DNA of 64,000 nucleotides, from assembly GCA_973895155.1 (NCBI GenBank), contig OZ316899.1, forward strand, positions 15,899,974-15,963,973, read 5' to 3'. How positions within the stretch are numbered: the stretch's first letter is position 1; each line of letters opens with the position of its first letter. Below are positions 1 through 64,000 of the stretch, piece by piece. A program made the translations under genes and the position numbers. The notes under the pieces were generated by a model that saw only the letters and a list, made by a program, of their open reading frames with translations, was not told where the DNA came from and did not search any database. The DNA is from Marsupella aquatica. Taxonomy: Eukaryota; Plantae; Marchantiophyta.

Positions 1-3000
1 CACACAAGTTAATGCGACACACAAATAGCAAAATGACTCATTCTGACTGAGTCATACCATGCACTTGCCATACAAACAGTACATCTCATACACAAGTTCT
101 ACGAACTAAGCCGTGAGGCCAACTCTATTCAGCTCTTAGGCATGAGGAAACATGAATATACACAAGGGTCACTGTATGACTAACCGAGAGCTTCTCGTAC
201 TACTTGATCCCAGCCCGGCTGGTGCAAACTAAAAACTTGCTAAAGAAGAGGCCCTGAGCTCCCCGCTGCCCAGGTACTTATCCTGGTAGTGGATCCGCCA
301 TTCTTTGCATCGTAAGCCTAATCTACTTAACAGTAATCTACTTGCCCGAATCTACCTATGTACAGCAAGGCAGGAGCACAAGTGTTGCTCCTACCAGTGG
401 GACCGCAATCCCACTAAGCTAAGTGTCAGGGCCGCTCCTGGTTCTGATCCTAATCCTAAACGTGGAGATCCGTGCCCGCCCTGCCCACTCACGCCTCCTC
501 CCTCCACGTCCGCCCTCCCTAAAAGGAACGGCGCCCTTGCACCGTCACGACACCGGTGGTGGATCCTCAATGGACGCCCCCAACACTTCCTCCTCAGCCA
601 CTGCCGTTGGCCCGCCTACTGACAGATTACCTGCCCTTGACCGAGTCAACTCTCCCTCGGCCTGACTGGGTCCACCTTCGGCTTCAGCCTCGACACCGGC
701 CTCGGCAATACCCACGGCTTCGGCTTCAGCCACCCCCACGGCTTCGGCTTCAGCCACTCCCTCGGCTTCGGCCTCCCCTTCCCCTAGGGTAGTTGGATCC
801 TTAGCTGTGACCCTGTCTGGGGTCGGTGCCGGGTCTACCTCCTTGATCACCACGGCCTGTGAAGTCGTATTACTCCTTGACCCTGAAGGTTTCCGCTTCT
901 TCTTCGTTGGTGGCTCGGCAGCTGGTCCCTTCCCCTTCCCACTTACCTCCGGCACTGGTGCAGGTGGCGCGGCTTGTCCTTCGGCAATTACCACCCCTGG
1001 TAACTGGTTTGTCCCAACAGGAGATGGACCTGCTGCAGCTAAGCATTTAAATACTGCGGCTTGTTTCTTCAGCCGCTCTGTTTGGTTGTCGGCCCGCCGC
1101 TGTAGGTTCTCCATCTTCCTCGTGATTTCCTCCAACTCCTCTTGGGTTTCATCCAGGTCCTTACGTGCCCCCTCCAGCTCGTTTTTGGCCTCCTCCTGCT
1201 CCCTGTGGGCTTCCTCCAATTCCTTCTTCAAGGTAGCCTTCTCCTCCTGGGTTGCTCTTAGCTCCTTGTCGAGCTCTGCAATGATGACAGACTCCATCTG
1301 GTTCATCTTGGCGTAAGTCTGTTCGAGCATCTCGTCCTTCTCCCTTAGGTCGGCCTTGAAGCTGGCCGTCAGGGACGCAAGCTCCTGCTGCAGCGCCATA
1401 ATCCCTTGATAGGATTTCCCTAACTCGACCTCCTTCTGCTCAAGGGCTCCGCGGATTTTCTCGAGCTCCCCTTTCAACGCCCATTCCTTTCTTTGGGTCT
1501 CCGCCATGGCCCGGCTGTTGGCTGTTATGTGGGCCTCCTCTGTATTCTTCAGCTCTTGCTTCCACTTTTCCCTTTCTTTGATCGTGTCGGCCAACTCTTC
1601 CTGCGTCTGAGTCAGTTTATCCTTGATATTCTGATTATCAGCCTGCGCGGCGTCCAACTGCCCCTGCATGATGTTCAGCTCATGTCGTTTAATCCGCAGT
1701 TCATCTTGGGCTTTCTTGGCCGCCCTTAGATCTTCAATCTCGGCTTCCATCCTCCTAAGCCGCCGAATGACCTCGTCCTTCTTGCTTCTCTCTAAAGCCA
1801 CCGCTTCTTCTAATTGGTGCTTCTCCAACTGCTCCCTATGGAAAAAGGGTCCTACCTCCAACTCCTCTCCAAAGATGCCGAGCGCAAGTTCCCCACACAT
1901 CTCACCATACTCCATGGCTCTATTCTTAGCGTAGGTGGAGTAAGTAGAAGTGATCGGCATCGCCCATCGTGGCCTCTGCTCCCAAGCCGTCCTGCGGATC
2001 TCTTCAATCGTGGCTAGAGGTTTGCTTCCTTTTTCGGCTAGCCGCCTGATGTCCTCCGGCCAATCTCCTCCTGGTAAATCCTTTTCCTTAGCCAGGGCGG
2101 CCTCTTCCTCCTGCTTGATTCGCTCCTGAAATTCCTGCACCGTCTGTTTTATGCCGTCGAAGCTCGGGGGAGCAACATCTGGTGGGGGAGACTCAGGGCT
2201 ACTCTGCTGGTTGGGGTCCCCTCGCACTACCCTTGGAAGTGTGGGGACAAACCGGCCACAGGTCCTTACTCCTGGAACGTGATGGTCCGACCCATAGCCG
2301 GAATTATCATGGCTGCAGTCCTCCACTGCCTCCTCTACCTCTTGGATTTCCGGCTTCTCCCTCTCCTCTTCCTCGGTAGGAGCTTCAGGCAATTCTGCCT
2401 CAGATTCGGAGCTTGAGGTTCCCACGTACATTCGAACACCTGGCTTGGATTTCGGCCTGATTCTCTCGTCTCCAGCAAAGGGGTTTTCTCTTGTGAGCCG
2501 GTGTAGGCCTACCTCTGTAGTAGTGTCCTGCATGGTTGCCGTTGCCGTTGTTGTTGCCGATGCCGATTTCTTTTCTTTCTCCAGTAGTTTCAGCAGACTC
2601 TGCATGCCTGGTTGCTGCATCGGCAAGTCTTCCTTCCTGGGCCTAAACACCTGCTCGATCGTAGGACTAACAGGTGGTTGAGGCTTCTCAGCCAACGGCC
2701 TCGGCGTTGGAGCTTCCTCGGGTGCCCTTACCTGCAGGGGAAGTACCGGGGCAAAAGTCTGACCTCTGGCATACCGGCACAACAGCGGCATGTGATAGCC
2801 AAGCCGCGACACGCTCCCCATGCCGATTACCTGCTGCTCCTCCTTTAAGATCTTCTTCAATTGGTTGAGGAGGTACCCGTTGTAGTCCCGGCTTGGGTCT
2901 GGCCTTTCTGCCAGATAGACCTGTGCCTTGCCGATCTCTGCCCTCGGCAAGTTACAATGCATGGTCACCCGCAAGAAGTCGATCATCTCTCCTATGTGCG

Positions 3001-4280
3001 GGTTGGTGCAGGTGTTCCGGAAGAAGCCATTCTTCGTTGATGGCCCGGGGAACGACCGGAACTCCTTGTCAGGCAAGGTCTTCCTGGTATCAACTTTGGT
3101 CTTATTGCCCATCGGCAAGCCAAACACTTCGGCAATCACCTTGGGAGTAAGATAGAAATCCTTCCCATATATCCTCGTGCAATTGGTCTCGGGTTCCCAT
3201 GACCCCACGAATTCTAATAGGTCTGACTCCGGTACCTCCGGCTTCAGCCATGGTAATCTTACAAAGGCCTCCAAGCCGGATCCGGCCATGAAGCCTTGGT
3301 ACTTCTTGGTCTGCATGGCCGTAAAGCATGCATCCTCCTCCCGTGCAAAATGTAGTTGCACCTCCACCGGTAGGGTTGCCGCCCAGCCCTTCCAGGTGTC
3401 ATCCCTGGTTGGAATGGCCTTGATGGGATCGACCTCCTCCTCTTCGGCTTCTCCCTGCCTCCTGCTCTGCTGCTCGGCTGGCTTCTTTGGTGCCGTCGAC
3501 CTCGTTCTTTTTGCCGGGGTGGCTTCATCGTTGACGGCTCCCTTCCTCTTCATCTCTGCTGCCGTGGAGGTTTCTCCTAGCACCGTTGCCTGGGTCCACC
3601 TTTCCGTGCTACCCTTTAATTCCCAGTGTATGTCGTTGCAGTTCTTGATGGCCTCTCGGATGCCGACGACGCTGTCCTTGCAAAACAGAAGATCGTCGAG
3701 TTGATTGGAAGTAGGCGTCCACAGGAACTCGTCCTTGATGAGTTCGCCTCCTAAGAAAGCCGTCTTCTGCAGCTCCCACAATCGAGCGAGCTCCTGCCGT
3801 TCTCGAGCTGCCCTTTCTGACTCCTCGTCCTCGTAAGTCTTGATGTACTCAGTTGCCCGTTCGAACAGGCATCCCCAGAAATGTGCCGCTTGATTGACGT
3901 TGCTCATACCCTCCTTAGGTTGATCATCGGTATCTACTCTCTCCCCGAGTGCTTGCCTAAGCAGCTGACAGTAGTTGGCCTCCCGTAGTCGTCTGCCTAG
4001 TTCGTGCTCGCAAATGAGCCACCATCTCCTGCAAGCGCTCCTTACCCCTCTCCTCTGCCGGTCCTTCTTCCCGTTGATCCTTCCTAGCCGCCGACGCTTA
4101 ACGCGCCCTAACCCTAATCGGGTTTTCACCCTTAGCCTTACCTCCGGCCTCTGCCCGGGTTCCATGGTTGCCCCTAATTGTTTATATTTTCCTTGTTTTG
4201 TCACTATACTAAGGTGTTCCTAGGGTGCCTTCCTGCTTTACCCACTTAACCGGCCGAGTGATTCCTGTCTAGGCATCACA
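1..4280 (-). mobile_element. Long ORF-containing LTR-like unit, family A, copy 1 (runs off the window start)
   Basis: Near-identical to 6292-10574. Ends ...GGCATCACA at 4280 and interrupts a gypsy pol frame (the next bases encode MFLADFDFEVRHIPGK). Confidence 0.8.
545..3907 (-). CDS. LTR-embedded retrotransposon accessory protein (~1120 aa): conserved LPW/FGLPxG/NGFF-C core, acidic linker, long coiled coil, basic NLS-like KKKRK
   Basis: Open ORF. ATG 3907 (MSNVNQ) is shared with copy 2, whereas the upstream GTG extension is broken by a stop in copy 2. Diverged homolog fragments occur at 46657-60294. Confidence 0.8.
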   Translation of the reverse strand: MSNVNQAAHFWGCLFERATEYIKTYEDEESERAARERQELARLWELQKTAFLGGELIKDEFLWTPTSNQLDDLLFCKDSVVGIREAIKNCNDIHWELKGSTERWTQATVLGETSTAAEMKRKGAVNDEATPAKRTRSTAPKKPAEQQSRRQGEAEEEEVDPIKAIPTRDDTWKGWAATLPVEVQLHFAREEDACFTAMQTKKYQGFMAGSGLEAFVRLPWLKPEVPESDLLEFVGSWEPETNCTRIYGKDFYLTPKVIAEVFGLPMGNKTKVDTRKTLPDKEFRSFPGPSTKNGFFRNTCTNPHIGEMIDFLRVTMHCNLPRAEIGKAQVYLAERPDPSRDYNGYLLNQLKKILKEEQQVIGMGSVSRLGYHMPLLCRYARGQTFAPVLPLQVRAPEEAPTPRPLAEKPQPPVSPTIEQVFRPRKEDLPMQQPGMQSLLKLLEKEKKSASATTTATATMQDTTTEVGLHRLTRENPFAGDERIRPKSKPGVRMYVGTSSSESEAELPEAPTEEEEREKPEIQEVEEAVEDCSHDNSGYGSDHHVPGVRTCGRFVPTLPRVVRGDPNQQSSPESPPPDVAPPSFDGIKQTVQEFQERIKQEEEAALAKEKDLPGGDWPEDIRRLAEKGSKPLATIEEIRRTAWEQRPRWAMPITSTYSTYAKNRAMEYGEMCGELALGIFGEELEVGPFFHREQLEKHQLEEAVALERSKKDEVIRRLRRMEAEIEDLRAAKKAQDELRIKRHELNIMQGQLDAAQADNQNIKDKLTQTQEELADTIKEREKWKQELKNTEEAHITANSRAMAETQRKEWALKGELEKIRGALEQKEVELGKSYQGIMALQQELASLTASFKADLREKDEMLEQTYAKMNQMESVIIAELDKELRATQEEKATLKKELEEAHREQEEAKNELEGARKDLDETQEELEEITRKMENLQRRADNQTERLKKQAAVFKCLAAAGPSPVGTNQLPGVVIAEGQAAPPAPVPEVSGKGKGPAAEPPTKKKRKPSGSRSNTTSQAVVIKEVDPAPTPDRVTAKDPTTLGEGEAEAEGVAEAEAVGVAEAEAVGIAEAGVEAEAEGGPSQAEGELTRSRAGNLSVGGPTAVAEEEVLGASIEDPPPVS

Positions 4281-5877
4281 TATGTTCTTGGCGGATTTTG
4301 ATTTTGAAGTCCGCCACATTCCAGGGAAGACAAATACGACAGCGGACGCGTTATCGCGTAAGGACCAACATCATGTCAATGGGATCACGATGCTTGAAGC
4401 CGAGTGGCCAAAGGTTCTGGCCACAACGTATGGGAATGATAGGTTAGCTAAGGAATGGCAAAGCAATGGGGGTAGCCAAGGCAAGGTAAGGCACGTATCG
4501 TTGGGTTTGGATACGACGCATAATGTTCAGTTATGGCGATACAAGCAGAGGCGTGTGTACATACCAGAGTCTCTAAGGTTAGAGGTTCTACAAAAGTACC
4601 ACAACTCGCCCTAGGGAGGGCATGGAGGACAAGCCGCTATGTATCGTAGCATGTCGCGAGATGTGTATTGGCCGGACATGAAGCAATCGGTCCTTCAACA
4701 CGTGCAAAGTTGTTACTCGTGCCAAAAGAACCAAACGGTCTATAGGGCAAAAGGAGGATTGCTGCAACCCTTACCAGTAGCTGCGGCTCCATGGGAGTCT
4801 ATCTCCATGGACTTCATTATTGGGTTACCTGAGTCCCACGGCAGTAACTCCATCTTAACAATTGTGGATCATTTTTCCAAGATGACGTATTTCCTGCCTA
4901 CTACGAAGATGGTTTCGGCCTGAGAGGTTGCTGGTCTAGTGTTTGACAATGTCTTTCGACAATGGGGATTGCCGTTGCATATCCTGTCCGATCGCGATAC
5001 CAAGTTCACGGGCCATTTCTGGAAGGTGTTGTTTCGGTTACCTGGAACGGACCTGACGAGGGGATCAGCGTATAATCATGAGATAGATGGCCAAACGGAA
5101 CGGGTTAATGGTATCGTGGAGGACTACTTGCGTCACTTTGTGACGGCCAATCAAAAGGATTGGGCAAAGCACTTAACGATGGCCGAGTTTAGGTATAACT
5201 CAACCAAGCATTCGGCGACAGGGTTTGCGCCGTTTGTGTTGGCCACAAGGAGGACGCCAAGGGCGCCCTCCTGGTTTATAAATCCGGAAGCTTGGCAGAC
5301 GGAAAGCAAGGTTCCTTCTACGGACGATTTTATTTGAGAGCGGCGCCTAGTGGTGAAAGCGGCTACCAAGGGTATGACCCTTGCCCAAAGTCGGTACAAG
5401 GAGCAAGGGGATAAACATCGACGCCAGGTAAGCTTTGAAATTGGGGAGAGACTGGTTGCAGTTGAGACCTGAGCAATACCACGGGAACATAAGTAGGAAG
5501 CTGGCTCCCAGATATGCGGGGCCCTATCGCATTATTCGATGGGCCCACAAGGATAATCCGGTTTTGGTGGTGCTGGAGACACCCAAGGAAATGGGCGTGG
5601 GCAAAAGCTACCATGTAAGCCGGCTCAAGAAGTTTGTCAAAGATGATGATCCCAACCGGGATCAGGTCTTGCGTCCGGACGCTGAGGAGTTTGAGGTGGA
5701 GGCAATTCTGGACCACCGTTCCAAACGCAGGTGTTGGGAAGGCAAATCTTAGAGTATTTGGTGAAGTGGGCTGGCTAGGATCAGGCCGAGAGTACTTGGG
5801 AACCAGAGGAAAATTTGGGTAATGCCTCAGAGATCCTTGGAAGCTATTGTAAGCGAAGCGGCCTACCGCCGTTGTGA
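4281..5877 (+). pseudogene. Ty3/gypsy chromovirus pol 3' end (RNase H tail, integrase, chromodomain), degenerate
   Basis: HIPGKTNTTADALSR; H-H-C-C zinc finger; WESISMDFIIGLP; SDRD; DGQTERVN; GPY motif; chromodomain EFEVEAILDHR...YLVKW...STWEPEENL. Several stops and frameshifts. Confidence 0.92.
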
Positions 5878-5914
5878 ACTGGTACAGGTAGCTGTAGCTA
5901 CCTTTGTGAGTTGT

Positions 5915-8900
5915 TGTGGTGCGTCCCATGGCTCCCTAAACCCAAGAAACCCCCCAGCTCAAGCCGATTCCCGCAGGTTTCGTGCTTGGCGAGGCCGTTT
6001 CCGCGGCTTAGCGGCATGGGACGCTGCTAACCTTCTACTACTACTATTAACATTTTACACACATATACTGGACAGATCCTTCATCGGGTCATGAGATACG
6101 TAGCCGGCCTAATATAGGTCTTCCCCTGTCTTCCCCTGTCTTCCCCTCCGTCTTGTTAGGTATGTTTGGATTCCGCCGCCGGAATGATCCCCAATAGGCT
6201 TGGTTAAGCCGCTAAGACCTCTCTTAGCTCGACACATCCAACTCTCACTCCCCTGCTTACTTTCCTTCCTTCTGTTGATGTGGGCACTCTTCACACAAGT
6301 TAATGCGACACACAAATAGCAAAATGACTCATCCTGACTGAGTCATACCATGCACTTGCCATACAAACAGTACATCTCATACACCAGTTCTGCGAACTAA
6401 GCCGTGAGGCCAACTCTATTCAGCTCTTAGGCATGAGGAAACATGAATATACACAAGGGTCACTGTATGACTAACCGAGAGCTTCTCGTACTACTTGATC
6501 CCAGCCCGGCTGGTGCAAACTAAAAACTTGCTAAAGAAGAGGCCCTGAGCTCCCCGCTGCCCAGGTACTTATCCTGGTAGTGGATCCGCCATTCTTTGCA
6601 TCGTAAGCCTAATCTACCTGACAGTAATCTACTTGCCCGAATCTACCTATGTACAGCAAGGCAGGAGCACAAGTGTTGCTCCTACCAGTGGAACCGCAAT
6701 CCCACTAAGCTAAGTGTCAGGGCCGCTCCTGGTTCTAATCCTAATCCTAAACGTGGAGATCCGCGCCCGCCCTGCCCACTCACGCCTCCTCCCTCCACGT
6801 CCGCCCTCCCTAAAAGGAACGGCGCCCTTGCACCGTCACGACACCGGTGGTGGATCCTCAATGGACGCCCCCAACACTTCCCCCTCAACCACTGCCGTTG
6901 GCCCGCCTACTGACAGATTACCTGCCCTTGACCGAGTCAACTCTCCCTCGGCCTGACTGGGTCCACCTTCGGCTTCAGCCTCGACACCGGCCTCGGCAAT
7001 ACCCACGGCTTCGGCCTCAGCCACTCCCACGGCTTCGGCTTCAGCCACTCCCTCGGCTTCGGCCTCCCCTTCCCCTAGGGTAGTTGGATCCTTAGCCGTG
7101 ACCCTGTCTGGGGTCGGTGCTGGGTCTACCTCCTTGATCACCACGGCCTGTGAAGTCGTATTACTCCTTGACCTTGAAGGTTTCCGCTTCTTCTTCGTTG
7201 GTGGCTCGGCATCTGGTCCCTTCCCCTTCCCACTTACTTCCGGCACTGGTGCAGGTGGCGCGGCCTGTCCTTCGGCAATTACCACCCCTGGTAACTGGTT
7301 TGTCCCAACGGGAGATGGACCTGCTGCAGCTAAGCATTTAAATACTGCGGCTTGTTTCTTCAGCCGCTCAGTTTGGTTGTCGGCCCGCCGCTGTAGGTTC
7401 TCCATCTTCCTCATGATTTCCTCCAACTCCTCTTGGGTTTCATCCAGGTCCTTACGTGCCCCCTCCAGCTCGTTTTTGGCCTCCTCCTGCTCCCTGTGGG
7501 CTTCCTCCAATTCCTTCTTCAAGGTAGCCCTCTCCTCCTGGGTTGCTCTTAGCTCCTTGTCGAGCTCTGCAATGATGACAGACTCCATCTGATTCATCTT
7601 GGCGTAAGTCTGTTCGAGCATCTCGTCCTTCTCCCTTAGGTCGGCCTTGAAGCTGGCCGTCAGGGACGCAAGCTCCTGCTGCAGCGCCATAATCCCTTGA
7701 TAGGATTTCCCTAACTCGGCCTCCTTCTGCTCAAGGGCTCCGCGGATTTTCTCGAGCTCCCCTTTCAACGCCCATTCCTTTCTTTGGGTCTCCGCCATGG
7801 CCCGGCTGTTGGCTGTTATGTGGGCCTCCTCTGTATTCTTCAGCTCTTGCTTCCACTTCTCCCTCTCTTTGATCGTGTCGGCCAACTCTTCCTGCGTCTG
7901 AGTCAGTTTATCCTTGATATTCTGATTATCAGCCTGCGCGGTGTCCAACTGCCCCTGCATGATGTTCAGCTCATGTCGTTTAATCCGCAGTTCATCTTGG
8001 GCTTTCTTGGCCGCCCTTAGATCTTCAATCTCGGCTTCCATCCTCCTAAGCCGCCGAATGACCTCGTCCTTCTTGCTTCTCTCTAAAGCCACCGCTTCTT
8101 CTAATTGGTGCTTCTCCAACTGCTCCCTATGGAAAAAGGGTCCTACCTCCAACTCCTCTTCAAAGATGCCGAGCGCAAGTTCCCCACACATCTCACCATA
8201 CTCCATGGCTCTATTCTTAGCGTAGGTGGAGTAAGTAGAAGTGATCGGCATCGCCCATCGTGGCCTCTGCTCCCAAGCCGTCCTGCGGATCTCTTCAATC
8301 GTGGCTAGAGGTTTGCTTCCTTTTTCGGCTAGCCGCCTGATGTCCTCCGGCCAATCTCCTCCTAGTAAATCCTTTTCCTTAGCCAGGGCGGCCTCCTCTT
8401 CCTGCTTGATTCGCTCCTGAAATTCCTGCACCGTCTGTTTTATGCCGTCGAAGCTCGGGGGGGCAACGTCTGGTGGGGGAGACTCAGGGCTACTCTGCTG
8501 GTTGGGGTCCCCTCGCACTACCCTTGGAAGTGTGGGGACAAACCGGCCACAGGTCCTTACTCCTGGAACGTGATGGTCCGACCCATAGCCGGAATTATCA
8601 TGGCTGCAGTCCTCCACTGCCTCCTCTACCTCTTGGACGTCCGGCTTCTCCCTCTCCTCTTCGTCGGTAGGAGCTTCAGGCAATTCTGCCTCAGATTCGG
8701 AGCTTGAGGTTCCCACGTACATTCGAACACCTGGCTTGGATTTTGGCCTGATTCTCTCCTTGTCTCCAGCAAAGGGGTTTTCTCTTGTGAGCCGGTGTAG
8801 GCCTACCTCTGTAGTAGTGTCCTGCATGGTTGCCGTTGCCGTTGTTGTTGCCGATGCCGATTTCTTTTCTTTCTCCAGTAGTTTCAGCAGACTCTGCATG

Positions 8901-10574
8901 CCTGGTTGCTGCATCGGCAAGTCTTCCTTCCTGGGCCTAAACACCTGCTCGATCGTAGGACTAACAGGTGGTTGAGGCTTCTCAGCCAACGGCCTCGGCG
9001 TTGGAGCTTCCTCGGGTGCCCTTACCTGCAGGGGAAGTACCGGGGCAAAAGTCTGACCTCTGGCATACCGGCACAACAGCGGCATGTGATAGCCAAGCCG
9101 CGACACGCTCCCCATGCCGATTACCTGCTGCTCCTCCTTTAAGATCTTCTTCAATTGGTTGAGGAGGTACCCGTTGTAGTCCCGGCTTGGGTCTGGCCTT
9201 TCTGCCAGATAGACCTGTGCCTTGCCGATCTCTGCCCTCGGCAAGTTACAATGCATGGTCACCCGCAAGAAGTCGATCATCTCTCCTATGTGCGGGTTGG
9301 TGCAGGTGTTCCGGAAGAAGCCATTCTTCGTTGATGGCCCGGGGAACGACCGGAACTCCTTGTCAGGCAAGGTCTTCCTGGTATCAACTTTGGTCTTATT
9401 GCCTATCGGCAGGCCAAACGCTTCGGCAATTACCTTGGGAGTAAGATAGAAATCCTTCCCATATATCCTCGTGCAATTGGTCTCGGGTTCCCATGACCCC
9501 ACGAATTCTAATAGGTCTGACTCCGGTACCTCCGGCTTCAGCCATGGTAATCTTACAAAGGCCTCCAAGCCGGATCCGGCCATGAAGCCTTGGTACTTCT
9601 TGGTCTGCATGGCCGTAAAGCATGCATCCTCCTCCCGTGCAAAATGTAGTTGCACCTCCACCGGTAGGGTTGCCGCCCAGCCCTTCCAGGTGTCATCCCT
9701 GGTTGGAATGGCCTTGATGGGATCGACCTCCTCTTCTTCAGCTTCTCCCTGCCTCCTGCTCTGCTGCTCGGCTGGCTTCTTTGGTGCCGCCGATCTCGTT
9801 CTTTTTGCCGGGGTGGCTTCATCGTTGACGGCTCCCTTCCTCTTCATCTCTGCTGCCGTGGAGGTTTCTCCTAGCACCGTTGCCTGGGTCCACCTTTCCG
9901 TGCTACCCTTTAATTCCCAGTGTATGTCGTTGCAGTTCTTGATGGCCTCTCGGATGCCGACGACGCTGTCTTTGCAAAACAGAAGATCGTCGAGTTGATT
10001 GGAAGTAGGCGTCCACAGGAACTCGTCCTTGATGAGTTTGCCTCCTAAGAAAGCCGTCTTCTGCAGCTCCCACAATCGAGCGAGCTCCTGCCGTTCTCTA
10101 GCTGCCCTTTCTGATTCCTCGTCCTCGTAAGTCTTGATGTACTCAGTTGCCCGTTCGAACAGGCATCCCCAGAAATGTGCCGCTTGATTGACGTTGCTCA
10201 TACCCTCCTTAGGTTGATCGTCGGTATCTACTCTCTCCCCGAGTGCTTGCCTAAGCAGCTGACAGTAGTTGGCCTCCCGTAGTCGTCTGCCTAGTTCGTG
10301 CTCGCAAATGAGCCACTATTTCCTGCAAGCGCTCCTTACCCCTCTCCTTTGCCGGTCCTTCTTCCCGTTGATCCTTCCTAGCCGCCGACGCTTAACGCGC
10401 CCTAACCCTAATCGGGTTTTCACCCTTAGCCTTACCTCCGGCCTCGGCCCGGGTTCCATGGTTGCCCCTAATTGTTTATATTTTCCTTGTTTTGTCACTA
10501 TACTAAGGTGTTCCTAGGGTGCCTTCCTGCTTTACCCACTTAACCGGCCGAGTGATTCCTGTCTAGGCATCACA
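5915..10574 (-). mobile_element. Solo LTR-like unit, family A, copy 2 (4660 bp), containing an intact ORF
   Basis: Termini TGTGGTGC...GCATCACA (TG..CA inverted ends). 5-bp TSD GTTGT at 5910-5914 and 10575-10579. No gag or pol inside. Confidence 0.85.
6836..10201 (-). CDS. LTR-embedded accessory protein, 1121 aa, intact
   Basis: Uninterrupted ORF nearly identical to 545-3907. TATA-like AATATAAA on the minus strand near 10475-10482. Confidence 0.82.
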   Translation of the reverse strand: MSNVNQAAHFWGCLFERATEYIKTYEDEESERAARERQELARLWELQKTAFLGGKLIKDEFLWTPTSNQLDDLLFCKDSVVGIREAIKNCNDIHWELKGSTERWTQATVLGETSTAAEMKRKGAVNDEATPAKRTRSAAPKKPAEQQSRRQGEAEEEEVDPIKAIPTRDDTWKGWAATLPVEVQLHFAREEDACFTAMQTKKYQGFMAGSGLEAFVRLPWLKPEVPESDLLEFVGSWEPETNCTRIYGKDFYLTPKVIAEAFGLPIGNKTKVDTRKTLPDKEFRSFPGPSTKNGFFRNTCTNPHIGEMIDFLRVTMHCNLPRAEIGKAQVYLAERPDPSRDYNGYLLNQLKKILKEEQQVIGMGSVSRLGYHMPLLCRYARGQTFAPVLPLQVRAPEEAPTPRPLAEKPQPPVSPTIEQVFRPRKEDLPMQQPGMQSLLKLLEKEKKSASATTTATATMQDTTTEVGLHRLTRENPFAGDKERIRPKSKPGVRMYVGTSSSESEAELPEAPTDEEEREKPDVQEVEEAVEDCSHDNSGYGSDHHVPGVRTCGRFVPTLPRVVRGDPNQQSSPESPPPDVAPPSFDGIKQTVQEFQERIKQEEEAALAKEKDLLGGDWPEDIRRLAEKGSKPLATIEEIRRTAWEQRPRWAMPITSTYSTYAKNRAMEYGEMCGELALGIFEEELEVGPFFHREQLEKHQLEEAVALERSKKDEVIRRLRRMEAEIEDLRAAKKAQDELRIKRHELNIMQGQLDTAQADNQNIKDKLTQTQEELADTIKEREKWKQELKNTEEAHITANSRAMAETQRKEWALKGELEKIRGALEQKEAELGKSYQGIMALQQELASLTASFKADLREKDEMLEQTYAKMNQMESVIIAELDKELRATQEERATLKKELEEAHREQEEAKNELEGARKDLDETQEELEEIMRKMENLQRRADNQTERLKKQAAVFKCLAAAGPSPVGTNQLPGVVIAEGQAAPPAPVPEVSGKGKGPDAEPPTKKKRKPSRSRSNTTSQAVVIKEVDPAPTPDRVTAKDPTTLGEGEAEAEGVAEAEAVGVAEAEAVGIAEAGVEAEAEGGPSQAEGELTRSRAGNLSVGGPTAVVEGEVLGASIEDPPPVS

Positions 10575-10799
10575 GTTGTATCCTAGTTTCACTCCTCTCG
10601 GCCTCTTAAGGATAAAGTCAGATTGCGTTGGTGCTAGAGGTTGTTGGGCAGCCGATTTGCTTTTTGCGAGTGGAAGTTGATGGTGCCTGCCCTACATCTA
10701 TGGGCGGGCTGGTTTGAACCAAAGGGGGAGTACCCCAAGGGAAGGACAATGGGTCCGACGAGTTTGGAGTTAGCTTACCCGTTTGGACGTGACCATTTT

Positions 10800-10812
10800 G
10801 AAGGGGGGTGAA
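10800..10812 (+). promoter_or_regulatory. Polypurine tract of the chromovirus
   Basis: GAAGGGGGGTGAA lies downstream of the chromodomain (once the family A insertion is removed) and directly before the hairpin unit. Confidence 0.6.
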
Positions 10813-11594
10813 AGTCGCGGAACTCAACTACCTTAACACTTGGCTCCGGCGTTGCTTACTCCGACTCCGAGCTCCCTGATGGTCCAGGCCCAGATAGGCC
10901 ATCCAGGGAGGACTTAGCATGGGGAGACTTGTGGGCAATGAGACGTGGCACTAGCGAGGCAAGGACTGTGGACCTTGGGGCTAAGACCGAGCCGAAGTCG
11001 TGAGCCGCGGCGGTCGCTACACTAAGGGAAACCGCCAAACGGAAATGGCGATATCTTCCCAACGGGAAGTCCGTTGGAGGAATTCTTGGGTGCATTGGAA
11101 AGCTCTTGAGGAGGGCTACGTCCTCCTGAGCTCAGTTGGGTCTGGGGGTGCCATGGGTTCTCGTGTTTTGCGGGTGTCAGCTTGCCCGCTTGTCGAATCC
11201 TGTCGAACAGCAGCCAAGCCGCGTTCAGTCTTCCAAGGGAGCTGGCGTTGGGGAGGCAAGGCCAAGTAGGTGCGGAGGCTGAGTTCCAAGGGTGCTCGGC
11301 CCCTAGACCACCAGTGGGGAAAACCGGGAGCGCTTGCTAGAGTCGGGGCCATTCTGGTCCCGGCGTGTTGGGACAAGCTACGCTATTTGGGCCATGAGCA
11401 TGTCCTGAGGTCAGGGCGGTCAGTTGGTGATGGATAGGTACAAGGGGGAACCCGGGCCGCGCCCAAGGAAGGAGCTATTCTGGACAAACAGTGGACCTCC
11501 CCGGATGGCCTATCCGGGCCTGGACCATAAGGGAGATTGGCGTCGGAGTCAGCAACGCCGGAGCTAAGTGTTAAGGTAGTCAAGTTGCACGACT
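10813..11594 (+). mobile_element. Putative 3' LTR of the chromovirus with ~100-bp terminal inverted repeats and AG..CT ends
   Basis: 10813-10911 is the imperfect reverse complement of 11496-11594. Follows a PPT, has no TSD, and the same right end recurs at 26524-26599. Confidence 0.55.
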
Positions 11595-12134
11595 GGATCC
11601 AACTATCCTAGAAGGCGGGGATAGCAAAGCCGAGGCCAGGACAGTCAGTGATGAAGCCAAGGTACCGGGTCCGCTGTTGATCAATTAGTGCCTCATGCGC
11701 ACACAATTTGACTCAAAAAAGGAGTCATAAGAATTGGAAGATAAAATTCTTGGTGTAGACTCTTCTCACCGGACAACGGGCATAATATTTTATTTACCAC
11801 CCTACATTTGGCACTCTCTATGAGGCCCAAAGGGCAATAATTCTTGAACTCACAGTCGCCCGCCGGGTCGGGGGGTCGGTCCTACGGAAAAGTGGTAATA
11901 CATTTTCATGTTTTGATGTTTGACATTTATGTATCCATTTCGGTAAAGTGGCTATCAAAGATTTGAAAACAATTGGTTATGCATAAATCGTCTTTTTTTT
12001 CTAAAACCGATAGATATATTTTTTCCATTTATATATATATATGTATTTGAAATTTTTTTATATATTAATTTTTAAGCGCCTTCAACATAGGTTAAAATCG
12101 GCCCCCTTTTTCATACATATCCACCACTAGAGCA

Positions 12135-13219
12135 TGCAGGGGAGGCCGTAGCCGTATTAGAGGTCATGGCCGATGCTGAGGCTGAAGCCGAGGGTGGACC
12201 TAGTTAGGCCGATGGAGAGTTGACTCGGTCTGGCGCAGGTAATCTGTCAGAAGGCGGACCTACGACAGTGGCTGCGGAGGAAGCGTTGGGGGCGTCCATT
12301 GAGGATCAGCCACCGCTACCATGACGGTGGTGGAGGGCTGCTCCTTTTAAGGAGGGTGGACGTGGAGGGAGGAGGCGTGAGTGGGCAGGGCGGGCTCAAA
12401 TCTCCAAGTTTAGACTTAGGTCAGGACCAAGAGGCGACCCTAACACTTAGATTAGTGGGATTGTGGATCCGCTGGTAAGAGCAACACTTGTGCTCCTGCC
12501 TTGCTGTACATAGGTAGATTACAGTTAGGATAGATTAGGCTTATGCTGCAAGGAATTAGGCGGATCCACTGCCAGGATAAGTACCTGGGCAGCGGGGAGT
12601 TGAGGGTCTTCTTCCTTAGCAAGTTTTTAGTGCACAAGCAGGCTGGGATCAAGTAGTTAAAGAAGCTCTCGGTTAGTTATACTGTGACACTTGTGTATAT
12701 TCATGTTTCCTCATGCCTAAGAGATGAATAGAGTTGGCCTCACGGCTTAGTTTGCAGATCTTGTGTATGAGAAGACTGTTTGTATGGCAAATGCATGGTA
12801 TAACTCAGTCAGAAGGAGTCATTTTGCTATTTATGTGTCGCATTAACTTGTTTGAAGATTGTCCACATCAACCAAGAGAATGGAGTAAGCAAGGTAGTAA
12901 GAGTTGGATGTGTCAAGCTGAGAGATGTCTTAGCGGCTTACCCAAGCCAGTTGGGGATCATTCTGGCGACGGAATCCAAACATACCTAAAGGAAGACCAC
13001 AAGAGGAAGAGAAGGGAAGGCATAGAATAGGCCGGCTACGTATCTCATGACCCGATGAAGGATCTATCCAGTATATGTGTGTAAAATGTTAGTAGTAGAA
13101 GGCTTAGCAGTGTCCCATGCCGCTAAGCCGTGGAACCGGCCTCGTCGAGAGCAAAACCTGCAGGAATCGGCTTGTGCAGGGGGGTTTCTTGGGTTTAGGG
13201 AGCCATGGGACGCACCACA
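12135..13219 (+). mobile_element. Older truncated family A LTR fragment (opposite orientation)
   Basis: Diverged reverse complement of ~5915-7030, ending ...GGGACGCACCACA at 13219. Confidence 0.85.
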
Positions 13220-13405
13220 CTGGACAAGGCTACCGATTCAAGGCATTAGTTGTAAGGAAGTTGGTTATGGGGGAATTGGGTGATCATTCGCTTGAGAGGG
13301 GAAGAGAAGACGCAGCTTCTGAGTTCCGGATTCGAGACTTGTGATAGGAATTCCGGAATTTCACTAGGATTTGGAATTCGTTTTCTTTCTCTCCATTGGT
13401 CATCA

Positions 13406-14915
13406 TGGTGAAGAGAAAGGATCCGGATTTATCCCTGGGAAAATCCAGAATCCGGACCTTGCCAAAGAGGTCTACGAAAGAGCAAACAAGAAGCCATTGC
13501 GACCAGAGATACCTTCGGATCAAGAGAGAAGGGATTGATTACAAAAGAACCTTGAGGCCATGGGCTGCGCAAAGTTGATGGAGTTTCCCTGGGGTCACCA
13601 GAGCGCTATATTCATCAAGGAGGTCCGGAACCGTTCCACCCTAAATCCGGAATTTTTGGATTCTATTAGAGCCAGATCGGGAAAGTGGATCGCTACAGTT
13701 ATCTTGTCGCTTTTGGATGTGCCTTTGAAGGGAGAAGGCTTCCTGACCTCTAAGAATGACTTCGCGGATAACTATTTTTGATGGAGAAGTCAATCCGAAA
13801 GATGGCTGGAAGGTGTCCCAGTGCTGTAATGAGGAGTTTTTCAACGTTCTGTCCTTTTTGCTCGCGCTTCTTTCCCCTGCCAAGCCTCGACGAGTTACAA
13901 TCCGGATTGGGAACACAATTGCTGCTTCTTACATAGGAGAGAAGAAGATTTCCCGGGCCAAAGTTTTGGAGGAAGTTATAGCCAAGGAGGTCTGGAATCT
14001 TCATTTGAAGACCCTCACATCCCTTTCTTGCTATCTGGCCAAACTTTACTCAATGGACCAGATGCTCACAGGTGAAGAAGCGGAGGAGTACGAGAATCAA
14101 GCCATGTTGCCTAAACTCAGAGATCCGGATTGACAACCATCTGAGGGGACTGAATCAGAAGAAGAACCGATTGTGGAAGTGCGACCTCCCAGGACGCACA
14201 AGAGATTAGTACAGAGTCCGGAACCGGATCCAGTCAAAGATCCGGAACCTGTCCGGAGACCTGAAAGTAGAGGGAGTCTTCCGGGTGTGACAACAAGCTC
14301 TAAATGGACGGCATCGGCAGAGTTGGAGCATGTCCGGATTTTTGTGGAGAGTGCCATCGGCAAGACGAAGCAACTGGAGGATCTTGTTGGAAAGGTTGTT
14401 GAGATGCTCAATTGCAGTCCGGTTGTCATCATTTCCACTTTGGACATGGTAATTAAAAGCCAGGCCAAGAAGAGGATCTGGGATTTGGAGATCAGGCAGT
14501 CAAGGACAGGTAGAAGATTGATTCCTTGGTGGACCAGTTGGATGTGGCCCAAAAGAAGTCGGAGGACCATCTCTAGATCCGGAAATTACTGAATGCTGCA
14601 GTTACTAGTGTTCAGGAGGCTATTCATGTACCGGCCCTGGACTTGTTGGAAGCCAACTTGATCGATAAGTACTTGGCAATAGCTAAACGAGGCACCCTCG
14701 CCAAGATTATTGAGTGCAATAACCACTTTTCCAAGAAGATCACAGGAGCATTTGATTAGATGGAGAAAGCGATTTTGGATGCGAAGTCCATGTTGACCCC
14801 TGCTAGAATCCGAAACATCTCCGGTGCTTCGAGATGAAAACAAAGCAGAAGGCACTCCACCCGGATTTGAGAAGGTTGAGTTCCGCTTTCCGTCGGTGTC
14901 ACCTTCAAACATCAA
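13406..14915 (+). pseudogene. Degenerate retrotransposon accessory ORF, family D
   Basis: Fragments FPWG..., LLDVPLKGEG, DGWKVSQC...FLLALLSPAKPRRVT...YLAKLY with stops and frameshifts. TCCGGA-rich. Its 3' part is duplicated at 26607-26940. Confidence 0.55.
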
Positions 14916-15199
14916 GTGGTGGACCTTGCCACCTAGCACCCTCACCAATCCCAGCACTCACGCCTAAGTGTCTCTGGTGCCCAAACGCCTCCACGGAATA
15001 CCTTGAGCAAGTAAACTAGTGCCCCTTGCACCGCCAACGGCCCCTCCCATACAAAGCCGCACTTGCTCTCTAACACAACCACTACTCAACGGTCCTCCCC
15101 ATCTGCACAAGCAACCAAGCACCTTGGTAAGTAACCCTTCAGGATCTAGAACTTGCCAAGTCTAGCATCCTAACTCAAGCTCAACAGACGTTGGTAAAT

Positions 15200-15707
15200 A
15201 GGTCAGCGATAGGTCCTCCCGATGCCAGAAGCCAAAACCAGAACCCAAGCCCACTATCCATCCAGGACAGTTCCTTCCTTGGGCGTGGCCCGGATTCCCC
15301 CTTGTACCCGGTCGGTAGAGATTTTCTGAAGCAAGTATAGACACCCTTGTAGACTGGGTAGTGCTGGACTCGCTATTGATGATGTCCCAGACCCGAGCGG
15401 GGATGTGGTCAAAGTGGTGCCGCTGTAAGTTGATCGTGCTCGGGATATTGAAGACCTCGTCCGGAAGCCGAAGCAGTGCCTCCCAAAAGCCGATATATTG
15501 CCTCCGTTGGAGAAGTACCCTGATATCTCTTTGGGTCGGTAAAGCTCTCTCTGGGACGGGTAATCAAAGTTAAGTAGATAGTCGTGGCGGCTTGCTAGGT
15601 GGATGGCTCTCTCGTATTTGCGTTCAATTTTGTATCGGTGCGGGTTGGCATGTTTCAATTAGTCGGCTAAGTGCCCTCTGATAGACAGTAACTACGTCCA
15701 GAATTGT
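15200..15707 (-). mobile_element. Family B LTR fragment, reverse orientation
   Basis: Homologous to 25560-26015 and reverse complement of ~16210-16700 (KHANP..YKIER..YERAI). Confidence 0.8.
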
Positions 15708-18700
15708 TGTGACGCCGCCGGTACAGCGAGTAATGAGTAATTCAGTCTGGACCACGCTTAGCACGCGCGTTAGGGGTATCTTAGGCCGCTATTATTAGCA
15801 TAACGACAGTATTTAGGTAACCATTATGAGTAGGAAATCATTAGTCAATAAGGGGAATTCATGTTCGGACTAGCGGTGTGTCGCCATTCGCACGGCCGGG
15901 TTGCGAGCGTGGAGGGGCCCCTCCCTCGGGTCCGTATAACAAACTTAGGGAAGCGGCCACTGACATGCGCTGACTCAGACCGGCGGAGTGGCCGGTACAC
16001 TACAAGCATGAACGGTTCAGCCTATAGGCAACGAGGAGACGTCGGGTGATCGACAAGCCCTCAAGGTATAAAAAGGGAGCCGACCCTTTGTAGTGCACTA
16101 GTCCATCAGTCCACGCGCCAGCTTCAACCCCAGCTCTCTCGTTCTCTCTTAGTCGCCACTGCTATCTCCTCTGAATGTCGCACACGATCCTCTCCAGTTT
16201 GGCCATTCGATTTTGGACGCAGTTCCTATCTATCGGAAGACACTTGGCCGACTCATTGAAACACGCCAACCCGCGCCAATACAAAATTGAACGCGAGTAC
16301 GAGAGAGCCATCCGCCTAGCAGGATGACACCACTATATCCTTAACTTTGACTACCCGTCTCAGAGCGAGCTTTACCGACCAGCAAAGGTATCTGGGTACT
16401 TCTTCAACGGAGACAAATATATCGGTTTTTGGGAAGCATTGCTTCGGCTTCAGGACGAGGTCTTCAATATCCCGGGTACGATCGACTTGCAATGACATCA
16501 CTTCGACCACATCCCTGCTCAGGTTTGGGCTTCATCAACAGCGAGTCCAGCACTACCCGTTCGACAAGGCCGTCTGCACTTGCTTTGGAGAACTTCTACC
16601 AGCACCTACAGAGCTTCATGGGAACTAGACCCTCAACCGCCGGCGTCGGCCCAGTCGACCCCATACCCTTACCCGCACCAACGCAGACTCAGGCTCAACT
16701 TCAGTCTCAGTCTCAGCCTCAGCCTAGTCAACCCCCACCGCCGATCGCCCCGCCAGTACAAGTACGCTCCATCATCAACGCTGTGGACCTTAGCAATGAC
16801 GACAAGGCTACCCCACCCTTGCTCAGGCGGCCCAGAGGAGCAAACACTCAGGGGGCCGACACTACATCGTCCCCTCCCCATGCTCGGACCCAAGGAGCGG
16901 CTCCAGCAGACAACACGGTGACCGTGGCCGCCCCGGGCCCAATACTAACGGCGGTAGCACTACCTATGCGCAATCAAGAGGATGGGGAGGTGTCACCCTC
17001 CCCGAGCCAGTCACGGGGGAAGAAGCAGAAGGAACCCGCCGCTGCATCCGGGTTACCATTGGCCACGGTAGCCGCGACCAAGGTGACAATGCACCGCATG
17101 GGGGAAAACGTGCATAAAAACATCCTCCATCCCAAACATGCGGTGTACCTGAAGACTCAGGGATTCGAGCACCTCGCCTCTCTCCCTTGGAATACTTGCA
17201 GGTACTATGGGGAGGACATGACAGAATTCGTCAAGAATTATGATGACGCACGTCAACATACTCGGCTGCAGGGAAGGAATATGTCCCTCACGGAAGAATG
17301 GCTCAAGATGATCTTCGGGTTACCCGAAGGTGACCACCGAGTCGAATCACGGGCTCCCGGGGGCAAGGGAGCCAAGTACCAATCCTCAAGTTTTCCCTCA
17401 GAGGGAGCAGTGGACAACTGGTTCGTGATGAGGACTTGCCTCATCCCCGAGATAGCTAAGCGATTGGAGTTCCAAAGGTACGCCCTCCACATGATGGAAC
17501 CCCGGGGGGAGATCTCCGCTGCCCAGGTTATCCAGGTCGAGAACTATCGACCTAGGAAGTGGGCGTCGTACTTCGCTAAGAAATTCCATGAAGAGATGGA
17601 GCGGCAAAGAAAGACGCTATACATTGGCGGGAAGGCGTATTTCGCTAGCCACATCGAGATCATTCTCGAGTGGTACGCTCGGTTTGATCAACAAACCCTT
17701 CCCCATGTCAACGTTACAAAGCTGGTCCCAGCTAGGTGGGTTTTCCCGGCCTTGGAGAGACGGCCCCAACCCAAGGCCCGAAGTCCAGCGGACACGCAGG
17801 CTTCACCCACCCCACCTCCACAAGTAGCTGTAGTCGTGATCGAGGAGGTACCGGATGGGTCGGTAATTGCAACCGTAGATGCGATTCAACAGGCCGGGCC
17901 AAGTACAGAAGTCGGTACAGCGGAGGCCTTACTCGAGCCCGGGTCTCCCAAAGACCCACCGGTGGCTATTCCGGAGAACCGGACATTGCTGCAGGAGGAC
18001 ACTCCAACCCCTTCCAACACTACGTCCCCAGGGCTGGATGTCACTGCCCCGGCCCCCGCGCGTGTTGACGTCTATCCATGCCCAACTCCGGACAGGCACA
18101 ACCTGGACCACCCGAAACTCTTCGTACCGGGTACATTTCTGAACGGGCTTCTGGGAGATTTCTCTCATCAAATTGCCCAGGATACCGGGGAGTTCATGGC
18201 CCGGAAGGTATCCTATTTCTTCAATCAGGAGTTGTTTGCCGCAATAAAGGCAGGTCGGGCCCAGTCAGAGGCCCTTCAGAGGATAGAGCGGTACCGGGTG
18301 GAGTCCGTATACTTAAAGAATGAAGTTGCGGCTCAAGAGGCTGAGCTTCTGCAACTACGACCCAAAGTTGCAACCGCCGATGAGTTGTTAGCGAAGGCGC
18401 ACGCCCTTACCGCCCTAGCCGAACAGGCCAAAGCTGGGAACGAGGCCGAGATTGCACGACTCCTGAACCAGATTGACAGTTTGAAGAATCAAACTGTCAT
18501 CTGGCAGAAAGACCTAGAGGAGGCCGAAGAACGGGCCCAGCGGGACACTGCGAAGATAGCCACGCTACAGGCCGAAGTGGCACGGCTCCAAACCAAAGCC
18601 GAGAAGCAAGACCAGCTGGTGGGCAAGCTGACGAGCGACGCCCAGCAGCTGGAGGAGGCATGCTAGGAGGCAGCGGAGGAGACGGACGTGGCGAAGCTCT

Positions 18701-19697
18701 GCTGGACCAGGTCCAGCTCCTCAAGGCGGACAACGATAGACTTTGTAAGCAGTGGGATGGCCGCTCCCACTCGGGCGGCTCTGGCAAGCGTGCCAGGCAT
18801 TAGCGGGAGAGTAGGAATAGAATAGGGTTAGGAATAGCTAAATCAGGCTATGGGGACAGGAACCTGCCCTAGTTAGAGCAGCACCGCCATGCTGTCCAGC
18901 CTGCGTAGGTTAGGATCTTCTAATAAGACACAACCCTTTTTTGGCCTGACAGTCAGATTAGTTAGGACCTAAGTCAGCGAATCTTCGAGTGGGAGGACAC
19001 TCTGTTCCTTGGCCCTTAGTATTTAGTGCACCCCTCGGTAGAGGCAGGGGGGTTTTTAGTCTCAGTATTGGACATCCGCGGTATGTGCGGGGAGTCCCGA
19101 CCTCTGGGAGTGGAAGAGTGCCAAGGGGAGGGTGTAAGACTAAGCTTGCTGGGCGAGTGCGGAGCCGGGCTCCGTTGTAGTGTACACCCTCGGCCTCGGA
19201 CCTGTTCACTCCAGAGCATTCGGGTCAACTAAGTGTACGCATATGTCTCTTATGGAGTAAAATCCCTTCCCGTTATTTCCTTCGTATAAATCGAGATTTT
19301 ATGCTTGTGCGTATGTATGTGTGTGAATCTCGTGTATAGGTGCCAACGCTTGACCGAACGCACTACCCAAGTAGTGCACGGGGTGCAGCTTGCGTGTAGT
19401 GGTTGCGAGCCCGGGTTGAGCACCCATACCACCAAAATCCGGATCAAAGGCGGACAATACGAAGGCTTAGAAGCCCTTAAGCCAGGGTCGATGCTGCTAT
19501 CGATTGAGGTACGTTCCGGCGGCGGAACACAAATCATACCTAGGAGGTGTCCGTATATGACGATAGGCGCACTTAGCGCTATTTTATGTAAGTTGGGTGC
19601 ATTCCGTGCCTCCCTCCCTGCCCAAACCCTCATTTTGACAAAGGATGTGCCTATTTAAGCCAAAGCCCGGAGTAAGGCCAAGGCTGACGACGTGACA
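15708..19697 (+). mobile_element. Putative 5' LTR (~4 kb) of a non-chromovirus Ty3/gypsy element, family B, containing an ORF
   Basis: Starts TGTGACGCCGCC and ends GACGACGTGACA (imperfect inverted TG..CA ends), followed by a PBS-like sequence and gag. The same start terminus recurs, inverted, at 26523. Confidence 0.7.
16175..18803 (+). pseudogene. LTR-embedded accessory protein of family B, homologous to the family A ORF
   Basis: ATG 16175 (MSHTILSS) follows TATAAAA near 16067. Stops near 16325 and 16492 and a frameshift near 16529, then the 745-aa frame with LASLPW...EFV...IFGLPEG...NWF...C and a C-terminal coiled coil. Confidence 0.75.
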
Positions 19698-19710
19698 TAG
19701 CCTTTGTTTT

Positions 19711-19729
19711 TAGCGCTAGATGGAGGGGG
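19711..19729 (+). promoter_or_regulatory. Primer-binding site (Tat-like)
   Basis: TAGCGCTAGATGGAGGGGG resembles the TGGCGCTAGAAGGAGGG-type PBS of Tat-lineage gypsy elements and lies between the LTR end and gag. Confidence 0.55.
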
Positions 19730-19826
19730 CACTCTACGTGTAGTAGAGGGGAGACATGTGCGGGTGCACCTGGACAGAATACACCAGGCCCGTGTGAGTT
19801 ACTAACCATCGCGTGTATATGAGTAA

Positions 19827-22800
19827 ATGCCTGTCACTCGTTCTCAAGCAGCCTACTTGAGGAGATTGACTAGCGAACGAGAGAGTGCAACCACAGCAAG
19901 CTCCGACTATTCAGGATTGGAGGATTTGCAATCACCTCGGCGAATGAACATACCATTAGGACCCTCGGGGTCCGGTCCAACCGGTCCTGCTCCAGTTCTT
20001 GCTGCACCACCGCCAGCACCGCCACCGCCACCAGTACCTATGGTAGCGGCCCCGCCGATGGCCCGCGCTGCCCAAGCTCCTCCACAAATATCGCAACGAT
20101 TGCGGTTTCATTATCGACCTTTCAAAGGGCGTCATGGGGATGATCCGGATGAATGGTTGGATGAGTTTGAAGCCACTGCTAAGGCTAACGGGGAAGACGC
20201 CATTAAGCTAACCGTCCTCCCTGGAGTGATGTGGGGAGAAGCTTGTCCATGGTACAACTCGCTGCCACCCGGTACTACATGGGCACAATTCCAAGCTGCG
20301 TTGCTGCAAGAATTTTGTGCTATTGGATCCGAGTAGCGCTCTTTATTAAAGATTGGCCAGCTTCGCATGGGAAAACAAGAGTCCCTGCGAAAGTTCATTC
20401 AGAAGTTTCAGAAACTTGCTGCCAAGATACGGCCCAGGCCTGGTGACGCACTCCAGCTTACGTGGTTCCTCCATGGTTTGCCCACAAATATGCAATTTTG
20501 GGTGCGCCAGAATAACCCAATTTCAATGCAAGCAGCCATAGCGTGCGCCGAAACCTACCGGGAGTCCACCTATAACTCCCGGCGAAGCCAGCGGGCACGC
20601 CGCAGGAAGGGCAAGTACGAGACCTTCAGTGACAGTGACTCCGAATCAGACGACGAGAAGAAGAAGCCATCTGAGATCCGAGCCGATGCGTGGTGTTCAA
20701 AGTGCTTCCAATCCGGGCATGTCGTGCAAGAATGCCCAAGATGGAAGAACCGAGTTCACCAGGTGGAATTAGATGATGTCGACAACCCGGGACCTAAAGC
20801 GGAGTCCACGGAGTATTTCTTTGAAGACCCTCCTGATTCGGTGTATCAGATTTCAATGGTGGGTCCGCGTAACTTAGGAGGTAGAACTGCATACCCCTAC
20901 CCAAACAATGGCCAAAGTTTCCAAGTTATCAGTAATCCTAGCATTCCCCCTAAACCAGGGATTTGGCGATCCCCGGTTTGTTACAACTGTGAGAAGCCAG
21001 GCCACTTTGCGAGGGAATACACAGAACCAAGACGCCAGGGGGATGGCCGTGGCATGCCACTATGTCAAGTCTGCAAAACGGAAGCTCATTCCACGGCCAA
21101 TTGTCCATTGGTAATAGCCGCTCAAACAAATGGAGCAAGACCAGCTCAGGGCGGACCGGCCACGAGCGATGCAGTCGTCCAAATGATTGCTGTGGAATGG
21201 CAAGATGACAACACCGAGTGGGTGAATCTGGTGGACATGGCGGAGCACCCTAATCCATCTGACGAGGCTGAGTGCTATCGAGTGTCAACAAGAGCCGAAC
21301 GGAAGGAAGAGAAGCAAGAGGAGAAACGCAGGAAAAAGCAAGATACTACTCCGGTGTAGCCAGCGATAGACATACCCCCAGAGAAAGATGATGACTACCG
21401 TAGGGACGACCCGAAGCTATTTTTCCCCCGCATCGAAGAAATGGTAAAGAAACAGCTGGAGGCCTACAAAGCTCGGGAATACCAGAAGGCAATCGATAAG
21501 GACATCAAAGCAGCTGAAGCCGCCCGACGACAGGAGCAAGAAAAGCAAGAAAAGTAGGAGGAAGTCAAGCAGCAGCCAAAGGAAGAAAAGAAGGAGGACT
21601 ATGATATTAAGGAAGACGTGAAGAGTTGCCCGGTTACAGCAACAGTAGGACAACTGCTACAAAACAATCCACAGTACCGATGGCAACTGAGGGAGTTGCT
21701 TACGGGTCGACGAAGGAGGCGACTACCCCGTGTTGGGATCGCGGATTGCAACATGATATGCGAGGACCTAGGAGCGCCGGACATCTCGATTGAAATTAAT
21801 AATTGTACCATCAAGATGGTTCTCGTGGACGGAGGAGCGGGCGTCAACATCATGACTGAAGAAACATCAGTCAAGTTAGGATACCTCACGTATCAAACCA
21901 CGGCCCGAGCTATCAGATTAGCAAACGGGGCAAGGGTCCTCCCATTAGGCACGCTCACACGGGTGCTCACTCTGGTGGGAGGGGTGGAGTTCTATCTCAA
22001 CTTCCTAGTCATGAGGCCGGTTCAGCCCTCCTCTTATCCGGTCCTCCTAGGCAGGCCGTGGCTGTACGGTGGCCGTGTAGTCACGGATTGGGGAAAGAAG
22101 GAGCTACGGTTTGGGACACCCACAGTACGGGTATCATGGGCAATGGACGATTACCAGGGCGAAACTCCACAGGGACCCGAGGAATATGATTTGGAGACCT
22201 CGGAGGAAGAGGAACTCAATATGATTGAACTCATCTTGTCCCTATCCGAGGAAGATGTCTTTGGAGTTGAGGCAACCCGGGAAACACATCTCTTGAATTA
22301 CCCGAAGGCTACTATTGAGTCCACCCCGAGCACCTCCACCACCCGGGATGAGAAAACGCAAAAACAACCGATCAATACGGAGGACACGGCTCCAGCTAAG
22401 CAGGGCGCCGATGCTGGTTCTACCAGTGTAGAGCCTCGTGACCACGAACCGGCCAAACAACCGCCCGATGCCAAAAACCTGAGACCAAGACATAAGAAAC
22501 ATCCGTCCATCCCACAATTGGAGGAAGTGACTCCAATACCGAAACCAATCCCGGTTCCACCCATGTACGAAGGAGTTCGGTTAGTTGAACTTGATGCGAG
22601 CCTGGACCCAAGCTTGCGGAACCAGGTTGAAGTCATCAGGAAGGAGCACTACCGGAAGTACACCATTGGGATGGATAAGTCTTTTAACCTGGGCCACGCT
22701 CTGACTGGGGAGGCAGAAAAATCTATCCAAGCTTTGCTCAAGGAATATGAAGATGTGTTTGCATGGAGCCATCACGATTTAACCGGAGTCTCCTCGAGTT

Positions 22801-25110
22801 AGGAGAACACACGATCGATTTGAATTTGGGGGCCCATGCAGTACGGCAGCGACAACGTCGCATGAACCCGAGGTACTCCATCTTAGTGAAGGAGGAAATT
22901 GATCGTCTCCTCGCCGCAGATATCATCTACCCGATAATGGCCAGCAACTGGGTCTCTCCCATCGTCATTGTACCAAAAAAGGGAGGTACGGACGGAAAAC
23001 CTAAGATCCGGATCTGTCAGGACTATCGTAAGCTGAACAACGCGACCCGAAAAGACCATTACTCGTTACCATTCACGGATATGGTTCTAGATATGGTAGC
23101 CCGAAATGAAATTTATACATTCTTTGACGGGTATTCGGGTTATAACCAAATCTGGATTCGCCTCTCGGATCAGCTCAAAACAACGTTCACTACAGAATGG
23201 GGGACTTTCGCATTTCGAAGAATGCCGTTCGGACTATAAACGCTCCGGCCATGTTTCAGCGACTCATGATGAATATCTTCCACGATTTCCTACGGGAATT
23301 TCTGGAGATATTTATCGACGACTTTGCCATCTTTGGAACCGTCACCATGCACCCCGAACACCTAAGATGTACGTTGCAACAATGCCGAGAGGTTAACCTC
23401 AAACTACATCCCGCCAAATGCTTTTTCGGGGTAGAGGAGGGAGTGTTACTCGGGCATCGTGTGTCCAAACGAGGTATCGAGGTGGACCAAGAGAAGGTCG
23501 CGGCCTGGATGGCGGTGGTGTTCCCCATGGATCAAAAAGCGGTACGATCCTTCTTGGGCTGTGTAGGGTATTACCGTCGGTTCATTAAAGACTTTGCTAA
23601 AATTGCGTTGCCCTTAACTGAGATGATGAAGAAGGATGCGGTGATCGAGGAGACACCCCGAAGACGGATTGCTTTCGAAGAACTCCGTAAACGACTCACC
23701 ACCGCACCTATCATGGTCACTCCAGACTGGAATAAGGAGTTCCACGTGTATGTCGATGTGTCAGGGTTCTGTATTGGATCCGTGCTCAGTCAGCTTGATG
23801 AGGACGGACGCGACCACCCCATCTACTTCGCTAGCCGTCAATTATTCATAGCCAAAAAGAATTATTCCCCCACTGATCGAGAAGCTCTGGGAGTTCCGAC
23901 ACTATCTGCTCGGCTACAAGGTCATATTCCACACGGATCATGATAGCCTGAAGTACATGGTCAACAAAGCGGACGTGACAGGACGGATAGCCCGGTGGGT
24001 GCTACTTCTCTAGGAATTTAACTACAAAGTTTGGGTTCGGCCAGGAAAGGTACACCTCAACGCCGATTTCTTTTCAAGGCTGGATGGCGTACCAGTCGAT
24101 CAGCCAATTAATGATATTTTTCCGGATGAGGAATTGTTCCATGTAGGGGCGGGGATGCCAACGTGGTACGGTTCAATAATCACCTTCCTCTTAACGGGCC
24201 GCATCCCTGACGACATCAATCAGGAAACCGCTGCTGTGTTTTTAAGGAAAGCCGGACCTTATGTCATGATACAGGGCCACCTCCATAAGGAAGGAGTTAA
24301 TGGGAAATTACGACGTTGCTTAGAGTATAAGGAAACACTTATCGTGATGCGGGCCTTGCATGAAGAAGAAGCTGGAGGCCATTTCACGGCTATCACGACA
24401 GCCCGAAAGATTCTGGACTTGGGGTATTGATGGCCTACGTTACATCGGGATGTACAACGCTTCATCAAGGGCTATGACCTGTGTCAATGGGCTGGGGCCC
24501 CGAGACGAGCTCATCATCACCCTCTCACGTTCGTGCTTCCCTTAGCACCTTTTGAAAAGTGGGGTATTGATTACATCGGGCCGTTCACTCCCGTTACCCA
24601 AAGGCAAAGATGCAGGTACATCCTGCTAGCTATAGATTACTCCACCAAGTGGGTCGAAGCGCGGGCTACGGTGAAGGACGACGCCGCAACCAGCGCCAGG
24701 TTCTTATATGAACAGATTTTCACCCGGTTTGGACCGACCTTAGAGTTGGTAAGCGACCGTGGAACACACTTCCTCAATGACACTGTAGCCCAGCTTACGG
24801 AGCGTTACCTAGTCAAGCACCGCAAGACTACCCCGTATCATCCTAAAGCCAACGGAATGGCAGAGAGAGCCAATGGTACCATTGGGAAGATCCTCAACAA
24901 AACTGTAGCTGCGCACAAAATGGATTGGGATGATAAGTTGTACGCAGCGGTGTACTCGTATAATCTAGCTTACAAAACTACTACGAGTCACAGCCCGTAC
25001 TTTCTCATGTTCTGCCAACATTCGTTGGTTCCCGCCGAGTTTGAAGTACACACTCCACGGGTCAGCATTCGGGATCGCTTGCCCGAACCTGAAAGTTTGT
25101 CAGACCGAGC
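19827..25110 (+). pseudogene. Ty3/gypsy gag-pol (gag with 3 zinc knuckles, protease, RT, RNase H, integrase), disrupted and 3'-truncated
   Basis: MPVTRSQ start; CSKCFQSGHVVQEC and related knuckles; LVDGGAGVN protease; DYRKLN, RMPFGL, FIDDF (RT); FHVYVDVS (RH); WGIDYIGP, SDRGTHF, ANGMAERAN (IN). Multiple stops and frameshifts. Confidence 0.95.
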
Positions 25111-25114
25111 TTTT

Positions 25115-26523
25115 GAGGATGTTCTTATGCACGTTCTCCCCCATGCGGTGCATTGTCACCTTGGCCGCAGCTACCGTGGCCATGGGTAACCCGGATACAG
25201 CTGTGGGTTCCTTCCTCTTCTTTCCTCGAGACTGGCTCGGGGAGGGTGACACCTCCCCATCCTCTCGATCGGGTATAGGTAGTGCCACCGCCATTAGTAT
25301 TGGGGCCAGGGCGGCTACGTTCACCATGTTGTCCACTGGAGCCACTACTTGGGTCCGGGCCTGGGGAGGGGCGATGTAGTCCCGGCTCCCTGAGTGTTTG
25401 CTCCTCTGGGCCGCCTGAACAGGGGTAACATAGCCTCTTCATCGTCGCTGAGATCTACGGCATTGACGACGGATCTCACCTGTATGGGCGGGGCGACTGG
25501 TGGCGGGGTTTGGCTAGGCTGAGGCGGAGCCTGAGCTTGAGCTGGTGCTGGTGCGGGCACGGGCACGGCTGGGCTGGCACCAATAGTCGATGGTACGGTT
25601 GCCATGAAATTCTGTAGGTGCCGGTAGAGGTTTTCTGAAGCAAGTGTAGACACCTTTGTAGACTGGGTAGTGCTGGACTCGCTGTTGATGATGTCCCAAA
25701 CCCGAGCGGGGATGTGGTCAAAGTGGTGCCGCTATAAGTCGATCGTGCCCGAGATATTGAAGACCTGGTCCGGAAGCCAAAGTAGTGCCTCCCAGAAGCC
25801 GATATATTTGACACCATTGAAGAAGTACCCTGATATCTCTTCGGGTCGGTAAAGCTCGCTCTAGGACGGGTAATCAAAGTTAAGCAGATAGTGGTGGCGG
25901 CCTGCTAGGTGGATGGCTCTCTCGTATTCGCATTTGATTTTGTATCGGTGCAGGTTGGCGTGTTTCAATGAGTCGGCCAAGTGCCCTCCGATAGACATGA
26001 ATTGCGTCCAGAATCGTATGGTCGAACTGGAAAGGATTGTGTGCGACATTCAGAGGAGATAGAAGGCGACTAAGGATAAGCGAGAGAACTAGGGTCAAAG
26101 CTGGCGCGTGGACTGAAGAACTGGTGCACTACAAAGGGTCGGTCCCCTTTTTATACCCTGGAAGCTTGTCGATCGCCCGACGCCTCCTTGTTGCTTATAG
26201 GCCGAGCCTTTCACGCTTGCAGTGTATTGGCCACCTCCGCCGGTCCGGATCAGCTCGTGTCAGTGGCCGCCTCCCGAAGTTTGTTATACGGACCCGAGGG
26301 GGAAAGGTGAGGGCCCATTACACGCTCGCAACCCAGGCGTGCGAATGGCGACCCGCCGTCAGCCCAAACACGAATGCCCCTTATTGACTAATGATTTTCT
26401 ACTCATAATGGCTACCTAAATACTATTGTTATGCTAATAATTATGGCCTAAGATACCCCTAACGTGCGTGCTAAGCGTTGTTAGGCCAAATCACTCATTA
26501 CCCACCGTACCGGCGGCGTCACA
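25115..26523 (-). mobile_element. Family B LTR 5' portion in reverse orientation
   Basis: Diverged reverse complement of 15708-17127. Terminus ...GGCGGCGTCACA at 26523; abuts the truncated integrase. Confidence 0.85.
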
Positions 26524-26599
26524 CCTAGACCATAAGGGAGCTCGGCGTCGGAGTCAGCAACGCCGGAGCTAAGTGTTAAGGTAGTCGAGTTTCGCGACT
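26524..26599 (+). mobile_element. Right end of a second copy of the hairpin LTR-like unit
   Basis: Matches 11520-11594 and ends ...CGCGACT. Confidence 0.75.
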
Positions 26600-26606
26600 C
26601 ATCAGC

Positions 26607-27495
26607 TCAGTTACCAGTGTTTAGGAGGCTATTCATGTACCGGCCCTGGACTTGTTGGAAGCCAACTTGATCGATAAGTACTTGGCAACAGCTAAACCAG
26701 GCACCCTCGCCAAGGTTATTGAGTGCAATAACCGCTTTGCCAAGAAGATCACAGGAGCATTTTATCAGATGGAGAAAGCGATTTCGGATGCGAAGTCCAT
26801 GTTGACCCCTGCCAGAATCCGGATTCCGGAGTCTGGAACATCTCTGGTGCTTCGAGATGAAAACAAAGCAGAAGGCACTCCACCTGGATTTGAGAAGGTT
26901 GAGTTCCGGTTTCCGTCGGTGTCACCTTCAAACATCAACTCAGCACGCGGTTTGCCCCTTGATTTGAAGGACCTGGAGGCTACTACGAGTTTAGAGACTC
27001 CTCCTTCTCAGAAGTCTGTTAGTCTAGTTGATCTTACACATGTCTGAGTCAGTTAGAGTAGATGTAGAAGATGATTCTCCAGTAGCTTAGTAGTTTTTAG
27101 TTAGTTAGTTAGCATTTCCGGATCCGACTAGGATCTAAATCCGGATTTAGTAGTAGAACCGGAAATCAAAATCCGGATTTTGCCTTACATCCATTTCTGG
27201 ATTTTCCTTTGTTCTCATTTCCGGATTTTAATGACAGTTACTTTTTCCCCATGAAAACCGGAAATGACCCTTTGTCTTTTGGGATCTTTTCTTTTCCCTT
27301 TAGCATCTTAAGTAAGTTGACAGTTAGCTTTTCTCTTCAGTTCTCAGTTTCTATTGGAAGCATAGAAGCTCCTCCTCAGGTGATCCTGTTGAGCCTTGAC
27401 CTGTTGTGAGTAGAACTGTAGACTCCTTCTCTTATTGAGAAGTTAATACTTAGAAAATTTGACATCATGCTTTGAAATTGGATTTGATTTGAATT
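26607..27495 (+). mobile_element. Family D retroelement fragment (ORF 3' end plus non-coding tail), probably continuing at 45137-45750 after the MULE
   Basis: 26607-26940 duplicates 14598-14915; ORF 26652-27047; TCCGGA-rich. Confidence 0.6.
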
Positions 27496-27564
27496 ACTCG
27501 TATGGGGGGGAGGTAATCCATCAGTTATCAGTCACTGATATCAGTCACCCCCTTTTTTTTCTCT

Positions 27565-28120
27565 AATCTCGGAGACCTCTCCAAGATGGCGACAGTTTTT
27601 TTTGGCAATCTCGGAGAGCTCTCCGAGATCCCTACCATTTTTTTGGCCATCTCGGAGAGGTCTCCGAGATGGCAACAATTGTTTTTGGCAATCTCGGAGA
27701 GGCTCTCCGAGATCCCAACACACTTCCAGGAGTATGTTGGAGACATGGTAGTTTTTTTGCTCACCATGTCAGAGAGCCTCTCCGACATACCAAGTCACTC
27801 CATTGCCATCTCGGAGAGCCTCTCCGAGATACCAAGTCTTTTTGTTGACCATCTCGGAGAGCCTCTCCGAGATACCAAGTCACTTTGCAAACCATCTCGG
27901 AGAGCCTCTCCGAGATACCAAGTCTTTTTGTTGACCATCTCGGAGAGCCTCTCCGAGATACCAAGTCACTTTGCAAACCATCTCGGAGAGCCTCTCCGAG
28001 ATACCAAGTCACTTTGCAAACCATCTCGGAGAGCCTCTCCGAGATACCAAGTCACTTTGCAGACCATCATCGACTTTCCCATTCCATTTCTAAGACCATC
28101 TCAAAGAGCCTCTCCGACAT
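27565..28120. repeat. Left subterminal array of the palindrome TCTCGGAGAG(C/G)CTCTCCGAGA
   Basis: About 13 copies with ~42-bp spacing. Confidence 0.95.
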
Positions 28121-28243
28121 ACAAATACAAAAAATTTGCAAGTGATACACATCACATTCACTTTTCATATATATTATAATGTGTACACAGCAACACTTCA
28201 TCATTGCTACCTTCTCTAAAGCTAACCCCTGTTGGCCACTACT

Positions 28244-29430
28244 TTATTCTGTTATCTGATATGTGCACAGGTCATAAATAATCTTCTTTCGCAAGTTTCC
28301 TACCTGGCTGCCATCAAAATCCATAGGAGCATCTCGACTTATGCGCTCTGCATAGTTAAGGATAAATACCCCACAATTTACACTATCTTCTTGTGATGGA
28401 AGGCCTGACACTAAAGTTCTAGGCCAGTTGTTTGCATCTGGTGAGGGCATGCCTCTTTGACTTGCTTCATCCTCGACATACCTTGTTAGAGTATACATGA
28501 GATACTCATTTCGAGCCTCCCAAAAGTTTCCTGATTTCTCCCAAAGCGAATCTAGGAACAACACCTCTTTTCCAGTTAAATCAATCACTGCCAACACCCA
28601 ATGCTCCCTGTTTGCCTGGTGGATAGGGACCAATATCCTGTCATAATCAAATATGTTTTCTGTTTTGGTCCATCGAGCAACATTGGCAAAACAGTATACG
28701 GGCGTTGAGAGCAACGTGTAGAATGCTGTGATGAAAAATGCACACTTTGGATAGCCTCTTGATCTCCCCCTAAACTGCAACAAGGCCAAGTATGCATCGA
28801 TGATATCTGAATGTAGCCATTGAGCTCCTGTTCTTCCTTCAAACAAGCATCTCATTGACGCCCTGGTCAACTTGTAATCTACAAAGTTGAATAGTACTTC
28901 CTCGTCTGGGAGCTCTGTGGATAGACATGTGGATACTATGTCGGAAAAGTCTTGAGAGCAGACTACTTCAGCAAATAACCCAGGTATCTGGGTATTCCCA
29001 CCACGTGCTGCATAGGATTGAACAGCATGGCATTAGGCATCATCTTCATCTGAGCTATAGGTCACAAAAGAAGGGTGAGCTATCTTATCACTATCACTGC
29101 TGACACTCTCACTTTCATTGTAGTCTACCTCTACTGCTCTATCATCTACAAATCTTGATTTTCGCCTCTTTGTGTACTTCTCAGCTACACCCTTGAGCCG
29201 TTTGAAGGGGCGTGAATCAACAATCCCTTATGCGTAAGTTGGAAGGCAAAATCTTTCTGGAGAGAAAGTTTTCGATGCTTCCTCCCATGCTTCACGGACT
29301 TTGTCCTTGTCCGATGTGTGCCATTGTCCGGAGTCGATGTTCCTGTAGTGAACTGCCTATTGGTTAAGTAGACAGTTTAAGGTAATACCATAATAATGTG
29401 GAACTTCACATTTTTATTTATCCTCACCAT
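28244..29430 (-). pseudogene. Ulp1/SENP (peptidase C48) SUMO protease carried by the MULE
   Basis: WLHSDIIDAY, REHWVLAVID, FLDSL, QEDSVNCGVF (H-D-C triad and Q present). The same frame extends to ~29356 through two TAA stops. Possible ATG|gtgag micro-exon at 29430-29428. Confidence 0.88.
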
Positions 29431-29481
29431 GGCACAATGTAAATTGCAAACTAACAACAAATGGGTTCTTGGATTCAACGT

Positions 29482-32400
29482 TTACTCACAATCCTGAGCA
29501 TTCCCACCCTTGCCTTCTGCGGCATCCTCCTCTGAATCAGACTCAAGGACAAGCTTCTTCCGCCCTTCAGGCTTCTTAGTCTCCTTGGCCTCCTCCTTCT
29601 TACTCTCCTCGCCCTCCGCCTTGGTCTGATTGCCCTGCTGTGTTGAAAGGAGTTTTGACACCACCGAAGCTGCTGACTCACCAAAGTAGTCATGCGCTTC
29701 CATCCCAAATACTAGTCGCCCACAATTATTGGCAGCTTTGTAGATAGCACCAAAGTGGACATTCCAAGAAAATATGATATCGCCGGGACTGGTGATGTGC
29801 TCTATGATGCATTGCAAGGTTGCAGGCGATAAGGTTTCGGCCAATTCGTCTCTCACTGCATCATCTTCCTTTGTAAAATTGGATAGAGCATTGCTCTTTC
29901 CTGGGCACAAATCACCAGTAATTGGCTTCATATGTACCTTTGAGAGGGTCACCTCTATACCCTTCATGGCGAATATATCCAAATGCAGATATTGAGCCTG
30001 TCACATCATGCAAAATAGATTCGCACTTGTTAGCAACACTGGCAACACTAATTGCTAAACTAATCCGACATCGGTCCTACCTCTCTAAACCCTAAAAATC
30101 CTACCTATCTCAGAGAGGCTCTCCGAGATCCATGCTACCTATCTCAGAGAGGCTCTCCGAGATGGATCCTACCTATCTCAGAGAGGCTCTCCGAGATCCA
30201 TGCTACCTATCTCAGAGAGGCTCTCCAAGATGGATCCTACCTATCTCAGAGAGGCTCTCTGAGATCCATGCTACCTATCTCAGATAGGCTCTCCGAGATC
30301 CTACCTATCTCAGAGAGGCTCTCCTAGATCCATGCTACCTATCTCAGAGAGGCTCTCCGAGATGGATCCTACCTATCTCAGAGAGGCTCTCCGAGATCCA
30401 TGCTACCTATCTCAGAGAGGCTCTCCGAGATGGATGCTACCTAACTCAGAGAGGCTCTCCGAGATCCATGCTACCTAACTCAGAGAGGCTCTCCGAGATC
30501 CATGCTACCTAACTCAGAGAGGCTCTCCGAGATGGATCCTACCTATCTCAGAGAGGCTCTCCGAGATCCATGCTACCTAACTCAGAGAGGCTCTCCGAGA
30601 TGGATCCTACCTATCTCAGAGAGCCTCTCCGAGATGGATCCTACCTATCTCAGAGAGGCTCTCCGAGATCCATGCTACCTATCTCAGAGAGGCTCTCCGA
30701 GATCCTACCTATCTCAGAGAGGCTCTCCGAGATCCTACCTATCTTAGAGAGGCTCTCCTAGATCCATGCTACCTATCTCAGAGAGGCTCTCCGAGATGGA
30801 TCCTACCTATCTCAGAGAGGCTCTCCGAGATCCATGCTACCTATCTCAGAGAGGCTCTCCGAGATGGATCCTACCTATCTCAGAGAGCCTCTCCGAGATC
30901 AATGTTACCCATAAGGGAGAGGGTGTCCGACATCGTAATTGCGGACACATTTTTCAACTATCTCGGAGAGCCTCTCCGAGATGACTTCTATTGAAATGCC
31001 AAAATTGAAGTGAGCTTACAGCTTTTTTGCTTGACGCCATGTAGCAAGGTGTGTCATTCCAAATGGTGAATGAGTCAATGTGATCCAACTTCTCAGCCCA
31101 GTCAATGTGAAGGTACTCAAAGATTGAGCCTGTGTGGGCAAATGAACCACTGTGCACAATGCACAGGAAACCGTCATTTGTGAGTAGAGAGTCTGCCAAT
31201 GTCGTCGCCACTTCTAGGTCACTGAGCCGAAATCTATTCCACACCGGAACATTATTTTCAGCCTGCGCTATGCGATAATCTGTCCCTAGCTGAACAAAGA
31301 TCATATCACAACCATGGCCCTTAGGTACACCATCAACTATCCAACCTTGTTTTCGCAAGCCAGCCAACTTCAATTTCTTACACCAGTCCCGGAATTCCCT
31401 CATGAATGGAGGGAGAGGCAACTTTCCCGTGGTTGGCTGATATTTGTCCTTCAGCCAAGAAGAACACTCTAGTAAGGTCATATGCTCTTTTGCATGGCAA
31501 AATTGCAGGGCAGATGTAATAGCATGAGAGGGCCGAGGTACTCCAAGAATTTCGCAAAGATCATCCTCCGGAATTTCTGGGGCTTCTGTTGAAACTGGCT
31601 TCTTTGTGGGTTCGTCTATCCTCTTGTCGGCTTTCTTCTTTGGCCGACTGGTTGGCTTACCAGAGATTTGTGGTTTGCTTGGGGTCCCACTCGGGGTCCC
31701 GCTTGGGGTTGAAAGGTCAGGCTCCTCCTCCTCCTCATGGCCCTCTGCATTGTCCCCGGTGGCCATCCCATCCTCCTCTCCATTGTCCCCACTCGCCGCT
31801 TTCTCATCCTCCTCTCCATTGTCCCCACTCACCGCTTTCTCATCCTCCTCTCCATTGTCCCCGGTCTTTCTTGGCTCCATCTTCTCATCCATCGGACGAC
31901 GTTTGCTTGAGGTAGACCCTGGGGTTCCAAACTTTTCCTTACTTTTTTCTGCAGAACAAAGTAAGGAGTTTAGTTATCATTTTACAATGATACTATCTCG
32001 GAGAGGCTCTCAAACATATGTCAGATGTACAATGCAAGCTAGGGTGTAAACCTTACCAGGAGTGCCTTGTTCTGAGGTGGTGTCTTCTGATTCCTTTTCT
32101 TTCTTCCCCCGAACCTTCTTCCCATCATACTCTGGCTCTCCAAGAGGCAAAATGGCCTCCAAGTCCAATGCAGCCTTTGTCGACAGCTCAAGATCTCCCA
32201 ACTTTGAAGGTGCAAAAAGGTTGTCTGGTAGTTTCCCCTCCTTTGGGAGGTTGGCAGCTTCCTTCTCTTCGGGCGTAATGAACTCATTCCAATCATTGAA
32301 CTCCATGAACCATGGACAATTTTGTCTCTCCCAGTCTAAAAAGACTCTTGCTGCTGGCTTCAGCCCATCTGTTGGATACATTGACAGCGGGCCTTTCTCC

Positions 32401-34308
32401 GTCATCCATGCAGTCAGAGCACTTGGTAACACTTTGAAAGTAGAGGCTCCAATGCTCTCCTGATGAAGTAAATATCTGACCACACACCTCTTTGCACGCT
32501 TCCTCCACACATCTTTGCTTTGCTTTGCTGGATTCCACATCTTCTTGCCCTCCTCATAGGACCGAGTCTGTACAAATTGCTTGTACATCTTGTTGTGAAA
32601 CTCAACAAACTCGTCTTTGCTTCCATTGAAGTTCTGCCACTCACCAGAATCATATGCACTCTCGGCAAACTCTGACATTATCAAACTGCCAACATGGGCA
32701 ATGTAACACCACATTGACCACACTAGCAACCAAGCTCTCACTGCTGAATCACCATATACATCTGGATGGTGGTGTCGCTTCTTCTCCTCCGCGGTTGAGA
32801 AATGAACGCGGAGTAACTTGTTTCGACACTCAGCAGGCATCACCGCACTTGCAAACAATTTAACTCGATCCAACCCCACTTACACTTGTGGCCGATCTTT
32901 CTGTTTACTCTACAACTGGTGCAGCTCCTCGGCAATCTCCAGAAACTCCTCTCCATTTGCTGGATTGACAATCTGAGCAACTTCTGCATTTTGCCCTCCC
33001 AAGACCTACAAGCTTCACTCGTCATGAGTGTGGTTTCCTTTTGGAACTTATCCAAACTCCAGGCATGGCCAATTGCAGCATCGGCTGCCATCTCCTTCGC
33101 AAGACGAATCCTCCCGTCTTCAATATTATTCCACGACATGATGTACACAGCAGCATCCTTTGTCATGCACTTGCTATACCATGTCTTTCCATGCCCATGG
33201 CTTCTTGCTGCTAAGAATCTAGCATAACCATCCGGATGAAGCAATGTCTGATACTCCTCCAAAGGTGTCATCAACAGCTTCTTCACCCTGTCTGCATCGG
33301 TCAACCAAGATGTCTGCACAACGTTTGCGCTTATCCTGCATAAAGAAGCGACAAATGTTGGCGTCAAAGGCTTCATACCTGAAAATTACATCTCTCTTGG
33401 AGATGCTCTCTGAGAAGGCATGGACATCTCGGAGAGGCTCTCTGAGAAGGCATTGATATCTCGGAGAGGCTCTCCGAGAAGGGAAGGGCTCTCCGAGATA
33501 GCATTTTGAGAGCCAAACATTGTATGTGTGTATGTATCTATCTCGGAGAGGCTCTCCGAGATAGGATTGCCTATGTGGGTGCAAAAAAACAACACCTACA
33601 AGAACAACCAAAAACCAAGGGGGTGGAAACTTACGCGTTGAGGCCGTGCATTGCCTGCTCAATCTTCCTAAATCCTTGTTTTCCAGGCTGTAGAAGAGAG
33701 AATCTCACGCAAGGGTGGTACTTCTGCTCGTCAGGATACTCTTCAGCCACTTGTCTCCATGCATTCAGGCGATGATTTCCATCAAACACCCAAAACATCT
33801 TACCCTTCAAAACGTGAAACTCCTCGTACTCATCACACTCCATCTCAAATTTTGCGTTAGCTTGTTCCCATAGAGGGTCCCAATCCGCGGAAAATTCAGA
33901 CATGGAGTGGGTGGCGTTATGCGCATTGGTCTCTGATATGTGGAATTCCAAAAACTTGTCCACATACCCATTCTTCACGAAGTCCTTCTTCATCTTCAGA
34001 ATGGAGCTCTGTTGGAGAGTCCGAACTGCCTCCATTGTCATCAAACGACATAGTGGAATCCGAGGTGGCTCTCTGGGCTTCCCACTTGGTTCAGCTCCAA
34101 ATGAAAGCAAGTACTCCCCAACAATCCCTTCGAATGCACCTTTGTTCAGACGTTCAGCAGACACATTTTCAAAGTTCAGAACCTTCGGCTCCAGCTTCTT
34201 CACTGTGTGAGTTTCCCGACCACTGGCGGTGCTCTCTGCTGTCTTTGATCTGGTCTGCCGACCAGACGATGAAGGAGAGGGAGTGGGTTGCTTCCTCTTC
34301 CCTGTCAT
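29482..34308 (-). pseudogene. Spliced ParB/Srx-like domain + beta-class N4/N6 DNA methyltransferase-fold fusion protein
   Basis: Predicted exons 34308-33635, 33335-32057, 31948-31020 and 29997-29482 join in frame via GT-AG introns. ParB-like RIPLCRL...VR...NGY...FWVFDGNHRLNAW. MTase-like DMIFVQLGTDY, LLTNDGFLCI, TIWN, SPATLQCIIEHITSPGDIIF...AANNCGRLVFGME. One frameshift and two stops near 32880-32990. Confidence 0.7.
30100..30980. repeat. Intronic palindrome array (intron 3 of the ParB-MTase gene)
   Basis: About 24 units of 31-36 bp, CTACCTATCTCAGAGAGGCTCTCCGAGAT(CCATG/GGATC). Confidence 0.95.
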
Positions 34309-34334
34309 TTTCAAATCTCACCAACTATTGAATT

Positions 34335-34870
34335 GCACGAGCGCAACTTGCACAACACTTGCACCACCCACAGCTCAGTCGCAGCACTCGCACTCGCACC
34401 GCCACAGCTCACCGCACTCAATTGCACTGCTTCCAGCACTCGCACCGCCACAGCTCAGTCGCAGCAAGCTCAATCACTGGCAGTGGCACAACACTCAATC
34501 GCACCACTCGCACAACACTCGCACTCGACCGCCACAGCTCACCGCACTCAATCGCACCGCTTCCAGCACTCGCACTGCCACAGCTCAATCGCAGCAAGCT
34601 CAATCACTGGCAGTGGCACAACACTCAATCGCACCGCTCGCATAACACTCGCACTCGACCGCCACAGCTCACCGCACTCAATCGCACCGCTTCCAGCACT
34701 CGCACCACCACAACTCACTCGTAGCAAGCTCAATTGCACCACTTGCACAGCACTCAATCGCACCGCACAACTACTCACACTCACAATCGCACTCAATCGC
34801 ACCGCACTCACAATCGCACTACTTCCAGTACTCGCACCACCACAGCTCACAGCACACAGCTCATAGCACA
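34335..34870. repeat. 130-bp tandem repeat built of GCACTC/CGCAC submotifs upstream of the ParB-MTase gene
   Basis: GCCACAGCTCACCGCACTCA recurs at 34401, 34531 and 34661. Confidence 0.85.
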
Positions 34871-35372
34871 CAGAGCGCGGAGAGGGAAAGATCACAAAGC
34901 AACTTACGCTCTCCAAGAAATATGAGGTAAATTGCATCCGCACTCGCACTCGCTTGGCCTCAATTGCTCACCTTTCAAATGAGGAAAGGCGAGAGACGGC
35001 GGGGACTCACCAAAGTAGTCATCATCATTATTAGGCAACGGAAGATCTAGGGGGATCACAACTGACTTCACTATCGCCGTCACGCAGGTTGAGTCCCATC
35101 CAAGCAATGGGAGATCTATGGGACCACTCATTGATTACAAGTGGTAGGCGCCACGGGAGGAAGTTGACATGTTAGCAGTTTATTGGCTTATATGTTGTCG
35201 TACTCTGATAATGATGAATGCCTAGATTTGACTCATGTCAGAGTCGCAACACTGAAGTACCTATACAGATGCTTTCATTATTACTACCCCTTCACGCCAT
35301 AATGTCCTTGGTACGATTGATTCCAGACCAGATAAGATTTCCTATCATTCCTTGGTATTAATGAGTACGATC

Positions 35373-36220
35373 GTGGGGACGTAAGTCGGAGAGGCTCTCC
35401 GAGTTGACATGTAAAGTGGGGACGTAAGTCGGAGAGGCTCTCCGAGATGACATGTAAAGTGGGGACGTAAGTCGGAGAGGCTCTCCGAGTTGACATGTAA
35501 AGTGGGGACGTAAGTCGGAGAGGCTCTCCGAGTTGACATGTAAAGTGGGGACGCTAGTCGGAGAGGCTCTCCCAGTTGACATGTAAAGTGGGGACGTAAG
35601 TCGGAGAGGCTCTCCGAGATGACATGTCATGGAGGACCCATGTCAGAGCCTCTCCAAAATTGAATATTACACAAGATCAGACCTCGGAGAGGCTCTCCAA
35701 GATGACATATCAGGTTGGTGATAACTTTGGAGAGCCTCTTTGACAAATATTGGGCCTAATCCTTGCTACACACCTGAAGATGGCATCTCGGAGAGCCTCT
35801 CCAACATCCCTAAACCCTTCATACCTGCGCAAGATGGTATCTCGGAGAGCCTCTCCAACATGGGTCAAGGCTACATACCTCCGCAAGATGGCATCTTGGA
35901 GAGCCTCTCCAAGATGAAACTCGGTGAGATCCGGTGCAAGATCTAATCTCGGAGAGCCTCTCCAAGATGGGTCGAGGCCTCATACCTGCGCAAGATGGCA
36001 TGTCGGAGAGCCTCTCCAAGATGAAACTTGGTGAGATCTGGTGCAAGATCTAATCTCGGAGAGCCTCTCCAAGATGGGTCGAGGCCTCATACCTGCGCAA
36101 GATGGCATGTCAGAGAGCCTCTCCAAGATGAAACTTGGTGAGATCCGGTGCAAGATCTAATCTCGAAGAGCCTCTCTAACATGGGTCGAGGCTTCCAGAT
36201 GGCATCTGAGAGAGCCTAAT
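35373..36220. repeat. Intergenic palindrome arrays (six 43-bp units, then longer degenerate units)
   Basis: GTGGGGACGTAAGTCGGAGAGGCTCTCCGAGTTGACATGTAAA x6, then repeated TCGGAGAGCCTCTCCAAGATG units. Confidence 0.9.
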
Positions 36221-36409
36221 GGACATCCTAAACTTGCTGTCAAAGGTTCTTGGATGTTGGTCCAATAAACTTAGTCACTGTCAATAACAGTTTTCACGCT
36301 CACAAGGGTACGTTGTCAAGAAGGATTCTTACATATTCAACGAGGGAAGAATATTGTAACAATTTTTACGCTCAGTCTGGGCGATAAGGTACTCTGACAA
36401 AACAATCTT

Positions 36410-39400
36410 TGTTGTGGGATAAATGAGACAAAGAGTTGGTTCCATCTTTACTCTTGGTAGGATATGTACATGTGGCTACGGCCTAAGTAGTTAGGGTAGT
36501 TACATAGGTAGTTATCCCAAAGGTAGACTTAACTCAGGTATGAGTTACAACACTCCCCCTTTGTAACATTGGGGTTTAAATGTTACAATCAAGAGTCTAC
36601 TTTGGGCATACTCAGTGGTATACAATAGGTTTTTTTTATGTCTAGCCTATTTTATAAATGGTGTAGCCATCTCAAGTTTATTATAAATGAATGTAAAGCT
36701 TCTCCTAATAGATGTCTTATAATTCATGTTGCATGGTAAAGTATAAGTGGGGGATGTAACCTCATTAAAACCTCCCCTACTTTCTTTGTGGGAGGAAAGA
36801 GTATTACCATCCCCATGGGTGTAACATAATTGGGTTTAAGCATATAGTGTATGTGTAATTTCTACAAAGTCTCTTAAGGTGTTTGTCAACACTATAGGCA
36901 TGTTGAAGATCCTCCTTGGTTGGTGTTAGCAAAGTTGATGCTGTTTTGTGTCTTTCGTCTCTTCCCGGTCAGGCAATGAAGATTCCTCAATGGTCATAGA
37001 TTACATGCAAGGAAAAAACAAGGTATTAGTTCATAATGAAGATGATATGGTTGATTGAAATCCGTTGGCCTTGGAATCGTTTGGAGTGTCCAATCCTAGG
37101 TCTCATATATCATAGGGATTTCCTATCAAGGTATAGCGTACCATCTTTCATGGTGCCTTACCAAGTCATACCTCACCTGATAGTACCTTGTAATGTGATA
37201 CCATACTTCATATGATCATATGATACCTTATTATGGAATGATGTGGGGTCTTTGATATTTCCAATTTAAGTCGTCATGACATGTCATCCAATATTGGTGA
37301 TTTAATGCATTTTTCATAATTTGGCCATATGCTTCTAACTCATGGAATGTAGTTCCATTTTTTTTAAATATTGATTGTTGTGAAAAGCACTTGTGCGGTA
37401 GGCACATCCCATGGGTTAAATTTCTGGGAGGCAAGTCTTGCTTGAGGTCTCCCCCTCAATTTGTCAAATATTTTTCCTTTCTGGCTGGCTGTGCAGTAGG
37501 CACCCATTTGCTTCCATGTGCAGTAGGCACAGGGCTTTTATGTGTAGTAGGCACCCCTGGGAAAAATATCTCCCCCTGAATTTATGAAATTAATTGGTGG
37601 AAGTAATCATCATTTGTCGCCATGTAGGTTCTGTAGTTCAGCTTCTTTCTTTATGTCCTTACTTCATGCTTTGTTGTTTGGTTTTTCTTTCCTTTTGAAG
37701 AGAAAGTCTCTTTGTTCTTTAGTTCTCCATTCCTTAGTGTAAAATGGTCTTCTTAGAAGAAAAGGTGGAGGACTTTCCTTTGGTTTGATGGCTTCTCTTT
37801 GTTTGCCTCCTTTGCCCGGCGTCTCGTCTTTAGCTTGTACCACGATCTCCATCTGCACTGGACGTCCTTCTCTCTCCTGGCGTTCCTCACGTTCTCTCTT
37901 TGCTTTTTCGGGTTTGTGCTTCCTTCAATGTTCTTGGATTTATCCTCCTTGGTTTTGGTGCTTATTGTTTCTCTCCTCTGTCTCGCATTCTTTCCTTCAA
38001 AGTTTTCAGTTTCTCCCTTCGCGTTCGATCATGGACTATCTTTATATGTTCGCGATGCTGCCTGCCTTGCTCACGATCTGCGTTCGATTTTTGTAGTGTC
38101 TTCTCTCCTCCTATCTTTTCAATTGGGAATTAGGCGTATGGGTGTTCCTTATGAATCAATCTTCCGTATGAGGTCGCCTTCACGGACTGGAATTAGGAGG
38201 TCTGATGACTCGTTCCAAAACGCAGATCTCCATGAACTTACAAAATACAACAGTATTATATACTTCAAATGTGGAACTCGTGCAGACGCGTCAGTATAAC
38301 CATGTATCATCTCGGTAAACGCCCAGTGTGCCTCACTTGGCCCCCGAAACCAAAACATTTTGCGCCTGTTAATTTAAGTCTCTGATGTTGTCGCCACAAA
38401 CTATTTGATCTCAGACTCGATAGCTTGTGGAATGACACCGTAAGGTGTTTTTGGAAGGTCTTCAGGATCGAAGCACCTTGGCAGCATTTTATTTTATTTT
38501 GCTTCGGATCCGATCGAGCACTTCGAAATATGAATCATTGGCAGGATGACAGGAAGACGCTGAAAACTGTCCTGGAGGACATCGACAAGGTGCCGTCCCG
38601 TAGCGGCGACAGAGAACTCAATTTTGGAGTACCGAATGCTGAAGCCATTCAAGGTGCAGAGCCGACAAGATTTACCGCTGAATTGGGCCTCGAGTTTGAA
38701 GATCTCACGTACACTGTCGTCAAGCAGGAGAAGATCGATGGAAAATGGGAGTCCTATCCCATCGACCTTCTGCAAGGGATTTTGGGAAAGGCTATCAGAG
38801 GCCAATTGACAGGAATCATGGGACCGAGCGGTGCTGGCAAGTCCACCTTCCTGGATGCTCTGGCCGGCCGCATTGAGCAACGGAGTCTGGGCGAGACAGT
38901 GCGGCTGGATGGGCAGCAGGTGACCGGCAGCTATATCAAGCGCAATAGCGCGTACGTGATGCAGGAAGACCTTCTCTTCCCCTTTCTAACAGTTACTGAG
39001 ACCTTCATGTTCGCTGCTGAGATGCGCCTCCCCACGAAGCTTTTGCACTCCGAGAAAGCTGACCATGTCCAGGCTCTAATCACGCAGCTTGGTCTTGAGG
39101 TAAATTACATGTCAATCTTTCTCTAGCATACAGCTTTGAAATCACAACTAGTACGATTTGAGCCATTACTGCTCCTGTATCTATCGTTTGAACCATTCTC
39201 ATTCTGTGGGAGAAATGAGACAAAGAGTTGTAACAGCAGCATCGCGTTCCTCCATGGCGGAATCTCGATCAGCGTAAGCTACGTCACGTAGCAGAAGAGC
39301 AACGTCTCTCTCCTCATATGCAACTATTCTCTCCGTGATAGCCAAATTTTGCTCCAAGATAGCTGCATCCCATGCGGCTATCATTGGCTATCGAGCGAGG

Positions 39401-39886
39401 CCTGTCCCTATGAGGTCGCGATGTCCTAATCGAATTCTTCTTTCTGCTTTTTGATCGTCTTCTCTCTATTGTTGTCGTCTTGCTCTTCTTATCCTTTTCA
39501 CCCTGGGGGAATGTTGCTTCTCAGGATCGGTCCTCTTGTGTGATGATATCGATTTGCGTTTCTATTCTTGCTGTCCTTATCGATTCCTCTCGAATGCCTT
39601 ATGAATTTCTATGTCCAATTTTCTAAAAAGTGCTCTCTTGTTCGATCTCTCTTCTTCTTCTCTTCCCGAGCGTTTTCAGATTTTAATCGCCATAGCCTGT
39701 TCTCTTCTCTCCGCTCCGCTGGTGAGACAAAGTGCTGATAACGTGTTGTGGGATAAATGAGACAAAGAGTTGGTTCCATCTTTACTCTTGGTAGGATATG
39801 TACATGTGGCTACGGCCTAAGTAGTTAGGGTAGTTACATAGGTAGTTATCCCAAAGGTAGACTTAACTCAGGTATGAGTTACAACA
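36410..39886 (-). mobile_element. Non-autonomous Ty1/copia-type LTR retrotransposon (Bianca-like PBS), recent insertion
   Basis: Two 143-bp TG..CA LTRs (36410-36552, 39744-39886) that look identical. TSD ATCTT; minus-strand PBS CGTTATCAGCAC; PPT AGGGGGAG. No recognisable pol. Confidence 0.92.
38530..39099 (+). pseudogene. Captured ABCG half-transporter 5' exon (STR/STR2-like nucleotide-binding domain)
   Basis: GLEFEDLTYTVVKQEKIDGKW, Walker A GPSGAGKSTFLDALAGRI, Q-loop AYVMQEDLLFPFLTVTETFMFAAEMRLP. Ends at donor GAG|GTAAAT before the ABC signature motif. Confidence 0.88.
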
Positions 39887-40390
39887 ATCTTGACATATTC
39901 AACAAAGAAAGAAGCGAGTCTAACAATTTTTACGCTCTGTCTAGGCGGTAAGGTACTCTGACAAAACAATCTTGACATTCAACAAAGAAGAAGCTAGTGT
40001 AACAGGCTTTACGCTCGGTCTGGGCGATACGGTACTCTGACAAAACAATCTTCACATATTCAACAAAGAAAGAAGCGAGTGTAACAGTTTTTACGCTCTA
40101 TCTGGGTGGTAAGGTACTCTGACAAAACAATCATAACATATTCAGAAAGAAAGAAGCGACTCTAACAGTTTTTACGCTTTGTCTGGGCGATAAGGTACTC
40201 TAACAAAGTCATAAGAATCAATAACAGTTTTCAAATACTGTTTGCTGATTAAGTTACGCTCTTGAGAAACAAAGAGGAATTGAGCAAGCCAGAAAGGCAA
40301 TAACATCCCTTACATGAACGAGGCATCTCTCGGTACATGCCACTTGAACTCTCTTGGTGCTCAACATTAGTCTTTCTTCAAGTGGTTATC

Positions 40391-43300
40391 ATGGCTGGCC
40401 GTGTGAGGATCACGTTTCCAGACAATGGAGACGTTGTTGTGCTAGCGACTGATGGTGTTGTTCAGCATACACCAGACAACGAATTAGCTCGTCGGTTCGA
40501 TGTTGAGATTGGGGAGTGGGCACTCTTTGAGGCCGGCGATGTCTTACCATTGATTGAGGCAGACTCAGAGGAGAGTGGAGAGGAAAGGATATGGCATCTG
40601 AAAAGTGAAGTTTCATACGTCCTTCAGTAGAGGGTGTACTCTGTTCCTCTTACTGAAGTTGGTTTGCAATCTCAAACTCGAGAGATTTCAGAGTGGCCGG
40701 CAAAGGTAGAGCAAGCCGAATTTCTTGAAAGTGTTGTTGCTGCAATGCTGAAAGGGAAAGGCACTTCGCGATGTGTAAAGGCTGCCCATTCCATTCTCAG
40801 AGTGCATTATCCACAACGAGTCATGACTCTGCCGGAATGGTATGATGGGGATTGCATTTTTGAGCTCCCCCCATTCACAGGAATGTACACAAAGGGTGCC
40901 TTCTTCTTGGGTATGGAGCGGAGAAATGACTGCTACTTGTGGAGCAAGCTCATCGAGACAGGGGCCCAAATTGGACCCAACCTGAACAAGGGAGGCTTCA
41001 AGTATAAGATTGGGAATGTGAGATGCCTGGGCTCTTTGCAATGTCCACATTCAGATTGTCCGGCTTTTACAAGTAAGAATGAGCGCAATTGCACAGAATG
41101 GCAACGAGATAGGGGTGGGAGAAATGAGGTTCCATTTCCTGTTGGGCGACTAGTTCCAGCAGAGAGTGTGATTTGCGCCTTTTGTGATCGGCCTCCTAAG
41201 TGTATAGCCAAGTGTCTAGCCGAAATGTTCTACATAACTCCGACCTCTCATGACCATTACATTTACAAGCACATGACACGTGTTGCTATGCATGTTGGGA
41301 GTCACTCACATCCGGCCAAATTTGTTCTCAAGAAAGATCAAAAAGCTTTCTTACATAAGTTGATGGAGGAGAAATTGAAGAAGAATCCTCATGCAATGCC
41401 GTCTGTGATCAAGAGTGACACAATTAAAGCTCTAAGGGATATTTTTGATGACAAGGTTGCTGGGATTGTCACATTTGAGGAAGCACGGGATCTGAATGAA
41501 ACATTAGCGATCCTATCAGATCGATCAGTTGTAAGATCTATGATACAGAGCATACGCAAGTATACCCATGCCTCATCCGACCTCCAAGTCATCCTTGATC
41601 TTCAAAAAGAAACAGTGTTTTCATTTGTCCAGAGCACTCTATTTCCAAACCAGAAGCTAGATACAGATGAGCGCCCACACATTTTCAAGATGACTGTAAA
41701 GGGTCCAGGGTCTGGAATCGATCTCATTCGAAGGATGCAGCCTGGTGGAGATCTACAAGACTCATGGGTGATGTTTGATGTCATGCATCGGATGACTGAG
41801 AAGCAATGGTGCACAATGTCAGCTCATGTATACGACCACCTATACAGAGGTCTCTGCACAATTTTTGTATGCGAGCTAGTTTCGGAAGATACTGCTGCAC
41901 TACAAACTGCATGGAAGGTCATGAAGCAAGTGTGTAAGGCAAATGGGCTTGACAATGTTATGTTTTGTGGGTTCATTGCCGATAATGCTGCAGCTGGGTG
42001 GAATGCAGTTCGAAACACATTCTGGGATGGAAGAGTTAATTCTCAAAAGGAGCGATCTGATGCATTTCACTGGGCGCAATCAATGGAGAAGATGACAAAG
42101 AAATGCATTCTTCCAGGCAAAGCAGTTGAGCATAAGGAGCTTCTGGATTCATTGAGGGACGCTGCCAATGTGGTTCTTGCATTTCGGACTTTTGAGAAGA
42201 TGAAGGATTGGTGGAAAAATGGGAATGCAATCAAAGGAAAAACCAAGTCACTGGAGACATGGCTTTCGTGGTGGATTGTGCGGTTCTCCCAGTGGGGAAA
42301 CTTTATTCGGCTGGTAAGTCTATGAATTCTTAGTAATATTCTATCTCGGAGAGCCTCTCCGAGATGGAACATATGGGTAATCTCCGAGATGGAAGACGTG
42401 GGTCATCTTTGTCGAGGCTCTCCAAGATGGAAGAGGTGGGTCATCTCGGAGAGGCTCTCCCAGATGAAAAAGGTGGGTCATCTCGGAGAGCCTCTCCCAG
42501 ATGAAATAAATGGGCGACTTGGAAGACATGTTAGAGAGCCAACTTTTGTTTTGTAACACGGTTCATCTTAGAGAGGCTCTCCAAGATGAAACACTGGTCA
42601 TCTTGGAGAGCCTCTCCAGGATGGACCCCGTTGGACATGTTGCAGATGTACAAGATGACCCATGTACATTTTTTGGTAATACTCTTTTCTTTGATTTTTG
42701 TGTAGGACATGGACAGAACTAAGTCTGCATTGATGCTGAACCATAGCGGGGCAGAATCCGTGCATGCCACGATGCGCCGATGGTCTTCCACAACAAAGAT
42801 TGGGATAGTGCAATCTTGTATAACGGTTGCAACCCGTGCATCAAATCAAATTGGTGCCCTTGTGAACTACACGACCCACGGGAGGAAGGGCCGTGGCCCA
42901 AGCCTCTTTGAACTTCGTCTCCGAGATGCCAGGATGGTTGGGAATGTTAAGAGTTTCTTCCCAAAGTTAAATACGGTGATGACTCAACCGGAGATGGTTG
43001 AATATGCTTCGGGGGACCCAATTCCTGGTGACTATGAAACTCAACGAATGCCGGCGCAAGGCAAGGTTCCAGCTGATGCTATTGCAGTAGAAGACTCCCA
43101 TCGCGATGATGTCATTCTAGTAACGCGACCTAAAAAGCGGAAGTTCAAGGGGATTTCAAGCCAAGATGCAAACTTGAAAAGTACCATTCCTGACGTGGTC
43201 GACTTGTCAACCTCGTCAGACTCTCCTACAGGCTCTGGTGGATCAGATGTGGTGATTTTGGAGAGCCCAGTACAGCGTGCGACAAGACGTGTCCCTCCAC

Positions 43301-44337
43301 CATCAACCCCAAGGAGGTCAACTCGAGTGCCTCCTCCGCCCCCAACAAGGGCAATACGTGTTCCACCTCCTCCAACCCCAACAAGGTCAATACCAAGGTC
43401 ACCCCCTGTTTGTCCACCAACGCGGTTTGCTGAACCTTTGCATAATAGAGGCCAACAAAGACAAGTTCAGGAGAGCAATGTGATGCCAGGAATGTTGTTT
43501 TTGTCTCGCATCAGTCGCCATGGAAGTGGTCCCGCTTGTAGAGGTGCCTTCAAAGGCACAGAACGTCCAGCATGCGGTCTATACATCAAGGAGGTGGGGT
43601 TTCGTCATGCAACGTTGGGTGTGGTAGGATTGTGCTTATTGGCTGGGAGCAGTTACAAGGATCCAAACATTCCACAAAAGTTTTGGTTTTGCCCAAACAA
43701 CAAGTGTTGCCAGAAATCCTCCATGGCATATGTTACTGGGCGGCTGCCCCCACTACCGGAGAAGGTCCCAGTTGCTCGAGGAACCTATCTAACACAAGAT
43801 AAAGTTGATTTTCTCCATCTGAATGAATTGAATGTGGTACAGACCATCATTCCTGGTGATTCAATGGTGAGTCCTGGCGATGTAATTGTGGACTTGAATA
43901 GTTACCCTGAGCAGTTGGATCCATTGAAGCCTGATGTCAGGCTGAGCCGGCGCAATGGCCGCTTACGGCAAAGGAGATTGGTTGTGACGGCAGATGCAAA
44001 GAAACATATTGAGAGTGCCAAATCCGAGTTGATGAGGTTCACTTCCATGACTCGAATTGAAAAAGGGAATGCAATTGGCTTACGAGTGGTACTTTCCAAC
44101 ACTCATCATGACCGCAATTCAGCCCATTGTGTACAGATATGTGTGTTCCCAACTTGCTCTTGTCAAGATTTTATCATGAGAGATACTGGAAGATACTTCT
44201 TTCCTTGCAAACACTTGTATTGGTGCTATAAAAACATTTGTGGACGAGATCTAGAGAGCGACCAAGAGATCCACCAGCCAATCTTGACACTTAGCGAGGT
44301 TCGTAAATTGGTGTCAAATGTAGCAGGCTCAGGGTGA
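40391..44337 (+). pseudogene. MULE-type transposase: GCM/WRKY-like Zn domain, DDE core, Cys-rich domain, C-terminal SWIM; one premature stop
   Basis: Exons 40391-42313 and 42706-44337 (CTG|GTAAG ... TAG|GAC, in frame). TAG at 40628. Motifs CLGSLQC...HVGSHSHP; MFDVMH, IADNAA, DAFHW, AESVHA; SWIM CSCQDF...PCKHL. Confidence 0.85.
42340..42625. repeat. Palindrome copies within the transposase intron
   Basis: About 7 variably degenerate TCTCGGAGAG(C/G)CTCTCC copies. Confidence 0.85.
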
Positions 44338-44424
44338 ATGCATGTCAAAGATGTTTCGGGTTTAGTGGGTAGAACGATACACTTTTGTATCCTTTCATAA
44401 TAATAAATATTCAAGATTTCAAAT

Positions 44425-45070
44425 GATGTTGATCCCATCTCGGAGAGGCTCTCCGAGATTCCAACCCAGTGTTGATCCCATCTCGGAGAGGCTCTCCGAG
44501 ATTCCAAGTGACGTTGATCCCATCTCGGAGAGGCTCTTCGAGATTCCAAGTGACGTTGATCCCATCTCGGAGAGGCTCTCCGAGATTCCAAAACCAGTGT
44601 TGATCCCATCTCGGAGAGGCTCTCCGAGATTCCAAAACCAGTGTTGATCCCATCTCGGAGAGGCTCTCCGAGATTCCAAAACCAGTGTTGATCCCATCTC
44701 GGAGAGGCTCTCCGAGATTCCAAGTGACGTTGATCCCATCTCGGAGAGGCTCTCCGAGATTCCAAGTGACGTTGATCCCATCTCGGAGAGGCTCTCTGAG
44801 ATTCCAAGTGATGTTGATCCCATCTCGGAGACGCTCTCCGAGATTTAAACCCAGTGTTTTTGGCAATCTCGGAGAGGCTCTCCAAGATTCAAACCCAGTG
44901 TTGATCCCATCTCGGAGAGGCTCTCCGAGATTGCAACAATTGTTGGAGACTTTGGTGACCAATCTCGGAGAGGCCTCCGAGATTGACACAAAATAGGACA
45001 TCAATCTCGGAGATGCCTCCGAGATTGATTAAAAAAAAGGGGTCAATCTCAGAGAGGTCTCCGAGATTGT
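44425..45070. repeat. Right subterminal palindrome array
   Basis: About 15 units of 42-45 bp, GTTGATCCCATCTCGGAGAGGCTCTCCGAGATTCCAA. Confidence 0.95.
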
Positions 45071-48000
45071 CCAAAAAAATGTCGGTGACTGATATCAGTC
45101 ACTAATAACTGATGAGATTGCTCCTCTCACTCGTATTGATCCTTGGTAGCATTGAACTCCAGTTGTTTCAGTAATTGAAATGAATGTTTCCTTTCCCATG
45201 AGTAATTATCTAAATTTGATTGAGAAGTTATCAATTTGACAATCTAGAAATCCTTGTGTGAGAAGATACCAATTCAAGCATTCTAGTACCGTCACCACTT
45301 GTTGACCAGAAAGAATTCTTGGTTTGATAACTATATCTCCATATCAATTTCTAGTTAATGTTTGATGTCTATTCTAATTCGACCATGTTATGAGCTTTGT
45401 TGCATTCTGAATCTTAAAAATCCAGAATCCTGTTGATCTACTGGGGATCATAATTTTTCATCATCTCTTCTCATGAGTCAATTGATAAGACATTCTTACT
45501 AGTACTTTTCCATGTCTTTCTTTAATTATTAGTTTTTATGCATTGAGTACTGTCAATCCTCTGGAGAGAGAACTCCCTGGCGAGGTTATGCCGAATCAAC
45601 ATCTTATTTGTTCTTTTCAATACCAATTTTCTTTTCATTAACTCTTACAGGGAACGAATTCAGGTCTTTAGAAGTTAAAGTGTTTTTTAACCATCTGACC
45701 ACTCTACTACAATACTAGTAGCAAAGTTCTGTCTATCTTGATCAATGCTACCTTGTGGTGCGTTTCCCAACACCTCTAACCCCAAGAACCATCCGCAACC
45801 GGCTATGAACCACTACTTATGGTCGGCTTATGGTGGTTTGGCTACTATTCGGCTTGGAAACGCGGTCTACTCTTTGATCCACACTATGCTAGACCAATTC
45901 TTTCACTGGGCTTGTGAATTGTGTATTGCTGAGACGCCTAATTCCTCAATTGACTTTGTCGGGTATGTTTGTATTTTGCCCCCGGAATGTACCCCTACGG
46001 CTTAATCTCTTAAGCCGCCTGAAGGTTTTTCTCAAACCGACTCAACCCACACTTTAACCAACAAAACACTCTCAATCCTCACTTTTCTCTCAGAGTTTGG
46101 TTTGGCAGTCTCAATCAAGACAATGCAATTGTATTAGCTCATAGTATCACTCTAACTGACTCAAATCGATCAAGCAACAAATATCATAACACACAACACC
46201 ATGATTGGCAAGAATCTGCAAACTAAGCAAACAAGGCCAACTCAATTCAAACAATTGCACAGAAATCCATGGGAACTTGTGTTTTACTGATAATCCGCGG
46301 TCTAGATTTAGCCGAGAGCTTCCTATGTAGTAATACTGATACACTAGAGTCTTGACTAGAAAAAAGCCCCTCGAGCCACTCTGCCCAGGTTTTTATCCTT
46401 GCAGTGCATCCAGGGGAATCAGCGGAAATCAAAACCACAAATCACGGCCTTCCACCGTGATAAACCTGCTAATTAACTATCACCAAACACAACTTGACTA
46501 ACCTGGAATCTTGCGGGAACCGAACACCTAATACTACCTAAGCCGACAGGGCACTACTTGCCCTGTCCCATCCTACAATGGTCGCGCCCTTCTGGCCCAA
46601 GCCCTTCTCCTTCCGCCACATCCTCCTTCCAACCGACGACTGGCCCTCCTTAATTGTTAGATGACCGGGGGTAAGCCCGAATCTTCCGACTCTACACCTC
46701 CTCTTGCAATCGGCTCCGGCTTGATCCCTTTGGCTTCCCCGGCTTTGGGTCCTGGTTTAACGGCCTTGGCATCGGCAGCATCCTCCTGGGAAACGGCTTG
46801 GATAGCGTTGGCCTTCACTTCCTCCATCCAAGCCTGCTCTCCAATACGTTTTGTCTTGATCTTCCATGGCTTCACATTCCGGTAGTCCATGGTGGCGGTA
46901 CCTGTGTCTGAACCTGTTAGCGTAGCTCCAAGTTCATTGGCATTACTTATCTCAACTACGGCTGCCTTTGTAGCAATAGTCCCACAAATGTGAGCGGCCA
47001 TACTTTCTACCTCTTCTGGAGTGGCCTTGAGGGGTACCCCATAAGTACCTGCTGGCCCTATGAATGTCTTGGCCAGATCTGCAACCAACTGCATTGCCTT
47101 ACCCTCAATTACCCTTGACAATATTGATGTCAGTTTTGGCATGTCAGTATTCCCGGTTGTACAAATGGCGTCCTCATGCTTCTCCTGCATGGCCTCCAGC
47201 CGGTCGAGGAGCTTGTCATACTTCCTTTGGGCTTCAGCCAAGGCCTTCTCGCTCTGGGTGGCCTGGTCCTTAGCCGTCTTTCTGAGTCTCTCGACTTGCC
47301 AATTTAGATCCTGTACCTCCTCCTTTGAATCGGCTAACTCCAGCTGTACCTTTGTCAATTTTTCCTTGAGCTGCTGGTTGTCCAATTAGTAATTTTCCAA
47401 TTGGTTATTCGCCACCTCCAATTCCTGCTGCTTAGCCAAGAGATCCTTTTGAGCTTGTTGATCAACCTTTGTCTTAGCAACTTTGGCTTCCATGTAGCGA
47501 AGCCGAGCAAAGCCGAGCAAAGCCGAGCAAAGCCGAGCAAAGCCGAGCAAAGCCGAGCAATTACTTCTTCTTTTTTTAATTGCTCCAACGTCATAGCCTC
47601 CTCCAGCCTTGTTTGGTCAGCCATTTCCTTTCTAAGAAATGGTCCCGATTCTAACTCATTGCCAAAGATTTCTAAGGCTAGCAGTCCACACATGTCTCCA
47701 TACTCCCTAGCCCGGTCCCTCGCATAATTTGACCTGCCAGGTGATACTGGCATCTGCCAACGAGGCCGTTTCTCCCAAGCTTCTGCCCATAATTGATCAA
47801 AGTCAATGAGAGGCTTGGCCTGCTTCTCACTAACCCGTTTGATTTCCTCCGGCCAATCACCACCTGGTAGCTGTCGGTCTTGTATGTCATTTTGGACCTT
47901 CCACTTGGCGAGTTTCTCCTTTAGACCTGCCTCGGCCTCCTTCATCTGGTCAAATTCCAATGGTGTCACATCCGGTGGCGGAGACTTTGGAATTTTCTAA

Positions 48001-50949
48001 TCCTCCGGCTTGCCATAAAATACTGAGGGAAGTCTTCTACAAAACCTTCCCAATGTTCTCACACCTGGCACCGGCCTCTCCCATGATCGACATAATCATC
48101 GTTGTAGTCATCCACATTAACCTGACTATTGAGTATGCCGGCCTCTTCTGCAAAGCCCCCAATCTCCTCTGAGTATTGTTGGGCTGCCACTGGTTGATTT
48201 ACCTCCACTTGGGCCCGGCTAGAAGCTCTAAGGACTAACCTCTCCTGGCCTCAGCCTCGGCTTCCATCTTCTGACTCTGAATCCATTTGCTCATCCCGTT
48301 TCTTTCTTTCTTCGGCAGTCATCTTCCTCTCTACCAGTTGAATACCTGCATATGGATTATTACGAGTAGGCCGTCGCAATGGATTTCTCACCACATCATA
48401 TGTTACCACCTTTGGTTCCTTGAGAGGGGAATTCTCCCATCCTTGAATTGCCTGTATTGCCGGCCTCTTCTCTTGCCATTGTTTGTTCAGGGGCTCCTAG
48501 TCCTCCTCCAAGGGTGCTGTGATTGGCATTCGTTCCTGTAGCGGTAGCACGGGTGCAAAAGACTGGCTTCTTGCATATTGGCAAAGTAATTGCAGATGGT
48601 ACCCTAGTTTGGATATCGCTCCTTCCCCAATACTCTGCTTCTCTTCATTTAATGCCTTCTTTAACTGCATTAAGAGATAGCCGTTGTAATCTCAGCTTGA
48701 ATCGATATTCTCCACCAAAAATACCTAGGCCTTGCCAATCTTTGCTCTTGCAAATGTACAGTGTAGCGTGACTCTTAAGAAATCAATCAACTTCCCCACA
48801 TGTGGATTAGTGCATTGATTTCTAAAGAACCCATTCTTAGTAGAGGGCCCTAGAAATGATCGGAATTCACTAGTAGAAAATGGGGCCTTTTATGACTTGG
48901 GCACATATGACTTATGTGCCTAAATGACAAGATATTTCAATGACAGGACATGAATGACAATTAAATGACTGTCTAAAATGACAGAGTGAAAAAAAATGAC
49001 TAATAATTGCAAGAGAGTCATTTCCACCAATGAGTCAAATGACTTTGACTGCTATAATGACAACACTAATGAGTTATGGTCATTTTGGATAGTCTCTGTG
49101 AATGACACAATGGACAAAAACCCTGTCATATCAGTGTTTTACTTCTGGAAAGTCATTTTGGATGACGGTGACTAATGACTAGGAAAACAAATATGCAAAT
49201 ATAAGTGTTTAAAAATGTTAGTAGTCATTTCAACCACAAGTGATAAAATGACATGATAAAAAAAATGACTATTTGGAGGTTTAGCGTTTAGGGTATGATT
49301 AGACATCTAACATGTATGGTAGTATAAAGATTGGTGGCACTCACATATTAGATTTGAAATACATTTCTAGAGACTTAAAAAATATTGCTTTTGTTTTGAG
49401 TCGCATCCTTGATGTACAACTCAAAGGCTCGATCATCTCTAATATGTATTTATACTTGCACCCATTTTTTATATATCTCCTATATATGCCAGGGACTCCG
49501 GAAATGTAATTAATTACCATTGATTTCCTTAAGTTGTATTCACATTCACATATTGGCGTACGGGGGTATGCAAGGTTGTCAAATAACACTTTGTGGCGTA
49601 AAATAGGGTTTAGGGTGTAGATGCCTATATTTGCTCATGATGTCATTTTTCCCAGTCAATCGTGTTATTTGCAACCCTAGGGAATCAATTACTGTAAACA
49701 ACCCTAAAACATGTGAGAACAAACCAATAAAATTTGGGAAAATATATTTAATAATAAATTTAATTAAAAACACCCTTATAACCTTTATTCTAAGACTTTG
49801 GAAAATTTCTAAATACATTGATGAATATAAAAAACAAATTTTACCAAAATTGGATTTTTAAATTGTGGAAAGCCTTTCTGAGGAAGTGTTCTAAAGGAGT
49901 ATTCAATCTACATTTTCAAACCTTTTGAAACCTTTTAAGCGACAAATGAAGTTATTTACAGAAGACGAAGGAGTTAAAGCTCTAAAACTGCTTTCACATT
50001 GAAGGATCCTTTTTAATCGACAATTGCTTTTACATCGGAAGAATCGTTCAGGCGTTTTTAGTTGGATTTTGATTCAACTTCTCTTAAACCGTTTTCCCTC
50101 TCCCTTTTTCTACCCAATCTCATTAGATAGAACTTAGTTTAGCCAAAACTACTTTAGTTATCATTAGGTGATTTAATTTAGGAAAGTAGTTCAAACCACT
50201 TACCTCTTCAGATCTTCCATCAGTAGTTAGTTTTTAGGTAGTTAGAAAACCTTTTCAGATCTCTTTGATCTGTGAGGGAGTATTACAATTGAACTCCCAG
50301 GCAAATTTGCCTTGTCATTTTTCTTTGGAAACGGTTTGTGACCAAGTATGGGTCTTTTCCTCGTGCCAAATTGGGCGTAGGAGGGAGAATCGTTGAATAA
50401 GAAAATGCACCATTAAAATTTCACTATTGTTCATGAATTCCTCATTACTTTCTCGTAAACTTTGGAATGGGTGAACATCTTTTAAGAAAACGTTTCTTGA
50501 GTTTTGCATGGAAAATATGAGTAAATTCTGAAATCTAGAGTTTAGAGAATTGTAATGACACTCCTAATGTAAAACCGATCTCTATGGAGTATATGGAATT
50601 TAGGAGTGAAATGAAAATCAAACTTCTATGGAGAAAGAACGATAATCAGAGAGATTCCATACCAAAACAATTAAACAGAAATATGTTATATGTCTTTTAG
50701 CAAGTATGATAAAATAGAGATCCTTTAAGATCTCAAAAACAGTAATACCGTCATAAATCGATTTCCTTTATTCCTTACGGGAACAAATTCGAGTTTCTAA
50801 GATACATTTTATACAAGTTTCATCTAAAACACTTACCACATAAATGCCTTTAGTAGAAGTGTTATATTATAATTATCATCCCTACAAGATTGAAAATTAA
50901 CCTCCATTAATTTGTTTGCACCCCGTTCTAATAATCCAACAAGTGATTC

Positions 50950-53000
50950 CCCAGGGATTTGCAAAGGCTTCCAAGTCATTTTTGCTTTGACTCAACTTTC
51001 TAGTCATTTGACAAGTGCTGCTAGACATCATTTATGCATCATTTGGGCAGTCAATGTTGTGGTCATGTATGCCATGCATGCACAATATGACTACTAAGAG
51101 CTTTAGGTGGCTGATTGCCTATATTGGTGATAAGGGCCGGCCATTAAGGATGCTATCCACCCCACATGGTGCAAGATAGGGTACTTGTCAACCCTGTGCC
51201 ACTAGTCAGGCCACTTTGCCTCCTGAAGGTTTTTTGTAGCCAACTTTTTGCACCAAGCAAGGGAATCACCCAACTTTGGGCAAATTGTATGACTTTGGAC
51301 TGATTTGCCCAAAGGGCTGCAAACAACTCCCATTTAGTCATTCACAAGGGATTTAGAGTCATTTGTGCGAGTGACTAAGGGGTTTGGTCATTTATGTAGT
51401 GTTGGAAGACGTCATTTATGCAAATGACACAAAAATATGTCATTGATGATGTCAATGTTGCAATCATGCATGCCATGGGTAATATGACTCATTGGGGCTT
51501 CCCGGGGCTGGTTGACCATATGCGTGATTGTAGCTCACCAGTAGGGATGCTACCCACCCCCACATGGTGCGGGATAGTGTAGTTGTCAACCCTGGGCCAC
51601 TAGTCATGCCACTTTGCCTCCTGAAGGTTTTTTGTAGCCAACTTTTTGCACCAAGCAAGGGCATCATGCAACTTTGGGCAAAACACTCCCAAGTTGTATG
51701 ACTGTGGAGTGATTTGCCCAAAGGGCTGCAAACAACTCCCATTTAGTCATTCACAAGGGATTTAGAGTCATTTGTGCGAGTGACTAAGGGTTTTGGTCAT
51801 TTATGTAGTGTTGGAAGACGTCATTTATGCAAATGACACAAAAATATGTCATTGATGATGTCAATGTTGCAATCATGCATGCCATGGGTAATATGACTCA
51901 TTGGGGCTTCTCGGGGCTGGTGGACCATATGCGTGATTGTAGCCCACCAGTAGGGATGCTACCCACCCCCACATGGTGCGGGATAGTGTAGTTGTCAACC
52001 CTGGGCCACTAGTCATGCCACTTTGCCTCTTGAAGGTTTTTGTAGCCAACTTTTTGCACCAAGCAAGGGCATCATGCAACTTTGGGCAAAACACTCCCAA
52101 GTTGTATGACTTTGGAGTTATTTGCCCAAAGGGCTGCAAACAACTCCCATTTAGTCATTTGCAAGGGATTTAGAGTCATTTGTGCGAGTGACTAAGAGTT
52201 TTGGTCATTTATGTAGTGTTGGAAGACGTCATTTACGCAAATGACACAAATATGTCATTCATGATGTCAAAGTTGCAGTCATGCATGCCATGGATAATAT
52301 GACTCGTTCAGGCCTCCGGGGGCTGATTGGCCATATGCGTGATTGTAGCCCACCAGTAGGGATGCTACCCACCCCCACATCGTGCGGGATAGTGTACTGG
52401 TCAGCCTTGGGCCACTAGTCATGCCACTTTTCCTCCTGAAGGTTTTTTGTAGCCAACTTTTTGCACCAAGCAAGGGCTTCATACAACTTTGGGCAAAACA
52501 CTTCCAAGTTGTATGACTTTAATGTAATTTATCCAAAGGGGTCCAAATCATTGGCATTTTGTCATTTGCAAGGATTTAGAGTCATTTGTGAGTGTGACTC
52601 AATATTTTGGTCACTTTCGGAGTGCAAAGAGATGTCATTTATGCAATTGACATGACAACACGTCATTTGGGATGTCAATGTCATGGTGATGTATTTCATG
52701 CTGAATATGACTCATAAGGGTCTGGAGGGGATGATTGGCAATATTGGTGGTAGGAGGCGGCCATTAAGGATATTACATAGCCCACTTTGCCTCCACAACC
52801 ATTTTTGAAGCCCAATTTCTGCCACATGGAATAGAATGACTCTAATTTTGGAAAAACACTCCCAAGCTGTATCACTTTGGAGTGACTTGCCCAAAGTGGT
52901 ACAAAACACTCTCATTTTGTCATTTGCAAGGGATGCAAAGTCATTTGTGCATTTGACTCAATTTTGTCATTTGTTGAGTGCTGCAAGAAGTAATTGGAGC
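50950..53000. repeat. ~409-bp tandem repeat inside the CACTA (4-5 units)
   Basis: Unit recurs at ~51464, 51873 and 52279; GTCATTT-rich. Confidence 0.88.
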
Positions 53001-53471
53001 AAATGATTATCATAATGGCAAGAGTCATTTACCGTGTTAACCCCCAGGCAATGCTGTCAAGAAAAGAAGACTGGACTTTGGGGAGATTTTCACAAGGTGG
53101 TGCCAGGTGCTTTTATTTGGTCATTTGTAAGAATTTTTGAGTCATTTGTGCATGTGACTCAATTTTGTAGTCATTTATCAAGTCTCCAGAGACGTCATTT
53201 TTGTGAATGACTGCAAAAGGAGTCATTTGATAAGTCAATGCCTTTGTCATTTATGCACATCACAATATGGCTTTGGCCCTGATTGCATAATTATTGGCGA
53301 TAGGGGGTACGCCAGGGTGGGTGCAAGCCCTACATTAAGGATGCCACTCACCCCACATGGTGTGGGATAGGGTTACATTGTCTATTCACCCTGGTCCCCT
53401 CCCACCGTGCATTTATTTTGGAGGGTTGGGGGGGGGTATTTAATTTAATATATTCTTTTGAAGGTGGGTTG

Positions 53472-53815
53472 TGTTAGATATTGCTCTAGTCTTGTGACTC
53501 ATGAGCTAACCACAGTTAGTCTAACTCGGGTTAGGACTTAGCTAATGTTAGCGGTAGTGCTGTTGTGCATATAGCCAGGGCTGATGCTAGACCCTGGTGG
53601 AACTTAGGCTCATTGTTACGGAGCTAGTTGAGAGATAGGGAGAGCTTGTGCTGTGGATGCTTGGTATGGCCGGTCGGCCTAGAGTGCAGTAAAGCTCTTG
53701 TGTGTTCCCGTGGACGTAGCCTCATGTGGAGGTGAACCACGTATCTCTCTATGTCGACTATTGTGCGTTGGATGGTTCATGGGCTTGCTGTTGCGAATGT
53801 CGTCTATGCTCAACA
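53472..53815 (+). mobile_element. Solo LTR, copia-like (344 bp)
   Basis: TGTTAG...CAACA ends, TSD GGTTG, typical CCCGTGGACGTAG...GAACCACGTA motif. Confidence 0.85.
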
Positions 53816-56800
53816 GGTTGAATCTTATCTGGTTGGGGCAAATTTGATATTTAATTTAGCTGCAATTGTGGGAATGTCATCTAACTGAAGCTAAGAGTTT
53901 AACTTGAAGTTATGGGTTTATCTACAGTCGGATTGGGAAGGGGGTTCAGAGTTTGGCCTCTAGTGAACGGCCCACAACGGTTTTGTATGTTGATTAAAAT
54001 TGTTCTGATAGAACTTCAATCTTAGGTTTTAGATGCTTCAGTAGCACATTGTTTTGACAAGTACCCTAAATCCAAAAACAAAGCCTGAGCCTGGAGGAAT
54101 TCAAGTTACTAGTTCAACATTTGCACAGTCAACTTGCCCATTTACATGCTCAAGACCTGTAAGTGACCTGTAAGTCAAGACTTACACTTGTCTAAATTTC
54201 CTTTTCTAGCTCAGCTCGTGCATCCAACTCTTCACACTACAAAGGTCATTCAAATTTGACTTAATTAGGTATCAACAGGGGTCTAAAACATGCCTTTACA
54301 CTAGCTTACACTCCATCTTACAGGTCTGTAAAGTTGGGTTTCATGGTGTAACCCTTACTTCCCGCCTCTTATTTCAAACTCTACTCTCTCCACAAACTTG
54401 ACGCACTCTCACGCGCATCAACTTTGTTAGCTCTCTAGCTATGGCTGCCCTTCAGAAATTATGGAGCTCTTCCACTGATCGGGTTCCTATCGATTCAAAT
54501 ACTCCCGATGGCCCGCTCGATGGAATGTACTAAGAACTCTACTAAAAAATCTTTTGATTTGCAATGTTTGTTTCCTCCCTGTCGGCCTTCCTCATTTCTT
54601 GAATTTGAATGCCTTGCTAGTAGATTTGGGAGCGGTGTGACCAATGTCCGCACACTTTATTCTAATTACCAGCTGCGCTTTTGCTCTCTAATTCAATCTT
54701 CAAATAGACCCAAGCATGTTGTCATCTACGCCCACGATACTCAGTCTTTTTTCAGTTTGACTTGAACATGGATGCTGCCAAACAGTTCTTGCACGAGGCT
54801 CAATCCTCGACCAATTCTTTCCACCACCATGACTGAGTGCCCCAAAAGCTTTGCCTCTTGCTGTCGCTCCGCTGCGACCCAAGCTCAATGATATTGTAAT
54901 CCCAATTGTAATGTGCCAGGGCTCGGCCTCCAGCCTTTCCTCCACTGCATGTACTCTGCGGCCCCCGCTGCGGCCAAAGCTCCTTTGATGTTGAAATGTG
55001 CCAGTGTGACTGAAGTCTGTGATTCATGTCGCTGGCCAGTGGAGTCTGCGTTTTGCCATTCCAAAGGTCTGTTTTTAACCTCTCTAATTCGTGGAAGTAG
55101 CATTCTTTGAACTTGGAGGAAGGGACCTTCAATGTGTGTTGAAGACTGGAGATCGAAAGTGGAGACTGGAACATAGCTTGCTTGCTTTGATCTTTCTGAG
55201 GTGATCTGTTAACATTAATGCGTTGAGCTCTGTGAGCAGTTGAAGACCTCAAAGTTGACGCCCAAGATGTTCCCAGTGTTATGATTGTTTTGCAGTTTGA
55301 TTCCCCTGGGCAAATTTTGGGGAGACGATGAAAGAATTTCTCTTTCAATAAGCTTTTTAGTGCCGTTCTAGATATTGTAGGGTTTTGTCTGGCTTTGTCC
55401 TATGGAATATACAGGATGATAGACGGGCCCGTAGGTCCTGGTGTCAATTTTCAACATTAATGCTTGAAATTGCCGTTCAAAGATTTATATATCCTGGTTC
55501 AATGACAATGTTTATGTGGAATCTAGAGTCTTGTTGTTGATGCTAGACAACGTACACTGCCAACTCGCTCTTCTCCCTGGCGATTCCTACTTGTTTTTTG
55601 TAGGTGGCTTTTGGTTTGATAAAGCAAGATAGGTGGAACCCTATCTCCCTATCGGTTATGGTGAGGGGATAGGAATCTTTGAAACTTTTTGTTGGCAGCT
55701 TTTTGTTCAGTAATTTTTGTTGGCACTTGTCTCAATGATTAGGTTTTCTTGAAACTGCTCCACGTTAACATCTCCAAGGAATCAAGAGTCTACTTCAGAA
55801 TCAGATTTTGTTCTTATCAATGCACATTCTAACCCAAGTGGAGGTAAATAATGGATGCTCAGGATCTCCAAAGCACTCTAGGCTGCTGTGCATCGAAGAT
55901 AGAGAAAAGGGGAATGAAGGCTGGCGATGGGAGATATAGTGGAGTGCACCACAGGCCGTGGAATTGTTTTGCTGCCAAGTTTTGAGATCCGAACAAAAAG
56001 GAGAGGAAAGGGCTGCGGATGTTGCTTCAATTCAATGCCCAAAAATCCTGCTTTGCCTTGATTTGTCAATGCATTCTCCCTGGTATGCAGTCCGGTACCT
56101 GCACCATCTGCAGAATATTTTAAAAATGTGGACACTCGTTTCTTGATTGTATTTAGACCTGGAATGGCTTCTTTTATTTGGCAGAATGGATGCCAGGCTG
56201 CTGCAACTAGACGTTGTGTGCAAGAAAAGAGGATGCATGAAATTACTTTCACATTGTAACTGGTCATGATTAATTTGAAGCTTTCAGTAGCTGGGAAATG
56301 TATCAAAAATGCAAAGGCATCTAGGCTGGATGAAAAATTTTGTTTGGAAATATTCTAATTAATACTAGTTCACGGCCTCTTGAATGACAGATGCTGTGAT
56401 GTAAATAATGTTCTTTGTACATTGCACTCAAAATGAGCGTCTTTGTAGTTAATTTTGACCGTATGAATATTTGGGGTAGGATGAGACTAGGGCTAGTGCT
56501 GCTCATAGAGTTCGTCAAAAGGACGTTGAATCATTTTTAATTTCTGTTTCAAAGTTCAATGGAGGACAGGAAGCACTGTTGACGATAGACTTTGTTGCAC
56601 ATGCATACTTCTAAGTGGAAATCTCTATAATTAGCAGGAGAAATGAATTGGCTTTCCTGCTTTAGTTGTTCTTTGCTCTATTTTTCCTACTTTCAAGAGG
56701 AGATGCTTCTGAATGTATGGAGAGTGGAGAGAGATCTAGCCACTTGCCTATGTTAGACAAACTTACAGTGCCAAGTCGCTCTTATCCTGGCTATTTCTAC

Positions 56801-57128
56801 AGTAGTTATTTTTTGTAGGTGGCTTTTGGTCTGATAGGACAAGGTAGTTGGAACCCAACTGCCTTGCCTTCGGTTACAGTTTTGGAAGTCATGATGTCAT
56901 CTTTTGGCTTTGGGATCTTTCATTCTGAGCCTGCACAAAATTATCTTACAAGTGTCGGTTGCGGTGAGGTGATAGGCTAGGAATCTTTGAAGCTTTTTGT
57001 TTGCAGCTATTTGTTCAGTGCCTTGTGTTGGCAGCTTTTTGTTTAGTATACAGGTATGTTTCTAATGTTATAATGTGCACTTTATTATGCATCATTCTCA
57101 TGCGTGACAAAAATTTCCTATGTTGCAG

Positions 57129-57800
57129 GCTGATGCTAAGGATGAGTACACGGACCCAGCCAGAATTCAAAATGTAATGAAAAATTATTCTCATTTCATT
57201 TCAATCCCAATCTACACCTATCAAGAAAATTCAAGGACAAAAGAGGTAACAAGAGCAGTGCCATATTGTGCTTGTGCTCTGTGTATCCTCCATGGGCTGC
57301 TACTCATCCTTGTAAATGATTACTTGCTTGGATAGGTTGAAGATTAAGAATCGGCTTCTCCTGAAGGTGCCTCCAAGGAAGCTACTAAGGTAGGGTCTGA
57401 ATGAATGTTTTGTCCCCATGGAATTTTACGTCCACATATGATTGGATCAAATCATTTGTAATATGATTGTCATATTGTTCTACTTTTCTTTTGGAATTCT
57501 TACGAAAGAATGATGTGGCCTGTGCATAAGAAGACGAAGAAAGTCAGAGAAATATTGGGATTGAGAGCTGCTGACAAATGAGACAAAACACCTTTGGGTG
57601 AGTCAGTTTACTGTTCAAGATACCTGGTTTTACTAACTATACTGTTTGTTTGAGAATGTTTCATTCAGGCAGTAACCAAATATATTTGTTGACGTATTTT
57701 TAACAGTTCAGGTCAGAAAAGGATGTCACGAAGGCAGGACTCCAATTGGTTCTTCAAGAGTACATTTGGGGATTTCTTAGAAGCAATGGCTTATACTCCT
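57129..57800 (+). pseudogene. Captured organellar Hsp90 (HSP90C-like) gene fragment, four exons with introns
   Basis: DAKDEYTDPARIQNVMKNYSHFISIPIYTYQENSRTKEV, then degenerate KKTKKV..YWD.EL.NETK.LW and ...FFKSTFGDFLEAMAYT exons separated by GT-AG introns. Confidence 0.82.
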
Positions 57801-60800
57801 GATATTTTTATATGCCCGGTATACTCAATATTGTTGTGGATTGACAGTGATATCTATATGAGTTGTAAATGGGGGCATTTATAAAATCGTTGGGGCCTGC
57901 CCAGCTTTTTGAACTTTCAAATATCAAATTCCTTCCCTACTGTGATCAGCTGGCAGGTGCTCAGTGCTCTCCATCAGCACATCTGTGGGTGGAACCAGTG
58001 ACGGTTCTTATCAAGAGGAGGGCCAAAATAATTCTTCAAGCTCGGGAAATGTTTGGAATAAGGCAAGGTTTAAGTCATGTGCTATTTAAGTGATACTTAA
58101 GTGATATACCGGTGCTGTTTTGTCCTTCTTCACCATTTGTATCACTTGTACAAATTAAAATAAGTTCTATTTTCCTCTTAATACTTGTAGTTTTGATTCT
58201 CAAGTTGGCATGGCAAAGTTGGGATTAATTCTTGGAGAATTACAGAAATTTGTCATGCAAGAGAAGAAATCTTTGAGAAGATAGTGCAACTGGTATGCTC
58301 CAATTGTTAAATTGAGCTCATTATATTCCTCTGCCCAGGTGAATAATGTTTCCAACAGAGCCTTTGCCTGGTGAATTCTCATTTTGTTTAATCAATTGAA
58401 GCCAGACTTCCTAATGTCAATCATTTCACATAATACAGATTGATGCAGATGATGTCTCACAACTCCCGTGTGTGATTACAGCACTACCATGACATCAATT
58501 TTACATGCATCATGTCTTGCTATGATCAATTTCTGGTGAGCTGTGAAATCACTCCTAGAGCACATTTGACAAACTTCAAGGAGCAGAAGCTAGTTTGAGG
58601 CAAAAATAGGATTACTTAGATGGTCAGGATTTCCCTCATACTCTATTGACAGTGTGACCTGAAATGTAAAGTTATATGAGATAATCAAAACATTTGGATT
58701 CTTTCAATATGAGACCTAAGAGCTATCATTTTGTTATTGAGTTCTTTTTATTATGAATGTCATCTGAATGATGATTGTGTGAATTTCACTTCTTCTGTTA
58801 TTGTTAGTGTTCCAGTCATTGTGATGTAAACGGGGATGTGAAGTGCTTGCATTTTTAATATCATTATTGACACGTTGTAGATTTCACTTTGAATACATTG
58901 AATGTGTACAATGTCTCTTTATGAAGTAACCCTAAAACTTGAAATAGCTCCAATGACATCTGAAATGACATTACCTAATGACAGTTCATATGACAATCCT
59001 AATTGACATGGCATATGATGTCTTAAAATGACACCTTATGTGACACCCTTTATGACACCCCATATGACTGTCAACATGACTCCATAAATGACTACACGTG
59101 TCACACCATGTGCCACAACGGTATTGGTTTAATATTATGTCATTTATGACATGTCTTAAATGACTTATAATGATGACATTATGTAAGCTCACATATTTGC
59201 CACGTGTTGTAGTATCATTCATTCAGATGTGTGTCATTTGGAATGTCATTAAAGACATGAATAAATGACTGACGGCCGTTCATTCAGTCATTTTGGACAC
59301 CATGTCATTTCAGAAATTGTGTGTCATTTAGGACAACCATAAATGACTGATGAGAATTTTAGTCATTTGTCTTAATTGACTATCCTAAAAGACGAGGCAG
59401 GTATGACAGAAAAACTCTAGTCATAAAATGGTATAAATGACTTCTTTGCCAGTCCTCATTACAGTCATTAAAGACACTATTTTCCACTAGTGATTGGTTA
59501 TCTGGCAATGTCTTTCGCTGCTCCACCTTAGTTTTATTCCCTTGTGGAAGAGCGAAGACGGCTTCAATTAGTGTTGGCGTTAATTCCACCACCTTCCCAT
59601 ACATCAGCATCGTGTTAGAAGAAGCCTCCCAGCATCCCATGAAGTCTAATAGATCTTTGTCTGGTATGTCAATTAACTGCCATGACAACCGGATGAATCC
59701 CTCTAAGCCGGTGTTGTTCATGTATCCACAATACTTGTTATCCTAGATAGCACAGAAGACCTCATCTTCTTCTTGTGCAAACTGCAGTTATAAGTTGGCA
59801 GGTAGCCTATCCGCCCAACCCGCCATAAACTTATCCTCTACTGCCCTATCTCGAACTGGCACGGCTTTGACCTTGGCCTGCCTCTCAGAGTGGTTCCGCT
59901 TAGCTGATGTTGCAGACGCCAAACTACCCTTCCTCTTCATCTCTTCAGTCCCTGAAAACTCTCCAAGAATGGCCTCCTTGGTCTAAGCCGAAGTGTGACC
60001 CTTCAACTCCCAAACCGGCTGCCCAGCGTTCTTAATTGCCTCCCGAATTCCAACGACTCAATTCTCTCTGATCAGCAACTTGTCAAGGTTGGCACTGGTG
60101 GGAATCCATAAGAATTTCTTGAGTACCTCCTCTGTTCCCACAAAAGCCGTCTTATGAATTCCCCATAACCGCGCGAGCTCCGCCCGTTCCCTTGCTGCTC
60201 GTTCTGGCTCAACGTCTTTGTAAGTTGGTATGAGCTGCCGTGCTTCTTCAAGCAAATAGCCCCAAAAATTAGCCGCTTGATTCACCGTGGTCATTCCACC
60301 AAATGAAAGATGAGCTTGAGAAATTCCCTACCCACCTCCCTTGATCGATCGACAACTGCTTCCGGGGTATGACAGCCATGACAGAAAACAGAAAACAGAA
60401 AACTTGTTACTAGGAAATTTTTTGCTGTTAATAGTCAAAATTTACCTGTTACCAGTAAGCAATTCCCTGTTACCAATTTTGCATCAACCATAGCCCTTTG
60501 ATCCTAATGAAAAACTACGCTAATCACATAATTTTGCTTTAGTGAATTAGGTTTAAAACAAACAATTATTTTGTGCCATCCGATGGATGAAGAGTACTAG
60601 CAATCCTCCCTTGCAACAACATTTTGTTGTACAAGATAACTGAACATGGTATGGGGACTATACTCAATGAAACATTCATTCAAATATCACTATTTGTCCA
60701 AGCTAAAAAGTGAACCTTAGGGTGGGACCCACCACCAAACAAGTGAAGAGTAGTGTCCAAATAAACTCAATCAAAATGAGTTCACTTAAATGGACCGTGT

Positions 60801-61149
60801 ACCGTGACAAACAAATTACAAAACACCTCCTAGCGATAACTATATTTTTCAGAATAATTGAATAAATGCGGCTTGAAAGGTAAAATAGAATGATATCAAC
60901 TTACACATTTAAAAAAAACATGTTGTAATGCTTACACTACATGCGTACATAATAAAGCAAGAAAAGTAAGATTTCTGGAAGTAGCGCCCGGCGCTAACCA
61001 AACAATTCTGAATAAAACAAGTAAAATATCCGTTGGGTAAAGACAAAATAGTGACTATCCGTTATATTGAACGACCTATACGGAAGTTTTGGCCTCTATT
61101 ATAAGCCATTCAAGTTCTGCCTCTCCAAGACAAGCCTGACTTTGCCCAC

Positions 61150-64000
61150 AGTCAAAATTGGTTGGCTACAAAGAGTCAACTCCTCAACCTCAAGTTTGAA
61201 AACATTTATGTACACCTAGTATAGATGTTTACAAGGCATGCACGACTTGCCACGCGAATGTCGTTGGAAGAAGTCCTCACAAGAGCAAGCAGGGAAGATA
61301 CAGATTTGCACAAAGTACGTGCTTGGTGATCGAAGGTTCTCATGGGTTCGAATTCAAAATTGCTTTCCAAAAGCATTTCGAGTCGGAACATTCCATTCCC
61401 CACCCAAACTCATCTCTTCTTGTTGTGCAGACTCCATTCGTTTAGTGTGACCCATAGTGAGGTTAGACCAAGGTCTTGAGTTCCTCCCATTCCGACTACC
61501 CAACCGGACATTTGGCTCCAAAAACCTTATTGTTTCTGGGAACACGTTCACATTTATCCTGAGGTCAAATGAAGATGGCGCAGATCGACTCGATCCTGTT
61601 GTTTGGGCTAAGACAAGTCCTTGCTCTTCAAGGAACGTGATTTCATAAGGAGATAGGCTTGAACCCTTCAGAACAGGCAAAATTTCAGGAAGAGGAGGAA
61701 GTTGATGAACACCACGACCCGGACGACTCTTATAACAGGTTTGGTTTGGGCAGAACCAAATCATTTTGGAGATGGGTTTGCCCCTGAAGAGACGATGGCC
61801 CTTCACGACAATTCCAGCAACACCGTCAGACAAATGGAAGCCAACCTTCTTGATACGATTTTGACACTCATCGCAATCAGAACTCCCATTGAGTGTCCCA
61901 CTACACTGGGGACCTGCTCCATACTTGGACGTCCATCGCAACTGCCACTGCCCCAGAGGGACATCCTTCTCTAGCACAATCGTGCATGGAAGTGGATTCT
62001 AAAGTGAGGCTGGTGCACTGAGCGGAGGTTTTGTGGATCTTGTTGTACGGGTTGTTTGAGGGGTATTGTCCAATGAATCAGTATCACCATTTGATGTGTC
62101 CAAACCAGAGAGATTCACCACTCTTGTCATAGGATCATTAGAATTAGAGGGAATGGAGGCAATGTCAGTTCTGTTTAGGTTTTTCCTTTTCAAACCATGA
62201 GTATTTGGTGTGGTTATGAGAACGGTGTCATGCCGATGGGAGTCTTGTGGAGAGATAGTCCCAGTTGCATGTCCCTTTCTCTTCATTGACTTGGTCACAA
62301 TATCTCCGTTAAGGGGAGTACTTCTTTCCAAATCGAAGTCCGTCGCGTTGGAAAAAAGCATGTTGGTCGCATCTTCAAATAACCTCGGTGAACCTGCTTG
62401 ATCGGCGGAACGGAATGCCAATTCCCATATAGTCGGCCCCTTTCCTCTGTTCAACCCTTTCCGATATGCACTGTATCCCGCAACTTGAGACAGGGCTCGG
62501 TTTTGGTCAACTTTGCATGCTTCAAAAAGACCAAATTTTTTCTTTGTAGCCCAGGCTTTCATAGACGCATGCCTTGATTCTGACCCTGTACAGTTGGGAA
62601 TCAAGGCACTTTCTTCTGCGCTTTTGCTCTGCCATAGTTTGAATGCAATAATCAGTACTAGCATTGTATAACTAGCGCCCGGTGCTGGCACCGACAAGTA
62701 TGTATAACAGACGTGAAATACAATTGCAATTATGATTTTGGAACTTTATGGACATGTTGGACTCAATGTATTGTATTCCTGGTTTTTACGTGTAAGATAC
62801 AAGCAAATCATACCAGCGCCTGGCGCTTATATAAAGTTGATGGAAATGAAAGACAAGAGAGGAGATGGATGTCATACCACTCGAATAAAATTGCCCCACT
62901 GGCGCCATCGAACAACCCACCAGGATATCTAGCTTTGTAGCATCATGAGCTTTCTAGGGACACAGTTTCTTGATTGCCACCAAACCACAATCTCTCGGGA
63001 CACGCAATACGCTACCACAAACGTTGGAGCGTTTCTTAGTTTCTCCCAAAGTCTTTGATGTTCCGATTGACATTCTTTGAGTACTCCTTCCTTGGAATGT
63101 CGATGGAAAGATTGATAAAACTGAAATGCATCAGAGCGCTCCCTCTCCGGGTCTGGGTGTCCACCAAAAAAAACATTCCGCACAACATTCCATCCAGCTT
63201 GTGCATTGTCCGCCATAAACCATTGGATGACAACCTCCTGTAATCCATTCTCCTTGCAAACCTCAATCATAACTCTCCAAGCCTTTTCAAAAGACTCAGT
63301 ATCTTCACCTTTCAACTCGCATGTGAAAATTGTACAAAGTGCATGGAAGTTATGGTCGTAGACATGCACGCTAAAAGCAATTAAACCAATCGGTTGTGAT
63401 ACGTTGCATCACATCGAAACTGACCCACGCTCCTTTGAGTCTTCCACCAGGTTGCATCTGTCTCAAAAGATCCACACCGGAACCGTGACCCTACGTGGTC
63501 GTTTTAAATATGCGAGGCCTGTCATCTTGACATCCTTGACCCGGGAGCAAATACCTATGGAGAAACGACAGGTTAATCCTCTTATGCATTTGCGAGAGAA
63601 AATCTAGTTCACCCCGACCCTTTTGGTCTATCCTAATGCTCCGACAAAGAGATGCAAACTTCTGGGGAGTGGAAAGTACCATCAGAGACTTCCATATTTC
63701 AGTTTCTTCCATATCGACCATGTCATCAACATGTTCGTAGAGAGCTTTCACTATGGACCCTGTAGCAGAATTCAAGATCCCAACAGGTTTTGCCAAAGGA
63801 TTGGCTTCATGATTTTTTTAAATTAAATCCTCAGCCATCTTCTTCGCACTCCTACAGAAGGTTTTTCTACCTAGATGGTTATGCTCACCTATATGAATCA
63901 CCAGGCGGGAGATATGACTACATGTTTTCGCATCAAGTAATACTTGCAGGTACATATGGAACAAACGGGCAGGGCAGTACTTGACACAAAAGGAATTTGA
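61150..64000 (-). pseudogene. Second, degraded MULE transposase homologous to 40391-44337
   Basis: RPRIFK, HVYDH...LCTIFTCEL, FMADNAQAGWN, RSDAF, GSESRHASM, RGKGPT, DSHRHD, WFCPN, PCKHLY. Intron at the equivalent position; many disruptions. Confidence 0.88.

Follow-up and report, generated by a model that had tools for sequence, protein, structure and literature searches.

A decayed copy of a conserved transposon accessory gene in the liverwort Marsupella aquatica, predicted to encode a DNA-binding factor with ParB-like and methylase-like domains

To our knowledge, only a small number of proteins encoded by transposons have been shown to recognise the DNA of their own element. The classic cases of such self-recognition are VANC and the En/Spm protein TnpA, both from seed plants. 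The arrays of motifs to which VANC binds lie in introns, between genes and at the termini of elements of its own VANDAL family (PMC5735166). In red algae, Plavaka, Mutator and Zisupton transposons encode PAG2 and PAG3 proteins with PF01555 and ParB-like domains, tandem inverted-repeat arrays adjoin these genes, and it was proposed that PAG proteins bind the element's own DNA (bioRxiv 10.1101/2025.02.11.637652). In METTL14 and in the methylase domain of the DIRS1 retrotransposon, the methylase fold has outlasted its catalytic and cofactor residues, and presumably serves in binding nucleic acid (PMC4738411). We have analysed a stretch of 64,000 nucleotides from Marsupella aquatica (contig OZ316899.1, positions 15,899,974 to 15,963,973; here the window), which contains a whole DNA transposon with a transposase, an accessory gene and arrays of palindromes. 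The features of the element outside the accessory gene are as follows.

27504-45128: whole DNA transposon, 17,625 bp, with terminal inverted repeats of about 110 nt and an 8-bp target-site duplication
27496-27503 and 45129-45136: target-site duplication ACTCGTAT, 8 bp, perfect
27535-27544: terminal motif CTGATATCAG; one other copy in the window, 45089-45098 (0.06 expected in 64 kb)
27555-28117: subterminal palindrome array, TCTCGGAGAG-S-CTCTCCGAGA
35330-36200: intergenic palindrome arrays upstream of the accessory gene
40634-44337, plus strand: transposase, made up of two ORFs (40634-42325 and 42709-44337) and oriented divergently to the accessory gene, with a SWIM-like zinc finger at the C-terminus
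42346-42499: three palindromes in the gap between the transposase ORFs
44394-45014: subterminal palindrome array at the opposite element end

The element family is Mutator-like by anatomy. The inverted-repeat arms, at 27519-27629 and at 45004-45114, are 79% complementary. Long terminal inverted repeats with an 8-bp duplication agree with the anatomy of Mutator-like elements, for which 8-11 bp are expected; a duplication of 8 bp fits hAT elements too, and does not of itself decide the superfamily. Neither the transposase nor any of 18 homologues had a match in Pfam, and the transposase profile had none in the PDB; the SWIM model scored 17.0 bits on the C-terminal piece (E 0.0045), below its cutoff of 19.6. 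An element of Riccia carries the same divergent pair of accessory gene and transposase, with a transposase 38% identical to that of the window (E 1e-110), and CTGATATCAG is also conserved near its ends.

The accessory gene lies on the minus strand, and all of its splice junctions have been placed by homology and GT/AG signals.

34308-33635, minus: exon 1; disordered basic N-terminus, then ParB/sulfiredoxin-fold domain (residues about 60-224) with DGNHR at the strand-to-helix turn
33336-33634, minus: intron 1 (GTAAGT...CAG), with three palindrome copies at 33429-33559
33335-32057, minus: exon 2 (corrected), middle region; broken in the window copy
31948-31020, minus: exon 3; charged linker (acidic and basic), leading into the N-terminal half of the methylase fold, with QLGT at the motif IV position (31292-31281)
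29998-31019, minus: intron 3, nearly filled by a 34-bp tandem palindrome array (30030-31008)
29490-29997, minus: exon 4; C-terminal half of the methylase fold, with the motif X-I-II region PGDIIFSWNVHFGAI...NCGRLVFGME and the SAM loop lost (29769-29749)
29353-29489, minus: proposed intron before exon 5, with a GTGAGT donor at 29489
29352-29033, minus: proposed exon 5; conserved C-terminal tail FVDD...SSDEDD, broken by TAA at 29230-29228
28244-28870, minus: ORF for an Ulp1/SUMO-protease (C48; Pfam E 3.8e-26), in the frame of exon 5, past the stop at 29035-29033

An earlier note on this DNA had proposed four exons that splice in frame. Each of the strings on which it drew can be read on the minus strand (DGNHRLNA in exon 1, FVQLGTDY in exon 3, with QLGTDY at 31292-31275, and SPATLQCIIEHITSPGDIIFSWNVHFGAIYKAANNCGRLVFGME in exon 4), GT/AG signals fit for exon 1, exon 3 and the start of exon 4 (29997), and the four proposed pieces sum to 2910 nt, in frame. 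Its first intron, however, contains coding sequence: a 178-codon ORF (32840-33376) belongs to exon 2, because 9-12 homologues align there, directly after the ParB domain, and because this region and the exon 2 proposed earlier form single ORFs of 451 and 599 aa in the related loci L001 and L003. The corrected intron 1 junction is colinear with the Riccia proteins in sequence comparison. The terminal stop of the four-exon model (29484-29482) likewise does not stand, falling at the GTGAGT donor, just inside a likely intron; beyond it lies the proposed exon 5, which is homologous to the C-terminal tails of Riccia proteins. The Ulp1 ORF, absent from the related loci L001-L004, could stand as a gene by itself or serve the accessory gene as an additional, optional exon.

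The window copy itself is a non-functional pseudogene: it lacks one base and carries three premature stops, and these lesions have no counterpart in other copies. In exon 2 one base is missing at 32978, and there are two in-frame stops (32912-32910 and 32882-32880). At exactly these three sites the window departs from nearly all other copies in four sequencing runs, and with the letters of those copies exon 2 is open for 426 codons. At the fourth lesion, the TAA in exon 5, other copies read GAA. The window copy is dead, and no action in cis is therefore to be expected from this locus. As such, its value lies in the family that it represents. The ParB domain has 209 homologues, of which all those with a name come from Riccia sorocarpa or Adiantum, and L001 and L003 have kept their long ORFs intact. 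On sequence evidence, the accessory gene is a conserved passenger of a transposon family in liverworts and ferns; the evidence from ferns is the kept ParB domain, and the pairing of gene and transposase is seen as far as Riccia among liverworts. An intact member is predicted to be a protein of about 1,100-1,200 aa, with the putative order ParB/Srx domain, middle region of about 430 aa, charged linker, beta-class amino-methyltransferase fold and short conserved tail, which in the window lineage may be followed by the Ulp1 protease.

The assignment of exon 1 to the ParB/Srx superfamily, made at first from the string DGNHRLNA, is upheld by fold evidence from AlphaFold2, Foldseek and VIA-align. 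The model built from 101 homologues had a pLDDT of about 97 over residues 60-224, and its best Foldseek matches in the PDB were sulfiredoxin, ParB, Noc, PadC and SbnI, in agreement with the viral library. Of 48,161 PDB chains compared by VIA-align, 13 reached Z>=2, with the top ten all from the ParB/Srx superfamily (KorB 7.0, PadC 6.2, SerK 5.9, Srx 5.9, pNOB8 ParB-N 5.4); Atu1540, SerK and SbnI were among these matches, and a Mycobacterium phage 'DNA methylase' was among the fold matches of the domain. The G-x-x-R signature of the superfamily (DGxHR / GERR / GCHR) is present as DGNHR at residues 176-180, between a strand (172-176) and a helix (178-190), and N178 and H179 are nearly invariant in the 101 homologues. 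The motif DGNHRLNA differs from the classical GERRxRA CTP-binding box of ParB, and Pfam ParBc (PF02195) matched neither the window nor any of the 101 homologues at E<=0.1. TIGR03187 (DGQHR) was matched by six of the 101 members, the most of any family, at a best E of 0.001, and by the window at E 0.022 (14.5 bits, below the cutoff of 58.9); DndB (PF14072) was matched weakly by three members (E 0.028), and an Atlas feature lead to the DGQHR/DndB branch scored 0.82, below the confidence level. The ParB-like domain may lie closest to the DGQHR/DndB branch, rather than to Pfam ParBc. Searches with the window and the family detected no HTH or any known domain downstream of the ParB N-domain, and the middle region had no detectable fold match.

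The palindrome of the window has 66 copies, all within 27694-44928 and none in exons, where 0.03 would be expected. The related locus L001 has a different 18-bp palindrome, present 19 times in all and found in each intron of the accessory gene as well as on either side of it, L002 has a third, and the Riccia locus L004 a fourth and a fifth, such that four lineages each have their own palindrome or palindromes, of 17-21 bp and containing CpG, filling introns and flanks. The best explanation, which we consider moderately probable, is that the gene in the window is one decayed copy of an accessory gene that has been conserved, and whose intact protein is a predicted DNA-binding, element-regulating factor. 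We infer that this would be a sequence-specific DNA-binding protein rather than a DNA methylase, probably acting as a dimer that recognises the lineage-specific, CpG-containing palindromes in the introns, intergenic and subterminal DNA of its own element. Once bound, it would regulate the element, by protection from silencing or by activation, and a nucleotide-dependent switch in the ParB domain is a possible part of this regulation.

It is also conceivable, if unlikely, that the palindromes are ordinary binding sites of the transposase, and that the accessory protein does another job, such as assisting transposition as a nuclease or NTPase, chromatin tethering or Ulp1 delivery. Subterminal repeat arrays bound by transposase-type proteins of the element are common, palindromes are here found at each end of the element and also in the gap of the transposase gene, and ParB/Srx domains can be nucleases or kinases, as in the fold matches Atu1540, SerK and SbnI. 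The AtMu1 transposase alone brings about sequence-specific activation of its cognate copies (bioRxiv 10.64898/2026.08.24.746577), which is consistent with this reading. Between the window and Riccia, however, the transposase and CTGATATCAG have stayed conserved, whereas the palindromes are entirely different, and in L001 the palindromes follow the accessory gene itself, in its introns and flanks. Because CTGATATCAG has been kept while the palindromes change, these data fit a conserved transposase site together with a separate, fast-changing specificity factor.

Recognition of the palindromes by the accessory protein might involve its second domain, in which we suggest that a methylase-like fold may have been reused for DNA binding. 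On their own, the window exons had no match to Pfam or PDB sequences, and the Pfam search that the earlier note had suggested, run with these exons, found neither ParBc nor N6_N4_Mtase. The beta-class methylase fold that it had read in exons 3 and 4, with motif IV first and X-I-II after, is nevertheless borne out through the profile and fold of homologues, and its motif matches were not due to chance. By hhalign, exon 3 aligned to profile columns 108-240 (E 2.4e-11) and exon 4 to columns 251-394 (E 5.6e-9) of the domain of the Riccia sorocarpa protein P0157, so that the two exons are colinear with adjacent halves of its methylase domain. Pfam N6_N4_Mtase (PF01555) matched the Riccia proteins P0151, P0153 and P0154 at 23.7-26.2 bits (E about 1e-5; cutoff 26.7) and stands in the precomputed annotation of four Riccia paralogues, and the family profile matched CcrM among PDB sequences (E 3.8e-4). 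The fold was modelled on the paralogue P0157, standing in for the spliced sequence of the window; this model matched CcrM, BceJIV, HpyAVI, RsrI, PvuII and rotifer N4CMT in Foldseek (E 4e-11), with Z of 18.1 for CcrM (210 residues), 17.4 for RsrI, 16.7 for PvuII and 15.3 for rotifer N4CMT.

Motif IV reads QLGT in the window, HMGT in L003, FPHN in L001 and D(L/M)(P/S)(S/T) in Riccia. The catalytic (D/N/S)PP(Y/F/W) is absent from every lineage examined (the window, L001, L003 and Riccia), none of which has the aromatic residue, and a relative retaining DPPY or SPPY was not found among them. At motif I, compared with D-P-F-x-G-x-G, the window has SWNVHFG, Riccia DFAGGWG, L001 DMNVGLG and L002 DWRVGEG; a D-x3-G-x-G loop is kept in Riccia, L001 and L002 and lost in the window lineage. 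Other high-depth copies have contigs that match the window letter for letter over both motif regions (31096-31502 in run X1, 29746-29909 in run X2), and the degenerate motifs are shared with L003, a relative about 40% identical. The loss of motifs is a family trait and not the decay of one copy, and the reading of the domain as a pseudo-enzyme holds. Judged from its residues, the protein of the window lineage cannot act as a canonical N6A/N4C methylase, since both the catalytic motif and the SAM glycine loop are lost; the Riccia, L001 and L002 lineages may still bind SAM, since they keep the glycine-rich motif I, and may have an unorthodox activity.

It is quite improbable that, in at least some lineages, the protein methylates DNA by means of an unorthodox catalytic loop and marks the palindromes with 6mA or 4mC, so identifying or protecting the element. 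Such activity would be consistent with the D-x3-G-x-G loop kept at motif I in Riccia, L001 and L002, with D-x-P at motif IV in Riccia, with those Riccia paralogues that pass PF01555, with the short symmetric, methylase-site-like cores of all the palindromes and with the existence of eukaryotic 4mC enzymes in Marchantia and rotifers; but the aromatic residue is missing throughout, the window lineage has kept the domain without the D and P residues of motif IV or the SAM loop, and a search with the Riccia methylase domain returned Riccia paralogues only, with no DN4MT1-like enzyme. No prokaryotic or viral relative was within sequence reach. Very improbable is a functionless relic, in which a ParB-methylase gene of bacteria or phages, captured or gained by horizontal transfer, decays in the transposon: ParB-methylase fusions are common in phages, and the four disabling lesions, the lost catalytic motifs and the phage 'DNA methylase' among the ParB fold matches count for it, but liverworts as distant as Riccia have kept gene and transposase and ferns the ParB domain, the long ORFs remain open at identities of about 30-40%, the lesions are missing from other copies in this genome, and the degenerate motifs recur in L003.

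The predicted DNA-binding factor can be extended, tentatively and with some doubt on our part, to a counterpart of ParB-parS in land-plant transposons, in which a ParB/Srx nucleotide switch, fused to a dead methylase as reading head, would load onto the element's own palindrome arrays and shield or activate it, with specificity and palindrome co-evolving in each lineage. Such a module would perhaps go back to a common ancestor with the red-algal PAG2/PAG3 cassette and, further back still, with phage ParB-methylase genes. The protein family, unannotated until now and defined here with fold-level evidence, combines two DNA-handling folds of prokaryotes, and no Pfam model covers its ParB-like domain, middle region or partner transposase; it is kept in liverwort and fern transposons and travels with lineage-specific palindrome arrays. 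If it binds the palindromes, it would represent an independent and much older solution to self-recognition or anti-silencing, a natural case of a methylase fold turned DNA reader, and a source of orthogonal pairs of protein and DNA site. It also bears on the entry of prokaryotic DNA-modification modules into eukaryotic mobile elements.

The family has the domain order of bacterial and phage ParB-N6_N4 methylase fusions, ParB/Srx first and methylase second, and shares the fold and the order of motif IV before motif I with beta-class methylases (CcrM, M.RsrI, M.PvuII, M1.HpyAVI). Unlike these fusions, it has about 500 extra residues between the domains, introns and no catalytic DPPY, the similarity of the window is below Pfam thresholds, and the ParB domain may be nearer to DGQHR/DndB than to ParBc. 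As in METTL14 and the DIRS1 domain, the methylase fold is retained without catalytic and cofactor residues, although those belong to MT-A70 and PCIF1-like clades, with other partners and in another element type. By analogy, the closest counterparts of the accessory gene would be Arabidopsis VANC and red-algal PAG2/PAG3. The latter likewise place methylase and ParB-like domains beside repeat arrays in a eukaryotic DNA transposon, a likeness drawn from their published description; in red algae these are two proteins, fused to SET and 2OG-oxygenase respectively, whereas the window family has one fused protein with no SET or oxygenase and with methylase motifs lost. VANC shows no homology, having DUF1985/DUF287 where no such Pfam match is found here, and its motifs are 9-bp and direct in contrast to palindromes of 17-21 bp; DNA binding and hypomethylation would apply here by analogy. 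Like VANC in the Mutator-like VANDAL elements, the protein described here is an element-encoded accessory factor beside a transposase, accompanied by dense, family-specific short motifs in the non-coding DNA of the element that differ between related families (PMC5735166), and here the motif arrays are confined to non-coding DNA.

The accessory gene is carried on the minus strand of a complete DNA transposon, which is flanked by a mismatch-free 8-bp target-site duplication (ACTCGTAT, 27496-27503 and 45129-45136) and ends in terminal inverted repeats of about 110 nt. The features on which the analysis turns are these:

27504-45128, the whole transposon (17,625 bp), with its 8-bp target-site duplication and terminal inverted repeats
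33335-32057, minus strand, true exon 2 of the accessory gene, recognised through homologues and broken in this copy
29352-29033, minus strand, proposed exon 5 (acceptor 29353/29352), colinear with Riccia C-termini
28244-28870, Ulp1/C48 protease ORF (Pfam, E 3.8e-26), the only clear identity in the gene neighbourhood

At the related locus of the liverwort Riccia sorocarpa (L004) the gene lies divergently beside the same transposase as in the window (38% identity over 526 aa, E 1e-110), and the window has this arrangement too, except that another element occupies the spacer between gene and transposase. Recurrence of the same divergent pair in Riccia and in the window argues that this transposon family has carried the gene for a long time. 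The inserted element holds an ABC-transporter ATP-binding fragment at 38425-39126 (Walker A GPSGAGKST). The transposase (40634-44337) and its 18 homologues (P0191-P0217) form an unmodelled transposase family in liverworts, its closest named homologue being an unnamed protein of the leafy liverwort Calypogeia fissa with 65% identity. Searches of Pfam and the PDB, including those made through the 18 homologues, gave no match, and the only domain signal in the Pfam search was a sub-threshold SWIM finger, so that the label "Mutator-like" rests on anatomy together with this sub-threshold match. At L001, a related metagenomic locus, the gene is followed by minus-strand ORFs (6035-6946) carrying DUF659, which is characteristic of hAT transposases. 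Either more than one transposon superfamily may carry the gene, or these ORFs may belong to a neighbouring element.

The earlier note had given the gene four exons spliced in frame at 29482-34308. The peptide strings it quoted are all found in the window, its pieces do total 2910 nt in frame, and GT/AG boundaries suit exon 1 (34308-33635), exon 3 (31948-31020) and the start of exon 4 (29997); three exons were thus right, but the exon structure and the end of the gene were not. A 178-codon ORF at 32840-33376, which had been placed in intron 1, is coding according to homologue alignments, with 9-12 proteins aligning there immediately after the ParB domain. Its counterpart in L001 and in the metagenomic locus L003 is continuous with the former exon 2, in single ORFs of 451 and 599 aa, and use of the acceptor 33336/33335 gives a junction colinear with the Riccia proteins. 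Together, these observations define the real exon 2 as 33335-32057. In the window this exon lacks one base at 32978 and has stops at 32912-32910 and 32882-32880, in frame downstream of the missing base. Nearly all other copies, as seen in contigs of the four sequencing runs containing this stretch (X1-X4), differ from the window at exactly these three sites, and once their letters are put in, exon 2 is open for 426 codons. A 36-nt mini-intron joining the 178-codon ORF to exon 2 had also been considered; it breaks the frame, and was replaced by the frameshift lesion.

The stop that was taken as the end of the gene (29484-29482) falls within a GTGAGT donor at 29489. The tail of the proposed exon 5 (...LPTYA...FVDD...SSDEDD) aligns colinearly to the C-terminal ends of several Riccia proteins, with E values of 5e-4 and 9e-3 in a four-protein comparison. 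It holds the fourth lesion of this copy, a TAA at 29230-29228, where other copies have GAA and Riccia has Glu. The window copy is a pseudogene, and no paralogue of the gene was found elsewhere in the window. Relative to the family majority it carries 11 synonymous, 13 non-synonymous and 3 nonsense differences, numbers too small and too mixed for any conclusion on selection. Across 28380-34340, C>T and G>A predominate among its differences from the other copies in X1-X4 (in X1, for instance, they make up 26 and 22 of the 89), as would be expected where methylated cytosines are deaminated in a repeat family under silencing. The four runs behave as DNA of a high-copy family, with every intron covered and no joints at the predicted splice sites. 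The Ulp1 ORF (28244-29035 region) is in the same frame as the proposed last exon, following the single stop at 29035-29033; it is absent from all four related loci (L001-L004), and is probably lineage-specific or optional. Immediately upstream of the start codon, 34385-34850 holds three to four tandem 130-bp units rich in CACTCGCACCGCCACAGCTCA, unrelated to the transposon's 17-nt palindromic repeat.

Homology searches were run exon by exon. The window exons alone gave no Pfam match to ParBc or N6_N4_Mtase, nothing significant in NCBIfam and only noise in PDB sequence searches. Exon 1 has 209 relatives in a full HMMER scan of 1.84 billion representatives, and those that are named all come from Riccia sorocarpa or Adiantum ferns. 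AlphaFold2 modelled residues 60-224 from 101 homologues with pLDDT of about 97, and the first Foldseek matches of this model in the PDB were sulfiredoxin, ParB, Noc, SbnI, PadC and serine kinase (probability up to 0.99, E of about 1e-2). A Foldseek-independent aligner gave Z of at least 2 for only 13 of 48,161 chains, the top ten of them all ParB/sulfiredoxin proteins, with Z of 7.0 for KorB, 6.2 for PadC, 5.9 for SerK, 5.9 for sulfiredoxin and 5.4 for pNOB8 ParB-N; a viral structure library gave the same fold picture, with phage ParB proteins and one phage "DNA methylase". In the model, the DGNHR motif forms a strand-to-helix turn at the position of ParB GERR and sulfiredoxin GCHR. The nearest sequence model is the DGQHR domain TIGR03187, which matches 6 of the 101 members, more than any other, with a best E of 0.001, but at scores far below its cutoff. 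The ParB domain claimed for exon 1 is thus borne out at the level of predicted fold: the N-terminal domain is, as modelled, a ParB/sulfiredoxin-fold domain; membership of Pfam ParBc cannot be demonstrated for it, and it is not a CTP-clamp ParB of the classical kind. One Adiantum capillus-veneris protein (P0080, 1176 aa) has a ParB-like domain at 211-315 and a C-terminal FCP1/NIF phosphatase domain (E 2.4e-12), and is either a fusion to another partner or a chimera created by annotation. The middle region had no PDB profile match; a lead to DUF6551/DndB from the ESM Atlas has a score of 0.82, which is below the trustworthy level, and the Atlas's own model is poor.

A homologous-protein search with exon 3 returned nothing within its length range, and evidence for the C-terminal fold comes through homologues. 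In the long Riccia homologues the C-terminal domain matches positions 165-218 of Pfam N6_N4_Mtase with E of about 1e-5, at 24-26 bits against a cutoff of 26.7; the corresponding PF01555 is present in the precomputed annotation of several Riccia paralogues, and the family profile run against PDB sequences finds CcrM in two colinear stretches (E 3.8e-4). A model of the Riccia paralogue P0157 (pLDDT 69, core 80-90) matches CcrM with Z 18.1 over 210 residues (Foldseek E 4e-11), M.BceJIV (Z 18.1), M1.HpyAVI (18.0), M.RsrI (17.4), M.PvuII (16.7), M.MboIIA (16.6) and the rotifer N4CMT (15.3), with the permuted MT-A70 enzymes at 11-12. In the Riccia profile, exons 3 and 4 of the window match neighbouring halves, columns 108-240 (E 2.4e-11) and 251-394 (E 5.6e-9), which supports the junction between them. 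The beta-class methylase fold and motif order proposed for these exons are confirmed by way of this modelled homologue.

The same note read the domain as a pseudo-enzyme, and the catalytic motifs agree with this.

Motif IV (reference, DPPY of CcrM) and motif I (SAM loop) by lineage
Riccia: motif IV D(L/M)(P/S)(S/T); motif I DFAGGWG
L001: motif IV FPHN; motif I DMNVGLG
L002: motif I DWRVGEG
L003: motif IV HMGT; contig ends before motif I
Window: motif IV QLGT; motif I SWNVHFG

The aromatic residue of motif IV is kept by none of the lineages read (Riccia, L001, L003 and the window), and no relative with DPPY or SPPY was found among them; motif IV loss is common to the window and L003, a relative of about 40% identity. 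In both motif regions, contigs of other, high-depth copies show no difference from the window, and the degenerate motifs are therefore a family trait in this genome, not decay of one copy. Judged by these motifs, the window's lineage cannot have the activity of a canonical amino-methylase, and SAM binding is possible for the Riccia-type proteins.

The palindromic 17-nt core, TCGGAGAG-N-CTCTCCGA, has 66 copies at up to 2 mismatches (0.03 expected), all 66 within 27694-44928 and none in exons. Introns 1, 2 and 3 are filled with them, as are the spacer upstream of the gene, the stretch separating the two transposase ORFs and the subterminal DNA at both ends. The palindrome of L001 is another one, 18 bp long (ACTAACGAYGTCGTTAGT), with 19 copies in every intron and both gene flanks; L002 has GCTAGCGCCGGCGCTAGC in 8-9 copies, and Riccia L004 has TCCGGCGAG-NNN-CTCGCCGGA in the spacer with a variant at the flanks. 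CpGs are present in the palindromes of all four. In the 34-bp array of intron 3 (30110-30896) one arm of nearly every unit reads CA in place of CG (TCAGAGAG-S-CTCTCCGA), in contrast to the subterminal arrays, which keep both CpGs; such units could be a deaminated variant that was amplified, or could serve as half-sites in a different role. Within the window the decamer CTGATATCAG is confined to positions about 30 bp inside the two termini (27535-27544 and 45089-45098; 0.06 expected); it recurs near the Riccia element ends (L004 2392, 14307 and 15800), though the palindromes differ, and is a candidate transposase-binding site. Conservation of terminal motif and transposase, set against palindromes that change between lineages, points to a putative second specificity factor evolving faster than the transposase, for which the accessory protein would be the obvious candidate.

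A comparable arrangement is known from the VANDAL elements of Arabidopsis, in which the accessory protein VANC binds arrays of family-specific motifs in intronic, intergenic and terminal DNA and removes silencing (PMC5735166). The anatomy of the window's element is the same, but its accessory protein has no homology to VANC. No land-plant clade of this kind is listed in a 2015 survey of the adenine methylases of eukaryotes (PMC4738411), and our literature searches turned up no account of the present family. In composition the nearest known case is the red-algal pair PAG2 (PF01555 + SET) and PAG3 (ParB-like + 2OG-oxygenase), which lie beside inverted-repeat arrays in Plavaka and Mutator elements (bioRxiv 10.1101/2025.02.11.637652). 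Unlike this pair, the window gene fuses both folds in one protein, with a methylase that appears to be dead.
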